Shown here one piece after another: positions 1 through 64,000 of a stretch of 64,000 nucleotides of DNA. Made by a program: the position numbers and the translations under genes. The DNA comes from Myxococcota bacterium (GTDB taxonomy: Bacteria > Myxococcota_A > SURF-8). The stretch lies in assembly GCA_965140415.1 (NCBI GenBank), contig OZ223209.1, forward strand, positions 3,680,001 through 3,744,000, read 5' to 3'. How positions within the stretch are numbered: position 1 is the first letter of the stretch; the number at the start of each line of letters is the position of its first letter. A model generated the notes under the pieces. The model worked only from the letters and a program-made list of their open reading frames with translations, was not told the DNA's origin and did not search any database.

Positions 1-3000
1 CACTCGATATAACCGTAACTGTCCTGCAACGAAAAAAACGCCCAGCGACCACGGCGTCCCATGCGCTCGCCATAACCTTTCACCACACCGGCGACAGTAA
101 CCTCTGCCCGATCTTCCATGCCGTTGATCCCGGCGACATCCGTCCTGCAATAGCGCTTCACTTCACTCATGTACCGGTCCATCGGATGAGCCGAGAGATA
201 GACACTCAATACTTTCTCTTCATAGCAAAGCAGTTCTTTCTCCATCCACTCATCGATTTCGGGATATTCTTCCTGAAACGCCGGGGCAGAATCAGCATTG
301 CCCCCACCACCACCGAACAGATCCATCAGACTGGTCTGCCCACTCTCTCGCTCTTTTCGACGTGCCTGGCCGTTCTCGACCGCTTTTTCCAATACGGCCA
401 TGTTCTTCGCGCGCGAAATCCCGGCAAAATCAAATGCTCCAGCCTTGATCAACGATTCGACGACCTTCTTGTTGACCTTTGACAAATCCACCCGCTCGCA
501 AAAGTCATAAATGGAGGTATACGGTTTTTCCTCTCTTGTCTCTCTGATTGTGTCTACGGCCGCCTTGCCGACTCCTTTAACACCACCCAATCCATAGCGA
601 ATCGAGCCCTCTTCCACCGTAAATACCCAATCGGATTTCAACACGGAAGGCGGCAGAATTTTGATATTCATCGCACGCGCTTCCTGGATGAACTTGACGA
701 TAGTGTCCGTCTTGTCCATATCGCAGGTCAAAGTTGCTGCGATAAACTCGATTGGGTGGTAGGTTTTCATGTAGGCGGTGTAATACGAAATCAGCGCGTA
801 AGCCGCCGCATGAGACTTGTTAAAACCATATTTGGCAAATTCGACCATGTTATGGCAGACTTTTTCGATGTCCGCTTCGTCGATGTCCTTTTTGCGCGCG
901 CCCTCGCGGAAGAGCGTCAGCATTTCGTCCATCAACTTGGCCTTCTTTTTCCCCATCGCCTTACGCAGCGTATCACCCTGCGCCATGGTCATGCCGCCCA
1001 TTTCAGCGGCGATCTGCATGACCTGCTCCTGATAGACAATCAGTCCGTAGGTCTCGTTTAGAATGCCTTCCAGCAATGGGTGATCGTAGGCGATCTGCTC
1101 TCGGCCATGCTTTCTAGCTACGCAGCTCGGAATGTTATCCATCGGGCCGGGCCGGTACATCGCCACGGCAAGAATGAGATCTTCAAACCGGTCAGGCTTG
1201 AGACTCTTCAGCATCGCCTGAAAACCAGTCGATTCCATTTGGAATACGCCGTTGGTTTCACCAGCCGCAATCAACTTGAAAACCTTGGGATCATCCGGTG
1301 TCAATTCCGTAATCACCAGTTGTTCGTCCGGTTTGCGATCCCGGTTGACGAGCTTGACGGCCTCATCGATGACCGTCAGCGTTTTCAGGCCGAGAAAGTC
1401 GAATTTGACCAGACCGACCAGTTCCACTTCCTCTTTGGCATATTGGCTTACCAGGGCATCCTCACCGCGCGTCACCGGCACCATTTCCCACAATGGTTTT
1501 TCCGAGATGACGATGCCTGCCGCATGCAAACCGGTGTGACGCTGCAACCCTTCCAGTTGCATGGCGGTATCATACATCCGGCGGTATTCGGGAGTCGATT
1601 CAAGCAGTTCCTTCAAACGAGGCTCATCGCTAAGCGCGGACTCCAGCGTAACTTTCGGTCCTTCCGGCACCAGTTTTGCGATACGATCCGCCTCCGGAAT
1701 AGGAATGTCCAGCACACGGCAGACATCACGCACGACGCCACGCGCTTTCAACGACCCGAAGGTGGCGATCTGACCGACGTTATCCTTGCCGTATTTTTCC
1801 GACACGTATCGAATCACTTCATCCCGACGGTTCATGCAGAAATCAACGTCGAAATCCGGCATGGAAATACGGTCCGGATTCAAGAAGCGCTCGAAGATCA
1901 AACTGTAAAACAGCGGATCGAGATCTGTAATTTTCAAGGAATACGCGACCAGCGACCCCACACCGGAGCCTCGTCCCGGACCAACCGGAATTCCTTGAGA
2001 TTTGGCATAATTTATGAAGTCCTGCACGATCAGAAAGTATCCCGCGAAATCCATGCGGATGATAATCCCCATCTCATAATCCAGGCGCTTGTCGTAAACT
2101 TCCCGGTCGATGTCATAAGGCAATTTGCTCAAGCGTTCTTCATAACCTTGCATAACCAGTTTCTTGAAATAGCTGACCTGGTCATGCCCTTCCGGTACCT
2201 GGAAGACCGGAAGTTTCGGAGTGCCTAATTCCAATTCGACATTACAGCGTTCTGCAATGCGATATGCGTTCTCAACGGCTTCCGGATACTCCGGGAAGAG
2301 ATCCAGCATGTCCTGCCCAGAACGGAAAAAGAGCGAATCAGTATCGTACCGATGTCGGCTCGGATCCTGCTTCAACTTACCTCTTCCAATGCAGAGCAGA
2401 GTATCGTGGTTGTCGTAATCGGTGGAATTCAGATAATGAACATCGTTTGTCGCCACCAATGGCAGGTTCAACTCCTGAGAAAGTTTCACCAGACCTTCGT
2501 TAACGATTTCCTGTCGATCGATACCGTTGCGCTGGATTTCCAGGTAGAAATTTCCTGGTCCCATTATCTCGGAATACTCAGAGGCCAACGCCCGAGCATC
2601 GTCCATGCGCCCCTGAGCAATCGCCACCGGAATCTCTCCTGAAAGGCAGGCAGTCAAAGCGATCAAGCCTTCGTGGCGCTCTTTCAATAGTTCATGGTCT
2701 ATGCGAGGTTTTCTGTAGAAGCCCTCGATATTAGCCATAGAAACCAGATAGCACAAATTTTCGTAACCCCGAATATTTTCGGCCAATAGTACCAAATGGA
2801 AGTTGCGGCTCTCCTGTCGTTGATGACGACTTTTCTCGGCAACATACACCTCACAACCGATAATCGGTTTGATCTCGGCCTTTTTCATCTGGGTGTAAAA
2901 ATCGATCGCACCATACATATTGCCGTGGTCGGTAATCGCCACCGCAGACATATTCATCTCTTTGGCGCGCTTGACAAGATCCTTAATCCGCACCGCTCCG

Positions 3001-3110
3001 TCGAGAAGACTGTAGCCGGTATGCAGGTGCAAATGTGTAAATCCCGCGTTATTCCGCGTTTGGGTGGTTGCATTTTCGTTGTTGCCAATATCGGAGACAG
3101 CTTCTGACAT
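1..3110 (-). CDS. dnaE: DNA polymerase III subunit alpha (3' end runs off window)
   Basis: Not in ORF track because it is open at the edge. Translated by hand from ATG 3110 (RBS GAGG): FTHLHLHTGYSLLDGA...AITDHGN (PHP domain); later GPGRGSG and SMPDFDVDFC; OB-fold region near position 1. Confidence 0.97.
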   Translation of the reverse strand, partial: MSEAVSDIGNNENATTQTRNNAGFTHLHLHTGYSLLDGAVRIKDLVKRAKEMNMSAVAITDHGNMYGAIDFYTQMKKAEIKPIIGCEVYVAEKSRHQRQESRNFHLVLLAENIRGYENLCYLVSMANIEGFYRKPRIDHELLKERHEGLIALTACLSGEIPVAIAQGRMDDARALASEYSEIMGPGNFYLEIQRNGIDRQEIVNEGLVKLSQELNLPLVATNDVHYLNSTDYDNHDTLLCIGRGKLKQDPSRHRYDTDSLFFRSGQDMLDLFPEYPEAVENAYRIAERCNVELELGTPKLPVFQVPEGHDQVSYFKKLVMQGYEERLSKLPYDIDREVYDKRLDYEMGIIIRMDFAGYFLIVQDFINYAKSQGIPVGPGRGSGVGSLVAYSLKITDLDPLFYSLIFERFLNPDRISMPDFDVDFCMNRRDEVIRYVSEKYGKDNVGQIATFGSLKARGVVRDVCRVLDIPIPEADRIAKLVPEGPKVTLESALSDEPRLKELLESTPEYRRMYDTAMQLEGLQRHTGLHAAGIVISEKPLWEMVPVTRGEDALVSQYAKEEVELVGLVKFDFLGLKTLTVIDEAVKLVNRDRKPDEQLVITELTPDDPKVFKLIAAGETNGVFQMESTGFQAMLKSLKPDRFEDLILAVAMYRPGPMDNIPSCVARKHGREQIAYDHPLLEGILNETYGLIVYQEQVMQIAAEMGGMTMAQGDTLRKAMGKKKAKLMDEMLTLFREGARKKDIDEADIEKVCHNMVEFAKYGFNKSHAAAYALISYYTAYMKTYHPIEFIAATLTCDMDKTDTIVKFIQEARAMNIKILPPSVLKSDWVFTVEEGSIRYGLGGVKGVGKAAVDTIRETREEKPYTSIYDFCERVDLSKVNKKVVESLIKAGAFDFAGISRAKNMAVLEKAVENGQARRKERESGQTSLMDLFGGGGGNADSAPAFQEEYPEIDEWMEKELLCYEEKVLSVYLSAHPMDRYMSEVKRYCRTDVAGINGMEDRAEVTVAGVVKGYGERMGRRGRWAFFSLQDSYGYIE

Positions 3111-3294
3111 CGATTACCTCAATAGAAAGTCCATTTAATAGATTCGAACGACACTACAGTTTTATCAGACGGTCCGTAGCGGATCAAGCCGTTTCGAATT
3201 TATAGTAAACGGAAAGGATGGTCAATCGTAGAACATGTCCGAAAAAATCAGATACCGCTCTGTCCGGTTGTTCATACCTGAAACATCTAGCAGG

Positions 3295-4389
3295 CTAATG
3301 GCGTCGTCCACGGATATTTTGCACTAATTTCTCGATGTTCATGCGTCCGCGCACGCGCACTTTCCTGATATTATTGAAGATCTGGTTTAAATGACCTAGA
3401 TCCGGCGAAACGACACGCTCGCCTCTCGTATTGTTCAGATCGAATACACCTAGATCTTTGTAATAAACCGGAGCCATTTTCAACAACTCATCCGTGGATA
3501 GCTCATCGAAGCTGGTCACGAAACGGCTCTCCGGTTCCCATTCAAGGATGTAAAGAGACTCCAGCGTTCCAAAAAGTTGCGTGGAATGTTCGCCGTAAAT
3601 GCGATCCACATCGACCTGCACGCTTTCATCCAGCGCCCATAACTCACTTGGTCCCAATTGCCGATAGCGCGTCTGCTTGCCGATACTCAACGAGGACATA
3701 ATCCGATCGTGATGCAGCACGCTGCCTGGATGTACTCTGGGATGCAACGGGTACCCGATCGCCTGCACCAGATCGTCGCGAGAGCGAACCATCAACCGGT
3801 CGAAAGCCGTGAGTTTGAACTTTCGTTCGATCAGATCGAACAAGATCGTCCCCGAAGTTCCTGTGTTGGGCATGGATGCCAGCGAAATGACGTTGTCACC
3901 ATCGCTGATCGCCGCCACATTCAGCAGCAGATAGCCACGACCCGCCAGATACATGCGGGCGAATACAACGTTTAAAAACAATGCAACCTGGTGAATATTC
4001 TCGCGAATATCGCCCACCATAATATGGTTTACACCATCGATATACGCTTCGATACCGTATTTCTTCTTGCGAACCAAACGCCCTTCGAACAGGTCGATGA
4101 ATTCTTCTTTTATCTTCCGCCCGCTTTTACTGCGTACGAAATCCCGCATCTCGTACGAACTTCTGAATCCCGGGATATGGAGCAGATGTACCACCTGAAA
4201 CGCCTCTCCCGAAGCGTCGTCCTCTTCGACATAGCAACGGTGATACTCCCTTACCCGGTCAATCAACAAACGGTCATTGCTGCGGATTTCCAGAATCACG
4301 TTACGAAAGCGCAAGCGCAGGCGAGCGGCTTCATCATCGAAAACCGATTCCGGCAAATTCAGTAGTGATCTGATATGTTCGACAGTCAC
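3295..4389 (-). CDS. HprK-related kinase B-like protein with degenerate P-loop
   Basis: Motifs GRLVRK, DRLMV, PRVHPG and ELWALDE..VDVDRIYG resemble HprK-related kinase B; the Walker A position reads MPNTGTSGT. Confidence 0.7.
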   Translation of the reverse strand: MTVEHIRSLLNLPESVFDDEAARLRLRFRNVILEIRSNDRLLIDRVREYHRCYVEEDDASGEAFQVVHLLHIPGFRSSYEMRDFVRSKSGRKIKEEFIDLFEGRLVRKKKYGIEAYIDGVNHIMVGDIRENIHQVALFLNVVFARMYLAGRGYLLLNVAAISDGDNVISLASMPNTGTSGTILFDLIERKFKLTAFDRLMVRSRDDLVQAIGYPLHPRVHPGSVLHHDRIMSSLSIGKQTRYRQLGPSELWALDESVQVDVDRIYGEHSTQLFGTLESLYILEWEPESRFVTSFDELSTDELLKMAPVYYKDLGVFDLNNTRGERVVSPDLGHLNQIFNNIRKVRVRGRMNIEKLVQNIRGRRH

Positions 4390-4453
4390 GAGATGAAAAC
4401 TTCCCCTTACCCCTCAAGGTAGCAGATTCAACAACGAACGGCCCTTTTAAAAT

Positions 4454-4483
4454 ACTATAGAGAAAGCGAAGGATCGCTGTCAA
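4454..4483 (-). promoter_or_regulatory. sigma70-type promoter for HprK-like gene
   Basis: Minus strand TTGACA-N18-TATAGT, about 65 nt upstream of the start. Confidence 0.6.
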
Positions 4484-4498
4484 TATGGAATGCGACCA

Positions 4499-5149
4499 TC
4501 AATTAAGAATTCCTAGCCAATCCCCCATAATGAAGGTCATACGTCCCACCAGCAAGGAAACACGAGCCATAACGGTATATCCAAATGCCGCACCGAAAGA
4601 GATCATTAAAAACCAGATTCCAACTCGCGCCACCTTTCCTGTTGCACCCTTATGCTCCTTGGAAAAGAAGAAATATACCAGCGCGGAAAGCATCCCCAGC
4701 ACCATGACGCTGTTATTGATCGACTGGCTCCAGTCTAGGTGACGTGCGCCCTCTTCCGTGGAAAACACAAGCAAAGGCAAGATGGTTGCAGCAATCTGAT
4801 TGAGCAGGTTTTCCTTCAAGAAGTTTATGAAGAATATACCGGAATACGTTCCTATTACAAAGGAAATTGAGTATCGACTCACCCAGCCTACCTTGGGGAA
4901 CAATCGCAGCAGCATGAACAAACCAAGCACGGCGGGAATGAGATAAATCGTTTGACCGGCTTGTAAATTGTTTACCAGTTTCGGAACGATGACGTTCCAG
5001 ATCTGCATACAGAACAGATATCCCGCCGAAACGCCGACGAACAGGGATTCGCTGAATTTATAAAAAGGATTGTCCTTATACAAGAACGACCAGATACCCA
5101 GCGTCAATAGCGCCCCGATCCAGATACTGAGATCCGTGCTTATCGCCAT
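4499..5149 (-). CDS. Conserved integral membrane protein (last gene of GlmL operon)
   Basis: About 6 hydrophobic segments; motifs SFLYKDNPFYKFSE and FGAAFGYTVMAR; overlaps the stop of the upstream gene. Confidence 0.8.
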   Translation of the reverse strand: MAISTDLSIWIGALLTLGIWSFLYKDNPFYKFSESLFVGVSAGYLFCMQIWNVIVPKLVNNLQAGQTIYLIPAVLGLFMLLRLFPKVGWVSRYSISFVIGTYSGIFFINFLKENLLNQIAATILPLLVFSTEEGARHLDWSQSINNSVMVLGMLSALVYFFFSKEHKGATGKVARVGIWFLMISFGAAFGYTVMARVSLLVGRMTFIMGDWLGILN

Positions 5150-6033
5150 GACGTTCCTCCTTTCCCGGAACGCCGTCGACTGACGAAATAAGCAACATTG
5201 CCGATGATGATAAACAACATAATCACCACATGCGCCGCCGCCTGGGCCGGCATGAATTCCAAAGCCTGACCCGTCGTCAAATCCAATCCAAGTAGCGCCT
5301 CGTAATCGGCAGCACCTTTCAATCCTCCCAAAAAGCCGACGATCTGCCCAGCCCCTAAATAGGGATAGGCTTCCGCCGCCATTACGGCGGTGCTGGCCGC
5401 TAAAACCCGGTAGTCAGGATTCACCGGCTTGGCGAACATCACCCAGGCCGAGGCAATGGGCGAACCACTCAAGCCACCAGAGGCAAACTCAACGGAAATG
5501 GCGACATCTTCGAAATTGTGAACCCGTTGCATCAAAGCCAACTCACCCAGCGGTGTTCCATACATATCATTTGGAAAGGTCTCGTGAATATCCCGATTCA
5601 TTCCCCGAACCACAAGCATGAACCCGGACATATACCCCAAATGCACGTAATCCTTACCATATGTCAGCTTCATTTCCGCAAATTCAGGTTCGTTCAACAC
5701 ATCTCGCATCGCGCGATCCAATAACGCCGGAGCCTGCGGCCACAGCGCTAAGGTCACGACTTTCGCTTTGCGCCGGAAGGCATGGCGAATCGTCGCCTTG
5801 ACCATCGGCTGAATCTCCGGCGAGGTAGACGGGTCATAAACTCCAGCCAGTGTAACCACTTGGCCGGCCTCCAGTTTTTCCATCTCATCGAAATAAGAGC
5901 GGGAAAAATGACCCGGCTTGATCGGCAGTGGGAACTTGAAAAGCAGAGTCAGCGCCACCGTCAGCCCCATAATCAAGAAGATCACGCGCCGATCGATCGA
6001 CAAAACACGCCTGGCGAAGAGTTGAAGTTTCAT
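5140..6033 (-). CDS. Membrane-anchored protein (TM - soluble alpha/beta domain - TM), GlmL operon
   Basis: Start reassigned to ATG 6033 (TGATG overlap with upstream stop, GGAGGAG upstream); motifs YGKDYVHLGY and GFLGGLKGAADYE. Confidence 0.8.
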   Translation of the reverse strand: MKLQLFARRVLSIDRRVIFLIMGLTVALTLLFKFPLPIKPGHFSRSYFDEMEKLEAGQVVTLAGVYDPSTSPEIQPMVKATIRHAFRRKAKVVTLALWPQAPALLDRAMRDVLNEPEFAEMKLTYGKDYVHLGYMSGFMLVVRGMNRDIHETFPNDMYGTPLGELALMQRVHNFEDVAISVEFASGGLSGSPIASAWVMFAKPVNPDYRVLAASTAVMAAEAYPYLGAGQIVGFLGGLKGAADYEALLGLDLTTGQALEFMPAQAAAHVVIMLFIIIGNVAYFVSRRRSGKGGTSWR

Positions 6034-7532
6034 CAATCTCCTCCTCCCAGGTAGCCGCGTTCCATTCCGAGAATGATTTTCAGCGCCGTGGATACCACAC
6101 CAAAAGCCACACCGATCATAATCGCTCGCTGGCTTGCCATATTGGGATACATCATGATCCAATCTGCCAAATCGGACATCTGCCAGGCTTCCGGTAGCCA
6201 GGAAGTCAAGTAATTTCCAACAGGTACCTGACCAAGCATGACGATGAATCCCGCCGCCAATAATAATGCCGCTTCTTTGGAACGCGCTCGAAAAGCTCGA
6301 AAAGCCGCCGAGGCGATAAAGAAGGCCAATAAAGCAAACATAGTTGAAGATAATGGTGCGTAAATATTATGGAATATCCACTGAAACCCGCTTCCGGAAT
6401 CCAATGGCTTTACGTCCAGCAATACGGCTTTGGAACCCGCTCCGAAAATTGCTTCCAATGCTGCGGTCTTCGTACGCGCGTGAAAAGCATCTTTTGCACC
6501 GTAACTGGCTGCCAATCGTGCCACTTCTTGGCCGATCGAACTGATTTTGCCGCTTTCCGGAGAAAAGATCGATTCCGAGTAGGAATGATTCGAGAAAACC
6601 TTTTGAATTTCATCTTCTTTCGCTGCGTTTCCTGTTTGCATTTTACGGCTATACAACTCGCGAACGCTACGCTGCAAGATCGAAAGCAAAATCAATTCGC
6701 TAACAGAATCCAGTGTAATTATCTGGTCATTATATGGCACGCTGCCGGGCAGCAAAGGAGAAACTGCAACCCGGGCGGATGACTTCAACGACTCCGAAAC
6801 TTCCAGCAAATTCATCGTTTCCAGTTCACTCTTAACCTGTTTCACAAACAGAGTGTTGCCCACCAGAACATCCTGCAATTGTCTTGCATATTCAACGACT
6901 TCACGTCCTAAAGGGGTAGCACTGTCGATCAGTTCCCCAGCTTCTCGTTTCGTTTGATCCAGCAATTTTTCAAAGCGTTCCCGTGTTAGGGGCACCTCCG
7001 AGAAAATTGCAGAAAAGCGCTCCGGTACAATTCGATTGTACCGAATCAGTCCATCGATATCCGCACGACGCACCGTATTTCGTCCCAAAACCTCCTCATC
7101 CGGCACCATGCCCGGATTTTGGATTTTGGTGAAAACCATGGCCGTCAATTCTATTTGCGAAGCAGGCAACGTCGTTTCCCGCTGAAGTACATCCTGCCCG
7201 GCGATTCGAATTAACTGTTCGTTATTACCAAGTATTTTTGTTCGCAAAGCCACTTGTTCACCGGGATTGAGCAGACCGAAAGTGATGGTCACAAGGAAAC
7301 CAAGCACCGTGATTGCAGAATATCCCCAGCCTGCGGTTTGCCGGGAAATCTTTTTTACATTCATGTAAAACAAGTTCAGAATTCCAAGAATCATTGTAAA
7401 GACGAAGACGATCAAGGCAAAATCGTTCAAGGTCCGATCCAGTTCATTGAACGGCGGATGCGGAATAAACGCCTGTAGAATCAAGAAGATTCCCATCACG
7501 GCGGTAATAATAAGCGGAATTTCCTTACGCAT
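6033..7532 (-). CDS. Integral membrane protein with large soluble segment, GlmL operon
   Basis: Three N-terminal TMs, about 290 hydrophilic residues, then TMFALLAFFIASAAFRAFRARS and further TMs; RBS AGGAG. Confidence 0.8.
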   Translation of the reverse strand: MRKEIPLIITAVMGIFLILQAFIPHPPFNELDRTLNDFALIVFVFTMILGILNLFYMNVKKISRQTAGWGYSAITVLGFLVTITFGLLNPGEQVALRTKILGNNEQLIRIAGQDVLQRETTLPASQIELTAMVFTKIQNPGMVPDEEVLGRNTVRRADIDGLIRYNRIVPERFSAIFSEVPLTRERFEKLLDQTKREAGELIDSATPLGREVVEYARQLQDVLVGNTLFVKQVKSELETMNLLEVSESLKSSARVAVSPLLPGSVPYNDQIITLDSVSELILLSILQRSVRELYSRKMQTGNAAKEDEIQKVFSNHSYSESIFSPESGKISSIGQEVARLAASYGAKDAFHARTKTAALEAIFGAGSKAVLLDVKPLDSGSGFQWIFHNIYAPLSSTMFALLAFFIASAAFRAFRARSKEAALLLAAGFIVMLGQVPVGNYLTSWLPEAWQMSDLADWIMMYPNMASQRAIMIGVAFGVVSTALKIILGMERGYLGGGD

Positions 7533-7553
7533 CGAATCTCCTGAAACCGAAAT

Positions 7554-8825
7554 TTAATTGGCGACGTGAAAAATCTGGCGCAATGTTTCTGTTAAAAGCG
7601 GCCACTCGCCAATTTCAGCAACCGTCGCCAAAATCACGGCAACGGAAACAGATAAAATCACCAGCAACTTGCCGTAATCCTGCCCCTTCAAACTTCCCAA
7701 CATCTTGGGTTCTTTAGATAAATACGCCGAAGCGGCGAACAATTCCTCGCCGATCAGGGTGTAGTCGCAGGCAGTAATGAAAAACGGCAATTGCGTTACC
7801 ATGGCAGTTCCGGCAATTTGAATCGCCCCGACGGAATGCCCCGTTTCTGCAAGAATCAACGATTCCGCATAAAACGAGCCCTGGTAAAAGATCGTTGCCG
7901 GGCGTTCGCGAATGATGATGCCATCCACCGCCGCCGCAAATCCGAACTGATCGTCGGTAATGTAATGAACCATTTCATCGCGAAAATCCAAGGAATGTCC
8001 GGTGGCCAAATAGGCTTCGCGCACGATCTCCCGCCCAGCCACCATTGCCATGGAACGCGCCACAGGCACATCGATTTCTGTTTGGTAGCGCGACGTATAG
8101 CGCCCTACCCGCCCTAAAATCGTTAGCCCGGCGATGGTTTGCGGATCATCGACATCCATGATACCAGGAATGAACATGACCTTGCGCCCCGTCTCGGCAG
8201 CACGCCCGACCGCTTCGTCGATGACTTCCAGTCCGTTGATACGCCGGATAAACAAGTCCCGGCCTTTGGAAGCCAGACGAATAAAGAACAAGATCAATGC
8301 CGTTACGATAATGGCGGCAATCAACAGGTTCAAACGCTGAAAATTGAACCAGCTTGCAGTTGCGGTAACCGGACCAATCCAGTCGGAATCTCGGTAACGG
8401 CTTCCGGAGTAAGAACGCACCAGGTATACGGCGGACCGCTCGCCGATGGAGTCGATAAACTGGCTTTCCGGCAGATAGGAAACACTTTGGAGAAGCCGAA
8501 AATCCGCTAAAGTGATTGATTTTGCCTGTGTTTTAAATGCCCGCCAAATTTCGACCTTATCGACGATCTCATTCAGCCGTTCCAACTCTTCCGCTCGATA
8601 AAACCGCCCGCCGAGCATCCATTTCATCGAGACCAGCACGTCACCACCGGAATCGTTCGGTTGATCCGTCACGCTTAAAACAGGAATTGGAAGCCCCTGA
8701 TCCACAACCGGAGTTCGTACTGGCGGTAATTCATCCGAAGCGTTAACAAGCCCAGGAAATCCCAACAGGCAAAGCAGAAACGCCATCCAAATCGGGGTTA
8801 ATATGTAAAACCGTTTTACCATCAC
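7554..8825 (-). CDS. Exported beta-rich (FN3-like) domain + TM + DUF6754-like domain
   Basis: Signal peptide, DQPNDSGG motif, TM, then IRRINGLEVIDEAVGRAAETGR, AESLILAETG, QLPFFITACDYTLIGEELFAASAYL; recalled as DUF6754 family. Confidence 0.75.
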   Translation of the reverse strand: MMVKRFYILTPIWMAFLLCLLGFPGLVNASDELPPVRTPVVDQGLPIPVLSVTDQPNDSGGDVLVSMKWMLGGRFYRAEELERLNEIVDKVEIWRAFKTQAKSITLADFRLLQSVSYLPESQFIDSIGERSAVYLVRSYSGSRYRDSDWIGPVTATASWFNFQRLNLLIAAIIVTALILFFIRLASKGRDLFIRRINGLEVIDEAVGRAAETGRKVMFIPGIMDVDDPQTIAGLTILGRVGRYTSRYQTEIDVPVARSMAMVAGREIVREAYLATGHSLDFRDEMVHYITDDQFGFAAAVDGIIIRERPATIFYQGSFYAESLILAETGHSVGAIQIAGTAMVTQLPFFITACDYTLIGEELFAASAYLSKEPKMLGSLKGQDYGKLLVILSVSVAVILATVAEIGEWPLLTETLRQIFHVAN

Positions 8826-8829
8826 GCGT

Positions 8830-9966
8830 TTATAGGCTTTCTATAACTTCCACGTTCGCACGTGGCACCATCACCAGGTTTCCGTCTGCAAATTCGACTT
8901 GCAACACACGCACCATCGTTCCACTCTGCTGTTGCATCAGCACCTGAGGCAAAGCGCACACCGTTCCGATCTGGCCGAAATACGGGCTTCGAATGCAACG
9001 CACCATGGAACCGACATCCAATCCCAATTGCGTTTGCACTTTGTCGGCTGGATGTAAAGCTGTATCCAAACTTTCCCCCAGCGGGATAATGACTTCAGGC
9101 CGCAGAACTCCCGCTCGAATTTGGGTGGTCCCGTTGATTGAAGCCCGCTCGGTTTCGTGCTCTTTTAATAATCGGAAGGTCTTCGAGGCCATCTCGATCT
9201 GGCCGAACCCTTCCGTCACGATGACCGTCAGACCGATGTCCTCGTTCCCTGTAATCGCCACACCGAGATCGTAGCCGAGATAATCCCGTAAGTCGCGATC
9301 ATCGATGCCGCCCACCACAATGCCGGAAACACCGACTTCCTCAGCACGCCGGATCGCTTGCGCGGTCACTAGGGAGCCTCCGACGATGATACAGCCTTTA
9401 TGCTCCTCTTTAATCAGCGACGCCTCCAGCACATCGCCGGGAGAAGAAGCCAGCACGCACAGCGCGCCATACGCTTCACCGCCGATACCGAAAATTCCTT
9501 GAATAAAAGCCACTTCGCAACGAACCGTCACGCCATGTTCCGAAATGATTTCCGTGACAAGACCCGGTAGATAGGCTTTTACTTCAACCGGCAAAGGTTT
9601 ACCGCGCAAGATCACCTGCCCTGTCACCGTACTGATATTTTCAATCGTTGCAGTTTTCGGAGAATCGATCTTGGATTTGAACAAACCGAAAAAGGAAGAT
9701 GCCTGGGCCAGTCGCTCACCTTTTTGGACTAAATCGCCTGGTTTGTGCAGCATTGCTCCAGTAACTTCTCCCGGACCAATCCCCAATGCAGTGGCAATAT
9801 TCACCGGGTAAACGTCTCCCGGCAATTCCGTTTTCGCCACAACCTGCTCGGCGCCAACCCGATCCCCTTCTTGAACCAGCACCTCTCCCGCAATAGGAAG
9901 GATGCGCTTTTTGGTTAGTGGCATTCGCCCCGCCACTTTCAATCCCGGTGTATACGAACGACTCAT
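8830..9966 (-). CDS. Conserved soluble protein with sandwich-hybrid-like motifs and C-terminal KOW/SH3-like domain
   Basis: VLVQEGDRV..EQVVA and KPGDLVQKGERLA; central IVGGS...GIVVGG; C-terminal VGSMVRCIRSPYFGQIGTV; ATGA overlap with the upstream gene. Confidence 0.75.
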   Translation of the reverse strand: MSRSYTPGLKVAGRMPLTKKRILPIAGEVLVQEGDRVGAEQVVAKTELPGDVYPVNIATALGIGPGEVTGAMLHKPGDLVQKGERLAQASSFFGLFKSKIDSPKTATIENISTVTGQVILRGKPLPVEVKAYLPGLVTEIISEHGVTVRCEVAFIQGIFGIGGEAYGALCVLASSPGDVLEASLIKEEHKGCIIVGGSLVTAQAIRRAEEVGVSGIVVGGIDDRDLRDYLGYDLGVAITGNEDIGLTVIVTEGFGQIEMASKTFRLLKEHETERASINGTTQIRAGVLRPEVIIPLGESLDTALHPADKVQTQLGLDVGSMVRCIRSPYFGQIGTVCALPQVLMQQQSGTMVRVLQVEFADGNLVMVPRANVEVIESL

Positions 9967-11825
9967 ACTACCTCCCGGGAATGTTGCATGGAACGAGACA
10001 CTGCCTCATCACGCTTCGGATAGACTCCTAAAGCATCATTCCACTTCTCCAGGCACTGAACCCATTCCGCACCGGGTTCAGCCGGGACAAAGGGTCTGCC
10101 TCGTCCGTCCAGGATCAAACCGACTTCACCACCTCGCACCTGCTGCCGACTCTTCTTTCCTGCACCAGCCCCAACATCGAATCCGCGCGCCGGTTCAATC
10201 TCCACGACAGCCGTTTCCTCCACTCCCAAAGGAATGACTTTCAGATCCCCAGCGTAAAGTTCCAGCGTGTGGTTTTCTTCCTTTGACGTCTGGACCTGAA
10301 CCCGCATGATCGATTTACCCGGCTTTGCCACTCCTACCGGAGCAATGCAGGTTCCCAGGTAAATCATGCAATCCTTTTCGAAAACTTCCGTCGCCGCACG
10401 CGGATGCAGCACGGACAGCACTCCCAAATGCGGCATCATGAAAATGGAATCGACTGCCAAGGTGGTCACGCCTTCCGGCTGGTAGGCATCCAGCAGCATC
10501 ATCGCAGTTTGCTGACGACGTGGGGCGTGTGACAAAACCCCGCCGGAACCAACGATTAAATCCAGGGCCATCATATCGACAATGGATTCTTCGCTATCGG
10601 TGTCGAAGGCATCGGCAATAGTGCGCTGTTGCTGCACACCTTTAAGCTTGGTGGCAAATTGACGGTGCTGCACGAAAGCCAATCGAAGCGCCTCTTTTGC
10701 GACAGCCTGCTCCAAAATCAAATCGTCCAGAAGTTGTGGGATGGTTGTTGGGCGGATCATCTTGTTTTTAATGGCGTTTCTGAGCTCCCGCTCATCGATG
10801 GCAAAGGGAACCCAGCGCAACACATGATCCAGACCGGCTTCCTTAAACACATTGGCAATGGAATAGCTCATTCCCAGATTAGCGGAAACCGTCCGGTTGA
10901 ATTCTCCCGAAAACACGGAAAATACATCCGTCGTCGCGCCTCCGATATCCACTCCCACCACATTGATGGCTTTCTCTTTGGCAATTGCCTGAACGATCAA
11001 CCCGACCGCGGCAGGTGTGGGCATAATGGGAGAATCCGTCCAGGTCATAAGCTTTTTATACCCCGGAGCCTGCTGCATGACGTGTTCCATGAACAAGTCA
11101 TGAATTTTTTCCCGAGTGGGCGAAAGATTTTCCTGCTCCAGACTGGGACGCAGATTCTCCACCACATCCAGATCGGCCTTTTCAGCAAGCAATTCAGACA
11201 CTTCAGTTCTGGCTTGTTTGGTTCCGGCATAGATTACCGGCAATTGATAGGTCGAGCCCAGACGCGGTTTCGGATCGGCAGCGGAAATCAACTCCGCCAA
11301 GGAAACCACATGTTCGATGCGTTCGGCATCATCGGTCATTCCCGCCAGAACGATCATATCCGGTCTCAAACGACGAATTCTTTCGATCTGCTGATAAGGC
11401 AAACGGTTGTCGTTACAGGAAATGGTGTCCATCACGATGGCACCGGCTCCCAATGCAGCACGTTCGGCGGATTCCGCCGTCATGCTCCGCACAACTCCCG
11501 CCACCATCATCTGTAGCCCCCCACCCGCTGAACTGGTGGAAATATACACATCGCAGCCAATTGGAGCCCCATCCTTTTCAGCCGGTCGAATGATGTTTCC
11601 CTGTTCGTCGAGTAACCGGCGACCGGATAATTCTTCCAACTCCTGAAAAGCGTTAATCACGCCACGCGTAACATCCTCTATCGGAGCTTCGACGGTCGTA
11701 GGCGCTTCACCTCGAAACGTTTGACGATATTCGTTTCCTATTCTTTCAAACAGGATCGCTTTGGTGGTTGTACTGCCACAATCGGTGGCGACAATCACCC
11801 GGATATCCTCGGGATTAATCGCCAT
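9963..11825 (-). CDS. Glutamate mutase L (GlmL/MutL)-family ASKHA-fold ATPase, long form
   Basis: Phosphate-1 DCGSTTTKA, SSAGGGL, IMPTP, phosphate-2 VDIGGATTDVFS, RTVSANLGMSYS, IVGSGGVLSHAP; start set at ATG 11825. Confidence 0.85.
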   Translation of the reverse strand: MAINPEDIRVIVATDCGSTTTKAILFERIGNEYRQTFRGEAPTTVEAPIEDVTRGVINAFQELEELSGRRLLDEQGNIIRPAEKDGAPIGCDVYISTSSAGGGLQMMVAGVVRSMTAESAERAALGAGAIVMDTISCNDNRLPYQQIERIRRLRPDMIVLAGMTDDAERIEHVVSLAELISAADPKPRLGSTYQLPVIYAGTKQARTEVSELLAEKADLDVVENLRPSLEQENLSPTREKIHDLFMEHVMQQAPGYKKLMTWTDSPIMPTPAAVGLIVQAIAKEKAINVVGVDIGGATTDVFSVFSGEFNRTVSANLGMSYSIANVFKEAGLDHVLRWVPFAIDERELRNAIKNKMIRPTTIPQLLDDLILEQAVAKEALRLAFVQHRQFATKLKGVQQQRTIADAFDTDSEESIVDMMALDLIVGSGGVLSHAPRRQQTAMMLLDAYQPEGVTTLAVDSIFMMPHLGVLSVLHPRAATEVFEKDCMIYLGTCIAPVGVAKPGKSIMRVQVQTSKEENHTLELYAGDLKVIPLGVEETAVVEIEPARGFDVGAGAGKKSRQQVRGGEVGLILDGRGRPFVPAEPGAEWVQCLEKWNDALGVYPKRDEAVSRSMQHSREVV

Positions 11826-12195
11826 ATTGCATTGCCTTTTCCGATTCACCCTGTTCCAAACATTCTATCTCGTGAATAAGCTGCTCCAGATTCCGACGAT
11901 CACTTAATAATTCCGATAGGTTATCGAACGATTCGCTTTCGAAAACAGATTTGTACAAAGGCGCGATGACATGCATAACTTGATTGCCGATCGGACTGAC
12001 AGGTCGCACGCTTTCAAGCAGCAGAACGGCTGGGGCGCTCATTTGACGAGCGACGATCTCCTTTGCCAGCCGTCGCAGGAACTCATCCGTTTTCCGTTCT
12101 ATTGCAAGATCTTGCTCCGGCTCCACTTGAAAAGCATGCCTGAACCAGGCAAGCAGCGATCTCCCACTCTTCTTATGCTGCCCAAACTGACGCAC
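11815..12195 (-). CDS. Small conserved hypothetical protein (first gene of GlmL operon)
   Basis: Motif EIVARQMSAPAVLLLESVRP; RBS GGAGG; overlaps the GlmL start. Confidence 0.7.
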   Translation of the reverse strand: MRQFGQHKKSGRSLLAWFRHAFQVEPEQDLAIERKTDEFLRRLAKEIVARQMSAPAVLLLESVRPVSPIGNQVMHVIAPLYKSVFESESFDNLSELLSDRRNLEQLIHEIECLEQGESEKAMQYGD

Positions 12196-12306
12196 CGTCT
12201 GTTTCCCTCCCGAATCACCTGTTTACAAGACGAAGAACTGGTTTCAACCTTGTTGAATAAGCCAACAGTGTACTCAAGATCAGGCAATAAATCCAACCTT
12301 ATCCAA

Positions 12307-12345
12307 TAAAAACGCCCGGTCCATCGTTTGATGGTAACCGGGCGT
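12307..12345 (-). terminator. Rho-independent terminator
   Basis: ACGCCCGGT-CCATC/GATGG-ACCGGGCGT hairpin with U tract on the minus strand, downstream of 12389..13033. Confidence 0.75.
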
Positions 12346-12388
12346 GATTTCCAACCATTCGTTGCGAAACAGTTGTTAATCTATTTCT

Positions 12389-13033
12389 TTATCCTTTTTT
12401 GGACTTGCGAGTCGCTTTCTTTTCCGGTCCCAGAATATCCGCTAACGCCAAGCCTTTGATTTTAGCGTAACTACGCTCGAAACGCTTGCGCGCCGCAACA
12501 CTGGAGAAATACTTTCCTTTCAAATCGGCTTCGGCAACAACTTCACCACTGCTCGGATATCCAAAGCGTGTTTCCAGCGAAGAGCTGATTTGCTCCAGAA
12601 CTTCTTTCTCCGGGAAGGATTTTTTCTGATCTGCAACAATCACGAACTTCACGGATTCGCCGGTGCGCTTGTATTCCAAATTCCAGAATACGGAAATGAC
12701 ATGGGAGCTGTGCGCCTTCAAAGGCTTGGTAATCAACTGAGCAGCTTCCTTGGCCAATCCTCGTTCGGTTTCAAACACGGGTTCCAGAAGCTCCCAAATC
12801 ACGCGATGATCCCGGTTAATGGTATAGGAGTATGCACGTCCTACAGCCTTGCGGAACAGGGCCTTGTTTTTCACCAGGCTATCCAGCGAAAGCTGGCAGG
12901 AACGCGGTGAAATATTAGCTAATGAGGCGATGCGGCGACCTGTCATGGCATCGTCCGATTCGTACAATACTCTCAAGATTTCAACTTTAGAAGTTGTTCC
13001 CAACAAGTAATTTAACATTTTGCTTTGAGTCAT
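12389..13033 (-). CDS. Winged-HTH protein fused to a degenerate nucleotidyltransferase-like domain
   Basis: N-terminal LLGTTSKVEILRVL...TGRRIASLANIS...VGRAYSYTINRDH is typical of HTH-MNT fusions; the C-domain lacks GS and DxD. Confidence 0.65.
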   Translation of the reverse strand: MTQSKMLNYLLGTTSKVEILRVLYESDDAMTGRRIASLANISPRSCQLSLDSLVKNKALFRKAVGRAYSYTINRDHRVIWELLEPVFETERGLAKEAAQLITKPLKAHSSHVISVFWNLEYKRTGESVKFVIVADQKKSFPEKEVLEQISSSLETRFGYPSSGEVVAEADLKGKYFSSVAARKRFERSYAKIKGLALADILGPEKKATRKSKKG

Positions 13034-13830
13034 TTCCTGTCTCCTTTTTTCAATTGATTCCTGTTTGCTTTACTTCTGAAAACAAAGTCTGTGTTACATA
13101 ACTAAAAACACACGTAACTCTTACAAATCGATCACACAAAAAATCCTACTTGTGACCTTCCCGCCAAAATCGGCCACAACATTTGAACTACAACGGCAAT
13201 CCTATCCAATATCTAACCAGTGCAAATTGAATCCTATTCCGAACGACACTTAAAATATCTACTATTTAACAAAATACCACCGATTAGCGTCATGAAATGA
13301 ACGCTTAATAGACATATCTTGCTTTTGACAACCAGATGAAAGATTCGGCAATCCAATAGATCAAATTCGGGCAAACTAAAGCCACACAATACAATGACTA
13401 ATTTACCACCGCAACAAAAGGATCACCTATTTGCCACACTTATTCCCGATTTTCCAGCATTTCGGTGCAAAAACAATCCATTATCAAACAACAACCAACT
13501 ATATTACACCAACGCCCTTGCCGAACGGAACACTTTCAATGTCAGGAAATCACTACCCAAAGCATTATGTCAGTACGACACGGTCTTTACACTGGAGTAA
13601 ATCATGTATTTTATATACAGCACGAGACCACATGTGTCAACAAAAAAAAGGAAAACTTGCCTTAAATATAATTCTCTACTGCTTCGGTGTACAAGCGATA
13701 TATAGGAAGAATCCAGGAGCATATCGAATACGATTCCACCCTGCACCTGCAAAACGGATCTGCTTGTATTCGACAGGATGATACCTGGCTAATCCAGGTA
13801 AAAGGATGAATCAATCTTTTCCATGTATGA

Positions 13831-13865
13831 GAAAACCCATCGCCGGTATGACGATGGGTTTTTTC
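13831..13865. terminator. Intrinsic terminator (possibly bidirectional)
   Basis: AAAACCCATCG-N9-CGATGGGTTTT, 30 nt past the stop of 13895..16522. Confidence 0.8.
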
Positions 13866-13894
13866 ATTAACCAAGTTTATTTATATAGCTGTTG

Positions 13895-16522
13895 CTATTC
13901 AATCTCCTGAGATTCAGCGGCATCGACATCAAGTTCGATCTCGACATCTCCGTCTACGTCACCATCAACGTCACCGTCAACATCCCCATCCACGACCGGA
14001 GTTTCACAGGTTGTGGCTTCCCACTCTCCAAATGCCTCGACAGCCTGTAGAACGGTACCCTTTTCTCCTGCAAAATAAACCTGATCGGGGCTGCGTCCCC
14101 AGATTTCGTTCAGACGCAAGGAGACTCCTGTATCTACTTTCTCGAAACAGAGGCCATCGCCGGACCAATACAGATTCCCTTGATCCGAAACGATGAAGAT
14201 GTGATTTTCGTCTGTACCCCAGACCTTCAAGAAGCTCTCCTCGGCAACGGCTCCAGCCACGGACAGTTTCAGGAAGTGATTCCCATCGTAGAGCCATGCA
14301 CCGGCGTGATCCCCGACGAAATAGACAGCATCGTTATCTTCGCCCCATACCGCATTGAGCGCCCCGACATCGGCACCGGAGGAGAAATCATCGAAATCGA
14401 TGAATTCCCAGCTATAGGTATCGGCATCGCCTCCACCCGGCGGCAATCGATGAGCGGCAATCCCTTCATTGCCGACAACCCAAACATTGCTGAAACTCGA
14501 CGCCCACACGCCATTCCAGGTGTTCATGTCATTCTGTACAAGTTCTGGGAAATTGACTTTGTCATTGCCGGGCGAGAAGTAGAAAGCCATCTCTTCACCT
14601 ACGGCAAACATCGTATCGTCGTTGAGACCGTATGCATCCCGAATGATACCGGTAAACAATGAGCTTTCAAAAGCGGTCAGGATCGGTCCGGCTCCACCCC
14701 AAACCCGAACTTCATGACTGAAGAAATAGACCTGGCCGGTGCTGACGATCCAGATGTCACCAATTGGATAAACACCCAAATTTTCATCATCCAAGTTGTC
14801 CAGATATTGCCAGGTGCTGTTAGCGGAATTGTCAGTATCCAAATAGTAAACGTCGCCATTAACGCTGGTTTTGTACAGAACCGGACCACGTCCCCATAGA
14901 GCTTCGACGTCACTTGGAGCGCCGGAAGCATCTTTACGAGAAGCCTGCTTATTGATTTGCGTCCAGGTTCCAAGATGCGGATTGAATCCCCACACCACAC
15001 CATAATCTCCTACCGCCACGGCGATACCATCTTCAGTAACATCCACCCCGTACAACGTGTCCTGAGCAGGCGCATCCGGCAAACGCTTCCAAATATGATT
15101 TTCCAGGAATTCTGGGGCATTTTCCACGACGCCACCTATATAGACCGGGTTCTCACCCTCTACCAGGCGATATGCAGCGCCTCCTTCTCCAACCGCGAAA
15201 ATCATGTCACCACGCCCGGCAACGGCATAGAAGGTTGGTGAAGAAGTATCATCCTGCGGGTCTCCCATGAATTGAGAAAAATCCCACCAGGAAACATTGT
15301 CGTAATAACTGATGGTTTTGCTCGATCCAACTGCGATCACGTGTTCTTCATCCAGTCCCCACACACCATACAGGTTTTCATTGTTCTGACAGGCCGGATC
15401 GAGAATGTTAAACGTATACTGATCGGTCGATTTCAGCGCCTTACAGTTGTCACCGACAACCATGTAAGTCGTATCGGCGATACCCCACATTGCGTTCAAT
15501 GTTTCAGCAGTTCCGGTACGACGCTTGTTCCAATCGATCAGGTACTGATACAAAACGCCTAATTCACCTACCGCATAGAAATTCGCACCATCGGAATAGG
15601 CTCCGAAGAAATCCAACCCTGCCGTGCCAGCCGCTCCAAAGTTCGCCTTATCGACCGCACTCCATTCGTCATTTTCAAGCTTCAGCACCGTCGCATCGTT
15701 TCCTGCCGCATACACCAGGCTGTCATCCACACCGTGAATGCCATTCATACGCGGCAATGTCGAAGACATCTGCCCCTCCGAAAACGACTCAAGATCGAAC
15801 ATGGTTCGTAGTCCATTGTCTCCTGAAATCCATAAACTGGAATCCGGGCTCCACCATGCCCCGGTCAATCGATGGCCGGTCGGCCAAGGGCTGTTCCAGC
15901 AAATGGAATCCGAAGAACAGATATTCCCCAGGAAACTGTCACCGAAAATGAAAGGCGGAACGGCGTCTTCCTCTATCTCCGCTTCCATTTCCTGATCCGG
16001 TTCGATTTCGGCATCCATATCGCCGTCGATGACGATGTCTCCCTCAAGATCGCCATCCACATCACCATCCATATCGCCGCCATCGCCATCCTCATCGCCG
16101 TCGACTTCCACCTCGCTCACTTCTCCGTCGAGATCTCCATCTTCCACATCACCGTCGATGATCGTATCTCCATCCGGCTCCTCAACACACTTGCCTTCGG
16201 CAACACAGATCGGAGAATCAAACAGCTCGCAGCATACCAGGTCATCGCTGTCACAAGTCTTTCCGGCATTGCAAGGCTCGTTTTCACCACCGGTTGGACC
16301 ATAGCATTCCGTTTCGGTGATGCACGTGAGTGTATCCGGGCAACAAATGATATGACGGTCAGGATCATCCTGGAACAGGCCGGAATCCTGGCAGAGGTAG
16401 TTTTTATTACAGGATTGTCCTTCTTTACCCACACCGTCATTCATGCAAGCTGTCATGGGAAGCAGCAATGTAAAAGCAGCAGTCAGGCCAAGCAACCATT
16501 TTATCATCAGGGAAGTCCGCAC
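13895..16522 (-). CDS. Large lipoprotein: Cys-rich N-terminus, acidic DGD linker, beta-propeller repeats, DGD tail
   Basis: Lipobox MTAC; repeats L.xxWG....AVG..G about every 40-45 aa (YCF48-like propeller); start set at GTG 16522 (start uncertain). Confidence 0.75.
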   Translation of the reverse strand: MRTSLMIKWLLGLTAAFTLLLPMTACMNDGVGKEGQSCNKNYLCQDSGLFQDDPDRHIICCPDTLTCITETECYGPTGGENEPCNAGKTCDSDDLVCCELFDSPICVAEGKCVEEPDGDTIIDGDVEDGDLDGEVSEVEVDGDEDGDGGDMDGDVDGDLEGDIVIDGDMDAEIEPDQEMEAEIEEDAVPPFIFGDSFLGNICSSDSICWNSPWPTGHRLTGAWWSPDSSLWISGDNGLRTMFDLESFSEGQMSSTLPRMNGIHGVDDSLVYAAGNDATVLKLENDEWSAVDKANFGAAGTAGLDFFGAYSDGANFYAVGELGVLYQYLIDWNKRRTGTAETLNAMWGIADTTYMVVGDNCKALKSTDQYTFNILDPACQNNENLYGVWGLDEEHVIAVGSSKTISYYDNVSWWDFSQFMGDPQDDTSSPTFYAVAGRGDMIFAVGEGGAAYRLVEGENPVYIGGVVENAPEFLENHIWKRLPDAPAQDTLYGVDVTEDGIAVAVGDYGVVWGFNPHLGTWTQINKQASRKDASGAPSDVEALWGRGPVLYKTSVNGDVYYLDTDNSANSTWQYLDNLDDENLGVYPIGDIWIVSTGQVYFFSHEVRVWGGAGPILTAFESSLFTGIIRDAYGLNDDTMFAVGEEMAFYFSPGNDKVNFPELVQNDMNTWNGVWASSFSNVWVVGNEGIAAHRLPPGGGDADTYSWEFIDFDDFSSGADVGALNAVWGEDNDAVYFVGDHAGAWLYDGNHFLKLSVAGAVAEESFLKVWGTDENHIFIVSDQGNLYWSGDGLCFEKVDTGVSLRLNEIWGRSPDQVYFAGEKGTVLQAVEAFGEWEATTCETPVVDGDVDGDVDGDVDGDVEIELDVDAAESQEIE

Positions 16523-16565
16523 GGTCCGTTCCTTTCGTTCTTCCTTGGATTTTCTCGTAGGAAAG

Positions 16566-17765
16566 TTAAAACTCCACATCAGCTTTTAGCAGGACACCAT
16601 CATCGGTAATACCGATACCACCGCCCGCGCCGATATTCTTCGCATTCTGCCAGTCCACGATAAACAGGATTACAGAGGTCAGCAATAACGCCCCTCCGGT
16701 TCCGTACATGGCATTGGAGGTAATCATGTACGTTCTGCTTTTATCGTTGTAATCTTTTAGCTCTGGGATGGAAGCAGCCTTATCCGCATTGGATTGTTCC
16801 TTGTTCGATAAATACCCGAACACCAGCCCCAAACCCTCCGCGACGACCCCGGTTGCCAACGTAGTCCAGGCGGCAATACCAACACCGGGATTCCGTTCCA
16901 GCTGCGGTTGTGGCAAGTCTTCGTACAGCAGAGCCATATCATCCGAGTTCGAAGGCGACGTCATCAATACGGGAACTTCGGTAATCAATCCCAATTCAAT
17001 CAACGACTTATGATACTCTTGCTGCCCGACTTCCGCCAAACGTTCCATACTGGTCTGGGTAACCAGTATCTCCTTTAAAACTCGTCGATTCGGCAAATCG
17101 ATAATTCGGACAAAAAGAGTGAACTCCGCAAACATCTGCTCTTTGGGAGCGGCACCAATCGGATTGGTCCCCATCGATGGAGCCATTCCACCTTCAGTTA
17201 ATGTACTAGGATCAACCGCGCTCATCCGAACTTTTCCCGCGATCAGAATATCCAGACTGGCAGGCTTCAATGCAACCTGCAAACAACCGGGGTCCAACCA
17301 GCAGCGGTTATATAATACCAGTTCTCTGGGTCCCATGGTCTTGACGATTTCTTCATGGGGAATGACCGTATTATTAAAGGCGTTGATTTCCTTCGTTTCT
17401 TCAGTTACTGCGCGCGTAAGCAGTTCCCGTTTGGAGGCTTCGATTTTTTGCTCCACCTCAAACGTGGGACGCATCTCCAACACACCGATACGAAAAACTT
17501 TTTGATCGAGTTGCTCCGCTTTTTCCCGTGTCGGTCCCCGCTGCGCATCGTTTCCGGTTTGAACCGTATCCGCATCGTCAGAAGACATGGGAACGGTATC
17601 ATCATCATCGGATTGGGCGAAGCTGACTCCAGGCCAAGCCAACAAACAAACCGCCGTTAAAACCATGAGAACACTTCGATAATCAATCAGTCTCATCATC
17701 CAGCTCACTTTATTGACACTATTGTAATTTCTAATGGATTTTTGCCCCAGATCGAACCGTGCCAT
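16566..17765 (-). CDS. Exported/membrane hypothetical protein with C-terminal hydrophobic hairpin
   Basis: Signal-like segment ending SFA-Q; C-terminal AAWTTLATG...GLGLVFG and YGTGGALLL...F, as in myxobacterial PEGA/TPR-associated proteins; start uncertain. Confidence 0.65.
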   Translation of the reverse strand: MARFDLGQKSIRNYNSVNKVSWMMRLIDYRSVLMVLTAVCLLAWPGVSFAQSDDDDTVPMSSDDADTVQTGNDAQRGPTREKAEQLDQKVFRIGVLEMRPTFEVEQKIEASKRELLTRAVTEETKEINAFNNTVIPHEEIVKTMGPRELVLYNRCWLDPGCLQVALKPASLDILIAGKVRMSAVDPSTLTEGGMAPSMGTNPIGAAPKEQMFAEFTLFVRIIDLPNRRVLKEILVTQTSMERLAEVGQQEYHKSLIELGLITEVPVLMTSPSNSDDMALLYEDLPQPQLERNPGVGIAAWTTLATGVVAEGLGLVFGYLSNKEQSNADKAASIPELKDYNDKSRTYMITSNAMYGTGGALLLTSVILFIVDWQNAKNIGAGGGIGITDDGVLLKADVEF

Positions 17766-17998
17766 CTCTTACTTCTTGAGTTTATTAGATTATCATAGAA
17801 TAGCACAATCCCGCAAGAAATGATTTCCATTCCCAATAACATCCCACAGTCGGCATACAAACTGGATACCCTATGATATTCTGGAGAAATCTCATTCAAA
17901 CTCTTACCAATCCATGTTTGACGGCTTCCCCAAAACACGCTATTCTCCAGATAATGAGAAAGTAATTTTCCATCTCCTAATAAAGGAACGAAAAAAGC

Positions 17999-18328
17999 AT
18001 GCCGTCCATCCGTTTGCCCCAACTAGCACGTATTCTGTTAATCCTTTTGATTTGCACGACCATGGTCGCCTGTGGTGGTCGCACATGCAGGGATGCCTGT
18101 ACCCTGGAATACGACACCTGCAACGCAACCGATGGTGATGCGACGGTAGATGGCGACGCAGCGGAAGAAGCCGCTAAAACTAGAGAAAAAACGATTGATG
18201 AATGTGTGGACACTTGCATGGAAAACAAGTATCCGACAGGCTGTCTGGTATGTGCAGAAGAGCCGACTTGCTCGGAAATTGCAGACTGCTACAGCACCAA
18301 CCCCCGCTGCGAAAGCAGCGGTGGCTGA
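17999..18328 (+). CDS. Small Cys-rich lipoprotein
   Basis: Lipobox MVAC; CxxxC pairs; TDGDATVDGD linker. Confidence 0.7.
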   Translation: MPSIRLPQLARILLILLICTTMVACGGRTCRDACTLEYDTCNATDGDATVDGDAAEEAAKTREKTIDECVDTCMENKYPTGCLVCAEEPTCSEIADCYSTNPRCESSGG

Positions 18329-18367
18329 CAAATTATCGATTTAGGTTTTTGTTGGGTTAGAAGCAGG

Positions 18368-19180
18368 TTATTCGCAGACACACACATCATGACCGCGATC
18401 GTTATCGCGTGAACAAGAAATAAAACTCAATCCCTGTTCCTCGCAAAGCGTAGCGCAATCACGAGTCTCGATCTCACCGCCTTCACATACGGCAAGGCTT
18501 GTGCCTAAACAGGTCGGCTGGGTGCTCTTGCACAGTTCGTCTTCCGGCTTTTGGGAACAATGACAGATTTCCATCGGTGTTTCACCATCCATTTCACAAT
18601 ACCCGAAATACCGATCTTTCTTTTCACACTCTTCACGACAGCTAACCGTCGTCCATGAACCTTCGGGATTGCAGATCGTCACATACCCTTCTTCACATTT
18701 GACGAAATTCGCATCGCAAACACCAGAGGACATCCCCTCGCACATGCAGGCATCCTGTCCGCTTATTGGATCTCGATCGCAACCGGTGCTTTCGGTTGCA
18801 AATGTTGCACAGAATTCGGAACAGGAAATCGGCACCCAGTCACAATCCTGACAGACTTCCAGGTCATCTTCTGCACAACGCTGCTCGCCATCCTCACAGC
18901 AACTGCCGGAGCACAGGCAGAAATCGTGTCCTCGTTCCTCATCATATGTGCAGCCACCGGTTGAGGTCTGCCCCAATCCTTCACAAACCGAATCGCAGCT
19001 TTCATACGCCCACTCACCATTTGCACCGCAGATTTTCAGCCTATCGCCATCACAGGCAAACAATCCCTGAGCTTCACAATACGAATTCGGCACAAATGTG
19101 ATGTCTTTCTCATCGGCACAAGAAGCAACAAGCACCAGACAAATGGTAATAAACAGAAAACGAACGAAACGAGTTCCCAT
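18368..19180 (-). CDS. Lipoprotein with four tandem 8-Cys repeats
   Basis: Start ATG 19180 with RBS GAGG; lipobox VASC; four ~58-aa repeats each ending C-x-C. Confidence 0.8.
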   Translation of the reverse strand: MGTRFVRFLFITICLVLVASCADEKDITFVPNSYCEAQGLFACDGDRLKICGANGEWAYESCDSVCEGLGQTSTGGCTYDEERGHDFCLCSGSCCEDGEQRCAEDDLEVCQDCDWVPISCSEFCATFATESTGCDRDPISGQDACMCEGMSSGVCDANFVKCEEGYVTICNPEGSWTTVSCREECEKKDRYFGYCEMDGETPMEICHCSQKPEDELCKSTQPTCLGTSLAVCEGGEIETRDCATLCEEQGLSFISCSRDNDRGHDVCVCE

Positions 19181-19449
19181 GATTTCCTCTCGATTCGGAG
19201 TTGTCGTGTAACGAATAGCGGATCCGATCTGCATTAGTATCCATTCCTCGATAAAAGTCAAGTTTGCAATCCACCCGAACTGATACATCTAACAACATCT
19301 CACCTCTGATGAGTAGCACAGCAAAAAGGTCATTGCCAAATTTCTCCATTGATCGATTGACTCTTTGTGCTACGTTTCCTGTACCATATTCCACTTCTCC
19401 AGAGCATTCAGACCTTGGAATAGGTTGCTTCGATTGGTTTGGTTTCTCC

Positions 19450-19477
19450 TTGACATTTCAAGGGCTTCTGCTAACAT
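19450..19477 (+). promoter_or_regulatory. sigma70-type promoter of lspA-lgt
   Basis: TTGACA-N16-TAACAT with TG extended -10. Confidence 0.55.
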
Positions 19478-19566
19478 GGCGCGATCTAATTCGATGCCGT
19501 CAGCGCTATTTGGTTAACGATATTAAATACATGCGGGATGCATGTATTCCAAAGCAAGGAATTCAC

Positions 19567-20112
19567 GTGTTAAATCGAAAACGAAAGTATCTTCTGGCCA
19601 TTGCTATCCCTGCTGTCATTCTGGATCAGTTGACGAAGTGGTGGGCGATGTCGCTAGAGTTTCGTCCTCCGGTCGAAATTATCGAGAACTTTTTCCACTT
19701 CATCTACGTGGAAAACAAGGGAGCCGCATGGTCCATGTTCGCGGATCTGCCGGACAACATTCGAATTCCGTTCTTTGCTGTCATCTCATTTATTTCCGTT
19801 GGCTTTGTCCTGTATTTCTTCACTAAAATCGAAAACCACCACACCGGTCTGATCGTCGGTCTTTCCAGTATTTTAGGCGGTGCTCTTGGCAATGTAATCG
19901 ATCGTTTCACGCGCGACGGTGTCATCGACTTCATCGACTGGCATTACTACAATCATCACTGGCCAACATTCAATGTTGCCGACATTTACATCACGGTGGG
20001 CGTCGGGCTGCTGTTAATCGAAATGTTTTTCGGAAAAAGCGATCTTTCGCTATTCCACCGACCGGAGGAATCTGAACAAAAAACCGATTCCTCAAGCCCT
20101 TCCAATAACTGA
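19567..20112 (+). CDS. lspA: Lipoprotein signal peptidase II
   Basis: LDQLTK, NKGAAWS, GGALGNVIDR, VIDFI, WPTFNVAD; start GTG 19567 with RBS AAGGA. Confidence 0.95.
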   Translation: MLNRKRKYLLAIAIPAVILDQLTKWWAMSLEFRPPVEIIENFFHFIYVENKGAAWSMFADLPDNIRIPFFAVISFISVGFVLYFFTKIENHHTGLIVGLSSILGGALGNVIDRFTRDGVIDFIDWHYYNHHWPTFNVADIYITVGVGLLLIEMFFGKSDLSLFHRPEESEQKTDSSSPSNN

Positions 20113-20118
20113 TCGACC

Positions 20119-21063
20119 ATGTTTCCCACTCTGTTGAAAATAGAGGCGTTTTCATTTCTCGGCAGTGAATGGGGACCTTTCAACGTTCATAGCTACGGCA
20201 TTCTGATTGCGACGGGCTTCGTTTTAAGCACCCTAATCGCCATTCGGCTTGGCAAACAGGATCGCATCAAACCCGATGATCTGCTGGATCTGGCTTTCTG
20301 GCTGCTATTAGCCGGGGTCATCGGAGCCAAACTGCTCTATGCCGTGCTCAATCTTGGCAGCTATTACAATGCCTGTTTCCATCCGGAAATCCCCAATGCA
20401 CTGAATCACAACTTGCCACTCAATCAACCCGAGTGCTGGCGATTGCTTCAGGTTTGGGAAGGGGGCATGGTCTGGTTCGGCGGTTTGCTTGGCGGTTTGC
20501 TGGCAGGTTATCTATTCCTGAAGAAACGAAGACTTTCCTTCCCTGTCGTGGCCGACGCCGCATTGGGAGCGATTCCTTTCGGGCACTTTATCGGAAGGCT
20601 GGGTTGTCTTTCGGCGGGATGTTGTTGGGGTCGTGTTACCAGCGGTCCTTTAGGCGTAACGTTTCCAAAAGACAGCCTGCCTTACACGACCGAACTGGGA
20701 GAAAACATGGCACATACACTTCATTCAGTCGTTGTGCCACTACATCCCACCCAATTATACGAAGCGGCGGGCGAACTGCTGATCTTCTTCATTCTGCTGG
20801 GAGTTCGTTACAAGCGTCGCTTCTATGGCCAGGTTGCATTGACCTTTTTGATTCTTTACTCGGCGCTCCGCTTTACAGTGGAATTTTTCCGGGGCGATCG
20901 CAACCGGGGGTTCCTTATATCCTGGGAGCATGAACAGATTATCGAGAATCTTCGAATCAGCGAACGGATCGGCATCAGCACCTCACAAGTGATCGCCCTG
21001 CTTGTTGTTATTGGTGCAATCCTCTGGATGCGTCGTTTACTTGCTCACAACGATGCAAAGTGA
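20119..21063 (+). CDS. lgt: Prolipoprotein diacylglyceryl transferase
   Basis: SYG, WEGGMVWFGG, GRLGC, HPTQLYE, RFTVEFFR. Confidence 0.95.
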   Translation: MFPTLLKIEAFSFLGSEWGPFNVHSYGILIATGFVLSTLIAIRLGKQDRIKPDDLLDLAFWLLLAGVIGAKLLYAVLNLGSYYNACFHPEIPNALNHNLPLNQPECWRLLQVWEGGMVWFGGLLGGLLAGYLFLKKRRLSFPVVADAALGAIPFGHFIGRLGCLSAGCCWGRVTSGPLGVTFPKDSLPYTTELGENMAHTLHSVVVPLHPTQLYEAAGELLIFFILLGVRYKRRFYGQVALTFLILYSALRFTVEFFRGDRNRGFLISWEHEQIIENLRISERIGISTSQVIALLVVIGAILWMRRLLAHNDAK

Positions 21064-21134
21064 ACCCAACTCAGAATTGTCCCCTGCTTGAAATTCCTAC
21101 AATCACATTTTCATTGCGTAAAAATTTGGGCGAG

Positions 21135-21596
21135 CTACTGAATAGGAAAACCGTCGGAGCCATCTTGACGCCGTTGCGCGTTTAACGACTCGAGAAAAGA
21201 CTTCCAGTCACCGTCTTCGATTGGATGTGAATTGGGGAAATTCTTGCGCAGATATTCCGCTCGAATCTGATAAACCCATACACCGGATATAGAATCATTC
21301 TCCAATAGAACTTCCACACGACGTCGAACGAAATGACTCTTCTCCGGCTTGCCCGGCTGAAATCCGTATAAGTGATCCAGGTTTTTGAAAATCGAATCGT
21401 CCACCCGGTACAAATCTCCCAACACCATCCCTTCATCACAGGGGATCATCGCCGGCGAATGCGCCTCGGGTAGATAAAGAAGCTGTCCTTCAGTGCGAGC
21501 AGAGAGCACTTCACGATATGAACCGGCCATGTGACTCTCGAAAAAGCGCATATCGCGCATCAGGTGCCCGTAGTCGAAATAGTAACAATCCGCCAT
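21135..21596 (-). CDS. Gamma-glutamylcyclotransferase (AIG2-like) family protein
   Basis: YFDYGHLM N-terminal motif, VLGDLYRV, LD.LYG, WVY, IEDGDW. Confidence 0.75.
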   Translation of the reverse strand: MADCYYFDYGHLMRDMRFFESHMAGSYREVLSARTEGQLLYLPEAHSPAMIPCDEGMVLGDLYRVDDSIFKNLDHLYGFQPGKPEKSHFVRRRVEVLLENDSISGVWVYQIRAEYLRKNFPNSHPIEDGDWKSFLESLNAQRRQDGSDGFPIQ

Positions 21597-21664
21597 GATC
21601 ACACCTTTACCTTAAGAGTGACACCTTCTTACAAATCGATAATAGAGGATCTTTGAAGAATCTT

Positions 21665-22159
21665 CTACTCTTCCTCGAAACGGGAACGCAACACGGAAAC
21701 CGCCTTGCTTATCGCATCCGGTCGTTCAAGGTAAAACTGGGTTTTTGCAGCAGTCGCATCCAGTTTCCCGCATTTGGTCAAAGTGGAGGCTTCGGCAAAA
21801 GGCAAACTGGCACGGGTGATTTCGGAAAGCAAATCCTTGCATGGAACGTCTTTGTTGGCAGCATTCCCCAAATGCTTTTTCACATCGCTCTGAAAACTGC
21901 TGTAGTTTTCGTGCAACAATTGCAGCGTGGCATGATAAAGGGCGGCCTCTTCTGCCTTATGCCCACGCTCGCAGGGGTGCGGTGTTTGCGGAATCATTGC
22001 GACCCGGTTATAGGCAACCTTGTAAATGTTGTAAAACTGATCCGCCCGTTTCGCCAGCCATTCACGGCTCTCGATTTGTTGACTGTTATCCTGACATGCA
22101 AGAAAAAACATACAAAAAAGGGTTACCACAACCATTCCAACTGCTGTCAACGTTCTCAT
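21665..22159 (-). CDS. Hypothetical lipoprotein
   Basis: Lipobox FLAC; helical mature region. Confidence 0.65.
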   Translation of the reverse strand: MRTLTAVGMVVVTLFCMFFLACQDNSQQIESREWLAKRADQFYNIYKVAYNRVAMIPQTPHPCERGHKAEEAALYHATLQLLHENYSSFQSDVKKHLGNAANKDVPCKDLLSEITRASLPFAEASTLTKCGKLDATAAKTQFYLERPDAISKAVSVLRSRFEEE

Positions 22160-22207
22160 TCTCGTTCCTTGTGATCTTTTACTTTAATGTCCAATTCATT
22201 TAGACGT

Positions 22208-23635
22208 TCAACGTCCGCCATTTTCCGATATCATTTTTTTCGCCAATTTGACAAATTCTTTTTGATCGGATCGATGTTCTCGCTGAATATACTCCTTCAG
22301 GTTTGCAACACCAGATTCCCGATCTCCGTTACGCAGACTCACCGATCCCAAATTGAAATAGGCATCGATAAAAGCAGGATCATAGTCCAAACAGTCCTGA
22401 TAGTGCGCAATTGCCGACTCGAACTGCTTCATCTGCTCTTCCATACGCGCCAGATTGAACAGACACGCCGCGCATTCAGGAACTTTTTCGCCAAGTATTT
22501 CATATAGTTGAGCCGCCTTTTCCCAATTCTTGGCGGCCTCGTACGCCTCCGCCAGGGGAGCATAGGCGGCAAGCAGTTCCGGGTTACTATCGATGACCTG
22601 CTGTAGTTGTTCTATAGCAGGTTGATATCGTTGCAGTTTCAGATACATCTTGCCGAGATTGATACGGATCTCCGAAGAATCCGGCGCAAGCGTTACTGCT
22701 TTTGTAAACGCTTTGGCAGCTTGTTTGTGCTTGCCTAAACCATCCAGAACCATCCCATACAGAAACTGCCCTCGAACGGAATTCGAGTCCAAGCTGAGAG
22801 CGGCTTCGATCTGCTTTTTCGCCTGTTTGACACGCCCCAACGCAAATAAGCTCTGTCCCCATACAAGCCGAGCCTCCACATCGGAAGCGTCCCGCTTCAC
22901 AGCCTGCTCGGCACATGCAATCGCTTCGTCATACTGCTCTTGTGTAGCCAGCAGTTGCGCTTTACGACGCCAAGGCAACGCCAGTTCTGTAGACATCGTC
23001 GCCGCCTGCTGGAACAAATCCACAGCAGCCTGCAAATCACCGGCAGCGACCTGTTCTTCCGCACTATCGATCAAACGGTCCGCCTCGTTGGACGTCACAG
23101 CCGATGTTTCCACAATCGAAGTGATCCGAGTCGCATTCGCCTGGATTTCCTTTTCGAAAAGCTGCTCCAGCACCGAAGAGATCACGTACTTGATTTCTCC
23201 TGCCCCTCCATGTTCGACGTAACGCGTAGAATACTGTGGTTTTCCACGCCTATCCAGAACAGCAGCTTCAATGATGAATTGGTGGCGCTTGGGTCTCGTA
23301 ATGCTCAATACAACCATTCGCGACACGTTGGCCTGTCGCAAAGCAGGAAGCGCCGCTTTTGGAGTTTTACAGGCAGCCAGTTTGCCTGCTGTCGCCTGCC
23401 CAAGAACCGAAGCCGCGTTATGAGGTCCAATCGGCTTTAACCAAAAAAGGGCCGCCATTTCCTCCTGATACACATCCTGAATCCAGCCCCGTTCCTGCTC
23501 GTTAACATGCTCAGTTTTGATCTGTATCGGAAAGAGATAAATCGGCTCCTGCGAAATCGCCCAGGCATTAGACGCCAGCAGTACGACCCCCAGAAAGATC
23601 ATGAGTTTGAAAAGCCGATGCATTCCCGACCTCAT
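22208..23635 (-). CDS. Exported tetratricopeptide-repeat protein
   Basis: Signal peptide (AWA); about 8 TPR-like 34-aa repeats (e.g. AYFNLG, RINLG). Confidence 0.85.
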   Translation of the reverse strand: MRSGMHRLFKLMIFLGVVLLASNAWAISQEPIYLFPIQIKTEHVNEQERGWIQDVYQEEMAALFWLKPIGPHNAASVLGQATAGKLAACKTPKAALPALRQANVSRMVVLSITRPKRHQFIIEAAVLDRRGKPQYSTRYVEHGGAGEIKYVISSVLEQLFEKEIQANATRITSIVETSAVTSNEADRLIDSAEEQVAAGDLQAAVDLFQQAATMSTELALPWRRKAQLLATQEQYDEAIACAEQAVKRDASDVEARLVWGQSLFALGRVKQAKKQIEAALSLDSNSVRGQFLYGMVLDGLGKHKQAAKAFTKAVTLAPDSSEIRINLGKMYLKLQRYQPAIEQLQQVIDSNPELLAAYAPLAEAYEAAKNWEKAAQLYEILGEKVPECAACLFNLARMEEQMKQFESAIAHYQDCLDYDPAFIDAYFNLGSVSLRNGDRESGVANLKEYIQREHRSDQKEFVKLAKKMISENGGR

Positions 23636-24171
23636 GGGGCAAAAACCAGCGGATATTCAACAGATACACGCTGGCGAGAAGGAAGGCGGGGAAAACGAAT
23701 GTGGCGAATGACGCGAATGATACAAGCCTCCGTCTCAACGTGATTCAGGCTTGATTCCACCACTTTCACAGTCGAAACCCGACCGGTCGGGCTGATATTG
23801 AAGCGGACGTCAACTTCACCGGCTGCTTGAGGATTGGCAGACAATGCCTTTTTGTAACATACCTTGAAAGAAGAACGCCGCTTGCTCATAACCCGGCGGA
23901 ACATTTCCGGATCGATGGGCGAACTACTTTTCAGCTTCGCCCCATCCAGCGGCATCAGTCCTTCATGAAAAGGCTGTTTGGCGGAGATGGAATCTGCTTC
24001 GGCGGATGTGATTTTGGCATTATCGGCACTTGTGGTTGCAGAGGCTGGTTCAACACCTTTGGGTGTTTCTTCACAGGCCAGCACCGAAACAACTGTAATG
24101 GCAATTAAAAAAGAGGCAAGCGCCCCTTTTCTATACCGTCTCCGGCTTTGATTTCTGTTCAAGTTCGACAC
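23632..24171 (-). CDS. Lipoprotein with AgmX/PglI (TonB-C-like) C-terminal domain
   Basis: Lipobox VLAC; FKVCYKKAL..NPQAAGEVDVRFNISPTGRV...ACI...IRFP...VEYPLVF. Confidence 0.85.
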   Translation of the reverse strand: MSNLNRNQSRRRYRKGALASFLIAITVVSVLACEETPKGVEPASATTSADNAKITSAEADSISAKQPFHEGLMPLDGAKLKSSSPIDPEMFRRVMSKRRSSFKVCYKKALSANPQAAGEVDVRFNISPTGRVSTVKVVESSLNHVETEACIIRVIRHIRFPRLPSRQRVSVEYPLVFAP

Positions 24172-24192
24172 AAACCATGCCTTTTATATAGC

Positions 24193-24232
24193 GCCATCGA
24201 GATTCCTAAACCTTTGGGGGAATCTCGATGGC
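24193..24232. other. Strong intergenic hairpin between the AgmX/PglI genes
   Basis: GCCATCGAGATTCC / GGAATCTCGATGGC perfect 14-bp stem. Confidence 0.7.
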
Positions 24233-24241
24233 AAACAGATG

Positions 24242-24745
24242 TTATTTCGCGGCGTGTTGGAAATTGAACGGGTAGTTGATTGTAATAGGATCACCTTTTT
24301 TCCGGGAGGGGAATTTCAGTGATTTCATAATATCCACCACGCAATCCGTCACTTTTTTGTCTGTCAGTTTCGAGGCCTTTTTTACTAGGTTCACATCGCT
24401 GACGCTTCCATCAAGATTGATCGTAAGGTTGATTACGACACGCCCCTTCAGTTTCTGATTGGTTTGCAATTCCTTCTCATAGCAATACAGGATAGACTGG
24501 TTCCTTTTATTGATCACGCCCTTGATCGTTTCTTTATCCAGCACTGTAGCGGTATCTTCTTCGCTATAATCGATACCACCCGCCTGTTCCTGTTCGTAGT
24601 AATCATCTTCCTGCTCGTCGGTTTTCGAATCTTTCGAATCCATAGGGCTTGGAGTTTTCATTTGTGCCAACGCAGGAATTGCGGCCAACGCAAACACAAT
24701 CCCGAACACGATACCCCATACCACTTTTCGGTTTGACTTCAACAT
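24242..24745 (-). CDS. Exported protein with AgmX/PglI (TonB-C-like) C-terminal domain
   Basis: Start ATG 24745 (RBS GGAGG); signal ALA-Q; ILYCYEKEL...LKGRVVINLTINLDGSV...DCV...LKFP...INYPFNF. Confidence 0.85.
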   Translation of the reverse strand: MLKSNRKVVWGIVFGIVFALAAIPALAQMKTPSPMDSKDSKTDEQEDDYYEQEQAGGIDYSEEDTATVLDKETIKGVINKRNQSILYCYEKELQTNQKLKGRVVINLTINLDGSVSDVNLVKKASKLTDKKVTDCVVDIMKSLKFPSRKKGDPITINYPFNFQHAAK

Positions 24746-24829
24746 CGGAACTCGTCCTCCATCATAATGTTCTTGCATGTATCCAAGAATTTCCCAAATC
24801 GGAAACCTTGTGGTTCGTCCCATGCTTTC

Positions 24830-24857
24830 ATCCTAGTCCATCCTCAAAAACTGTCAA
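24830..24857 (-). promoter_or_regulatory. sigma70-type promoter
   Basis: Minus strand TTGACA-N16-TAGGAT. Confidence 0.45.
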
Positions 24858-25288
24858 GCTTTTAATATCACAGGGTAATGAAGCCACATTCTAAAACAGA
24901 ACACCACTCGTGATTCTGGCACTTTCCCCAATCCCTTCGATTCGAGTTCGCAACATAGCCCCCCCTCTCACCTCATAGACACCCATCGGATCTCCACCCT
25001 GAAAACCACTCAACACAGCCGAAAAAAAGCTCGTTTTTTCTTCTTCCTCTCCAATTTTTGTCATTTTTTTATTATTTCCTCCCCCTAATACATCTCACTT
25101 CAATCGTTTTCTAAAGATCGGAAAATAAGGAATTTCAGCAAAGCGAACAACAATCCTTTACATCTCGATTATCGATATGATAAACAATATCCCATGGTTG
25201 CGCATAAAAGCGAAAAAAACGAGTGTGCAGTGAAAGTTGGCTGCAACGACAGCCAAAAAAAACCATGATTATTTTTAAGCGAATTTAC

Positions 25289-25318
25289 TTGACAATTAAT
25301 CGCTCAGATTGCTACCTT
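25289..25318 (+). promoter_or_regulatory. sigma70-type promoter
   Basis: TTGACA-N18-TACCTT with TG extended -10, upstream of 25389. Confidence 0.5.
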
Positions 25319-25388
25319 GGCCGATGCCTCGTTAGGAAACTCTCCTCATTCTGAGGTTGGATCTATTCTGTTTTAAGGAGGAATTTCG

Positions 25389-27053
25389 ATGCAAAAGCGC
25401 TGGTTACTTGTACTCATGCTGCTCGTGCTCGGCTCAATGCTTCTCGCCACCGGTTGTGATGACGACAGCGATGAGACGGACGGCGACACGACGATGGACG
25501 GAGACACCAACACGGGAGATGGAGATGTGGTCCTTCCCGATGGCGATGTCAACACCGATTGCTTCGGTCTCTGCATGGCCAAAGATGGTTACGTCTGCGA
25601 TGTAGACACCCAAACCTGTGTGCGTCCTTCCTGCACACCCTGTGATCCGGAAAACGCATTGTTCTACTGCGGCGAAGGCGGCGAATGCAAAGAATTCACC
25701 GTGACCTTCTCCGACGAAGAATACAACTACACGGCCTCCTTCTGCACGAAGGACTGCACCGGCGATAGCGATTGCGATCAGGGCTTTGCCTGCACCGAAG
25801 GCAAATGCGCTCCCACATTCGTGTGTGAAGTTACCCTGCCGCCTTCCGCTCCGGGTGGCCCCTGCGAATTCGGTCCGGTCTGGCCGGGTCGTACCTGTGC
25901 GCTGGGTGGCAGCTGCGTCGGCAACGATACCACCTCGCTTAGTTGCACCGACAATGACGATTGCGCCGGTAGCATGGACAACGGCTATTGCAACAACGGA
26001 ATTTGCGGCTTCAGCCTCTGCGTGCTACCCTGCAACTTCGACGGCTCCTGCCCGCAAATCGACGGATTGCCCGAAATGAACTCGGACATCATCTCCGGTA
26101 GCTGCTACTGCGGTTCCTGCCCCAGCTTCACTCCTAAGGGCGATGGCCAACTGGGCGATGTCTGCAATCCCAACTGCACCGATCCGATCGACACCTATTG
26201 TGCCGAAGGCAACTATTGCTTGGGTCTGACCTACAATGGCTCTTGCACCACCGACGCCGACTGCTCCGAAGCCAACGGCTTCGATCCAGGCGCCTACTGC
26301 AATAGCGATAATGGCTGTGCCCTGTCGATCTGCACCTATGTCGCCAATTCTCCGGAAGAATGCCCGGCAGGCAGCAACCCCTTCTTCAGCCAGGACGGAA
26401 CCTACTACTGCTCCACGCCGCCTTACGCGGACGCCTCCGGTAGCGCCACCATCGGCGAGGCCTGCACTCCCGGAACCGAAACAGAGAAGTGGGGAACCGC
26501 TGATTATTGCAAACCGGGTCTGCTGTGCATCGAAAACAACTCGATGAGCGTTGCTTGCACCACCACCGCGGACTGCTCCGAAGCTGTCTTCGGTCCGAAC
26601 CGCTACTGCAACGAAGGCTCCTGCACGGCGACGGTTTGTGGCCAGCGCTGTAGCCAGGAATTCGATGAAAACGGTCGTCCGTTGACCGCTCCTTACTGCG
26701 CAACCGATGGCACCTTGAAAGTCGGCTTCGCTCCGATCGGCTACTGCTACTGCACGTATCCGCCCTATGGCGAACCGGAAACCATCGCCGACTGCACCGG
26801 CACCTGCGATTCTTCGGTAACCTTCCCGATCTGCTTCGGCGACAAGATCTGCGCCTGTGAAGGCGGCAATTACACCGCGAAGGACTGCGTCTACGAATGT
26901 GCGCAGCAGGGTAAAAACTACGTGGAATGCGACCGTGACAGCTTCGGCTTCAACACCTGCATCTGCGAAGAACCTGTCGTCCCAACCGATGGCGATGAGC
27001 CTGCTGATGGTGATAAACCTGCCGATGGTGACAATGTAATCATCTGGCCCTAA
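25389..27053 (+). CDS. Very Cys-rich surface lipoprotein with internal repeats and DGD linkers
   Basis: RBS AAGGAGG; lipobox ATGC; three internal repeats (G..C...C..G..C...C....DC....YCN...C...C); strong C-ending codon bias. Confidence 0.85.
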   Translation: MQKRWLLVLMLLVLGSMLLATGCDDDSDETDGDTTMDGDTNTGDGDVVLPDGDVNTDCFGLCMAKDGYVCDVDTQTCVRPSCTPCDPENALFYCGEGGECKEFTVTFSDEEYNYTASFCTKDCTGDSDCDQGFACTEGKCAPTFVCEVTLPPSAPGGPCEFGPVWPGRTCALGGSCVGNDTTSLSCTDNDDCAGSMDNGYCNNGICGFSLCVLPCNFDGSCPQIDGLPEMNSDIISGSCYCGSCPSFTPKGDGQLGDVCNPNCTDPIDTYCAEGNYCLGLTYNGSCTTDADCSEANGFDPGAYCNSDNGCALSICTYVANSPEECPAGSNPFFSQDGTYYCSTPPYADASGSATIGEACTPGTETEKWGTADYCKPGLLCIENNSMSVACTTTADCSEAVFGPNRYCNEGSCTATVCGQRCSQEFDENGRPLTAPYCATDGTLKVGFAPIGYCYCTYPPYGEPETIADCTGTCDSSVTFPICFGDKICACEGGNYTAKDCVYECAQQGKNYVECDRDSFGFNTCICEEPVVPTDGDEPADGDKPADGDNVIIWP

Positions 27054-27076
27054 GTTCCCATCCTTTCGTTAGAATA

Positions 27077-27109
27077 CCCCCCTCCGATATCCGGAGGGGG
27101 GTTCTTTTT
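27077..27109 (+). terminator. Rho-independent terminator
   Basis: CCCCCCTCCG / CGGAGGGGGG stem followed by TTCTTTTT. Confidence 0.85.
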
Positions 27110-27166
27110 GCGCTCCATGGCAACCGCTCAATGGTTGCACGGCTTGAAAATCGGGAGTCACGATTC

Positions 27167-27997
27167 ATGAAAACCAGCCTTATTACGCTCAGCGTCTGCC
27201 TGCTCGCCCTCACCTGCTTTTCCCTTTCCTCTTACGCACAAATGCAACCGGTTCCCCGTCGCCAACCCGCTCCAGACGATGGTTCGGCTTCAGCGCCTAC
27301 ACAGCCGATGTATTACTACAAAGACGGTCATCGAACCGATTTAACGCAAGACTATACTTTTGTTGCAATATCCTTTAAAAACCCAATGGTCGATAAAGCA
27401 CAACGACATGCCTATTACTCCAAGATCCGCCTGGTTGTCTCAGAGCTAAAAGAAAAATCCTTGTTGGAAAAGGGATACTACGTGCTTCGGCTCTATCCTG
27501 GCGCCAACGGAGAGAAGTGGGTTTTATTTACCAATTTCATGAAGAAAGATAAAGAGTTGCAGTTTGTTGGACGTGTTTTCAAGCAATATACAAACGATAA
27601 ACTCGTCAACCTTCTTGTAGCATCTTCCGAAATTCAGGTTCATTTCAAACCGAATCCCACCAAAGAGGAAATCAATCAACTCGAAGCAGCTTACCCATTA
27701 CTTATCACCGACCGTGACATGACCGATGAACTCATTACCTGCCGTGTCACAGATAACACCTTGGATCCTGTCGATTTGGCGAACCGCCTGTTTGAAACGG
27801 GCCGGTACCGTTCCGTGGAACCCGTTTTCATCCAGGTGGAAGGGAAACCCGTTGATTTTGAGACCATGACCCGCCTGCAACAAGAAATCATGGAAAGCGC
27901 CCCTGCCGATGTAAAAGAGAAGATGCGGCAGAAGATCCTGGACGAACAGAAAAAGGCGGTACAGGAGCAGCAGAAAACGGAGAAAAACAAGAAATAG
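27167..27997 (+). CDS. Exported protein resembling a subtilase N-terminal prodomain, no catalytic domain
   Basis: Signal SYA-Q; YYYKDG...L...VAISF and EIQVHFK...DLANRLFETGRYRSVEPVF; charged tail. Confidence 0.6.
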   Translation: MKTSLITLSVCLLALTCFSLSSYAQMQPVPRRQPAPDDGSASAPTQPMYYYKDGHRTDLTQDYTFVAISFKNPMVDKAQRHAYYSKIRLVVSELKEKSLLEKGYYVLRLYPGANGEKWVLFTNFMKKDKELQFVGRVFKQYTNDKLVNLLVASSEIQVHFKPNPTKEEINQLEAAYPLLITDRDMTDELITCRVTDNTLDPVDLANRLFETGRYRSVEPVFIQVEGKPVDFETMTRLQQEIMESAPADVKEKMRQKILDEQKKAVQEQQKTEKNKK

Positions 27998-28178
27998 AAC
28001 CGTCAACGGTCTAAAACGTTGAATGATCCGTTCCAGCACGACGATTGAGAAGCGGAAGCCATCGGCTAAAACACTGGCTTTTTAGAGTCAAGCTCCGTAA
28101 AAACAATATCTCTCTGAATTGGCAACCTTTTATCGCTCTCCACATGTGGTAATTCCAGACCTCTGTAACAACCACAGC

Positions 28179-28197
28179 ATTATTGACATTCAATAAT
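28179..28197. promoter_or_regulatory. Palindromic operator overlapping a -35 box upstream of the DUF2975-XRE pair
   Basis: ATTATTGA-CAT-TCAATAAT perfect 8-3-8 inverted repeat containing TTGACA. Confidence 0.6.
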
Positions 28198-28375
28198 CTG
28201 TTTTTGCTAATCGATACATTATTGAGTTGCTCTTTTTCTGGCTGATATGATATCGTGTTTTAGCTAGGTGTTTTTTCTATCTACAAATGACAGAAGCAGC
28301 ATGTAGCTTCAACTTACAAAGCGATTGGATTCTTGATCGAAGTTAAGCAGTTGAATCCACAAAGGAATTGGTCTC

Positions 28376-28978
28376 ATGACAAACCTGGGCAAGTCAACAT
28401 TTTCGAAACTATTAAACCTCACGTTGAACGTGGTATGGTATTACCTGTTACTCGTAACCGTATTAAGCATCGGCTTGTTTTTCGGAGTGCTCATTTTCGG
28501 AGATTCCGTACGAACCTTCTTGCTCAATTTCCAGCAGTTCCCGGAAAACGCCCTGCTCTTTCACACTTCCGGTGTAGCTTTAATCGTCCAAGATCAACCT
28601 ATCGAGCCGATCCGAAACCAGATCTATCTATTTTCACTCTCCATTGCAACGCTCTACAACATCATGCGCCTGCTGGTGATCTTCGAAATTCGGAAAGTGC
28701 TGAGCACCTCGTTACGCATCGATCCATTCGTAATGGAGAACGTAAAACGAATTCGTATCATCGGCTTGATCTATCTAATTGCACCGCAGATCAACAACTT
28801 GATCATGTATCTAAGCGGACTGATGCTCAAGGACTATGTCCGTGTTGAAAATGGCACCGCTTTTCCCTTCTTCTACGCCGATTACAACAGTTTGTTTATC
28901 GGTTTAGTGATTTTACTGCTGGCGGAAGCCTTCCGAAAGGGAGCGGCGATGAAAGCAGAACAAGACCTGACGATCTGA
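28376..28978 (+). CDS. DUF2975-family membrane protein
   Basis: PF..ENVKRIRIIG and C-terminal LAEAFRKG..MKAEQDLTI. Confidence 0.9.
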   Translation: MTNLGKSTFSKLLNLTLNVVWYYLLLVTVLSIGLFFGVLIFGDSVRTFLLNFQQFPENALLFHTSGVALIVQDQPIEPIRNQIYLFSLSIATLYNIMRLLVIFEIRKVLSTSLRIDPFVMENVKRIRIIGLIYLIAPQINNLIMYLSGLMLKDYVRVENGTAFPFFYADYNSLFIGLVILLLAEAFRKGAAMKAEQDLTI

Positions 28979-28994
28979 GCGAACGGGAGATGTG

Positions 28995-29222
28995 ATGGCG
29001 ATCAATGTCCGCCTGGCAGTACTGATGGCAGAAAAACGGATTCACCTTTATGATCTTGCCGAACGCGTAGGAATCACACAGGCGAATTTATCCATTCTGA
29101 AAAACAACAAAGCACGAGCGATTCGTTTTTCAACCTTGAACCTGCTCTGCAAAGAGTTGAATTGTCAACCCGGAGATTTAATTGAATTCATCCCGGAAGA
29201 TGATGAAGAAGGTGCAATTTAG
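28995..29222 (+). CDS. XRE/Cro-family HTH regulator (YozG-like)
   Basis: LAERVGITQANLSILKNNKARAIRFSTL..LC..L.CQPGDL. Confidence 0.92.
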   Translation: MAINVRLAVLMAEKRIHLYDLAERVGITQANLSILKNNKARAIRFSTLNLLCKELNCQPGDLIEFIPEDDEEGAI

Positions 29223-29347
29223 CACGGATAATCGGTAGTTTAGCGAACAGACACAGCGGATCTGATAAAAAGATTTGAAATGGGAAAATAATAGCAGTAT
29301 CCTGTTAATCTGAGGTTTAGTCCACAAGGACGCAGGAGGACGTTACC

Positions 29348-29875
29348 ATGCCCGGAAAAACAATGCTCATGATCGCAGCGTTGATGCTTCTTTTCTCCCA
29401 GACTCTCTGGGCGAACGAAACACCGGCATCTTCGGATACAATTGAAGATAAAGACCAGGCTGGTTCCAACGAGCAGATTGAGCCACCCACTGCTGATACC
29501 GTTGAAGAGCAAACGGAATCGGTAGCAACCTCGGAAGAAGAAGCCGCCACGGAAGAAAGCGACAAAGCCACCACTGAAGAGGATGAAGTCTCGGAAGAGG
29601 AAGCCAACGCAACCGAAGAAGAACAGGATGAAGAGGAAGTCGCAGAAGAAGAGGAAGAAGAGAGCAGCGAAAGCGACTCTGCCGCCTCTACCGTAAAAAC
29701 GCCTCCACCTCCTCCCACGATCAATAACCATACGAATCAGGCACAGTTCCGGCAACAGATCAATTCAACTTATACACCCGTTCCAACGCCGATTCCGACA
29801 CCGGTCCACAACCCGATCAGCACCCCGGTTCCGACTCCGCTCTTCAGGCCGAACGCACCGCGAGGCGTTAACTAG
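29348..29875 (+). CDS. Exported low-complexity protein (Glu-rich, then Pro/Thr-rich)
   Basis: RBS AGGAGG; signal LWA-N; poly-Glu region; PVPTPIPTP tail. Confidence 0.7.
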   Translation: MPGKTMLMIAALMLLFSQTLWANETPASSDTIEDKDQAGSNEQIEPPTADTVEEQTESVATSEEEAATEESDKATTEEDEVSEEEANATEEEQDEEEVAEEEEEESSESDSAASTVKTPPPPPTINNHTNQAQFRQQINSTYTPVPTPIPTPVHNPISTPVPTPLFRPNAPRGVN

Positions 29876-29997
29876 TCGGACTGGCAGACCAGCACGTTGA
29901 CTGCGAGTCAAATGAAGTCGACAGAAAGCAACTGATCCCACTCCAAACAGTGCGCCTTCAGGCGCCTTGATTCATTTTCATCTTCTATTGAATCCAC

Positions 29998-30025
29998 TTG
30001 ACACACGCCATCATTCGTGTATCAT
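29998..30025 (+). promoter_or_regulatory. sigma70-type promoter of the radical SAM locus
   Basis: TTGACA-N16-TATCAT. Confidence 0.5.
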
Positions 30026-30153
30026 CTTTTCATGATGTGAAGAATTAATTTGCATGTCTTCACGCAGACTCGCCCAACCAATACCATCACTAAATCGCCA
30101 TGCGTTTTATACGCCGATATATATTTGCGCATCCTTAAAGAACAGGAAACTGG

Positions 30154-31284
30154 ATGAAACTCGTTCTTCATCTTACAAAAGATTGTAACCTGCGCTGTAT
30201 CTACTGTTATGCGCCTTCAAAAACAGATACGACGATGAGTGTTGAAACCGCAAAAAAAGGCATCGACCTTATCGTAGGACTCAGCCCATCGTCTGCATGT
30301 ATTTCGTATTTCGGCGGAGAACCTCTGTTGAAATTCGACATGATTAAGGAATTGACGGAATATGCATTGGAACTGGGAGAAAAGAAGGACAAACGCATCA
30401 GTTTTCGCATGTCTACCAATGGCCTACTGTTCACAGAGGAAATTCTTTCGTTCTGCCGCGATCACAACATTCTGTTCGCACTTTCCATGGATGGAAATCG
30501 CGACATCCAGGATCGGCAGCGCATCTTTCCAGGTGGAGGCGGAAGCTTTGATGCCTTGAACTCCAAACTGGACATGATCCTGCATTACAACCCGCGAACC
30601 GTGGTCGCCAGTGTAATCACCCCCTGCGCTATTCCTCATTTAGCAGATTCCATGGAATTCCTATGGGAGCGAGGAATACGCTTTATCGCTCATAATCCCG
30701 ATTACACCTACCCAACGTGGATGCCATCTCATTTGAATGAGCTTGAAATCCAATACCGCCGAATGGCCGACTTCTACGTGGAAAAAACTCAGCTTGGCGC
30801 GCATTTTATCATGAGCGTATTCGATGAAAAACTGAAAACGCTGATGCATAAACCTATCGAATTGGGAGGCCAGTGCAATTTCGGAGCACAGAAAGTTTCC
30901 GTCGCGCCGGATGGCCGCCTGTTTCCCTGCGTTCGATTCGTTTCTGACCGAGAAGACGCTAAGCCGTTTTGCATCGGTGATGTCGATACAGGTTTTTCCA
31001 CTCAACGCGAGAAGTTGATCGCTTTAAACAAAAGCGGTCGAACGAACTGCGGCGACTGTGAACACCTAGGGCGTTGCGGCAGTCATTGCGGGTGCAGAAA
31101 CTGGGCACAGACTGGCAGCATTACCGAATCCGGCGCATTGTTGTGCGCACACGAGCGCATGCTGATTCCCATTGCGGATGAAATCGGCAATTTCCTATGG
31201 GACAGTAAAAATCAGACATTCATGAGAAAGCATTACAAACTGGATAAACACTTTCAAGGCATACCCGAGTATGACTTCGATTGA
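30154..31284 (+). CDS. Radical SAM/SPASM-domain protein (peptide/protein maturase type)
   Basis: CNLRCIYC, FGGEPLL, STNG, SMDG; SPASM CNFG...DGRLFPC...CGDC...CGSHCGC...C. Confidence 0.92.
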   Translation: MKLVLHLTKDCNLRCIYCYAPSKTDTTMSVETAKKGIDLIVGLSPSSACISYFGGEPLLKFDMIKELTEYALELGEKKDKRISFRMSTNGLLFTEEILSFCRDHNILFALSMDGNRDIQDRQRIFPGGGGSFDALNSKLDMILHYNPRTVVASVITPCAIPHLADSMEFLWERGIRFIAHNPDYTYPTWMPSHLNELEIQYRRMADFYVEKTQLGAHFIMSVFDEKLKTLMHKPIELGGQCNFGAQKVSVAPDGRLFPCVRFVSDREDAKPFCIGDVDTGFSTQREKLIALNKSGRTNCGDCEHLGRCGSHCGCRNWAQTGSITESGALLCAHERMLIPIADEIGNFLWDSKNQTFMRKHYKLDKHFQGIPEYDFD

Positions 31285-31350
31285 AAACAGGTAAAGCAGA
31301 ATAGTAAAAAGGCAACACATCTTCCCTTAAGAACAGAAAGGATACCGAAT

Positions 31351-31953
31351 ATGAAAGCATCCCTCTTCAACGTCGAGCCGGTTCGATGCTACAAAGGCGC
31401 TCGCTACGGCTTAAAGGCGGCCAACCGTTATGTGGGGCTTGCAACCTGGCTGTTTTTCCGTTTTCCAAAAGAGCTGGTGCGCGGGTCTGTTCTTTTGTTG
31501 CTTGCAGGCGCGCTTACCTTTGGAACACAAGGTTGCACCGATAATGATTCAGGCGATAGAGATTACATTACAGATGGAGATTCATACGATCCATATGATG
31601 ACAACCTCTGGGGGGGAGATGCAGGATATACTTCAGAAGATGACTTGGATGGAGATTATAATAATAACATGATAATTGGGGATGCTGATTATGTCCCGGA
31701 TGAAGATCAGATCGAACCCGATTACGACATGATGATGGGCGATGGTGATTACGTCCCGGATGAAGATCTCCTGCCGCCTTCCGATCAAGATCAGGAATAC
31801 GATAGCGACCTTGTTTCAGGCGATCAGGATGGCGAAATCGAACCGGATGCGGAAATTGACATCGATTTCCACGAGAACCTGTTTCTCGGTGACGGAGACG
31901 ATCTCCGAAGCAAGGACATGGTTTCTCCATCCAAAAACGATAAAAAGAACTAA
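31351..31953 (+). CDS. Acidic repeat-containing lipoprotein, putative radical SAM substrate
   Basis: N-terminal extension FNVEPVRCYKGARYG, hydrophobic stretch ending TQGC, then repeated hydrophobic-x-GD motifs. Confidence 0.7.
   Translation: MKASLFNVEPVRCYKGARYGLKAANRYVGLATWLFFRFPKELVRGSVLLLLAGALTFGTQGCTDNDSGDRDYITDGDSYDPYDDNLWGGDAGYTSEDDLDGDYNNNMIIGDADYVPDEDQIEPDYDMMMGDGDYVPDEDLLPPSDQDQEYDSDLVSGDQDGEIEPDAEIDIDFHENLFLGDGDDLRSKDMVSPSKNDKKN
31681..31768 (+). repeat. 28-nt near-identical direct repeat, 60-nt period
   Basis: gatgctgattatgtcccggatgaagatc and gatggtgattacgtcccggatgaagatc (D[A/G]DYVPDED twice). Confidence 0.85.
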
Positions 31954-31962
31954 AGGGTCCTC

Positions 31963-32346
31963 ATGCGGCAGGTACAGGTAACAAATCCATCTTTTCCCGA
32001 AACCGCGTTCAATGAGCCGCTGCCACTGGATTCCGAAACGATCTGGCAGGTGGTATGCGGAGACACGGACCACTGGCGCTGCGGATTCTACTCACCTCTG
32101 GTGAGTTTCACTGAGGACATCTCGGAGTTGGAGAAGCACGACTGCCCGGAGTTGTTCCTGCTTGTGGAAGGAAACGTAAGCCTGCTATTGGCAGATGAAT
32201 CCGGCGAGCGAATACAGAAATTACAACCGCTTCAACCGGTGCTCGTCACCTGCCGACATGCAGGCTTTTGCCCGGATGGTCCGCACACCGGTCGTTGCAT
32301 CGTGATCGAGCGGGATGCCTTTACGACCACTTACAGCAAACGCTGA
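31963..32346 (+). CDS. Small cupin-fold protein
   Basis: LEKHDCPELFLLVEG...RHAGF metal-ligand spacing; starts 9 nt after the previous stop. Confidence 0.6.
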   Translation: MRQVQVTNPSFPETAFNEPLPLDSETIWQVVCGDTDHWRCGFYSPLVSFTEDISELEKHDCPELFLLVEGNVSLLLADESGERIQKLQPLQPVLVTCRHAGFCPDGPHTGRCIVIERDAFTTTYSKR

Positions 32347-32365
32347 AATCAACTTCCGGCAGCAT

Positions 32366-34186
32366 TCAATCACTGGCCGCCGCGAGTTTGGTCTCCAATT
32401 CCTCCCAGCGGCTGTATAGCTGTGCCACACGGGTTTTGCAGTTCTCAAACGACTCGTAGGCCTTGGCCAGTTCATCCGGGTCGGTGGCGATGGAAGGATC
32501 GGATAGGCGGCTTTCCGCAGTGCTCATCGTCTCTTCGGCCTCCAGAATGGCGTCTTCCAGTCCTTCGTATTCCTTCTTTTCAAGGTACGTCAGACCTTTC
32601 GGGCGATTCTTTTCGCGAGGCTTCTTCTTTTTCTCTCGTTCCTCGGTAGCCTCAAGCTCTGCATTCTTCAGATGTTGTTGCCATTGAGCATAACTGGCCA
32701 CCCACACATGACCGCCTTTGCCGTCCAAACCGAGAATGACGCCGGACACCTGATCCAGCATGTAGCGGTCGTGTGTAACCAGTACAACAGCTCCAGGGAA
32801 ATCAAGAAGGTTCTCCTCCAGCATTTCCAACGTAGGCAGATCCAGGTCATTTGTGGGTTCGTCGAGGAACAGCACGTCGGCGGGTTTGAGCATCAAACGT
32901 GCAATTTGAACTTTGGCCTGTTCTCCGCCGGAAAGTTGAGATAATGGAACTTCCAATTGATGTGACTGAAAACCGAAGCGTCTGGCCCAACCGGCCACAT
33001 GGATCGATTGTCCCTTGAACAGCACGGAATCGCCCTCTTCGCAGAGCGATTCCTTCAAGCTCATATTCGGGTCCAAAGCTTCCCGTTGCTGATCGAAATA
33101 AACAAGTTCCAGGTTTTGCGCGGAAACGATCTCCCCCCGGTCGGCGCTTTCCACTCCGGCCAGAATTTTCAACAATGTCGATTTACCACTGCCATTGATA
33201 CCAACCAGGCCGATTTTCAGTCCCGGCTTCAATAGCAGGTCAATCTCTTCGAATAGGGGGTGATCTCCATACTTTTTCGTCAGATCGGTGGCGGCTAATA
33301 AGCGTTTTGTTCTACGCCCACTGGCTACAAACTGCACGTCGGAGATGGTTTCTCTGGCCCTGGTTTTCATATCGGCCAGTTCATCGATCATCCGATGCGC
33401 CTGTTCAGTACGCCCTTTATCTTTGGACGTCCGCGCCTTGGGACCGCGTCTAAGCCATTCGATCTCGTTACGAACCTTGTTCGATAGCGACAACAACGTC
33501 TTTTCATTGGCAGCCAACACTTCAGCACGACGCTCCAGAAAACGACTGTAGCCGCCTTCCGCCATCAACACGCCATCCGGATAGCGACGATTCACTTCTA
33601 CAATTTTGTTGCAACAGGACTCCAGAAAAGCACGGTCATGGCTGATCACCACACAGGCATTGCAATCCGTGTTGATCCGATTTTCGAGCCAGACGGCCCC
33701 CTCGATGTCCAGGTGGTTGGTGGGTTCATCCAATAGCAGCAGATCGGGATCGGAAACCATCGCGGCGGCAAAGGCCAAGCGCTTGATCCAGCCACCGGAC
33801 AGACTTGCAATTTTCTGCTTCGTATCGACAAAGCCGACTTTATCCAGGATAATCGCAACATTAACCAGCCGCTCGGTTTCAGCCAAACGGTTATCGCTGT
33901 CGGCGGCAATCAGGTGATCCAGGACAACCTCTTCCACGCATTTTTCGGGGTCGTACTGTGGCGCTTGCGCAACCAGAGAGAGTTTCATTTCCCGGTTGCG
34001 TGAAACATTACCCTGATCCGGCAGCACCTCACCCGTCATCAACTTGAACAGCGTACTTTTACCGATGCCGTTGGCACCGATAATGCCGATCCGTTCTCCG
34101 CTATGTACGTGAAACGAAAGCTCCTCGAACAGGAGTTTCTGACCGTAGGCCATGCTAACCTGGTTCAAACTCAACAAGTGAGACAT
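32366..34186 (-). CDS. ABC-F family ATPase (Uup-like)
   Basis: Two ABC domains (GANGIGKST/LSGG/LDEPTNHLD; GINGSGKST/LSGGE/LDEPTNDLD), WLRRGPKARTSK linker, coiled C-terminus RWEELE. Confidence 0.93.
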   Translation of the reverse strand: MSHLLSLNQVSMAYGQKLLFEELSFHVHSGERIGIIGANGIGKSTLFKLMTGEVLPDQGNVSRNREMKLSLVAQAPQYDPEKCVEEVVLDHLIAADSDNRLAETERLVNVAIILDKVGFVDTKQKIASLSGGWIKRLAFAAAMVSDPDLLLLDEPTNHLDIEGAVWLENRINTDCNACVVISHDRAFLESCCNKIVEVNRRYPDGVLMAEGGYSRFLERRAEVLAANEKTLLSLSNKVRNEIEWLRRGPKARTSKDKGRTEQAHRMIDELADMKTRARETISDVQFVASGRRTKRLLAATDLTKKYGDHPLFEEIDLLLKPGLKIGLVGINGSGKSTLLKILAGVESADRGEIVSAQNLELVYFDQQREALDPNMSLKESLCEEGDSVLFKGQSIHVAGWARRFGFQSHQLEVPLSQLSGGEQAKVQIARLMLKPADVLFLDEPTNDLDLPTLEMLEENLLDFPGAVVLVTHDRYMLDQVSGVILGLDGKGGHVWVASYAQWQQHLKNAELEATEEREKKKKPREKNRPKGLTYLEKKEYEGLEDAILEAEETMSTAESRLSDPSIATDPDELAKAYESFENCKTRVAQLYSRWEELETKLAAASD

Positions 34187-34239
34187 TCCGCCGGTTCCTC
34201 CGATACAAACACAAGCCGCAATGCAATTCTCGCTATCGC

Positions 34240-35937
34240 TTAGCGATGAGAACGTGCCCCGCCCTCTGCCGGACGAAGGGTAACGGGTTTGCCGTCGAAC
34301 TTGGCATTTCTCATGCCCTGCCCCACCTTGGCTGCGACTTTGTTGTCCACCTCGAAAAAGGAATATTCGCGCTTCATGTCAATGGCACCGATCAGTTTCG
34401 ATGAGATCCCGGATTGATCGCAAACCAGGCGGACGATGGCACCTTCGTTCACTTTATCCAAACGTCCGACACTGATAAAGAAACGCTTCGTCGGTCCGAG
34501 TCGAACGCGACCGGATGCTTTTTTTCCATTGCCATTCTTTCTCGAGTCCGCTCGGTAAGGCAGTTTTGATTTTGCACGGGTGTTCTCCCGGAAAGAAGCT
34601 TTCCGTTTTCGTAAATCCACGTTGATGTCAACGGCCTGGCTGTAATCCTGGAACAAACTGCTGAACTCTTTCGAAATAAGGAGATCGATCAGTTCTTCTT
34701 TCTCTAAAAGCGCCAACTTTTCGTAGATAGCTGGCAGAAATACTCCGATAGCCTCCTGCTTGATGGGAGTCTGGATCAGGGTATCCACGAAAGCAAACAA
34801 CTGTTGACGACAGATCGCCTTGCCATCCGGCAGCTTCTCGATTTTGAATTGAATGCGACTGCGGCGCTCCAGGTCGCGAATTCTCATCGTTTCACGCGGA
34901 TTGACAAGCACAATCGAACGCCCGGATTTACCCGCACGAGCAGTACGTCCGCTACGATGGGTATAGGAAAGCGCATCATCCGGCAACATGAAGTGGATCA
35001 CATGTGTGATGTCGTCCACATCGATGCCGCGAGCCGCCACATCAGTTGCAACCAACAGGCGCACGCTGTGGTTCCGAAACTTGCGCATCACCGTATCCCG
35101 CTGAGCCTGTGACAGATCTCCGTGCAGTGCTTCGGCCTGATAACCATCTCTCAACAACGCCTCGGCCACCTCTTGGGTATCGATCCGAGTCCGGCAAAAC
35201 ACAAGCCCGAAGATTTCCGGGGTGGAATCCAGAATACGCTTCAACGCCTCATAACGATTCCGCTCTTCCATAATGCAATAAGAATGCTCGATATTGGCCG
35301 CGCCATCGTTACGAGAGCCAATGGTAATTTCCACCGGATCGTTTAGGTATTTACCAGCAATACTACGAACGCCTCTGGGCATGGTAGCAGAAAACAACCA
35401 GATCCGAACGGACTCAGGCAGTTCGAGCAGAATCGCGTCGATGTCTTCCTGAAATCCCATGTTCAGCATTTCATCGGCTTCATCCAGTACGGCACAGGTC
35501 ACCATCGAAAGATCGATGGCATGGCGACGGATCATGTCCAACAGTCGCCCCGGAGTAGCCACAACGATGTGGGACCCCGCCTTCAATCGATTGATCTGAT
35601 TATAGATGCTGGCACCACCGTATATCGCGGTAATGGAGCTACCTTTGATATGCCGCGCGAATTGCTTCATATCGTTGGTGATCTGAAGGCACAATTCACG
35701 GGTAGGACAAATCACCAGTCCTTGCGGTTGTCGCTGTTTCGGATTCAGAAATTGCAACATCGGCAAGCCGAAAGCACCGGTCTTCCCTGTGCCGGTCTGC
35801 GCCAAACCTACCAGATCGCGTTCACCCGGTAACAAGTGTGGAATTGCCTGAGCTTGAATCGGAGTCGGCTCGGTGAACTCCAGATCCTGCAACGCATGAA
35901 GCAACTCATCCCTTAAACCTAATTCTTGAAAACTCAT
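34240..35937 (-). CDS. deaD: DEAD-box RNA helicase with DbpA-type RNA-binding C-terminal domain (DeaD/CsdA-like)
   Basis: AQTGTGKT, PTREL, DEAD, SAT, HRSGRTARAG; C-terminal RFFISVGR.D...IGAID...YSFFEV. Confidence 0.9.
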   Translation of the reverse strand: MSFQELGLRDELLHALQDLEFTEPTPIQAQAIPHLLPGERDLVGLAQTGTGKTGAFGLPMLQFLNPKQRQPQGLVICPTRELCLQITNDMKQFARHIKGSSITAIYGGASIYNQINRLKAGSHIVVATPGRLLDMIRRHAIDLSMVTCAVLDEADEMLNMGFQEDIDAILLELPESVRIWLFSATMPRGVRSIAGKYLNDPVEITIGSRNDGAANIEHSYCIMEERNRYEALKRILDSTPEIFGLVFCRTRIDTQEVAEALLRDGYQAEALHGDLSQAQRDTVMRKFRNHSVRLLVATDVAARGIDVDDITHVIHFMLPDDALSYTHRSGRTARAGKSGRSIVLVNPRETMRIRDLERRSRIQFKIEKLPDGKAICRQQLFAFVDTLIQTPIKQEAIGVFLPAIYEKLALLEKEELIDLLISKEFSSLFQDYSQAVDINVDLRKRKASFRENTRAKSKLPYRADSRKNGNGKKASGRVRLGPTKRFFISVGRLDKVNEGAIVRLVCDQSGISSKLIGAIDMKREYSFFEVDNKVAAKVGQGMRNAKFDGKPVTLRPAEGGARSHR

Positions 35938-36260
35938 ACAAACGTCTCCTTGCAGTCCACCGCCTCCGGAACGATTCCAAGAATCTCCGATGGATGCATT
36001 TCAGGTATGCCTCTACCGAGTTGCTTCTGCAACCGCAGACTACCTGATGTGTTATTGGTTTGGCTAAGGCTCCACTGCCTTCTTAGGGGGCGCTAAACTG
36101 CCTTGAAAAGCTTCCGACACGAACGGTGCAGGATACGCCGGCCCGAATTGAACAAGACAACGGACGCGGGGTGCAGGGCATATTTACTTGCCGAAAAGAA
36201 AGTACCTGGGATCCTTCCCAATTATGAAACGGAGATATCTCCCCGCCTCGAACGGACTTG

Positions 36261-36289
36261 TATATACGCGCAGATTACCAGAAAGTCAA
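36261..36289 (-). promoter_or_regulatory. sigma70-type promoter of the helicase operon
   Basis: Minus strand TTGACT-N17-TATATA, about 320 nt upstream of the helicase ATG. Confidence 0.5.
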
Positions 36290-36374
36290 AGCCTATCTGC
36301 AAATAATCGCATTTAAATCGATAAGCTGCTGTTATTTTAGGAATTATTGGATCATCTTTTTTAGCGGCGCACAC

Positions 36375-37190
36375 CTAGCCTTGCGAGTAAAGAAATTGGA
36401 TCAACATATCATCTTTCGTCAGCAATGTACTGCGAAATCGCTCAGCATACTCCAAGTTGGAGTCCTGTGCGCTTAGCATCGCGGCACCGGTTACGATCAT
36501 TTCCCAGTAATGCGCATAGTCATCCAACCCCGTTCGTTCAAGAACGGGAATCTTCAAATCCGCAGATTGTACACGTTGTTTTTGATTCGCCAGCATGGAA
36601 CGCAGCATATTTCGAAGACAAGTAACGGTTGCGATTTTCTTATCCAACCCTGAAGAAATGTCAACCAGCGTTTCACCATGGGTGAAATGCTTGGTAAAGA
36701 AAAGGCAGCCCCTGGTACAGTGCGTAGACAGTCCCTGCTCCAGGTGCTCCGGGTGAAAATTGGGATAGGCCGCCGCCCAGGCCGCATCCGAAGCCGCACG
36801 TCCAACAACCATGTGATCGGGGGTTTGCTCGTCTGTTACCATTGGATCGAAGGTCACGACAATCTCCGGCTTGAATTCCCGCACGAAGCGGATCAAGCGT
36901 TCCCGCAGTTCACCATGAGGTACATCCAGCAACTCGCAATCCCGATAATTCAGATGCTTTACATGGGTCACACCGAGTTCGGCCATGGCCTTCTCGAATT
37001 CTCGGTGATTGGTCGCGATGGTATCTTCAACACACAATTCGTAAGAATCTTTTTCATCCTGCGTGGCGCGCACAACCATGATTTCAGAGCCTGCGGCGAT
37101 CCAGTTGGCAAGAGTCCCACCTGCAAACAGAGGAATATCCTCTGCATGAGGCGCTATGGCAATGGCACGTTTTGGAACGGGGATCATCAT
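36375..37190 (-). CDS. PIG-L/LmbE-family deacetylase
   Basis: IAPHAED..AGGT, LNYRD.EL, VTFDP, PDH; start ATG 37190 (RBS GGAG). Confidence 0.85.
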   Translation of the reverse strand: MMIPVPKRAIAIAPHAEDIPLFAGGTLANWIAAGSEIMVVRATQDEKDSYELCVEDTIATNHREFEKAMAELGVTHVKHLNYRDCELLDVPHGELRERLIRFVREFKPEIVVTFDPMVTDEQTPDHMVVGRAASDAAWAAAYPNFHPEHLEQGLSTHCTRGCLFFTKHFTHGETLVDISSGLDKKIATVTCLRNMLRSMLANQKQRVQSADLKIPVLERTGLDDYAHYWEMIVTGAAMLSAQDSNLEYAERFRSTLLTKDDMLIQFLYSQG

Positions 37191-37425
37191 TTGTCTCCAC
37201 CGAGAACCCACACACAAAAACGACCAAGGGAACTCTCTGTTTAGAATTGATACAGAAAAAGATCAATTGTAAATACAAATACTTACCAAGAATCATGGTA
37301 GCATACAGTGATGTAAAAAAACAAATCTAAAAATGTAGATTTATGTGAATTAATGCATTTTTTTTCGCGAAGCGACTTCGGGATGAGCTTGCATCCCCTG
37401 TAAGATTCGCGCTATAGTTACAGGC

Positions 37426-38052
37426 ATGAAATCACAGCTCAAACGCACAATACCGTTCAACCTTATAGCCTCCCTGAAAATGGGATTAGGGGTTAGTGCG
37501 ATGATGCTATTGTTTCTCGGCTGCCAGGTCGATGCATCATCGATCAACGATGGCTGCGTGGAAGATCGGCAATGCGAAGCGGATCGAATCTGCATGGACC
37601 ATATCTGCCTGTTCCCCGAGGACGCCGAACGCATGGAACCCGCCGAACAGGTCGGTCTTCGACTGACAACCGCCCTCAAAACAGCGCAAGTTCGCTATCT
37701 GGCTGCCTCCTGGCCACTGGAAACGGATTATTCCTGGGGATTTCAGTTCGATGAAGAAGCAAGCTACAATCAATTTCTTCTGGACTGGCATCAAGCGGAA
37801 ATCGAGCAGAAACTTTCCGAGGATTTCTCCCAATTGCTCGAATGGTACGACTACGAATCGTGCGAGTTCATTCGCTTTGAACCGGGCCGCTACCGCCCAC
37901 TTCCATTGGGCGAAGAATATGCCCGCCGGTCGCTGGATCGGCTCGTCGATTCGTCTCTGCTTATCCAGATTGATGATGAACAGGTGGACGTTCCGATTGC
38001 GCAGCTAGTTCGATTGCGTGGACGTTGGCGCCTTTTCCGGCTGCTTGACTGA
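37426..38052 (+). CDS. Hypothetical lipoprotein with small Cys module
   Basis: Lipobox FLGC; CVEDRQCEADRICMDHIC. Confidence 0.65.
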   Translation: MKSQLKRTIPFNLIASLKMGLGVSAMMLLFLGCQVDASSINDGCVEDRQCEADRICMDHICLFPEDAERMEPAEQVGLRLTTALKTAQVRYLAASWPLETDYSWGFQFDEEASYNQFLLDWHQAEIEQKLSEDFSQLLEWYDYESCEFIRFEPGRYRPLPLGEEYARRSLDRLVDSSLLIQIDDEQVDVPIAQLVRLRGRWRLFRLLD

Positions 38053-38952
38053 TGACGGCTTGACACCCGCATCGAGATTCGGTTTTAGAAGAATCACACC
38101 GCTAGCCGGCCACTTTTCGCCTTTCTCTTTCACCATTGTTAAATAGGCTTGCAGTGAAACATCTACGACTTTGTGGTGATAGGTACTGGCATGACGAAAA
38201 CGCAGGCGGCCTTTTTCATCGCGCACGATAACTCCGCTGTGTTTAATTCGGTACGGCAGCCAGGAACGATCCTGTAGAACCACCATCAGAAACGTGCCTG
38301 GTGGCAATTTTGCCGCATGTACCGAAGCCCATTCGATAGGAATAAGATCATGCTCTACAATCCCTGCTGAAAAATAATCTCCCAGAGATTCGCAATAGGT
38401 CCGCCATTTTTCTCCATACCGTTGTGGAGAAAGCACATTCTTGCTCTCCGATCTGGCTTCTTTTCCGGCAATTTGTCTGGAGATATTGGTAATATACCCA
38501 CGTTTTTCGTTTTCCACGATCCATTGCGACCACATGAAATGCAAACGGCAGGAATAGCCGCGACAACCCTCGAAATAACGGATTTTCTGGGTTTGAAGGG
38601 CCGCATCAGGCAGCGTTTTAGCTCGCACCATACCCCAAAGCTGTTCAAGCAGCGTAACGCAATCCACCGCATCCAGCCGAAAAACGGGATCGCTGTCCGG
38701 ATTGGCGGTTTTCCCTTCTCCTAACGGATTCAATTGATACGGAGTTTTCAGAAAAAAGCGAGAGAGCTGTTCCAGGCGCGTCTCGGCGGGTAGCATTTGG
38801 GCGCGCAGCAGAATCGAGTCTGCCTGTGCTCGATCCATATCCATCCAGCGCTGCGAAACAGGCTTTGCAGCCGTTTTCGGCGCGGCCTGAAGATTCCGAG
38901 CAATACCGAACAACAGAAGAAACAGGATCAGCGATGACACGATGCGCGCCAT
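38005..38952 (-). CDS. DUF1460 / NlpC-P60-type N-acetylmuramoyl-L-alanine amidase-like protein
   Basis: FLKTPY..NPLGEG, LDAVDCVTLLE, RLHF..W, HSG, RHAS. Confidence 0.85.
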   Translation of the reverse strand: MARIVSSLILFLLLFGIARNLQAAPKTAAKPVSQRWMDMDRAQADSILLRAQMLPAETRLEQLSRFFLKTPYQLNPLGEGKTANPDSDPVFRLDAVDCVTLLEQLWGMVRAKTLPDAALQTQKIRYFEGCRGYSCRLHFMWSQWIVENEKRGYITNISRQIAGKEARSESKNVLSPQRYGEKWRTYCESLGDYFSAGIVEHDLIPIEWASVHAAKLPPGTFLMVVLQDRSWLPYRIKHSGVIVRDEKGRLRFRHASTYHHKVVDVSLQAYLTMVKEKGEKWPASGVILLKPNLDAGVKPSSVKQPEKAPTSTQSN

Positions 38953-38953
38953 C

Positions 38954-39613
38954 TTATCTCCACAGGGCGAAAGCAAGTCCCAAGTAGCCGCCATACACGA
39001 ACTCGTCCGGGTCATAGTCGAAGAATTCTACAGTACCCTTGAAAATCATATTGACGATCGACGGTCCCAGGGGAATTTCAAAGCCTGCACCGATAATGGG
39101 ATGATGGCGGAACAAGTCCCGGCTGTCGTCCGTGGTCGGGTCACCATCGATATCGCCTTCGGGGCTGATGGAAATCCCCAGCATATAGCTGCCATTGATG
39201 AAAAAGGTGTTGCCGCCATAAAACCGCCAACCGGCGGCAAAACCGGGATTGACGAAAAACACGACATCGGCTTTGTCGCTGCTGAAATTGAAATCCGCTC
39301 CGGGATAGATCGTCAGGGCAAAGTTCAAATCTTCTTTGTCGGATTCCAGGATCTGAAATTTGAAAGGAGCGCCAATGGCAAACGACGGTTCCAGATAGCG
39401 AACATCCAAACGAAAACCAACCGTAATATAATCCCATGGTGCAGCAACATACTCCAAGCCGGCCAGCGGATAACCACCATACATCAGGAAAGCGCCATGT
39501 CCCCGGTCAATGGTGTCACCGTCCTCTAACGTATAATACGGATCATCTGCGCCATAGACATTTCCCATGATAGCTAGCAGAATCGTGAGGGTTAGCAAAG
39601 CGGTTCGAATCAT
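38954..39613 (-). CDS. Putative outer-membrane beta-barrel protein
   Basis: Signal peptide; alternating aromatic/Gly beta-strands; aromatic C-terminus. Confidence 0.6.
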   Translation of the reverse strand: MIRTALLTLTILLAIMGNVYGADDPYYTLEDGDTIDRGHGAFLMYGGYPLAGLEYVAAPWDYITVGFRLDVRYLEPSFAIGAPFKFQILESDKEDLNFALTIYPGADFNFSSDKADVVFFVNPGFAAGWRFYGGNTFFINGSYMLGISISPEGDIDGDPTTDDSRDLFRHHPIIGAGFEIPLGPSIVNMIFKGTVEFFDYDPDEFVYGGYLGLAFALWR

Positions 39614-39834
39614 TCCTGTTTTCTTTCTGTCAGGGAGTTGCAACAGTCGCTAAAGACTACCAAACTAGCTCAATTCTCGCAAGTTTCAAGCAACCTCCCT
39701 TTCATCTTTGTTTCATGCTAGGTCAATAAAATCCAACAGATGAAAGTCCTATATTGACAGAACCGACACGGATTTGATAGCATCACGAGTCTGTTTTGTA
39801 GTGCCGCTCTTCGTCATCAAGTAAGGAGTCTCGT

Positions 39835-40437
39835 ATGCCGCGTATTATTTCCATCGTTAGTTTATTCGCCTTAATCACTGTTTTCACTTTGTCCGTTGTC
39901 CATGCCGAAGACAGTAAAAACAGCCTGCTTAAAGGAATCGGAGGAAAACAGAAAAAGAAAGCGGCTTCGATCGGCCTTTTGGTGCGCGATGACCTTAAAG
40001 AGCTGTTTTCAGTTGTTATGGACGATTATCTTGCTGAAGATAAAGAAGCCTTTCTGTCTCATTTTGCCGATCAGTTGACCATGGCAAGCCGTACCCTAAG
40101 TGGGAAAAAAGCAGCTGCCACGAAAAAAGATCTGGAAAAACGAATCGTTAGAGAGTTCAAACGCCAGGACTTCACCCAGGTTGCTTTCGAAGAAGCTTTT
40201 GATGTCGATGCACCGACCATGCTGTTTTTAATGACCGAAGAACAGATGCACGACTCGATTCCGGTCTGGTCCTTCGCGATTACACCCAAAGAAATACTTC
40301 CGTATATGAAACCCGGTGACTACCTGGTTATTGCCAATACGCTACCTTCCGCTGCGGAAAAAGTATTGCTGCCGACCACGATTTATTTCATCTTCCGCAA
40401 AATCGGCAAGGACTACGTCATCGTGGGTATGGACTAG
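39835..40437 (+). CDS. Exported hypothetical protein
   Basis: RBS AAGGAG; signal VHA-E; candidate promoter TTGACA-N18-TAGCAT at 39754-39783. Confidence 0.7.
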   Translation: MPRIISIVSLFALITVFTLSVVHAEDSKNSLLKGIGGKQKKKAASIGLLVRDDLKELFSVVMDDYLAEDKEAFLSHFADQLTMASRTLSGKKAAATKKDLEKRIVREFKRQDFTQVAFEEAFDVDAPTMLFLMTEEQMHDSIPVWSFAITPKEILPYMKPGDYLVIANTLPSAAEKVLLPTTIYFIFRKIGKDYVIVGMD

Positions 40438-40464
40438 GCTTTCCAAAATCTGGAACGATCCGAT

Positions 40465-40488
40465 CCGGCGGCGCTTGTCGCCGGTTTT
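40465..40488 (+). terminator. Rho-independent terminator
   Basis: CCGGCGGC-GCTT-GTCGCCGG-TTTT. Confidence 0.7.
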
Positions 40489-40679
40489 CATTTTATGTGT
40501 TTCATGGGGGGGTATCTCACCCTTTGAAACACCGTAAACGACATCATTTGCACCTTCCCCTTCCACTCACCCACAAAAATCCTGGAATCATACACTTTAA
40601 TCTGCCCTCTACTGCTTGAAATATGGGAGTGGCTCCCCTCGAATGGCGCTACTCCATCTTAACACATCAAGGAGTCAAA

Positions 40680-42326
40680 ATGGCCTTTCTTCATGGCGGA
40701 CAAATCGTAGCTCAGGCACTGAAGGCGGAAGGAGTCTCGCATCTTTTTACTTTATGCGGCGGTCACATTCAATCGATCTACGACGGCTGCCTGGATGAAG
40801 GCATCCGGGTTGTGGATGTACGCCACGAACAATCGGCGGTTCATGCCGCAGATGGGTGGGCACGAGTAACCGGAGAAGTAGGCGTTGCGGCGGTCACCGC
40901 CGGACCGGGAGTGACCGACTCCGTAACCGCAGTTGCCAATGCCTGGCGCGCACAAGTCCCAATCGTACTCATTGGAGGCCAGTCCGCGCACTATTACGGG
41001 CCACTAGGCGGTCAGGACCGGGGCGGCTTGCAAGATATGAATCACGTCGAATTGCTGCGACCGATTACTAAATGGTCCGTCACGGTGCCGGAATCCAGGC
41101 GCTTGGGAGAATATCTGCAAAGTGCTTTTCGCATCGCGAAAACGGGCGTTCCTGGGCCGGTCTTCCTTGAAATGCCGCTGGATCTTTTGATCGGCGGCGA
41201 TGATGAAAGCCAGGTGATACGCTACTCGAATTACGCCAATGCCAGTTCTCCCGCCGGTGATCCAGACGCAATTGAAAAAGCCGCAAAACTCTTGCAACAA
41301 GCCAAACAACCCTTGCTGGTTGTAGGCAGCCAGTTTCGCTGGTCCAAGCGTCCCCAGGGATTGTCGCGCTTTTTGGAAGCTGCAAACATTCCAACATTTT
41401 TAAATGGTATGGCTCGCGGCTCCCTGCCAAAGAACCACCCTGCCCTTTTCACGCGGGCTCGTTCCAAGGCACTGGCACAAAGCGATGTCGTACTGATCCT
41501 GGGAACGCCATTGGATTTTCGCCTGAGCTACGGAGAGAAGATCCCTGCCTCGGCCAAGCTGATCCAGGCGGATCTGGATGGCGGTGAGATCGGGCGCAAT
41601 CGCGCGGTGGATGTCGGGCTGGTTGGTGACATTGGAACCATTCTCAATCAATTGGCGGATGCAATTTCCAATCCTCCCGATTGGTCGGATTGGTTACAGC
41701 AGGTCAGAACGCTGGACAACGCGTTGATCGCCAAAACCCTCGATCAGGCGCGAAGCGACTCCGAACCGATCAACCCGCTGCGTTTATGCACGGAAGTCAA
41801 CAAGTTCATCGATGACAAAACCATCGTAGTCGGTGACGGAGGAGATTTCGTTGCGACGGCGGCGTATATGCTGAACGTACAAGGTCCGGGAAGTTGGATG
41901 GACCCCGGCCCGCTTGGAACCCTGGGTGTCGGTCCCGGCTATGCGATGGCGGCCAAGCTGGCGCGCCCGGATCATCAAGTGATACTCATGCTGGGTGACG
42001 GCTCTTTCGGCTTCAACGGCATGGAATTCGAATCGATGGTGCGACAGGGAATCAAAGTCGTTGGCATTGTGGGTAACGACGCTCGCTGGACACAGATCTG
42101 GCGCGGTCAAGCCATGATGTACGGCCCCGAACGAACTCCGGCAACGCTATTGGATTATACGCGCTACGACAAAGTGGTGGAGGGACTTGGCGGTCATGGA
42201 GAATACGTCGAAAAACTGGCCGACTTGCGCCCTGCGCTGGAACGAGCCTTTGCCAGTGACAAAGCGTCTTTAGTAAATGTCAAGATCGGGGAAAGCGACT
42301 TCCGCAAAGACGCCATCAGTGTGTAG
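40680..42326 (+). CDS. Thiamine diphosphate enzyme, ILVBL/2-hydroxyacyl-CoA lyase-like
   Basis: [35 protein letters not shown]...N TPP motif; start ATG 40680 (RBS AAGGAG). Confidence 0.88.
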
Positions 42327-42334
42327 CCTGTCAG

Positions 42335-42363
42335 AAAAAACCGGCGTCCACTTGGGACGCCGG
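42335..42363 (-). terminator. Intrinsic terminator between convergent genes
   Basis: CCGGCGTCC / GGACGCCGG stem with U tract on the minus strand. Confidence 0.8.
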
Positions 42364-42389
42364 ATAAGAAAAGCAAATTAATCCCCGAA

Positions 42390-43829
42390 TCAGGCTTCGG
42401 CACTTTCCGCTTTACCTTTTCCGTCTTCGATAGCCCACTGCGCCCCCTTCAAGAACCAGGGCTTGAGCATAATGGCGATTACAACGCCAATCACCGCAAA
42501 CGTTCCCAGAATCAACCACATCGCCGCTGGTTGCTGCCAAAATGGAACCGTGCCTTCCACCATTTTCTCGCCGATACCTTCCGGCGACCAGCGCAATAAC
42601 ATATGGCCGCTTAATACACTCACTATGGTTTTGGCTAAGAACCAGGGGATCATGGTGAATCCGAGATAGGTACCCTCCTGGCCTTTGGGAGCAACCGCCG
42701 CCGTATACTCGGAAAGTTTGGGCGACCAGATAATTTCACCAATGCTTAGCACAACCAGAAAAATCACCGCCATGATGTAATGGGCAGTGGCGATATCGGA
42801 ACTATACACTTGCCAGGGAACCACCAGTGCGAATAGCGACAGTGCGGATACCATCGCTCCATAGGTGAGCATCTTGAATAAATTGAACTTATTGGCAATC
42901 GGAACGAAAAGAATCAGACCAACTACGATCAGAATCGGGTTGACGGCATTCAGGGTACCGATATTGGCATCCGCTCCAATGGTGCGCAACCAGTATTTTG
43001 GCATCAGCAGGTAGAAATATGCAAAAACGGCACGGACACCAAGCAGCAAGGCGATAAGAGCCGTTAATTTCCAGAAAGCGCTTTCACGGAAAACTTCTTT
43101 TGCGATCTGGAAAGGATTTTTACGTTCAGTCTGAACTTCCGTAGGTTCTTCTTCCCTCTCTTCGCCCTCGCCGAAAAGTTGGTCTTCATTTCTCACAAAG
43201 AAAAGAGTTGTGATTACACATAATATCGCCAATATCGCACCCATGGTGAACAGATGCGAATTCGGCAACTCCAACACTTTGCGCACGATATCGATTGAGA
43301 AACCACCAGCCGCCGCACCGATATTCATGAACAGGTACCAAAGAGTAAACCCGGCGCTACGACTTTTCTTGGTTGTGAAACGCTTGTTGGCTGCCTGGAA
43401 AACGGTTTGCATCATGGCCATGAAGGGCGCCATTAAAAAGAACATGCCTGCAACCAGCGCACCACGATAGGGAATGGTTTCCACCAATCCGCATACCGCA
43501 ATTCCGGCACGTAGAGCGAACATAAAGAACATGGCAATGTAAATCGATCGTTTGATTCCCAACCAATCTGTCACCAGACCGGAAATGAACAGGAATAGTG
43601 TCGTCGCCGACGTGAACAAGGTAACCACATATCCGGCATCGGCATCGTCAAAACCCAGATCTTCCGAAAGAAAGACGGCGGCAATGGTGATCAACGCAAA
43701 GAAAATGGTGCAATCCAGGAAATTGACAATCTGGATTCCCCAGTATTCCGAGCGTGTTTCTTTAAGCACCTTGAAATCGTTCAGGTAATTTCGGATCATA
43801 GAAGAAGCGGAAGATCCCGACGTCGACAT
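42390..43829 (-). CDS. MFS transporter (peptide-transporter-like)
   Basis: About 12 TMs; GLVTDWLGIKRS motif A; FTLWYLFMNIGA; SIGE..WSP...APKGQEG.Y. Confidence 0.88.
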   Translation of the reverse strand: MSTSGSSASSMIRNYLNDFKVLKETRSEYWGIQIVNFLDCTIFFALITIAAVFLSEDLGFDDADAGYVVTLFTSATTLFLFISGLVTDWLGIKRSIYIAMFFMFALRAGIAVCGLVETIPYRGALVAGMFFLMAPFMAMMQTVFQAANKRFTTKKSRSAGFTLWYLFMNIGAAAGGFSIDIVRKVLELPNSHLFTMGAILAILCVITTLFFVRNEDQLFGEGEEREEEPTEVQTERKNPFQIAKEVFRESAFWKLTALIALLLGVRAVFAYFYLLMPKYWLRTIGADANIGTLNAVNPILIVVGLILFVPIANKFNLFKMLTYGAMVSALSLFALVVPWQVYSSDIATAHYIMAVIFLVVLSIGEIIWSPKLSEYTAAVAPKGQEGTYLGFTMIPWFLAKTIVSVLSGHMLLRWSPEGIGEKMVEGTVPFWQQPAAMWLILGTFAVIGVVIAIMLKPWFLKGAQWAIEDGKGKAESAEA

Positions 43830-43937
43830 AGTCACCTCGCTATTTACTGTGATGATTTAGACCGGACACCAAATCTCGTGTAACAATTCGGTTCATCGAA
43901 AATACGCCATTTTTCGTTTTCAATCAAGAGATGCCAC

Positions 43938-43971
43938 AAAAAAAACGACGGACCCGAGGGCCCGCCGTTTT
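43938..43971 (-). terminator. Rho-independent terminator
   Basis: A-tract plus imperfect ACGACGGACCC/GGGCCCGCCGT hairpin (G-U pairs on the minus strand), 20 nt past the stop of 43992..47069. Confidence 0.7.
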
Positions 43972-43991
43972 CATCGTCGATAAACGTTCCG

Positions 43992-46900
43992 TTACCGGCT
44001 GTACAAAGTAGAACAGGAATCGGTTGCGTTGTACATTTCCTGGGCGCTGTCGCACCAGATGGAACGCTGCGTGTAACTGTCATTCGGATCGAACACACCA
44101 CCCAACGTAGTGATGAAGGGGTTGGCGTAGGGATTCTGTTCGACGGAGCTGTAGGGATTGGAACCGTTGCACTTGCAGAAGTTACCCACGATCGTGGCGC
44201 AGGTCTTGCTGGTCGGCTCATCAACACAGTCGCTGTCGGTGGAGCAAGGGGTCGTCGGATTACATTCGTCCGGCGTACCGGTACCCGTGACACAGGAGGA
44301 GCAGAACTTGCCCCAGTCGCGAGCCTCGCAGGTATACTCGTTGGCATACCAGCCCTGGCACTCTTCCGTGTTTTCACATTTGGTCTGGGTCCAACCCGCA
44401 CAAATCGGAGCGACCGTACCTTCATCCTCCGTGGCATCCCATTCGATGTCCGCCACCTTCCAGTAGGTATTGGTGTAGGAGAATTCCTGGGCAATGCCCT
44501 TCTTCAGAGCCAGTTCACCATTAAGGTAGATCTGCACGAAGGCCTTGACCGGCGCATTGGGAGATTCATCGCCAACGGCGTTATCCGGATCGGCGTACAA
44601 ACGAGCCACGATGCGGTAGGTGCCGGATACCGGCTCTTTCAGGGAGATGTTTTCCGGTCCCCAACCATCGACATCATCGATGTCCAGGCTCGGGTCGTCT
44701 TCCTGGCTGTTGGCCACACAGGAACCACCTTCACCACAGAGATACTGGCTGCTCTTGGTCAGACACTGCGAAGAGCTATCACAGGTGAAATCGCAGGAAC
44801 TGTTGGCGGTATCGCAGGTAAACACATCGGCATTGGGACCGTTGCATTCGGCATCGCCGTTGCAACTCACGTCCGGCGCAGAATATTCACCCCAGCGCGG
44901 CGTACCGTTGAGGAAGAAGCAGGTGTCGTTGACAGACAGGGAATCACGCCGCGTACAGATCATACGATAACCGGTAGCCCCGACTTTACTGGGGTTACAG
45001 TAACCGCCGTTGCAGTCGTCATCGGATTCGCACTCGATAACCTTTTCCAGACTGACCGCACACTGGTTGTAGTCGTTGCAGAACCAACCACCGTTGATGG
45101 CTTTGCACTGCTCATCCGTATCGCAAGAATTCTCGCAATAAGTGCCACCGCAGGTAAAATGTCCCGGACAATCATCATCGGTGGTGCAAGCGCCCATAGT
45201 CGGAGCGGTCGGTTCGATTTTATCCTGGAAAGCCGCAGGAACACCAAAGGTACCGTCGTCACGATAACGCACCAGGAACAAGTCCAGATCGACGTTGTCG
45301 CCACGATCCCAGATCAACTCGACGTGCAGTTTCTGCGACGGTTTGACCAGGACGCATTTTTCGTCGTATTCCGGGCAATCCGGACAATCGGCATCAGGAC
45401 CGCTTTCCACGCCAGCCGCATCCTTCACATAAAGACGGAAGCAGTATTCACCGGCGATGGGGAATTTGATTTTCGGGGAGCTTTCGTCCGTCCATTCACC
45501 CATGATGGAAACCGGATTATCGAAGGAACCCGTTGTACCGTCCACGAGTACGGCGTCCTGAGCGAAGGCAGGTTTTCCACCCGGAGCCCATTCCCACTTG
45601 TAGGTGAAGGGCTGACGGCTTTCGCCGAAAGGTGAGTAGGACTTGCTGCCATCCAGATGGATGTCATCCAAAGGCTCGGGATTGGCATAGTCCGCCGGGA
45701 TCTCGATCACAGGAATAGGCGGTCCACCCTTGTTCTCCGGGACCGTAATCGTAACTTCACGAGCCGCCGTGCCGCCCTCTTCCGCCGAACTCAGAATGTT
45801 CATCGTGTATTCTTTGGCCGTCAGCACCTGGCCGACCGGATAGTCGCTGGCTTTGTGCGGCGCATACAGAACACGCATGGGCAGTTGATCCATTTTCACC
45901 AGGTCAGGATCGATCGAGAGCAAATCGGAACGGAACGCGCCGTCCTGGTAGCAGGACTCGGTCGCCGGAATCGGATCCATCAGCATCACGGTGTACTGAT
46001 TGACCAGTTTGTTGCTATCGCAGAAGGCCACGTACTGGTTCTGGCCCTGATCGATGTGGGAGACCATCAAACGATAATTGGCCTGGCTTCTGGAATGCAG
46101 CATCACGCCGCTGCCGTTGTTGTCGTCTTCGATATTGTTCATTTTCAGTTTCAGCGCGATCTGATCGCAACGATTCAGACCGTACAACCCGTCCACGGGA
46201 GTTTTCGTGTTGGTGTCTTCGTCGAACAGGCACAGCGCCTCGCCGTTGATTCCCTGCCAGACCGCCGCGCGGTCCGTTTTAACTTCGCTGGAATCCACCG
46301 CGACCAAACGTTCGAAACCGTATTCCACCGACAAGTCAACTTTGATGTCCGTACCGCACACCTTGGTGGTGTTACAGACTTCACTACCGGTTTCCGCGTT
46401 GGTGCTGCATACGCTGCCTTCATCGAGGCAAACGAAGTCGGGTCCGAAACGGGCGCAATCTTCAACTGTGCCACAGTTGTATTCCGTCGCGCCGCCCCAT
46501 TCCGAAACACCGGAAGCATCGGCACGATTGAAATATTTGTAATACGCCGTGCAGGTGCTCTGAGGATTGTCCAGTTCCAGTGGATCGTGAACGCAGGTGA
46601 ACATTTCACCCATGCGATTGGCATTGGAATCGCATTCGGCTTCTTCCGGGTCGCAATGACAATCGGAATCGACTTCACAGGTCACGTCGCTGGTAATACC
46701 CATCGAAAAATAGGTGTACTGAATGGCAGTGCCATCGCCCTGCTTTTGAGCAAGCTGAGCCATGGTAATGGACTGATCCAACACGGTTTTCTGGGTTTTG
46801 TTCAACAAACCACCGGTGGAATCTTCGAAATTGATTTCGAAAATTTCCAGGCGCGCAGAAGTACTGTCGTTGGTAAGCAGCACTTCCTCAACGTAGGAAG

Positions 46901-47069
46901 CCGGCTTTTGCAGATCGAGTTCGATCACATCAGGTTGCACCTTGATCGAAGCCACCGGCGTAAAGCGGTGCTCATTGCAACCCATCGTCGCGATGCCCAG
47001 AATCAGCACGGCGACCAGCGCCAGCGCCAGGGACACGCCACTGACAAGATTTCGTTTGGGGGACAACAT
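43992..47069 (-). CDS. Giant Cys-rich lipoprotein with PKD/Ig-like and YfaP-like domains
   Basis: Start ATG 47069 (RBS GGAGG); lipobox TMGC; IHLDGSKSYSP..TYKWEW (PKD-like); LHVELIWD...DLDLFL and DPSLDIDD.DGWGPENI (YfaP-like); many C...DC repeats. Confidence 0.8.
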   Translation of the reverse strand: MLSPKRNLVSGVSLALALVAVLILGIATMGCNEHRFTPVASIKVQPDVIELDLQKPASYVEEVLLTNDSTSARLEIFEINFEDSTGGLLNKTQKTVLDQSITMAQLAQKQGDGTAIQYTYFSMGITSDVTCEVDSDCHCDPEEAECDSNANRMGEMFTCVHDPLELDNPQSTCTAYYKYFNRADASGVSEWGGATEYNCGTVEDCARFGPDFVCLDEGSVCSTNAETGSEVCNTTKVCGTDIKVDLSVEYGFERLVAVDSSEVKTDRAAVWQGINGEALCLFDEDTNTKTPVDGLYGLNRCDQIALKLKMNNIEDDNNGSGVMLHSRSQANYRLMVSHIDQGQNQYVAFCDSNKLVNQYTVMLMDPIPATESCYQDGAFRSDLLSIDPDLVKMDQLPMRVLYAPHKASDYPVGQVLTAKEYTMNILSSAEEGGTAAREVTITVPENKGGPPIPVIEIPADYANPEPLDDIHLDGSKSYSPFGESRQPFTYKWEWAPGGKPAFAQDAVLVDGTTGSFDNPVSIMGEWTDESSPKIKFPIAGEYCFRLYVKDAAGVESGPDADCPDCPEYDEKCVLVKPSQKLHVELIWDRGDNVDLDLFLVRYRDDGTFGVPAAFQDKIEPTAPTMGACTTDDDCPGHFTCGGTYCENSCDTDEQCKAINGGWFCNDYNQCAVSLEKVIECESDDDCNGGYCNPSKVGATGYRMICTRRDSLSVNDTCFFLNGTPRWGEYSAPDVSCNGDAECNGPNADVFTCDTANSSCDFTCDSSSQCLTKSSQYLCGEGGSCVANSQEDDPSLDIDDVDGWGPENISLKEPVSGTYRIVARLYADPDNAVGDESPNAPVKAFVQIYLNGELALKKGIAQEFSYTNTYWKVADIEWDATEDEGTVAPICAGWTQTKCENTEECQGWYANEYTCEARDWGKFCSSCVTGTGTPDECNPTTPCSTDSDCVDEPTSKTCATIVGNFCKCNGSNPYSSVEQNPYANPFITTLGGVFDPNDSYTQRSIWCDSAQEMYNATDSCSTLYSR

Positions 47070-47482
47070 GGACAAGCCTCCTTTAACTCCCAATTTTCGG
47101 ACAGAATCACTGAAAATCATTACACAATTTTGCTCTGCCAAGGCAGTCGCTTGTGAGAATCTATTTGGTTAGTTGCAACCCGGAGCCGATTTCTTTCATA
47201 AAAAATGCACCTGCCATGCACAAATCGTTCACAGTGGCTTGCACCGGGTTTCGGTGCAGCAAATTACCATAGCGAAAGAAACTGTGCAACATAAAAATAT
47301 CAAGGGCTTGCATCAGGGGGACGGATCAAACGCATCCATTGAATGGAGCAAAAAACGGTGCAAGATATTTCATGTTCCCAGCAAACAGCCATTCAACAGC
47401 ACAAACGCCGTATCCCACTGAATTCACAGGAAATATCCTACTATTGTGCTCCGCTCCTTCTAAAGAACAATCAGATCACACT

Positions 47483-48625
47483 TTATTTTGGGAAGGTCTT
47501 ACAGCAATAGGCACCCAATTTTTCCGAATCGACATCGGCTTCCCCATCGAAATCGTCATCATCATCCGTACGATTGACATATAGCGCCTTATTGTCTCCC
47601 GTTCGATCCTTCAACCAGAAACCACTGTAAAGATTACTCATTCCATAATGTTTAGCCAAGTAAAGTTCCTCATAGGAACACAACCCGTCATAGTTTAAGC
47701 ATCGCTGTACAGCCTCATTCCAAGTCGCGCAGTCACTCGCACACATAAGAATTGGATGTACACACACCAGTTTGTTATGAAAGTTCAATGCATATTCATT
47801 CTGACCACAACTCGGCTCCTGTTTTCCACAATCCTCGACCGTGCAGGAACTGTCTCCGTTAATATCCTCCGCAGAATCGCAGACATTGTCCTCATCCAGA
47901 TCCCAGCAGTGAATGCCCGGCGCTCCCTGCTGCCCCGTTTCGCCATCCTCACCATTGCAAACAAACTGTGAATCGCCGCTGCCAATGGAAAACCCGACAC
48001 CGCCGTTGGGACAATCGGCCACATCCGCCGACCAGCTCACAACCGATTCACCAGCGTCACCTTGCAATCCTTGATCACCTGTATCGCCCTTGTCGCCCTT
48101 GTCGCCCTTGTCGCCCTTCGGCCCTGGATCGCCTTGCGGTCCCTGCAAACCGGTTGGATCACCAACCCATTGGCCGTTTTCATTAATCACCACCGATCCT
48201 CCCACACTCACCGTCTGCGGTGTGATGGCACCCACGGCATTATTGGCCACATCGGCCATCGCCGCATAAGGAACGGAAGAAATCGGAGTGCGCGGAGACA
48301 ATTCATCTCCTTCCCCCACTTTTACTCCCAGCCACAAACTGGAGCCGTCAAATACATTAGCGTCTAATGGGTTGGATTCGCCTCCCAGCAACACGACAAA
48401 AGCTCCCTGCTCCAATGTGGCAGATAACGTCTGCGTCCAGCGGGAATCCGTTCCGTCTTCCGATCCGTAAATCGTAAAGGTTAGCGACTGCTCGCCCGAC
48501 AGCGGCACGTTACTGGCATCCGTCAAATATCCCTTAAACTGCATATGGTTAGGGGCACTAGCATGAGCGACACCACCTAAAACGACCATCAAAGCCAAAA
48601 GCAACCACAAGCTTCGAACTTGCAT
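47483..48625 (-). CDS. Exported collagen-like fibre protein with C-type-lectin-like tip
   Basis: Signal AHA-S; N-domain QFKGYLTD...LTFTIY...LWLGVKV...LSPRTPISSVPYA; Gly-X-Y repeats; C-terminal TWNEAVQRC...LCSYEE...W...YCC. Confidence 0.75.
   Translation of the reverse strand: MQVRSLWLLLALMVVLGGVAHASAPNHMQFKGYLTDASNVPLSGEQSLTFTIYGSEDGTDSRWTQTLSATLEQGAFVVLLGGESNPLDANVFDGSSLWLGVKVGEGDELSPRTPISSVPYAAMADVANNAVGAITPQTVSVGGSVVINENGQWVGDPTGLQGPQGDPGPKGDKGDKGDKGDTGDQGLQGDAGESVVSWSADVADCPNGGVGFSIGSGDSQFVCNGEDGETGQQGAPGIHCWDLDEDNVCDSAEDINGDSSCTVEDCGKQEPSCGQNEYALNFHNKLVCVHPILMCASDCATWNEAVQRCLNYDGLCSYEELYLAKHYGMSNLYSGFWLKDRTGDNKALYVNRTDDDDDFDGEADVDSEKLGAYCCKTFPK
48084..48118. repeat. 9-nt tandem repeat (tcgcccttg, about 4 copies) encoding GDK
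   Basis: Visible directly in the collagen segment. Confidence 0.85.
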
Positions 48626-48949
48626 ATCTTTCTCCATTAACTCAGGTTTCGGAAGAATTGCATCCCATGGCAATAACGGAAAACAGCAGAATCACACATA
48701 AGGCACGGAAAAAGCCGCCACTCATGGCCTTCCCCTTGAAAAAACAGAATATGAATTTCGCGAGCTTATTTATGGAGAAAGAATAGTCTGCTCTTTTCCG
48801 TAAATGCAAGCCAAAAGCACGATCGTCCAATCGTATACAAAATACAACGGGAGATGGTGCCACATTGAAATTGCGCAGTTCTTGACACTATTCACTATAT
48901 GAAGTAGAGTTTTCCAAATTCTGGTCCTGAGATGTGAGACAACAACAGC

Positions 48950-51259
48950 ATGACGTTGAAACCCGTAGCATACGGAAAATATCTGCTCATCGATCGAGTG
49001 AGCGTGGGAGGGATGGCCGAGGTTTTCAAAGCCATGGCCGTGGGGCAGTCCGGTTTCCAGAAAGTGCTGGCGATCAAGCGGATTCTGCCCAATGTTGCAG
49101 AAGAAGAAGGCTTCAGCCAGATGTTCGTGGACGAAGCCAACATTGCCGGTCAACTGCACCACGCCAATATCGTTCAAATCTACGATCTCGGAGTGATCGA
49201 AGAGAGCCTGTTCATCGCGATGGAGTTCGTTGAAGGCCAGGACTTGCGCGCGATCTTCGACCGGCTGAAGAAACTCAAGCAGCCCTTCCCCAGCGATCTG
49301 GCGGCTTTCATCGCCTCACAAGCATTGGCGGGGCTGGACTACGCTCATCGCAAAACCGACGCCGCGCTGCGACCGTTGAATATCGTTCATCGTGACGTAT
49401 CCCCGCCCAACCTGATTCTCTCTTACGAGGGCGAAGTGAAACTGATCGATTTCGGCATCGCCAAAGCCGCCAGTAAAGCCAGTAAAACCCAGGCTGGAAT
49501 CCTGAAGGGGAAATTCGGCTACATGTCTCCCGAGCAGGTTCGGGGCATGAAGGTCGACGGTCGCTCGGATGTGTTCTCGATCTCGATCATTCTTTGGGAA
49601 ATGCTGGCCTGCCGCAGGCTGTTCGTCGGCGATACGGACTTCGCCACGCTGGAAAAAGTGCGGGGAATGGAAATCGATCCTCCTTCGTATCACAACAGCC
49701 AGGTTCCGGAAGAGTTGGACCGCATTGCGATGCGCGGACTGGAACGCGACGTCAACAAGCGTTATGAATCCGCTCTGGAAATGCAGCACGATCTGCAACG
49801 CTATCTCTACAGCCAAACCCCGATTTGCAGCCAGGCCACTTTAACGGAATGGATGCAGACCGTATTCAATGAAGAACTGGAACACGCCAAGCAGCGCATG
49901 CTGGAAATCGAGAAACTCGATCTCAATCATTTCGGAATCGATCTGGAAGCGATCGAACAGGCGGAAGTGCAGTCGCTGCGTACGGATAGCGTTCAGGCCA
50001 GACCGGAGACCACGGTAGGTACACCACCTACAACATCACAAAACGCTACCGGGGAAAAGAACGAAAAAAAGGAAAGTGAAGTCCAGGAAAAGGCCAAGCC
50101 TCCTGTTTCAGACAAGAAAACGTCCGAGAAAAAACGGGTAGCAAGCCAAAAACTCGACCTGTCCCCCGAAGACATTCACGATTTTCCCTCTCCGTCAGAC
50201 GAACAGGATGAAGACTGGAAACCGGGCTTTTCTTCCAAAGCCTTATCCGCCCTGCTCACCATCCTGCTTGCCATGTTCTGCCTTGTCGGCTGGTATGTCG
50301 TGGACAAACAGGACATTCACACGCATTCACAGAATGCGCTGGGACAAGCCGGAACCGTGATGTTCTTTGCCAATCGTCCGGAAGCAACCGTTCGACTAGG
50401 TGAAAAAACACTCTGCACGACCCCATGCCGCATGAAAAAATTCCCGGCAGGAAAGCATACCGTACATTTCGAAAAAGACGGTTTCCTTACCGATACCGTT
50501 CATTTCAAAATGCAAAACAAGGCAAGCATCGAGGTGGTCGGAAAGCTGTTCAATCCGGGAGAAGTGCAGGCTGTACTACTCATTCAAAGCGATCCCCCGG
50601 ATGCAGATGTCTGGATCGATGGAGAAAACGCCCCCAACAGTACCCCAGCGGTGATCAACGGACTTCCGGCAGGCAAGGAAATCAGCGTCAAGATCGGGCT
50701 GGAAGGCTATCGCGACGAAGTCCGTACGCTTACTCTTGGCAAAGAGGAGTTTCATTCGCTGTCGGTTTCATTACTGCCCATGACTCCATCCATCCGCATT
50801 CAATCCGAACCGGAAGGCGCAGCGATTTACGTTAATGGACGTAACAGCGGAAAAACGACTCCGAGCCGGATCGATCAGCTTGAAGACGGCAAAAGCTACA
50901 TCGTCCGCGTCGTAAAGGATCGCTATAAGTATTCGCAACAGGAAGTAACGGCCAGCGCGAGTAAAGACGAAAAATTATCCTTCACAATGGAAGCCATCAA
51001 CGGGAACCGCACACCGGAACCCGCTCGTGAGATTTCGCCACGATTCGGATATCTCAACGTGTTCAGCGAGCCCAGTGCAAAAATCTACATCGATGGTCGT
51101 TTCAGCGGGAAATGGTCTCCGGCTACACACCTGAAATTGACCACGGGCCGCCACGAACTGAAGTTGATCAACCCGGACTACAACATTCACAGCATCAATG
51201 CGGTCACGATCAAAAGCGGACAGACAACGCGGTTCAGGAAACGCTTCACCAATCCGTAA
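48950..51259 (+). CDS. Membrane Ser/Thr protein kinase with PEGA domains
   Basis: GGMAEVF, AIKRIL, HRDVSPPN, DFGIAK, GKFGYMSPEQ; one TM; repeated S.P..A...DG....TP PEGA units; candidate promoter TTGACA-N17-TAGAGT at 48882-48910. Confidence 0.93.
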   Translation: MTLKPVAYGKYLLIDRVSVGGMAEVFKAMAVGQSGFQKVLAIKRILPNVAEEEGFSQMFVDEANIAGQLHHANIVQIYDLGVIEESLFIAMEFVEGQDLRAIFDRLKKLKQPFPSDLAAFIASQALAGLDYAHRKTDAALRPLNIVHRDVSPPNLILSYEGEVKLIDFGIAKAASKASKTQAGILKGKFGYMSPEQVRGMKVDGRSDVFSISIILWEMLACRRLFVGDTDFATLEKVRGMEIDPPSYHNSQVPEELDRIAMRGLERDVNKRYESALEMQHDLQRYLYSQTPICSQATLTEWMQTVFNEELEHAKQRMLEIEKLDLNHFGIDLEAIEQAEVQSLRTDSVQARPETTVGTPPTTSQNATGEKNEKKESEVQEKAKPPVSDKKTSEKKRVASQKLDLSPEDIHDFPSPSDEQDEDWKPGFSSKALSALLTILLAMFCLVGWYVVDKQDIHTHSQNALGQAGTVMFFANRPEATVRLGEKTLCTTPCRMKKFPAGKHTVHFEKDGFLTDTVHFKMQNKASIEVVGKLFNPGEVQAVLLIQSDPPDADVWIDGENAPNSTPAVINGLPAGKEISVKIGLEGYRDEVRTLTLGKEEFHSLSVSLLPMTPSIRIQSEPEGAAIYVNGRNSGKTTPSRIDQLEDGKSYIVRVVKDRYKYSQQEVTASASKDEKLSFTMEAINGNRTPEPAREISPRFGYLNVFSEPSAKIYIDGRFSGKWSPATHLKLTTGRHELKLINPDYNIHSINAVTIKSGQTTRFRKRFTNP

Positions 51260-51345
51260 CCCATACGTTTCGTGCAGCGAATTTCACCTTTCATACGGTA
51301 CAACTCTTCACGCAATTGCAGCTTTCGATTCAAATTCAATCGAAG

Positions 51346-51373
51346 AATGACAACTGTGTAATAACGTGTCATT
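51346..51373. promoter_or_regulatory. CusR/CopR-like operator upstream of the two-component pair
   Basis: TGACA-actg-TGTAAT fits the cop-box pattern TGACA-N4-TGTNAT; also AATGACA...TGTCATT inverted repeat. Confidence 0.55.
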
Positions 51374-51458
51374 AATCTTTTTTAATAATCTACGTCTTTG
51401 AAAAGCGGTCGTTCCGGCTATAATGACCCCACGAAAAACGCGCCAACGGAATCAGGTC

Positions 51459-52133
51459 ATGCGCTTGTTATTGGTGGAAGACGACGAACATTTGGCAAGT
51501 ATGCTCCGCAGAGGGCTTGAAGAAGAAGGCTACGAAGTCGATTGGACCGAGGATGGCGAACGTGGTCTTCAGTTGGCCCTGGAATTCGCCTATCACTGCA
51601 TCATTCTCGATCTCATGCTACCGGAACGGGACGGTCTTTCGCTTTGCCGCAAGCTTCGAGAACAGGGGCGCCAGCAACCGGTCATCATTTTAACGGCCAA
51701 GAATGCACTGGAAGATAAAATCGAGGGGTTCTCTTCGGGTGCCGACGACTATATGGTCAAACCCTTCTCGTTTGAGGAGTTGCTCGCCAGAATCGAAGTG
51801 CGCATCCGCCGCAATCAACCACAACGCGGCCCACAACCGTCCTATAAAGATCTGGTTCTCGATCCGATCGAACGCACGGCTACACGCGAAGGCAAGCGCA
51901 TCGAACTGACCAGCAAAGAATACGCCCTGTTGGAATACCTGTTGCGTAACGCCGAGCAGGTCGTCACCGACAAGCAACTGATCGAGGATGTCTGGGGATT
52001 ATCCTTCGATCCGCAAACCAATGTAATCAACGTCTACCTTCATCACCTGCGCAATAAAATCGATCGCAACTTCTCCAGCCCTCTGATTCATACCATTCGC
52101 GGCAAAGGTTACCGCTTTGGAGACAAGCCATGA
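51459..52133 (+). CDS. OmpR-family response regulator (CusR/CopR-like)
   Basis: LLVEDD, LDLMLP, GADDYMVKPF, TNVINVY...IHTIRGKGY. Confidence 0.93.
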   Translation: MRLLLVEDDEHLASMLRRGLEEEGYEVDWTEDGERGLQLALEFAYHCIILDLMLPERDGLSLCRKLREQGRQQPVIILTAKNALEDKIEGFSSGADDYMVKPFSFEELLARIEVRIRRNQPQRGPQPSYKDLVLDPIERTATREGKRIELTSKEYALLEYLLRNAEQVVTDKQLIEDVWGLSFDPQTNVINVYLHHLRNKIDRNFSSPLIHTIRGKGYRFGDKP

Positions 52134-53197
52134 AAATCGTATCCATCCGTTGGAAGTTGACCCTGCTTTACGTCATAACGGTTGCGATTCTGCTCGCGGT
52201 CTTCATCGGCGCGGATGTCATCGGTTTGAAGCGAAATCTGATGCAACAGGCCGGAGAACACGCCATCTCCCAGCAGATGATGCATGACACCTGGACGCGC
52301 GCTCTATGGGAGCATGTCTCCATCGGCGCTCTGCTGTTGGTGGTTGTGTTTGTTTTGGGATACTTGTTCATTCGCCGGGCCTTGAAACCGGTACGCGAGA
52401 TCACTCACACCGCACGACAAATCACGGCAGAGGATTTGAGCCTGCGTGTCGATGCCCACGGCGACCGAAATGAGATCGGTCAACTGGCGGACACCTTGAA
52501 CGACATGATCGAACGCCTGCAAACCTCGTTTGTGCGCATCAAACAGTTCTCCGCCGATGCCGCTCACGAGTTGAGTACGCCGCTCACGATTCTTCGTGGT
52601 GAGGTGGAACTGGCGCTGCGCAAGGAGCGGTCGGCGGAAAGTTACCACCAAACGCTGACTCAACTATTGGGAGAAATCGACCAGCTCTCCTCGATCATCG
52701 ATAACCTGCTGCTGCTTTCTCAAATCGACAACAAACGTGTTACGCTGCCCGAAACGAATGTGGCGCTGGACGACGTGATCATGAAAGCGTATGAGGAAAC
52801 CCTGCCTATTTCGCAAGGTAAAGGAATTGCACTTGAACTGGAGCGAATCGACACGGTTTCCGTACAAGGTCACGAACATTTGCTTAAACGGCTGGTCGTC
52901 AATCTACTGACCAACGCCGTGAAATTCAGTTCGAACAACGACCGGGTTGCAATTCGCCTCACTGCCGCCGATGCCGGTTTCGAACTTTCGATTCAGGACC
53001 AGGGCATCGGCATCCCGCAGAAAGAGTTGCCCTTTGTGTTCGACCGCTTTTACCGTGTGGAAAAGAGCCGCACCAAACGGGCCGGCGGTTGCGGCCTTGG
53101 TTTGTCCATCGCCAAGGAAATTGCGGATCTGCACGGGCTGAAGTTGAGCATCACAAGTGAAGTCGGTAAAGGCACCACCGTTTCGCTGACAAGCTGA
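52130..53197 (+). CDS. HAMP sensor histidine kinase (CusS-like, short sensor loop)
   Basis: Two TMs, HAMP, AAHELSTPL, NLLTNAVKF, DQGIGI, FDRFYR, GCGLGL. Confidence 0.92.
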   Translation: MKIVSIRWKLTLLYVITVAILLAVFIGADVIGLKRNLMQQAGEHAISQQMMHDTWTRALWEHVSIGALLLVVVFVLGYLFIRRALKPVREITHTARQITAEDLSLRVDAHGDRNEIGQLADTLNDMIERLQTSFVRIKQFSADAAHELSTPLTILRGEVELALRKERSAESYHQTLTQLLGEIDQLSSIIDNLLLLSQIDNKRVTLPETNVALDDVIMKAYEETLPISQGKGIALELERIDTVSVQGHEHLLKRLVVNLLTNAVKFSSNNDRVAIRLTAADAGFELSIQDQGIGIPQKELPFVFDRFYRVEKSRTKRAGGCGLGLSIAKEIADLHGLKLSITSEVGKGTTVSLTS

Positions 53198-53286
53198 AAT
53201 CGTATTTCAATTCCCCCTCCAAAAAGGTTCAACTCCTATTTCCGGCGAACCTTCTCAATTCAAATCGATAGCGCTGGTAGCTTCCT

Positions 53287-53457
53287 GTTCCCTTCCCCGA
53301 CGGAGCCGCCTCGCATCATGAGGCTTGGTTCACCGGGGCTTTAGCGGGCGGCAGTCAAGGCCGGAGCAAAGCGACGTTCATATAGCCTTGACGGCTGCGC
53401 GCGCCCCGGTACAAGCCACAGATGATGCGTGGCAGGTGACGGAAGGCGGAAGGGAAC
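53287..53457. other. ~170-nt imperfect hairpin (ssDNA-promoter-like element or structured ncRNA)
   Basis: Nested complementary blocks GTTCCCTTCC/GGAAGGGAAC, CGCATCAT/ATGATGCG, GGCTTG/CAAGCC, ACCGGGGC/GCCCCGGT, GTCAAGGC/GCCTTGAC around a 23-nt loop. Confidence 0.75.
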
Positions 53458-53529
53458 CCCTTCCTTGATGGTGGGCCTTGTGGATTCTTGTCTTTCCGTT
53501 AGGCTCCCCGGCTTGGGGATTGTATCTAT

Positions 53530-53573
53530 AAAAAACGCAAAAACGGCGCTTCCATGATGAAAGCGCCGTTTGC
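53530..53573 (-). terminator. Terminator of the hdr-flx operon
   Basis: AAACGGCGCTT / AAGCGCCGTTT stem with U tract on the minus strand. Confidence 0.8.
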
Positions 53574-53596
53574 ATTTTCAGATCAAGCTTGCTCGA

Positions 53597-54463
53597 TCAA
53601 TAGTCCGAAGGCAACTCGCCCAGTTCCGCCAACGAGAAGACGGGACCGTCTTTGCACACGAACTGATCGCCGACGTTGCAGCGTCCACACATTCCGATGC
53701 CGCATTTCATGCGATTTTCCAGCGACAGAATGATGCGCTCGTCCGGGAAACCGACTTTCTTCAACACCGGCTGCGTAAAGCGGATCATGGCAGGCGGACC
53801 GCAAACGATGGCGATGGCGTCATCGGCGCTGGTGATTTTCTGTTCCACGATGGTTGGAACGAAACCACTGTTGCAACGCCAACCTGGCTGTTCCTCGTTT
53901 TCGTGGAAGGAATCGACCGTGATGTGCATTTCGATATCGTCGCTCTTGGTCCAATTGATGATCTCGTCGCGATAAATCAGGTGGCCCAGGCTGCGCGCGC
54001 CGTACACGGCGATAATGCGCTTGAACTTGGCGCGGTTATCGGGATGCATCATGTAAACGATACTGGAGCGCAGCGTACTGAAAGCGCAACCGCCGCCCAC
54101 GATGACCACGTTCTTGCCTTCCATTTCCTTCCAGGGATAGTAGTTCCCCAGCGGACCGCGCAGGCCGATGATGTCGCCCTTGCTCATGTTGTGCAGGGTC
54201 GAGGTAACGCTGCCGACCTTTTGCACGGTGAAGTACAGAAAACCTTTTTCCGTGGGAGAACTGGCGATGCCGATCGGAATTTCGCCCTTACCGGGAATGG
54301 ACAGTTCCGCGAACTGACCGGGAATGAAGGAGAACTTCGCTTCATCTTCCGGGTTGAGGAATACGAGCTTGAAGGTACGCAGGCTGCGATCTTCGGTTTC
54401 CTCGATGACCTCTTCGATCCGCACCGGATACGGCAGATAGGCATTGATAGTATTCAATAACAT
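53597..54463 (-). CDS. flxA: FAD/NAD-binding oxidoreductase with 2Fe-2S (FlxA-type)
   Basis: PGQF, GEIPIGIASSP, LRGPLGN, CGPP.M, MKCGIGMCGRC...CKDGPVF; start ATG 54463. Confidence 0.85.
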   Translation of the reverse strand: MLLNTINAYLPYPVRIEEVIEETEDRSLRTFKLVFLNPEDEAKFSFIPGQFAELSIPGKGEIPIGIASSPTEKGFLYFTVQKVGSVTSTLHNMSKGDIIGLRGPLGNYYPWKEMEGKNVVIVGGGCAFSTLRSSIVYMMHPDNRAKFKRIIAVYGARSLGHLIYRDEIINWTKSDDIEMHITVDSFHENEEQPGWRCNSGFVPTIVEQKITSADDAIAIVCGPPAMIRFTQPVLKKVGFPDERIILSLENRMKCGIGMCGRCNVGDQFVCKDGPVFSLAELGELPSDY

Positions 54464-54474
54464 AGGACTGTCCC

Positions 54475-55515
54475 CTATTTCTTGTAAGAGTTCATCATCT
54501 GGGCGACCTGGCGGATATCGATGTTCACCGGGCACACGTCAACGCAACGACCGCAACCGACGCACAACACGCCGTTGTCGTTCTTGTCCAGATAGTACTT
54601 CAGTTTGTGCATGAAACGCTGACGGGTACGCTGGTACTTCTCACCGCGCGGGTTGTGACCCATGCCGTGCTTGGTGAACAGCGGGAACATGCAGCTATCC
54701 CAGTTGCGAATGCGGTCGCCTTCGCCTTTGCGGGTTTCGTCCTGAATGTCGAAACACCAACAGGTCGGGCAGGAATACGTACACGCACCACAATTCAAAC
54801 AACCCTCGAAAGAGGTCTTCCAGAATTCCGCCTCGAACAGATCCTTCTGCGGAATCTTGGCCAAATTGTCGATTTCCACTTTGCTGCGAACTTTGGCTTC
54901 CGCTTCGGCGGCCATCTTTTCCGCAGCCTGAGCTTGCTCGGCCTTGGCGTCAGTGCCGCCCAGTTTACCCAACACCGCCTCACCCTTTTCGGTAAGCGCG
55001 CGCGCGAAGTAGCCGTCGCCCAGATCCGTTACCAGCACATCCAGGCCCTTGGTGTCGTGAGGACCGCAATTGACCGATGTGCAGAAACAGGAAGCGCAGG
55101 GCTCGTTACAGGCCACACCTACAAAGGTGGTGGATTCGTAACGGCGGGTCCACCAGGGATCTTTGTATTCGGGCGTATCGAAGTTCACCTGCACCAGCTG
55201 AAAGGCCATCGCGTCGCAAGGACGTACGCCGATCAGGGTCTGCGGGCTGAAATCCTTCTCCGCTTCCTTCATGATCCCGTTCTGTTCGTCAGCCGGGTCC
55301 AGGCTGTACTCGAACATCCGCTCCGACTGCGGGAACACGGTGTTTTTGGGAGACAGACGGGTGCGGGTCGATACGAAATCGAGCGCCACGCCGTTTTCGA
55401 TCGGCTTATACAGCGCATAGCTCCCGTTTTTCACCGGCGCGATCACTCGCTCGGCCTTGGCCAGCGCGGTTACTGCCGCGGACCATTCTTCTTTCGTAAA
55501 GCTTTTCTCAGTCAT
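54475..55515 (-). CDS. flxB: 4Fe-4S protein (FlxB/AsrA-type)
   Basis: GVRPCD, CFC, CLNCGACTYSCPTCWCF, WDSC, RFMHK, CVGCGRCVDVCP. Confidence 0.85.
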   Translation of the reverse strand: MTEKSFTKEEWSAAVTALAKAERVIAPVKNGSYALYKPIENGVALDFVSTRTRLSPKNTVFPQSERMFEYSLDPADEQNGIMKEAEKDFSPQTLIGVRPCDAMAFQLVQVNFDTPEYKDPWWTRRYESTTFVGVACNEPCASCFCTSVNCGPHDTKGLDVLVTDLGDGYFARALTEKGEAVLGKLGGTDAKAEQAQAAEKMAAEAEAKVRSKVEIDNLAKIPQKDLFEAEFWKTSFEGCLNCGACTYSCPTCWCFDIQDETRKGEGDRIRNWDSCMFPLFTKHGMGHNPRGEKYQRTRQRFMHKLKYYLDKNDNGVLCVGCGRCVDVCPVNIDIRQVAQMMNSYKK

Positions 55516-55533
55516 GTATTTACCTCAATCCCG

Positions 55534-56484
55534 CTAGCGGATGAAATCGTTAAGATCCTGAACTCGGTAAGCATCGAGCAGCGCATCGTTTTCAACGGAC
55601 AATCCCGCCTCATGGTCGTAGAGCTGCTTGGCGTCTTTATTCAGTTTCTTGGTCAAGTAACGCACCGGGATATCCATCGGACACGCACGCTCGCAGGAGC
55701 CGCAGTCCGTACAACGACCGGCCATATGGAAGGCGCGCAGGAAATGGAACGTCATGGTGTCGGTCGGATCAATACTCTTTCCAATCCACTGCGGCTTGCT
55801 TTCGTCCACGAAACAGGTCGGGCAGTAGCATTCCGGGCAGGCATCGCGACAGGCATAGCAACGGATGCAAGCACTGAACGCATCTTCGAAGGAAGCCCAA
55901 CGCTGATCTTCAGGAAGATTTTCAACTTCTTCGACATCCGCATACAGCGTTTCCGCACCGGTTTCCTCTACGGCATCGCCCAGCATTTCGTCGTGAATCA
56001 CCGGGTTGCGATGCGCGCAGGTGGCGCAGTTATTCTGCAATACGTCGGCTTTGGCCAACGTCAGCGTTTCGCCGTTTAGCTGCACGGTCAGGTTATCGCC
56101 TTCTTCCGTTACTTCCAGCACTTCACGACCGGCTGCTTTTTCCTGGACTTTCTTCGGGTCCACCATGCCGGTGCAGGGCGCGCCCAGAATCACCAGGTCT
56201 TCGCGCTTCACTTGATTTTCGTGAATGTGCATCACGATATTGCGCGAGGAGCATCCCGTCGCCACGATACCGATTTTGCCTTTGCGACCACGAAGGTAAG
56301 TAACCAGGTTCATGGCGCAGTTACTGTCCCAGATCAAACTATCGGCCTGATCCGCCTGGGTAATCACCGTAGGAACGCTCGCCATCGGGCGGCTGCCTTT
56401 GGTGTAACCGATAAAGCAATCGACCTTTCCTTCTTCCAGCAGCCGTTTGGCGCTTTCTCTGATTTTATTCGTGTACTCGATCAT
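55534..56484 (-). CDS. flxC: 4Fe-4S protein (FlxC-type)
   Basis: CIRCYACRDACPECYCPTCF; RAFHMAGRCTDCGSCERACP. Confidence 0.85.
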   Translation of the reverse strand: MIEYTNKIRESAKRLLEEGKVDCFIGYTKGSRPMASVPTVITQADQADSLIWDSNCAMNLVTYLRGRKGKIGIVATGCSSRNIVMHIHENQVKREDLVILGAPCTGMVDPKKVQEKAAGREVLEVTEEGDNLTVQLNGETLTLAKADVLQNNCATCAHRNPVIHDEMLGDAVEETGAETLYADVEEVENLPEDQRWASFEDAFSACIRCYACRDACPECYCPTCFVDESKPQWIGKSIDPTDTMTFHFLRAFHMAGRCTDCGSCERACPMDIPVRYLTKKLNKDAKQLYDHEAGLSVENDALLDAYRVQDLNDFIR

Positions 56485-56927
56485 TACGCCACCTTCGCCT
56501 TCGTTTTGATGAGTTGGTGCGCCGGTCCGGCTTCACGAACGTTTTTAATCACATCCTGAGCCACTTCGGCGAACTTGGTGCCTTCCGCCGCGGAAATCCA
56601 CGAGAATTGCAGGCGACGCTCATCGATACCGATGTGTTTGAACATGTTACGCAGCAACGTAAACTTACGTCGGGCGTAGAAGTTGCCCTCGATGTAGTGG
56701 CAATCACCCGGATGACAACCGGAAATCCAGATGCCGTCCGCGCCACCGCGAAATGCGGAAAGAATCATCTTGGGGCTTACGCGTCCCGAACAGGGAACGC
56801 GAATGATTTTGAAATCGGGCGGATACTGCAAGCGGTTGACTCCGGCGAGGTCGGCTGCCCCGTAGGTGCACCAGTTGCACAAAAAGGTCACGATTTTCGG
56901 CTGCCAGGTTTCTTCATTATTTTCCAT
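56484..56927 (-). CDS. flxD: MvhD/FlxD 2Fe-2S subunit
   Basis: FLCNWCTY.AADLAG, RVPCSGRV, GCHPGDCHY.EGN, WISAAEG. Confidence 0.92.
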   Translation of the reverse strand: MENNEETWQPKIVTFLCNWCTYGAADLAGVNRLQYPPDFKIIRVPCSGRVSPKMILSAFRGGADGIWISGCHPGDCHYIEGNFYARRKFTLLRNMFKHIGIDERRLQFSWISAAEGTKFAEVAQDVIKNVREAGPAHQLIKTKAKVA

Positions 56928-56956
56928 AGTAATACTCTCTTTTCACCGTGAGTTCG

Positions 56957-59900
56957 CTATATCGCTTCCATGATCTGAACCATCAACTGATCTTCCTCGA
57001 AGCCGCGCAGGTTGATTGCGCCGGAGCGACAGGAAGCGACGCACAGACCGCAACCCTTGCAGACCATCGGGTTGATTTCCGACTTGCCGGCATTGGGGCC
57101 TTCCTTGATCAAGGTCGGCGCATTGTAAGGACAGACATCCACGCAGACGCCGCAGGAACTGCAATCCGCCGGATTGACGTAGGCGATCTGACCGCTGATC
57201 CGAATGCGTTCGCGCGCAAGCAGTGTCGTGGCGCGGCTGGCCGCAGCCTGAGCCTGGGCGATGGCTTCGTCGATGGGCTTGGGATAATGCGCCATGCCGC
57301 ACAGGAACACGCCGTCGGTGGCGAAATCGCTGGGAGCCAGTTTGACGTGCGACTCCAAGAAGAAGCCGTCGCCGTTCATGGACACCTTGAACATCTGGGC
57401 CAATGCACTGTCTTTGTAAGGCACGATGGCGGTAGCCAGCACCAGCATGTCGGTGCTGATTTCCAACGGGCGGTGCAACACGTGGTCTTCCACGGTGACC
57501 GTCAACACGCCGTCTTTCTCTTCGACGACCGGCTTGTTGTCCACGCTGAAGCGAATGAAGATCACACCCAGTTCGCGGGCTTTCTGATACAAGCGTTCCC
57601 GCTCGCCGTAGGTGCGCACGTCCCGGTAAAGCACGTAGACTTTCAACTCCGGGTTCTTCTCCTTCAAACGAATGGCACTCTTGACCGTATGCGTACAGCA
57701 CACGCGCGAGCAGTAGGGACGCTCGGGTTCGCGGGAGCCGACGCACTGAATGAACACGGCGCTCTTCATCTCATCCAGAGCCGGATCTTCGTTCATGAAC
57801 TTCATATCCAGGTCTTGGTGAGTAATGACGGCGGCGTGCTTGCCATACATGTATTCGGTGGTTTCAAACGGCTTGGCGCCGGTAGCGATAATCGCCACAC
57901 CGTGCTTGATCTGCGCGGTGAGATCGCCCTTCTGCAAAGTGCTGGTGAAGTTACCGACGAAACCGTCCACTTCCTTCAAGGTCGTGCCGGTGTGAACGTC
58001 GATGTTGGCATCGCCTTCAACTTCCGCTATCAGGCTCTTCAGGTTGTCCTGAATGTTTTCACCCAACCAGGTCAGGAAAAGCTGACGGCTCTGGCCGCCC
58101 AACTCGGCTTCGCGCTCGATCAGATCGACATGGTAACCCTGGCGGGACAGACTGCGAGCCGCCGTCAATCCACTAAAGCCACCACCGATGACCATCACGT
58201 TCTGGTTGATTTCCAGTTCCGCCTCGGTCAACTGAGACAGGAAGGTAACCTTTGCAACCGCCATACGCACCAGATCCTTGGACTTCTGCGTGGCAGCCTC
58301 TGTATCGTCTTTATGTACCCAGCTGACGTGGTTACGAATGTTGGCGAATTCGAACAGGTACTTGTTCAGTCCCGCCGCCGCCATCGTTTCCTGGAACAAC
58401 GGTTCGTGGGTTTTCGGCGAACAAGCCGCAACGACAATGCGGTTGAGCTTGTATTCCTTAATTACAGAAGCGATGGCATCCTGCGTATCCTGCGAGCAGG
58501 TGTACAGGTTGTCGGTGGCATACTCGACGAACGGCAGGGTCGCCGCGTAATCCTTGACTGCCGGAACATCCACCACACCGCCGATGTTTTTACCGCAGTG
58601 GCAAACAAACACGCCAACGCGCGGGCGTTCGTTGCTCACATCGATTTCAGCAGTCGGCTCTTCTTTGGTGATCAGCGTTCCGCGAGCATCCGCGATATCC
58701 GCACCGGCACAGAGAGCGGCGGAACTGGCATCCACGACCGATTGCGGAATGTCTTTCGGTCCCTGGAATGCACCGCAAGCGTAGATACCATCGCGGGAGG
58801 TCGAGACCGGCGAGAAGCTGTCGGTTTTGCAGAAATTGCTCGGAGTCAGATCCAGACCGAACTTGTTGGACATCTCGACCATCTCAGGCGAGGTCTGCAA
58901 GCCGACGGACAACACGACCAGATCGTAGGTGTCGGTCGCCATCGTGCCGTCATCCTGCACGTAGGTCAACACCAGGTTGTCTTTGTCATCGGGAATGACC
59001 GAGTGAATACGGGTGCGAATGAAATTGATGCCGTGCTTTTCGCGCGCATCGTTGTAGCAGGCTTCAAAATCTTTACCGTGGGTACGCATATCCATATAGA
59101 ACAGCGTACAATCCACATCCGGACCGTGCTCCTTGGTAATGATCGCTTCCTTGATCGCGTACATGCAGCAGACCGACGAGCAGTGGGAACGCTCGGCGTT
59201 GTGAACGTCGCGCGAACCGACGCATTGCAGCCACGCGATTTTCTTGGGCTCTTCATGATCGGAAGGCCGTGCCACGTGTCCCTGGGTGGGACCGGAAGCG
59301 GAAAGCAGGCGCTCGAATTCGATGGAGGTGACCACGTTCGGATACTTGGAATATCCATATTGAATCAGGGCATCGGCCTTGAAGGTTTCAAAACCGGGGG
59401 CCATGATGATCGAACCGACGTTCAGCTTGACCGTCTTTTCGGTATCTTCGTAATTGATCGCGCCCTTGGGGCACACGCGAGCGCAGGTACCGCACTTGCC
59501 CTTGGTCAGCTTGATGCAGTGCTCGGCATCGATGACGTATTTCAATGGCACGGCCTGCGGATACAGAATGTGAATGGCTTTGCGCTTGCCCAGTCCGGCG
59601 TTATACGCATCATCCACCTTGGACGGACATTTCTGTACGCACATGCCACAGGCGATGCATTTGTCCATATCCACGTAACGCGGATGCTGCAAAATCTCGA
59701 CTGTGAAATTTCCTTTTTCGCCCTGGATATCTTTAATGTCCGCCAGGGTCAGGATTTCGATATTCTTGTGCCGACCCACTTCAACCAGTTTCGGCGACAT
59801 GATACACATCGAGCAGTCGTTGGTCGGGAAGGTCTTGTCCAGTTGCGCCATCACGCCACCGATCGAAGATGCCTTCTCCACCAGGTAAACCTTGTAACCG

Positions 59901-59983
59901 GAATTCGCCAGATCCAGCGATGCCTGGATACCCGCGATTCCTCCGCCGGCCACCATAACAGCGCCGATTGCCTTCTTCTCCAT
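56957..59983 (-). CDS. hdrA: Heterodisulfide reductase subunit A (long form)
   Basis: GGGIAG, LDKTFPTNDC..C, QCVGSR twice, CSSVCC, GVFVCHCG, second FAD motif GGGFSG, C-terminal ferredoxin motifs. Confidence 0.93.
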   Translation of the reverse strand: MEKKAIGAVMVAGGGIAGIQASLDLANSGYKVYLVEKASSIGGVMAQLDKTFPTNDCSMCIMSPKLVEVGRHKNIEILTLADIKDIQGEKGNFTVEILQHPRYVDMDKCIACGMCVQKCPSKVDDAYNAGLGKRKAIHILYPQAVPLKYVIDAEHCIKLTKGKCGTCARVCPKGAINYEDTEKTVKLNVGSIIMAPGFETFKADALIQYGYSKYPNVVTSIEFERLLSASGPTQGHVARPSDHEEPKKIAWLQCVGSRDVHNAERSHCSSVCCMYAIKEAIITKEHGPDVDCTLFYMDMRTHGKDFEACYNDAREKHGINFIRTRIHSVIPDDKDNLVLTYVQDDGTMATDTYDLVVLSVGLQTSPEMVEMSNKFGLDLTPSNFCKTDSFSPVSTSRDGIYACGAFQGPKDIPQSVVDASSAALCAGADIADARGTLITKEEPTAEIDVSNERPRVGVFVCHCGKNIGGVVDVPAVKDYAATLPFVEYATDNLYTCSQDTQDAIASVIKEYKLNRIVVAACSPKTHEPLFQETMAAAGLNKYLFEFANIRNHVSWVHKDDTEAATQKSKDLVRMAVAKVTFLSQLTEAELEINQNVMVIGGGFSGLTAARSLSRQGYHVDLIEREAELGGQSRQLFLTWLGENIQDNLKSLIAEVEGDANIDVHTGTTLKEVDGFVGNFTSTLQKGDLTAQIKHGVAIIATGAKPFETTEYMYGKHAAVITHQDLDMKFMNEDPALDEMKSAVFIQCVGSREPERPYCSRVCCTHTVKSAIRLKEKNPELKVYVLYRDVRTYGERERLYQKARELGVIFIRFSVDNKPVVEEKDGVLTVTVEDHVLHRPLEISTDMLVLATAIVPYKDSALAQMFKVSMNGDGFFLESHVKLAPSDFATDGVFLCGMAHYPKPIDEAIAQAQAAASRATTLLARERIRISGQIAYVNPADCSSCGVCVDVCPYNAPTLIKEGPNAGKSEINPMVCKGCGLCVASCRSGAINLRGFEEDQLMVQIMEAI

Positions 59984-60017
59984 ATTACCTCTCCTGTTCT
60001 ACAAACAGATGCAGCTT

Positions 60018-61313
60018 CTACAAACCAACGGTTTTCAGATCGCTTCCCAGATAAATGCGCTCTTCCGAGCTGAGCACGCCCAACGACAAGGCGAGAATCG
60101 TCCACAGATGGACGGTCTTGTAGTTGCCGTCGTAGTGATCCGCCAGTTCATGAATCTGCGAATGGCAGTTATGACACGGCGTGATGCAGTAATCCGCACC
60201 CGTGGCAACGATCTGATCGAATTTCACTTTTCCGTATTCGAAACGCTCTTTGGCGTAAGGGGTCTGAATGGAGCCACCGCCACCGCCGCAGCAGAAGTTG
60301 TTGACGCCGTTGGGTGCCATATCCACGAAGTTTTCTTCACCGACACAGGCCTTGATGACGTAACGCAGGCTTTCAGAGAAATACCAGCCCAGCGATTTAC
60401 GGCTGGCGTTACAGGGGTCCTGGCAGGTGAACTTGATACCCAGTTCCTTGTTCCATTCGGTAGAGGGTTTCAGCTTCCCTTCCTTGATCCATTCCGCATA
60501 CAGTTCAACGATGTGCTTGAACTTGAATTTATGCTCGATGTTGAACTTTCTCAATCCACCCCAGATCGCGTAGAAGGAGTGACCGCATTCGGTATTGATG
60601 TAATACTCGCAGCCGAGTTCGTTATCGATGTAGTTGACCTGCTCCCTGATGATGTGCTCCCAGTTCTCATCATCGGCCAGGAACATGCAGTAGTTTTCAC
60701 CGCCCCACATATGGCTCGGATACGTCCAGTCCGCATCCACCATGTGCAGGATCTTCCACAGCGGCATCATCTCTTCCGGTTCCAACACCGGTTCGCGGCT
60801 GTTCTGGTTCAGGCAGTATTTCGCGCCCTTTTTGTCGATGTTCGCCTGAAGTTCGGCGAAATTCGGCTCGGCCTCGTGCAGTTCGTCTCGAACATCCTCA
60901 ACGACGAACTCGAAGTCCTCTTTCGGGATACCCATCGCGCCGCCATTGGACTGAAGGTGCTTGTCGCAGGAACCCAGAATTCCTTTGGGGCGTTCTTCGC
61001 GCGGCACCAGGGTGCGAGCGAAATACACCAGACCGGGAATATCGACATCCATCGGGCAGGCCGAGACGCAACGCTGACACAGGGTACATACCCACAGCCA
61101 GTCGGAGTTCATGACCTCTTCGTCCATTCCAAGCAGAACCATCCGCAGGAACTTGCGAGGGTCCAAATCATCAGCCAGACCGCTGGCCGGGCAACCGCTG
61201 GTGCATGTCGCACATGTGTAGCAACGATCGAGATTTCCACCGTTGGGCAGGATCTCCATCGCCTTCATCTTCAACTTACTTGTTTTTTCCGTGACTCGAA
61301 CAGGATGTCCCAT
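60018..61313 (-). CDS. HdrC-like ferredoxin fused to CCG domain (HdrD/GlpC-like Fe-S protein)
   Basis: CYTCATCTSGCP, CTLCQRCVSACP, TECGH, DPCN, CCGGGGG, PCHNC; start ATG 61313 (RBS AAGGAG). Confidence 0.85.
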   Translation of the reverse strand: MGHPVRVTEKTSKLKMKAMEILPNGGNLDRCYTCATCTSGCPASGLADDLDPRKFLRMVLLGMDEEVMNSDWLWVCTLCQRCVSACPMDVDIPGLVYFARTLVPREERPKGILGSCDKHLQSNGGAMGIPKEDFEFVVEDVRDELHEAEPNFAELQANIDKKGAKYCLNQNSREPVLEPEEMMPLWKILHMVDADWTYPSHMWGGENYCMFLADDENWEHIIREQVNYIDNELGCEYYINTECGHSFYAIWGGLRKFNIEHKFKFKHIVELYAEWIKEGKLKPSTEWNKELGIKFTCQDPCNASRKSLGWYFSESLRYVIKACVGEENFVDMAPNGVNNFCCGGGGGSIQTPYAKERFEYGKVKFDQIVATGADYCITPCHNCHSQIHELADHYDGNYKTVHLWTILALSLGVLSSEERIYLGSDLKTVGL

Positions 61314-62198
61314 GAAGCACACTCCTTCGATTGAATTACCAACCTGAACCATCATTCACACTGAGTGAACACTCATTCACAAATTATAAAGACCTTAACA
61401 ACCCATCGCCATGATATGAATCATCGCAGCGGTAAAACAAAGAATCACATTTCAAATCGTGGAACTTTTCTCCAGCAACCGTATGTGGAGAAGCTCGGAA
61501 CGTCAGTTGACGTATGGAGACGGGCACCACTTCCGTACACATCTCCATTATGATGCATTGCAGCATGACGCATTTTTCATAATCGAGATGTGCTATCCAT
61601 ATACTACCATTAAAGAGGGAATAACAAGTGAGAAATTGATATGTTACTCATTTCCTGTAATTATAAATTTTTCTTATGTGTTTCATAGTAATACCAAGTA
61701 AAACGCCCTGCAACAACGCGCCGCAGCATGTTGTTTATGCAGTCTTTTCATGATCTTATATACTAATCATAATTTTTACTATTACTTTCATTCCTACCGC
61801 ATCAATTCCTGTCATTTCTTGTCGTCATTACCTAGTTTTCCCACTTCATTAGGATCTTTTTTTTACTTGGAGACAGTTGACCATGTGTCTCGAGATGACA
61901 ACTTCTCTGCTTTCGACAAACTCGAATTCTCCGGTATGACATGCAATGTGATGTCCGATGCTTTTGCATAAATCTGCTCCAAGCCCAAGTCTTCAAAACG
62001 AAATCAAAATAAATGGGAAAATCCTTCATTTCTCCATTACAATACTTTTGGGATGATTTTTCTTGAAGAATCGATCCAATTCTTGTTCACGTTTTCGGTT
62101 TTGCAGCATTTTTGCAGACCGATCCGATGAAGCCACGAAACGTGAAAATGTAATTGCCATTTCCAACTTTGATGTTTGCATATTGTGGAGTCTCGAAA

Positions 62199-64000
62199 AT
62201 GCCACTTCCCGCTTCGCTTGATAACCCTTCAAATACCGATGAAACAATACTCCCCGTTGAAAATTCCGACTTCACCATCCTGGTAGTGGATGACCTCCCG
62301 GAGTTTCGACATTTTCTTTTCCGCTCACTCCAGAAAGAAGGATACCGCGTATTTGAAGCGGAAACGGTTTCAGATGCCCAAACCATCCTGGATGCCGAAA
62401 AAATCGATGTCGTTCTCTCCGATATCAACATGCCAGGAAAAGATGGTCTTGCGTTACTACGTGACATGAAAGTCACGCACCCCAAAGTTCCTCTCATTCT
62501 CATTACAGGAAAACCTTCGATTACCACTGCGATCGATGCGGTCCATCAGGGAGCATTCGATTATCTACAGAAACCCTGTCCCCGTGTCGTGATGAATGAA
62601 ACCGTAGCAAGAGCGATCCAGAAACGAGCGCTGTTTCTGTCCGAAAAGAAGCAACTCATCGAGGCTCAACAGGCCAAACGAAAATTCGAAGAGCAGTTTC
62701 ACCACGCAAAAAAAATGGAAGCGATCACCAAAATGGCTGGGGGAATCGCACACGATTTCAACAATCTGCTCACCGGAATCATGGGTAACGCCGATCTGGC
62801 CATGGACGAATTGGAAAAGAATCACCCTGTACGGGAATACATGAAAGATATCATGGATATCGCCGACCGTGCAGCGGATATGACCCGACAGATGCTGGCT
62901 TTCAGCAGAAAGCGTGTCAGCGAGCCCAAGGTACTCAATATAAATGCGCTTCTTGAAAATCTGCGCAAATTGATCGGACAAATGATCGGTTCCAGTATCG
63001 AATTGAATATGGAACTCAACCGGCACGTCGGAAACATCAAAGTCGATCCGGGCCAAATGGAACAAGCCATTATCAACCTGGTTATTCACGCGAAATCCGT
63101 CATGCCCGAAGGGGGGCAACTGTCCATCACGACTTCCGAGCAAGATCTGAAAGATGATGATTTCATCATGGATTCACCCGTCGTGGCAGGAAAATACGTG
63201 ACCGTAACGATACAGGACAACGCGCTCGCTATGAATAATGAAACCCGGAAGAACATTTTCGAACCGGTTTTCAATAACGAAACGCTGAATATGGCAAATG
63301 GACTGGGGCTGTCTATCGTTCATGGGATCGTCAAGCAGCATAACGGTGATATCGACGTGACATCCCAACCAGGAAAAGGTAATACCTTTACAATATACCT
63401 ACCAAGGACATTAGAAGCCATCGATCCTTTGGCAAAACAAAGCCGTCGTGACAAGTTCCAGAGAGGAACGGAAACCATTCTCTTTGTGGATGACAATGAG
63501 ACAGTACGCAATGCCGGTGTTCTGTTACTAAAACGGCTTGGGTATCGGGTTTTGGATGCAGAGGATGCCGAACAGGCACTAAGCCTGGCTGATAACTATC
63601 AACTCCCTATTCACTTGCTGTTTACCGACGTTATGATGCCAAAAATGAACGGCAAAGAACTCGCAGCCAAATTCACAGAAAAGCGCCCGGAATGCCGCGT
63701 TCTCTATACCTCTGGATATGTGGATGGAGACGTCATCCAGAAAGGAATTCTTTCTGAAGACGCACAGATTTTGAACAAGCCTTTCGATATATCCGACTTG
63801 TCCGTAAAAGTGCGAGCCATTCTCGATGAAACCGATTCAAATGAGTTCTCAGGTTTAAACAACGGCGTTAAAGCAAGCGGACTTCCAGTTTCAATAGTTG
63901 CGGATTCCGAATCTGGCGAGATACCGCAAATCACATTGGTAGATGTTGTCTTTGGTCTGAACAAAGCCATCGATCTGGTCAGTCCCACCTTGGTGGATCA
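62199..64000 (+). CDS. Hybrid REC-HisKA-(degenerate HATPase)-REC protein, probably continuing into HD-GYP (partial)
   Basis: Not in ORF track; hand-translated from ATG 62199 (RBS GGAG): ILVVDD, SDINMPG, AGGIAHDFNNLL, ILFVDD, TDVMMPKMNG, then LNKAIDLVSPTLVD at the edge. Confidence 0.85.
   Translation, partial: MPLPASLDNPSNTDETILPVENSDFTILVVDDLPEFRHFLFRSLQKEGYRVFEAETVSDAQTILDAEKIDVVLSDINMPGKDGLALLRDMKVTHPKVPLILITGKPSITTAIDAVHQGAFDYLQKPCPRVVMNETVARAIQKRALFLSEKKQLIEAQQAKRKFEEQFHHAKKMEAITKMAGGIAHDFNNLLTGIMGNADLAMDELEKNHPVREYMKDIMDIADRAADMTRQMLAFSRKRVSEPKVLNINALLENLRKLIGQMIGSSIELNMELNRHVGNIKVDPGQMEQAIINLVIHAKSVMPEGGQLSITTSEQDLKDDDFIMDSPVVAGKYVTVTIQDNALAMNNETRKNIFEPVFNNETLNMANGLGLSIVHGIVKQHNGDIDVTSQPGKGNTFTIYLPRTLEAIDPLAKQSRRDKFQRGTETILFVDDNETVRNAGVLLLKRLGYRVLDAEDAEQALSLADNYQLPIHLLFTDVMMPKMNGKELAAKFTEKRPECRVLYTSGYVDGDVIQKGILSEDAQILNKPFDISDLSVKVRAILDETDSNEFSGLNNGVKASGLPVSIVADSESGEIPQITLVDVVFGLNKAIDLVSPTLVD

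Follow-up and report, generated by a model that had tools for sequence, protein, structure and literature searches.

What does an ATPase of the GlmL type do in an operon that otherwise encodes membrane proteins and lacks a B12-dependent mutase? The question is raised by a locus of a Myxococcota bacterium, for which a sequence-only reading of a 64,000-nt stretch of contig OZ223209.1 (the window) had described seven co-oriented genes with tight junctions, separated by a terminator from an upstream HTH gene. All seven ORFs, which we call g1 to g7, were present on the minus strand between 4499 and 12195, with neighbours that overlap or nearly abut (Table 1), and the internal starts of g2 (11825) and g6 (6033) agree with conserved orthologue N-termini in the alignments. 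Hydropathy analysis indicated no transmembrane (TM) segments in g1–g3 and two to six each in g4–g7. The terminator was found as well, as a 9-bp GC-rich stem (arms 12345-12337 and 12320-12312) followed by a T-run, 3′ of the stop codon of the upstream gene; a pattern scan had overlooked it because its loop comprises 16 nt. It delimits the operon on its 5′ side. The HTH label, on the other hand, could not be upheld, as the upstream gene gave no Pfam or NCBIfam match at E ≤ 0.01. Chance is far from sufficient to explain the arrangement, as the same gene order is found again in other phyla (see below).

Table 1 Features of the seven-gene locus, listed in the direction of transcription.
Feature	Position	Strand	Evidence	Junction with the next gene
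Hairpin and T-run at the end of the upstream 214-aa gene	12305..12345	-	Sequence inspection: ACGCCCGGT ... ACCGGGCGT, then TTTTTATT	
g1, 126-aa soluble protein, no family	11815..12195	-	ORF; GTG start after GGGAGGG; no TM segment	g1 stop 11815 / g2 ATG 11825, 11-nt overlap
g2, 620-aa ASKHA ATPase, long-form MutL/GlmL	9963..11825	-	PF13941 at residues 11-486	g2 stop 9963 / g3 ATG 9966, 4-nt overlap
g3, 378-aa soluble partner of g2	8830..9966	-	Model pLDDT 85.8; three domains	g3 stop 8830 / g4 GTG 8825, 4-nt gap
g4, 423-aa membrane protein, FN3 + DUF6754	7554..8825	-	PF20539; model pLDDT 90.5	g4 stop 7554 / g5 ATG 7532, 21-nt gap
g5, 499-aa membrane protein, 3 + 3 TM helices	6033..7532	-	Hydropathy; alignment	g5 stop and g6 ATG both at 6033, 1-nt overlap
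g6, 297-aa bitopic protein	5140..6033	-	Hydropathy; alignment	g6 stop 5140 / g7 ATG 5149, 10-nt overlap
g7, 216-aa polytopic membrane protein, ~5 TM helices	4499..5149	-	Hydropathy	

The product of g2 had been read as an ASKHA ATPase with both phosphate motifs intact, and the phosphate-1 (DCGSTTTK), phosphate-2 (DIGGATTD) and adenosine (SGGxLSHAP) motifs turned out to be invariant in 23 g2 orthologues. The protein matched the broad MutL family PF13941 over the entire model (positions 1-450 of 450) with 410.4 bits, at a gathering cut-off of 27. This family and these motifs are shared with GlmL/MutL (NF040745) and Or-4 (NF040744), but g2 has a conserved C-terminal extension of ~135 aa beyond the PF13941 region, and it is accompanied by g3 and a membrane module. 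We rejected an assignment as GlmL, for which g2 scored 213.4 bits against an equivalog cut-off of 475 in a genome devoid of PF06368 and a window devoid of B12-binding domains, as well as an assignment as Or-4 (205.5 bits against 600), whose position beside oraS/oraE g2 does not share. Identity to 22 orthologues from other phyla was 59-67%, and the mean column identity of the alignment was 68% (23 sequences, several phyla), compared with 27-30% identity between g2 and the canonical short MutL forms. A search of the g2 profile against PDB sequences matched no solved structure. The long-form ATPase usually bears the misleading name "glutamate mutase L".

GlmL had been expected beside glutamate mutase, and a relative beside ornithine aminomutase. 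The same-phylum genome G073 served as a positive control and showed short MutL forms in exactly these places, in canonical glmS-MutL-glmE-MAL and oraS-oraE-MutL operons; mutase-linked MutL proteins in a same-phylum genome measured 433 and 480 aa. By contrast, none of the examined loci had g2 next to glmS/glmE or oraS/oraE. A B12 mutase or B12-binding domain was said to be missing from the window, and none was found there, the nearest PF02310 matches of a whole-genome scan lying ~140 kb off on either side. PF06368 (GlmE) was absent from the genome; PF16552 was not found in it, and the control genomes gave no match to this family either. The genome does encode a lysine 5,6-aminomutase, with a PF09043 (KamD) match 2.9 Mb from the operon and kamD and kamE at C1:801816-804069. 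Thus, g2 might be an ordinary B12-enzyme reactivase that works in trans on KamDE, the membrane genes being unrelated, and its membership in PF13941, as the sole such gene of the genome, would suit this role. However, the kamDE cluster adjoins a MutS_V-domain protein of its own and no MutL, the mutase-linked MutL proteins of the phylum are short and distant from g2 as described above, and neither PF06368 nor PF09043 was detected in any of five other long-form carriers (0/5, three of them single-record chromosomes), a co-occurrence for which the sequence-only reading had proposed to check. Moreover, g2 tracks the DUF6754 domain of g4, with 22 of 23 genomes in one sample and 55 of 57 in another. 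The trans-acting reactivase is therefore largely refuted, and we consider it scarcely credible.

The two samples were as follows. Among 201 genomes of the window's phylum, DUF6754 was found in 23 and MutL above its cut-off in 23, with both in 22, and the corresponding numbers for 61 genomes (1.4-3.3 Mb) of a WOR-3-type phylum were 57, 56 and 55. Synteny of the long-form ATPase with the membrane genes was found in addition to this co-occurrence. The order g1–g7 recurs in full across phyla, in at least eight named lineages (Zixibacteria, Ignavibacteria, Coatesbacteria, Fermentibacteria, Aegiribacteria, Fidelibacterota, Phycisphaerae and an Eisenbacteria genome). When the analysis was confined to related loci flanked by 6 kb or more on each side, g5, g6 and g7 adjoined g4 in 41 of 42, and g2 was also present in 16 of them. 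Genomes with an "orphan" g4–g7 block encoded a g2 orthologue elsewhere in five of five cases (60-66% identical, 774-829 bits). In many genomes g2–g3 are unlinked from the membrane blocks, and a genome typically has one g2 match versus two to six DUF6754 matches; the WOR-3 sample gave 140 DUF6754 versus 65 MutL matches, which are not copy numbers. Two to three tandem g4–g7 modules occurred in 21 of 76 loci, and none of these 54 modules had its nearest tree neighbour inside its own locus; the membrane-module copies are old paralogues. We are thus very confident that g1–g7 form one conserved system without a link to B12 mutases. A literature search returned no description of a seven-gene system of ATPase and membrane module. 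The gene set recurs across many phyla without a B12 enzyme and is therefore probably the signature of an ATP-driven membrane machine that has escaped study. The sequence-only reading had proposed that the long ATPase belongs to an uncharacterised membrane complex and not to a B12 mutase. Both co-occurrence and synteny support this, with g2 as the presumed energising component, and neither of the results named in advance as a refutation was obtained, be it constant company of B12 mutases without synteny or a match of the membrane genes to a characterised transporter family.

On the cytoplasmic side, g1 matched nothing in Pfam or NCBIfam, and its homologues directly precede g2 in 15 of 75 related loci and in L092-L095. 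The g3 model comprises a barrel-sandwich hybrid (~17-150), a swivelling β/β/α domain (~152-297) and a KOW/SH3-like barrel (~313-378), and g2 and g3 are fused into a single protein of 974-1022 aa in 47 protein clusters. Structure comparison with VIA matched g3 to the Enzyme I His-domain, Spt5 KOW (Z 9.1), RraA (Z 8.8) and the RnfC N-terminus (Z 7.5), all at Z 7-10, a level that the tool calls common among unrelated models. For residues 152-296, the swivelling domain of PTS Enzyme I (2wqd_A, Z 9.9, rmsd 2.6, 105 aa) and rifampin phosphotransferase (5hv1_A, Z 9.0) was the best match, but RraA and the aconitase X small subunit (Z 8.2) match almost equally, so that only the fold class is shared with Enzyme I. 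The position that we take, from the Enzyme I motif and alignment by eye, to be that of the catalytic His motif reads GG.DD.DL in g3. Since 24 g3 sequences contain no invariant or nearly invariant His and no invariant Cys, there is no support for a phosphohistidine relay as in the PTS, and we rejected g3 as a phosphohistidine domain of the PEP-utilising enzymes, with which it has only the fold in common. A biotinyl/lipoyl carrier was rejected as well: K19, close to the N-terminus, is the sole invariant Lys, K45 of the window's protein is Arg in the consensus, and Biotin_lipoyl reached 17.6 bits, under its cut-off of 22.1. Residues ~49-123 superpose on the N-terminal barrel-sandwich hybrid of RnfC (8ahx_C, Z 7.5) and NqrA (4u9o_A, Z 7.2); the Pfam family RnfC_N matched g3 weakly (20.6 bits, below the cut-off of 25.6), and some divergent g2–g3-like fusions have precomputed PF05896 or PF13375 matches. 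However, only this small domain is common to them, flavin and Fe-S domains being absent here, and g4–g7 gave no Rnf or Nqr family match in the Pfam and NCBIfam scans.

The membrane protein g4 had been described as FN3-like plus DUF6754-like. PF20539 (DUF6754) matched it at 371.5 bits (model 2-249 of 257, gathering cut-off 27), and its FN3 domain is backed by both the structure model and a titin FN3 match in a profile search (8.8e-12). A signal peptide (8-26) is followed by the periplasmic FN3 domain (~45-160), a TM helix (162-186), the cytoplasmic Rossmann-like DUF6754 domain (~195-371), for which structure comparison gave generic Rossmann matches only (Z ~10), and a second TM helix (373-405). 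In g5, which is mostly 205-235 aa long in orthologues versus 499 aa here, a probably periplasmic insertion of ~300 aa separates TM3 from TM4, and no Pfam match exceeded the cut-off. The g6 protein consists of a TM helix (17-35), a probably periplasmic domain of ~230 aa and a second TM helix (266-284) with the invariant residues H268 and N279; no Pfam family occurred in more than two of 42 members, no PDB sequence matched, and hhalign found it not homologous to g4. For g7 there was no PDB sequence match and no named Atlas cluster. No Pfam or NCBIfam family exceeded its cut-off for g5, g6 or g7, hence no known transporter or permease family, and with PDB sequence profiles also negative, the membrane genes stay outside the characterised transporter families. 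The extracytoplasmic domains vary: FN3 is one of them, a g4 homologue bears a PQQ_2 beta-propeller, and a g5 insertion contains FG-GAP repeats. A fusion with a Peptidase_S49 (SppA/NfeD-type) domain occurs in one solitary g4 homologue. For one g6-like cluster, Bathyarchaeota is given in an Atlas row as the most frequent phylum, which is a lead only.

On balance, we favour a single conserved membrane-associated ATPase system that would operate as follows. An obligate cytoplasmic pair, g2 and g3, would serve an inner-membrane module, g4–g7, whose FN3 domain, g6 domain and, here, large g5 insertion would face the periplasm, with the Rossmann-like DUF6754 domain of g4 presented on the cytoplasmic side. 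The ATP cycle of g2 would move g3, and we infer that g3 docks on the cytoplasmic face of the module, most plausibly on the DUF6754 domain; the change would then be relayed via the TM helices and used for work at the inner membrane or across it. This work would most likely consist in moving a substrate between the periplasm and the cytoplasm. Several diverged membrane modules would be served by one ATPase pair, much as by the shared energising module of ECF-type transporters. That g2–g3 act on g4–g7 is likely. Transport or translocation as the work done is plausible without being probable, and because the membrane proteins matched no transporter family, its whole basis is topology and context. 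A precedent for the architecture exists in the GdrAB/DdrAB-type reactivases, in which, according to PMC7674605, an Hsp70-like ATPase with a swivelling domain holds a Rossmann-like β subunit that is freed upon ATP hydrolysis. Here, g2 would correspond to the ATPase, g3 to the swivelling β/β/α domain and g4 to the Rossmann-like domain, which, however, is tethered between two TM helices, and no B12 enzyme is involved. The GdrAB/DdrAB reactivase was absent from the best 50 VIA matches listed for g3 in two lists, and no sequence relation was detected; the parallel is therefore architectural and not a proven structural match.

ECF-type transporters use a shared energising module, and MacB, LolCDE and FtsEX are mechanotransmitting ABC systems. 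The present system resembles such systems in that one ATPase unit in the cytoplasm would serve several diverged membrane modules in a genome, and in the sizeable periplasmic domains of its membrane subunits. However, its ATPase has the ASKHA fold instead of the P-loop ABC fold, and its membrane proteins are not detectably related to EcfT, S-components or FtsX. We suggest only tentatively that this is a primary active membrane machine of a new class, in which an ASKHA motor with a swivelling adaptor would replace the P-loop, P-type or rotary ATPase and drive up to six interchangeable four-protein modules, whose periplasmic domains would pick the cargo or target. If true, this would be a core housekeeping system in WOR-3-type bacteria, because 57 of the 61 small genomes carry the DUF6754 marker.

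GlmL and Or-4, relatives of g2 with known roles, are regarded as chaperones for repair rather than as motors. Accordingly, g2–g3 could be a chaperone, an assembly or quality-control factor or a sensor-coupled switch that remodels or gates g4–g7 occasionally instead of energising each cycle, with the module itself ion-motive or passive. The single g2 match alongside several DUF6754 matches per genome and the frequent unlinking of g2–g3 from the membrane blocks are in line with such a role, and so is the view, in PMC7674605, of the more distantly related dehydratase reactivases as repair chaperones rather than motors. The exceptional conservation of g2 across phyla and the nearly perfect co-occurrence were weighed against it, but both fit either role; overall, we regard this explanation as improbable.

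The genomic neighbours bear on the work that might be done. A TonB-dependent receptor and ExbB-ExbD-ExbD-TonB were encoded 3′ of g7 in Fermentibacteria-type and WOR-3 loci, a receptor is the immediate 3′ neighbour of g7 in locus L093, and tolQ-tolR-tolA-like-tolB followed 3′ of g3 in three Zixibacteria loci. This adjacency was limited to ~13 of 80 loci in ~4 lineages, and glycine-cleavage genes were equally recurrent neighbours, so that the context may mirror inherited gene order and not function. A riboswitch search of the window and seven loci found none that could name a substrate. Uptake downstream of TonB-dependent receptors is doubtful. The same neighbours would also suit a mechanotransmitting device of the MacB/LolCDE/FtsEX type, in which ATP hydrolysis by g2–g3 moves the periplasmic domains of g4, g5 and g6 while no substrate crosses the inner membrane, and which acts on a target in the envelope, for instance lipoproteins, a periplasmic protease, the outer membrane or the apparatus of Tol-Pal or TonB. 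This reading accommodates the lineage-variable extracytoplasmic domains, which are protein-interaction modules (the PQQ_2 propeller being BamB-like), the arrangement of g6 with its periplasmic domain between two TM helices and the Peptidase_S49 fusion. We nevertheless consider it unlikely: no sequence or profile link to FtsX or MacB was detected, an outer membrane would not be required if the Bathyarchaeota lead were true, and the polytopic g5 and g7 with their conserved TM cores, together with the invariant H268 and N279 in TM2 of g6, would suit a translocation path.

Reading of the ORFs bore out the seven minus-strand genes g1–g7, with overlapping or near-abutting junctions, that had been proposed from the sequence alone, and the starts then picked for g2 and g6 match the conserved N-termini of orthologues (see the table of features). 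A GGGAGGG motif lies 5′ of the g1 start. The suspected terminator was recovered as a GC-rich hairpin of 9 bp with a T-run after it, 3′ of an upstream gene encoding a 214-aa protein, whose earlier "HTH" label is not confirmed, as it yielded no Pfam or NCBIfam match. Downstream lies an HprK-related kinase B-like gene (TIGR04355, 139 bits against a cut-off of 200). Since neither neighbour was found in any of 75 related loci, both are placed outside the system and the unit is taken to comprise seven genes.

Features of the window and of related loci, with positions in the window unless a locus or genome is named
Feature	Position	Strand	Length	Type or content
g1	11815-12195	-	126 aa	ORF
g2	9963-11825	-	620 aa	ORF
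g3	8830-9966	-	378 aa	ORF
g4	7554-8825	-	423 aa	ORF
g5	6033-7532	-	499 aa	ORF
g6	5140-6033	-	297 aa	ORF
g7	4499-5149	-	216 aa	ORF
Operon g1-g7	4499-12195	-		seven ORFs
Terminator	12345-12305			hairpin and T-run
HprK-related kinase B-like gene	3295-4389	-		downstream gene
Promoter-like site	4483-4454			TTGACA-18-TATAGT
AT-rich stretch	13001-14000			GC 0.39
Secreted protein	13895-16579	-	894 aa	no Pfam family
Membrane-anchored protein	16566-17765	-	399 aa	no Pfam family
lsp and lgt pair, TPR and TonB_C-domain genes	19264-21063 and 22208-24823	+ and -		lipoprotein maturation (lsp and lgt)
g4 homologue	L083:8309-10771	+		PQQ_2/BamB-like beta-propeller
Long g5 homologue	L036:14908-16686	+		FG-GAP repeats
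Solitary DUF6754 protein	L019:9992-12379	+		Peptidase_S49 fusion
Gene between g2 and g3	L029:6879-7634	-	251 aa	no family
g2 match with TGA	L090 (G002:C1:1295365-1297176)			WOR-3 chromosome
Lysine-fermentation cluster	L099 (G000:C1:795000-812000)			kamDE cluster

An alignment search for DUF6754 in a species-representative genome collection returned at least 614 loci, and 75 kept loci were studied. In the 42 loci flanked by 6 kb or more on both sides, g4 is followed by g5, g6 and g7 in 41, g2 is also present in 16, g3 in 17 and g1 in 13, and the complete g1–g7 order recurs in at least eight named lineages, so that gene order proved to be conserved across phyla. The range includes Zixibacteria, WOR-3, Fermentibacteria, Marinimicrobia, Ignavibacteria, Gemmatimonadota, Planctomycetota and the window's own phylum, among others. 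A non-adjacent g2 is still in the genome: all five such genomes have an orthologue (60–66% identity), which in two of them is part of a second complete g1–g7 cluster. Evenly sampled, 201 genomes from the window's phylum included 23 with DUF6754, 23 with MutL above the cut-off and 22 with both, the single DUF6754-only genome being one in 180 contigs and the single MutL-only genome (G073) one with two short forms. The corresponding numbers for the phylum of a WOR-3 record (n = 61) were 57, 56 and 55; related genomes are not independent in either count, and the pattern is seen in two distant phyla and in at least ten families of the first.

Two to three tandem g4-g5-g6-g7 modules occur in 21 of 76 loci. 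A FastTree tree built on the DUF6754 domain gave none of the 54 tandem modules a nearest neighbour from the same locus and contained no clade confined to one locus; the copies are therefore old, maintained paralogues. WOR-3-type genomes gave 140 DUF6754 matches versus 65 MutL matches (matches, not exact copy numbers), and one ATPase would appear to pair with several membrane modules. The near-universal, multi-copy presence in genomes of 1.4–3.3 Mb suggests a central physiological role, such as nutrient uptake or envelope maintenance.

The g2 protein gave a full-length match to PF13941 (MutL) of 410 bits in the Pfam scan and fell far below both curated cut-offs (GlmL, 213 vs 475; Or-4, 205 vs 600). 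Across 23 aligned sequences its three ASKHA nucleotide motifs do not vary, and the C-terminal extension of ~135 aa is likewise conserved. Positive controls for the short-form MutL came from G073, in which two textbook mutase operons (L097/L098) are found within one genome of the window's phylum: a 480-aa MutL belongs to a glmS-MutL-glmE-methylaspartate ammonia-lyase operon and a 433-aa MutL to an oraS-oraE-MutL-racemase operon. The identity of g2 is 27% and 30% to these two proteins, respectively, and 59–67% to its orthologues in other phyla.

GlmE was not found in the window's own genome, and neither GlmE nor KamD was found in five other carriers, of which three are chromosomes in a single record; this agrees with the sequence-only reading that the ATPase serves a membrane complex. 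The companion statement that the operon and window contain no mutase gene stands. The same genome does encode a lysine 5,6-aminomutase, whose genes kamD/kamE lie 2.9 Mb from the operon. Their presence speaks for g2 as a reactivase acting in trans; however, their lysine-fermentation cluster (kamA, a 340-aa unknown protein, a 538-aa MutS_V-domain protein, kamD, kamE) contains no MutL, and the adjacent MutS_V-domain protein may itself serve as the helper of that mutase. We rank the in-trans reactivase below substrate translocation and consider it very improbable; g2 is very probably not a B12-mutase helper, although the lysine 5,6-aminomutase in the same genome counts against this conclusion. A B12-uptake idea, in which a GlmL-like protein would handle corrinoids downstream of a TonB receptor, found no support, as Rfam at the gathering threshold gave no cobalamin riboswitch or other match in the window and seven full loci. 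On a WOR-3 chromosome (L090), one in-frame TGA is reported within a g2 match whose PF13941 part falls inside an open frame of 609 aa; the TGA may stem from a sequencing error, mark a real break or be recoded.

The confident model of g3 (pLDDT 85.8) has three domains, for which the VIA matches indicate fold class only, Z values of 7–10 being common according to the tool's own warning: a barrel-sandwich hybrid domain (RnfC N-terminus, Z 7.5; NqrA, Z 7.2; urea carboxylase carrier domain, Z 7.4), a swivelling beta/beta/alpha domain (PTS Enzyme I, Z 9.9, rmsd 2.6 over 105 residues; rifampin phosphotransferase, Z 9.0; RraA, Z 8.8; aconitase X small subunit, Z 8.2) and a KOW/SH3-like barrel (Spt5 KOW, Z 9.1). 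A phosphohistidine relay was counted out as unlikely because the alignment of g3 homologues contains no invariant His or Cys. In Zixibacteria a 251-aa gene without a family lies between g2 and g3 (L029, L013, L031, L039, L091); L020 and L021 have a gap of ~850 bp at the same place, L030 is similar with g2 cut by the locus end, and the window has no counterpart.

Fusions of g2 and g3 make up 47 protein clusters (974–1022 aa, covering at least 98% of g3), natural fusions of roughly 1000 aa being known from Marinimicrobia, and 25 further rows belong to a divergent second family of g2-g3-like fusions. In one single-sequence record g3 is fused to the N-terminus of the whole g4, a layout that is topologically consistent, yet could be a read-through artefact. 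Judged by synteny, co-occurrence and fusions, g1–g7 most probably are one conserved system. The second fusion family (P0171–P0195), with proteins of ~960 aa from Cloacimonetes, Aegiribacteria and Fermentibacteria, is 26–35% identical to g3 across 58–75% of the g3 length; some members bear NQRA/RnfC_N or HTH Pfam matches, and the family may represent a paralogous system.

The g4 model is likewise confident (pLDDT 90.5) and shows, in order, a signal peptide, FN3, a TM helix, an alpha/beta Rossmann-like domain (DUF6754) and a long TM helix. Structural neighbours of the alpha/beta domain are generic Rossmann folds only (Sir2, LpxB, KTN/RCK, transhydrogenase dIII; Z 9–10), and the PDB sequence profile match is confined to FN3. 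Two candidate identities for g4 were rejected: Foldseek gave low-TM matches only, with the Nir2 LNS2 domain on top (rmsd ~25 Å), and a HAD-like DxDxT phospho-aspartate failed because the Asp that follows beta-1, invariant among 18 sequences, was no longer so among 55. By hydropathy, g5 has 3+3 TM helices, g6 a 230-aa domain between two TM helices and g7 ~5 TM helices; the positive-inside rule, read from the sequences, assigns DUF6754 to the cytoplasm and both the g6 domain and the insertion of g5 to the periplasm. Loci L065 and L093 have a short g5. Pfam and NCBIfam held no family for g5, g6 or g7, hhalign detected no internal homology of g6 to g4 or of g7 to g5, the ESM Atlas returned only unnamed clusters for g6 and no usable named match for g7, and PDB sequence profile searches gave nothing significant for g2, g3, g6 and g7, so that g6 and g7 had no relative in solved structures by sequence. 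The extracytoplasmic parts differ among lineages: the window's g4 carries FN3, a g4 homologue (L083) an N-terminal PQQ_2/BamB-like beta-propeller and a long g5 homologue (L036) FG-GAP repeats within its insertion, so these domains are swapped from one lineage to another. A solitary DUF6754 protein (L019), with no g5–g7 adjoining, has a C-terminal Peptidase_S49 (SppA/NfeD-like) fusion.

In many genomes the cluster has an eighth member, g0, whose ~150-aa product has two TM helices and a PSRLxxFRG motif and whose gene sits immediately 5′ of g1 or g2. Of the 80 loci examined, 15 have it (L023, L025, L028, L036, L047, L059, L064, L065, L068, L070, L071, L078, L082, L093, L095); it was not found in the window, and a profile search of the same genome, run with no positive control, did not find it. 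Fermentibacteria-type loci continue after g7 with a SusC-like TonB-dependent receptor and exbB-exbD-exbD-tonB, the latter four genes lie a few genes 3′ of g7 in WOR-3 loci, and in L093 a receptor follows g7 immediately. In three Zixibacteria loci g3 is followed by tolQ-tolR-tolA-like-tolB, and in several lineages the glycine-cleavage genes gcvT/H/PA/PB precede g0/g1. These Tol/TonB/receptor and glycine-cleavage adjacencies, present in a minority of loci from about four lineages, should be read as hints.

On the parts list, topology and linkage of g1–g7 seen here we build a model in which g2 and g3 would form a cytoplasmic ATPase module. We infer that this module docks on the cytoplasmic face of g4–g7, most plausibly on the DUF6754 domain, and would drive a conformational cycle whose work is done on or through the inner membrane. 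In architecture, this g2-g3/g4 design comes closest to the B12-dehydratase reactivases, in which a swivelling domain of an Hsp70-like ATPase holds a Rossmann-like subunit that is freed on ATP hydrolysis (PMC7674605); however, the reactivase fold is absent among the VIA matches listed for g3, and the likeness is architectural only. Co-folding of g3 with the cytoplasmic domain of g4 (residues 186–390) gave a score of 0.00 and no verdict either way. Substrate translocation by a shared motor with diverged modules is favoured because of the polytopic g5/g7 cores, the invariant polar residues in TM2 of g6 and the TonB-receptor context. Ranked below translocation are a MacB-like mechanotransmission role, which we regard as rather doubtful, and a chaperone or gating role of g2-g3, which is unlikely.

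A full-text literature search (subscription journals and supplements being outside its coverage) found no description of this system, whose function is putative and which resembles none of the described kinds. Should our reading hold, a membrane system that is both widespread and strongly conserved has gone undescribed, an ATPase of the actin/Hsp70 fold would join the short list of engines powering work at the bacterial inner membrane, and DUF6754 and three unnamed families would gain functions. Because databases propagate the ATPase under the name "glutamate mutase L", B12-dependent glutamate fermentation can be inferred wrongly when the metabolism of uncultured phyla is reconstructed. New here are the apparent sharing of one motor by many modules that are old paralogues, the near-universal occurrence among WOR-3-type genomes, the canonical controls for short-form MutL from the window's phylum, the domain make-up of g3 and g4, and the Tol/TonB/receptor and glycine-cleavage neighbourhoods.

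Elsewhere in the window, the kinase B-like gene has a strong promoter-like site of its own. Beyond the AT-rich stretch on the other side of the operon, a secreted Cys-rich protein with long acidic D/E-G repeat stretches is encoded by a gene overlapping that of a membrane-anchored protein. The window also holds the lsp (Peptidase_A8) and lgt pair, and ~11 kb upstream of g1 are genes for a TPR protein and then two TonB_C-domain proteins.

Follow-up and report, generated by a model that had tools for sequence, protein, structure and literature searches.

The window, that is the whole 64,000-nt stretch of DNA analysed here, contains three ORFs at the positions first proposed for them, encoding a radical SAM (rSAM)/SPASM enzyme, a 200-aa protein and a 127-aa protein (Table 1). 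Between these ORFs, the + strand holds no terminator-like site. A promoter-like site precedes the rSAM gene; since the region held 4 such sites, against 3.0 ± 1.6 in shuffled sequences, it is regarded as a candidate promoter only. The neighbouring ORFs comprise DUF2975, HTH_26, ABC-F, DEAD/DbpA and PIG-L members, in addition to four without family. Scanning of 11 neighbouring ORFs revealed no sulfatase, protease or PqqD-like ORF, in agreement with the absence of an adjoining sulfatase or protease reported in the initial annotation.

Table 1 Features identified at the rSAM locus of the window
Feature	Position	Strand	Basis or remark
RRE-less radical SAM/SPASM enzyme, 376 aa	30154-31284	+	ORF, family matches, CteB alignment
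200-aa tagged protein	31351-31953	+	ORF
N-terminal cytoplasmic tag, residues 1-45 of the 200-aa protein	31351-31485	+	Alignment A1, family HMM
Tag core motif F6-G20 (FNVEPVRCYKGARYG)	31366-31410	+	Alignment A1
Signal/h-region SVLLLLAGALTFGTQG up to lipobox-like Cys62	31486-31536	+	Cys62 codon 31534-31536
Acidic Cys-free mature region, 138 aa, seven x-GD cores	31537-31953	+	Composition, duplication
Predicted cupin-fold protein, 127 aa	31963-32346	+	AlphaFold2 model
Promoter-like site TTGACA-16-TATCAT, 11/12	29998-30025	+	~130 nt 5′ of rSAM start

The rSAM carries the cluster motif CX3CX2C (C11, C15 and C18) and falls in the radical SAM superfamily by its match to Pfam Radical_SAM (PF04055; 51.9 bits, gathering score 29.5), in addition to a match to Fer4_12; the Pfam SPASM model gave no match at E ≤ 0.01. 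The SPASM motif, CX9-15GX4C followed by CX2CX5CX3C and a last C, serves two auxiliary clusters, and the enzyme fits this pattern with C241-x12-G-x4-C259, C299-x2-C302-x5-C308-x3-C312 and C331. These residues align to CteB and are invariant in 8/8 aligned homologues, and every cluster-binding Cys is intact in the window's enzyme. Together with C314 they make up eight conserved C-terminal Cys; the extra one, Cys314, might conceivably supply auxiliary cluster I with a fourth ligand. As the open frame spans 381 aa, with only 5 in-frame codons 5′ of the start, and the alignment with CteB (5wgg) begins only at CteB residue 99, the enzyme has no RRE/PqqD extension, as had been described. In NCBIfam, it matched SPASM peptide maturases over its full length, all under their cut-offs, in the order PapB (215 bits), nif11, CcpM, CXXX-repeat, QhpD and SCIFF, while its best PDB match was CteB (E 3.5e-31).

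The 200-aa protein starts with a basic/aromatic extension preceding a lipoprotein-like signal, as first noted; the extension measures 45 aa, with 9 K/R and 8 aromatic residues, and is referred to here as the tag. It is followed by the signal LLLLAGALTFGTQG-C62. A lipobox, [LVI][ASTVI][GAS]-C after a hydrophobic h-region, marks substrates of signal peptidase II, and T-Q-G-C62 of the window fits it at position -1, while position -3 is atypical. In the mature part, 138 aa long, D+E make up 34% (38 D and 9 E), alongside 13 G and 9 Y, and Cys is absent; Cys occurs twice in the entire protein, with C62-D66 as the sole C-X3-D. All seven x-GD cores that had been quoted are present in the translation, and the duplication with a 60-nt period, from which two of the cores stem, was recovered as 42 nt of 88% identity (31667-31708 and 31727-31768), while Tandem Repeats Finder, at a minimum score of 30, reported nothing in this gene.

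The tag consensus in alignment A1 is F.V.PVKRY..ARY, in which Y14 and Y19 are invariant and A17 is nearly invariant. No Cys is conserved in the tag, as C13 of the window is replaced by K or R in most others, and the SESGE segment of the window's tag is divergent. The family HMM scored the window's tag at 99 bits, with the window sequence itself being part of the alignment behind this score. The tag matched just 26 of 1,835,955,588 protein cluster representatives, and it begins within the first 6 residues in every one of them. The top score in the ESM Atlas for the tag (residues 1-75) was 0.79, no better than noise. For 11 tag proteins nothing credible emerged from Pfam or NCBIfam at E ≤ 1, and 10 further ones were without a match in Pfam at E ≤ 0.1.

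Using a clade HMM over the 157 loci with an rSAM match, we found a tag-bearing ORF directly 3′ of the rSAM and on the same strand at 14/14 loci whose rSAM scored at least 395 bits, a count which, like all co-occurrence counts given here, is inflated by kinship. Among these loci is a paralogous pair in the window's own genome, at which the layout is the same, the rSAM is 53% identical and the tagged protein has 467 aa. Two further loci, one with a frameshifted rSAM (L029) and one with an rSAM cut by the contig end (L132), also have a tag-bearing ORF, and tagged proteins were found as well 3′ of rSAMs with just 31-41% identity. When a core-motif HMM made from the 26 database representatives was searched against 3980 six-frame segments of 80 metagenome loci, its six best matches (12.8-25.7 bits; the next had 8.2) were all the ORF just 3′ of the rSAM. 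Across 41 genomes, rSAM orthologues (E ≤ 1e-70) were detected in exactly the 8 genomes carrying tag proteins; the tag was present in 8/301 genomes of the phylum, all belonging to the window's order, and in 0/291 outside it. A genome-contig search with the single rSAM retrieved only distant homologues (from Clostridia, Treponema and similar; 23-40% identity), and no tag proteins were found beside these, the one candidate (L101) being a regex false match.

The pairing of rSAM and tag protein thus exceeds chance. The initial annotation had proposed looking beside rSAM homologues for neighbours with both a leader-like tag and x-GD repeats; the tag does stand beside the close homologues, while the repeats are missing from most family members. 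Some observations count against a module. In a sister sub-clade with five members (L128, L129, L130, L134 and L136), no tag protein lies 3′ of the rSAM, within downstream sequence of at least 2 kb at four loci and only 178 nt at L128; the rSAM of L151 has none 3′ either; and four tag proteins in relatives do not adjoin an rSAM, which is encoded elsewhere in those genomes.

The third ORF begins 9 nt after the stop of the 200-aa ORF and had no match in Pfam or NCBIfam. Its AlphaFold2 model (pLDDT 96.6) matched 3d0j (TMq 0.72), followed by HppE, 3-hydroxyanthranilate dioxygenase and canavalin, with quercetinase among the 74 PDB matches at E ≤ 0.001. The predicted double-stranded beta-helix fold places the protein in the cupin superfamily, as initially assigned, and in the window it is probably co-transcribed. 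Its proposed membership of the system found no support, however: a cupin homologue was present at 0/17 other pair loci, and it was located elsewhere in 5/5 relatives having both the cupin and the pair. Moreover, the cupin occurs in two genomes without the pair (G003 and G005) and was not found in two with the pair (G001 and G004). The cupin is a bystander, outside the conserved module.

Examination of the region after the tag in the 26 family representatives showed [G/A/S]-C at the aligned signal end in 23/26, with no lipobox Cys in P0017-P0019, and Cys-rich repeats, with eight Cys each, in 17/26. The window's copy and P0007 have just an acidic tail after the signal, very short tails were seen in an 83-aa protein (L030) and a 100-aa protein (L148), and an unrelated Cys-poor domain follows the signal at L124/L125/L127/L178 and at L137/L144.

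In the initial annotation the tag was a leader only, and the enzyme would modify the acidic x-GD repeats before export, so that a surface lipoprotein carrying the modification results; Asp epimerisation or a reaction at the beta-carbon would be examples. A tag followed by a variable C-terminus does recall a leader with its core, in the way that CrpA and CrpB, in the available part of their description (PMC13692751), have a 47-aa N-terminus in common and diverging C-terminal cores; PapB-type enzymes, moreover, take hydrogen from Asp or Glu according to the accessible portion of PMC9413430. However, at least 3 GD/DG occur in the first 40 mature residues of 172/366 lipoprotein-like N-termini of the window's genome, with no rSAM nearby, the x-GD cores are missing from most members of the tag family, including the distant tagged partners, and the mature part offers no Cys for a thioether. 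We interpret the acidic x-GD region as a lineage-wide lipoprotein linker without a globular domain, which is the explanation that the initial annotation had itself set against its proposal, and modification of the cores is in our view quite unlikely. What remains of that proposal is the tag as recognition element, which is plausible as the tag is conserved and genetically tied to the rSAM clade; since the pairing is kept in related bacteria, the rSAM probably acts on the tag, and neither on the acidic repeats nor together with the cupin.

Cys thioethers of the PapB/QhpD kind deserve separate consideration, since the top NCBIfam matches are all thioether-forming maturases and CteB, to whose CX2CX5CX3C the SPASM Cys align, is the nearest solved structure. 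The bond could run from the lipobox Cys to an acidic residue further on, in which case C62-T-D-N-D66 of the window (C-X3-D) would be linked and its lipidation blocked; alternatively, in the longer members, it could join Cys to Asp/Glu inside the Cys-rich repeats. The frequent [G/A/S]-Cys at the signal end and the many Cys-rich members are in line with this. Yet D/E stands at C+4 in 35% of the ordinary lipoproteins of the window's genome, and neither the lipobox nor the Cys-rich repeats show a clear excess of C-X3-[D/E] over the acidic background, the proportion of Cys in CX3[D/E] being roughly in step with the D+E content. The lack of a lipobox Cys in P0017-P0019, the lack of the Cys-rich domain in the window's copy and in distant subfamilies, and the eight Cys per repeat, which are consistent with plain disulfides, likewise make this chemistry unlikely.

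Taken together, our main reading, with a probability of roughly 0.6, is that 30154-31953 is a two-gene protein-modification module not previously described, composed of a CteB/PapB-like RRE-less enzyme and a tagged pre-lipoprotein, with the likeliest modification site in the tag. That the two form a genuine enzyme-partner pair keyed by the tag appears likely, and the tag would plausibly be what the enzyme recognises on its substrate before export. From the observed conservation, rarity, N-terminal position and gene linkage of the tag, we infer a course for binding, timing, site and chemistry. The active-site barrel of the cytoplasmic rSAM would directly bind the tag core of ~16 residues, in a mode that may resemble that of the RRE-less anaerobic sulfatase maturase (anSME) on the sulfatase motif, and the pre-protein would undergo radical chemistry either ahead of Sec targeting or in the course of it. 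The likeliest site would be around the invariant Tyr14/Tyr19 segment, as the tag is the sole element common to all partners; even so, placing the modified residue within the tag is tentative, at somewhat short of even odds, and it is opposed by the fact that the nearest characterised relatives form Cys thioethers while the tag has no conserved Cys. Structure prediction for the rSAM (A3) in complex with residues 1-45 of the tag (A1), SAM and three 4Fe-4S clusters yielded 0.00, 0.88 and 0.00 in its runs, which is evidence neither way.

Linkage shows partnership and not catalysis on the partner, and the tag adjoins a membrane-spanning segment; perhaps, then, the tag protein has a tethering or regulatory role, docking the rSAM at the membrane, and the true target there is another molecule, such as a lipid, cofactor or different protein. 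We find this very unlikely, as peptides or proteins are the targets of all characterised relatives among the NCBIfam-matched SPASM families, one rSAM is shared by several tag proteins in a genome, as would be seen for substrates, and the ectodomain would be left without a role. It is also conceivable that the tag itself is the product, such that the rSAM modifies the extension, signal peptidase II cuts at the lipobox Cys and the modified peptide is freed. Enterococcal pheromones derive from lipoprotein signal peptides, and this course would account for the 83-, 100-, 200- and 223-aa members with little or nothing past the linker. We hold it to be a long shot; if true, a lipoprotein signal peptide would conceal a RiPP, and the ectodomain would be dispensable.

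Within its clade, the branch of the window's rSAM is the longest (0.62, compared with 0.22-0.35), which, along with the divergence of the tag at SESGE, means that this copy could be decaying. The lost Cys-rich domain points the same way. That the copy is a non-functional decaying duplicate, or that the adjacency is fortuitous, is nevertheless highly improbable, since the adjacency is kept across many loci at 31-57% rSAM identity, both window ORFs are intact with their catalytic Cys and invariant Tyr retained, and a second acid-only member (P0007) is known.

To our knowledge, rSAM/SPASM enzymes that modify whole proteins are few, namely anSME, QhpD and, recently, CrpC. If the tag-keyed module is real, a recognition element 5′ of a lipoprotein signal, served by an RRE-less enzyme, would represent a new coupling of radical chemistry to export, and a Tyr-centred or other Cys-independent SPASM reaction could emerge. 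With 26 clusters, two genes and a tag of a size suited to peptide assays, the family is small and has sharp limits, so its chemistry is directly testable. The analysis also cautions that DGD repeats, which abound in this lineage (probably Myxococcota), are ordinary linkers. Within the available parts of the literature on radical SAM/SPASM and lipoprotein pairings, covered outside subscription journals, no tag-keyed pairing is described.

Among known systems, TIGR04133/TIGR04134 is similar in concept alone, being a radical SAM enzyme with a predicted lipoprotein. The window's genes do not belong to it, as the initial annotation had surmised: the rSAM is not among the 29 genome matches to TIGR04133 (cut-off 425), for which the paralogue scored 28.4 bits, and neither tagged partner matched TIGR04134 (cut-off 39.8). 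CrpC and CrpA of methanogens, as far as the accessible text of PMC13692751 goes, are an rSAM/SPASM enzyme beside large proteins with a common N-terminus of ~47 aa and divergent Cys-rich repeats, with no signal peptide or lipobox described there for CrpA. The window's rSAM scored 58.5 bits against the CrpC-type model TIGR04463 (cut-off 525), outside that family; CrpC has an RRE, which the window's rSAM has not, and the family described here includes Cys-free partners.

CteB (SCIFF maturase) and PapB (freyrasin ranthipeptide maturase) are the closest sequence relatives of the window's rSAM. Alignment with CteB covers the rSAM and SPASM domains with a shared CX2CX5CX3C, and the PapB family model (NF047865) is matched at positions 5-329 of 330, with 215.2 bits being below its cut-off of 340. 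PapB carries an RRE at residues 1-86, according to the part of PMC12715619 available. The window's enzyme is not of the PapB/ranthipeptide type, since it has no RRE and its partner has no repeated C-X3-D; the CteB/PapB partner is a short Cys-rich peptide, whereas that of the window is a signal-bearing protein, with no protease or exporter gene.

The enzyme anSME is an RRE-less, cytoplasmic SPASM enzyme that acts on a short motif of an export-bound protein and may serve several substrates. The window's rSAM is homologous to it, comparable in size and likewise RRE-less, yet it scored 90.8 bits against TIGR03942 (cut-off 349) and is not assigned to that family, the tag has no C/S-x-P/A-x-R, and no sulfatase is encoded by the 11 neighbours. 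While the motif of anSME substrates lies in the mature protein, that of the window precedes the signal peptide.

The three ORFs described in the initial annotation, encoding a radical SAM/SPASM enzyme (rSAM), a 200-aa protein and a 127-aa cupin, were confirmed. The N-terminal extension of the 200-aa protein, rightly singled out in that annotation, is a conserved tag of rare occurrence that stands at the very start of the protein, before the lipoprotein-type signal, and its gene adjoins that of the rSAM across the clade. The protein's first 45 residues are not an annotation artefact, since the same N-terminus begins a 467-aa protein encoded directly after a second rSAM (53% identical) of the same genome. 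It recurs on the gene after the orthologous rSAM in relatives of the window's taxonomic order (G001, G002, G004, G006, G007, G008 and G009), with two tandem copies in G001 and two small ones in G007. The shared pattern runs from F.V.PVKRY..ARY.SESGE through about 10 residues to ACWL and a basic patch, then LLLAAGLALG..C, with an acidic stretch behind it; in an 11-sequence alignment Y14 and Y19 (numbering of the 200-aa protein) are invariant and A17 nearly so. A profile of the tag region, searched against 1,835,955,588 cluster representatives, matched 26 clusters at E ≤ 1e-3, 15 of them at E ≤ 1e-10. In every one of the 26 the tag starts within the first six residues, and in 23 a [G/A/S]-Cys closes the hydrophobic segment in the style of a lipoprotein signal. 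Pfam and NCBIfam searches of the tagged proteins gave no known family, and TIGR04134 did not match them. Of the two copies in this genome, the paralogous pair is the more orthodox one, with a shorter rSAM branch than the window's, which is the longest in its clade; the window's copy is the most diverged member, and the tail of its tagged protein is linker only.

Features of the window and of the loci compared
Feature	Position	Strand	Remarks
554-aa Cys-rich lipoprotein	25389-27053	+	DGD-type acidic linker, then many Cys-rich modules
DUF2975 membrane protein, then (13 nt on) 76-aa HTH_26 (Cro/C1-type) regulator	28376-29222	+	Pfam
175-aa extremely acidic, signal-bearing secreted protein	29348-29875	+	long E-rich run, then Pro/Thr-rich stretch
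Promoter-like site	29998-30025	+	11/12 match; such sites no commoner here than in shuffled sequence
rSAM, 376 aa	30154-31284	+	ORF call
200-aa tagged ORF	31351-31953	+	ORF call; AAAGGA-type ribosome-binding site just upstream
127-aa ORF (cupin)	31963-32346	+	starts 9 nt past stop of 200-aa ORF
288-aa neighbour ORF			no family match
ABC-F ATPase, DEAD/DbpA helicase, PIG-L deacetylase		opposite	neighbours
Paralogous rSAM and 467-aa tagged Cys-rich lipoprotein (L022, L031)	G000:C1:4184798-4186254		window's genome, ~470 kb from window
Tandem tagged partners, 510 and 329 aa	L025:9147-11746		G001, after one rSAM
Small tandem tagged ORFs, 83 and 230 aa	L030		G007
rSAM in two overlapping frames (L029)	G009:C33:17300-18420		residues 1-241 and 236-373
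Cys-poor ectodomain partners	L125:1791-2366, L127:5124-5705, L178:5130-5666, L137:4476-5921, L144:5156-6151, L124 near 1900-2450		L124 in frame 1

Adjacency of the tagged gene and the rSAM is tight and clade-wide. A search of metagenome contigs, with the alignment of the rSAM as query, confirmed 498 loci, of which 80 were retained; every collected locus was then scored with a clade HMM, which matched an rSAM in 157. At 395 bits or more, a tagged ORF lay directly downstream in 14/14 loci. Between 300 and 394 bits (nine loci) this was so in two, L144 and L148; no tagged ORF was found in L129, L134, L136 and L151, each with at least 2 kb downstream, and the three others have less than 400 nt. Under 300 bits (134 loci) there was one true case, L132 (55% identical, its rSAM cut by the contig end), and L101 gave a regular-expression match only, lacking the P-[VIL]-[KR] part of the tag. 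The metagenome loci gave 3980 six-frame segments, and the six that scored highest on a core-motif HMM built from the 26 database representatives alone were each the ORF immediately after the rSAM; this HMM misses L124, L148 and L178, where the motif was found by eye and by regular expression.

There were 113 near-full-length rSAMs, and a quick maximum-likelihood tree was made from the 45 with the highest scores (the other 68 were left out). In it, 15 of the 16 tag-linked enzymes shared a 20-row group (SH-aLRT 86), support for the core clade was 100, and no tag neighbour was detected for a five-row sister sub-clade. Of 301 genomes sampled across the phylum, 8 carried the tag; these all belong to the window's order, and the 291 genomes outside that order had none; an rSAM orthologue (E ≤ 1e-70, 41 genomes searched) occurred in the same 8, counts that express consistency and not statistics, as related genomes are non-independent. 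Neither was found in G003 (86% complete) or G005 (79% complete). The split rSAM of L029 is a frameshift or assembly error; the tagged gene after it remains intact, and the genome encodes two more tagged proteins at other sites. Four more tagged proteins, in G004, G006 and G009, lie away from any rSAM, as expected if one enzyme serves several substrates.

The 127-aa ORF is, by its predicted fold, a genuine cupin, and its family of hypothetical proteins is widely distributed (213 at E ≤ 0.001, with source names including 'Myxococcales bacterium' and 'Deltaproteobacteria bacterium'). Together with Myxococcota being the commonest phylum in the nearest Atlas cluster, these names tentatively place the window's lineage in Myxococcota. 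Its assignment to the system had to be abandoned. It is single-copy in 8/10 genomes of the order, among them G003 and G005, which have no rSAM-tag pair, whereas a search of G001 and G004, both with the pair, did not detect it. Five relatives have pair and cupin together in the genome, but there the cupin gene is on a different contig or hundreds of kb off, in surroundings with no other window gene in common, and no homologue occurs in the 17 other pair loci. A scan of the region found no terminator-like site between the three ORFs. The DUF2975 and HTH_26 genes seem to form a small unit of their own, directly upstream of the module, and the only match of the 175-aa protein, to TraM, was weak and below threshold (20.9 bits vs 172). 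No sulfatase or protease is adjacent, as first noted; nor was an exporter or PqqD-like protein seen among the scanned neighbours.

The rSAM itself is an intact SPASM enzyme of the thioether-maturase neighbourhood, outside every curated family and lacking a RiPP recognition element (RRE), because it has the cluster motif CX3CX2C at residues 11-18, only five in-frame codons upstream of its start, eight C-terminal Cys invariant in 8/8 aligned homologues, and an alignment to the closest solved structure, CteB (E 3.5e-31), that includes the CX2CX5CX3C block and starts at CteB residue 99, past the N-terminal domain. The absence of an RRE/PqqD extension was thus correctly read at the outset. Pfam returned Radical_SAM and Fer4_12. 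NCBIfam gave full-length matches to peptide-modifying SPASM maturases, every one under its cut-off (bits/cut-off: PapB family 215.2/340, nif11 168.6/518.7, CcpM 157.2/500, CXXX-repeat 156.8/350, QhpD 150.2/453, SCIFF 146.8/425, anSME 90.8/349, TIGR04463 58.5/525).

The regions after the signal vary among partners and are probably not the point of the system. Cys-rich repeats (16-49 Cys) follow in 17 of the 26 representatives; the window's copy and the representative P0007 have an acidic Tyr/Gly/Asp tail alone, and complete members of 83 aa (L030) and 100 aa (L148) have almost nothing there. In partners of 33-40%-identical rSAMs (L124/L125/L127/L178, L137/L144) the signal is followed by another domain, poor in Cys, with conserved segments VF..NGI.L and LDGFN....VGYEY and no credible Pfam match, DUF6922 for L178 being weak and below cut-off. 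The hydrophobic-x-GD cores of the 200-aa protein are present as described, and so is the 60-nt duplication (42 nt, 88% identity, spacing 60); the cores' proposed role as modification sites was not upheld. Of 366 lipoprotein-like N-termini counted by a crude genome scan, 172 (47%) have at least three GD/DG within mature residues 1-40, typically DGD and then a hydrophobic residue, and the cores are therefore the standard lipoprotein linker of the lineage. The 554-aa lipoprotein, without Pfam or NCBIfam family, is a typical example of this genome-wide pattern.

As radical SAM enzymes are cytoplasmic and oxygen-sensitive, the rSAM would act on the tagged pre-protein in the cytoplasm. The active site of anSME is occupied by the sulfatase motif, and since the rSAM has no RRE, the conserved tag core of about 16 residues may sit in its active site in the same way. 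Modification inside the tag, around Y14 to Y19, is favoured, the tag being the sole universal element of the partners. The enzyme's homology points toward thioether formation; yet the tag has no conserved Cys, so that a Cys-independent reaction, such as a C-C or C-O cross-link to Tyr, epimerisation or desaturation, seems as likely. The main rival is a PapB-like Cys-to-Asp/Glu linkage, formed either by the lipobox Cys (window: C62-X3-D66) or by Cys of the Cys-rich repeats. However, C-X3-[D/E] shows no clear excess over the acidic background, and the Cys-rich domain is not universal among tagged partners.

By sequence, CteB and PapB are nearest to the rSAM, and membership tests placed it outside both; residues 1-86 of PapB are an RRE (PMC12715619), and PapB forms Cys-Asp/Glu thioethers (PMC9413430). 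Such tests also excluded the TIGR04133/04134 rSAM/lipoprotein system, in agreement with the initial annotation. Searches of the openly accessible literature found no account of an rSAM whose partner protein bears a tag before a lipoprotein signal. In their working, the two systems most like the rSAM-tag pair are anSME with sulfatases and CrpC with CrpA (PMC13692751), although the pair belongs to neither by membership test. It makes up a small and sharply delimited new variation on the theme of rSAM enzymes with protein substrates, and its chemistry is testable.
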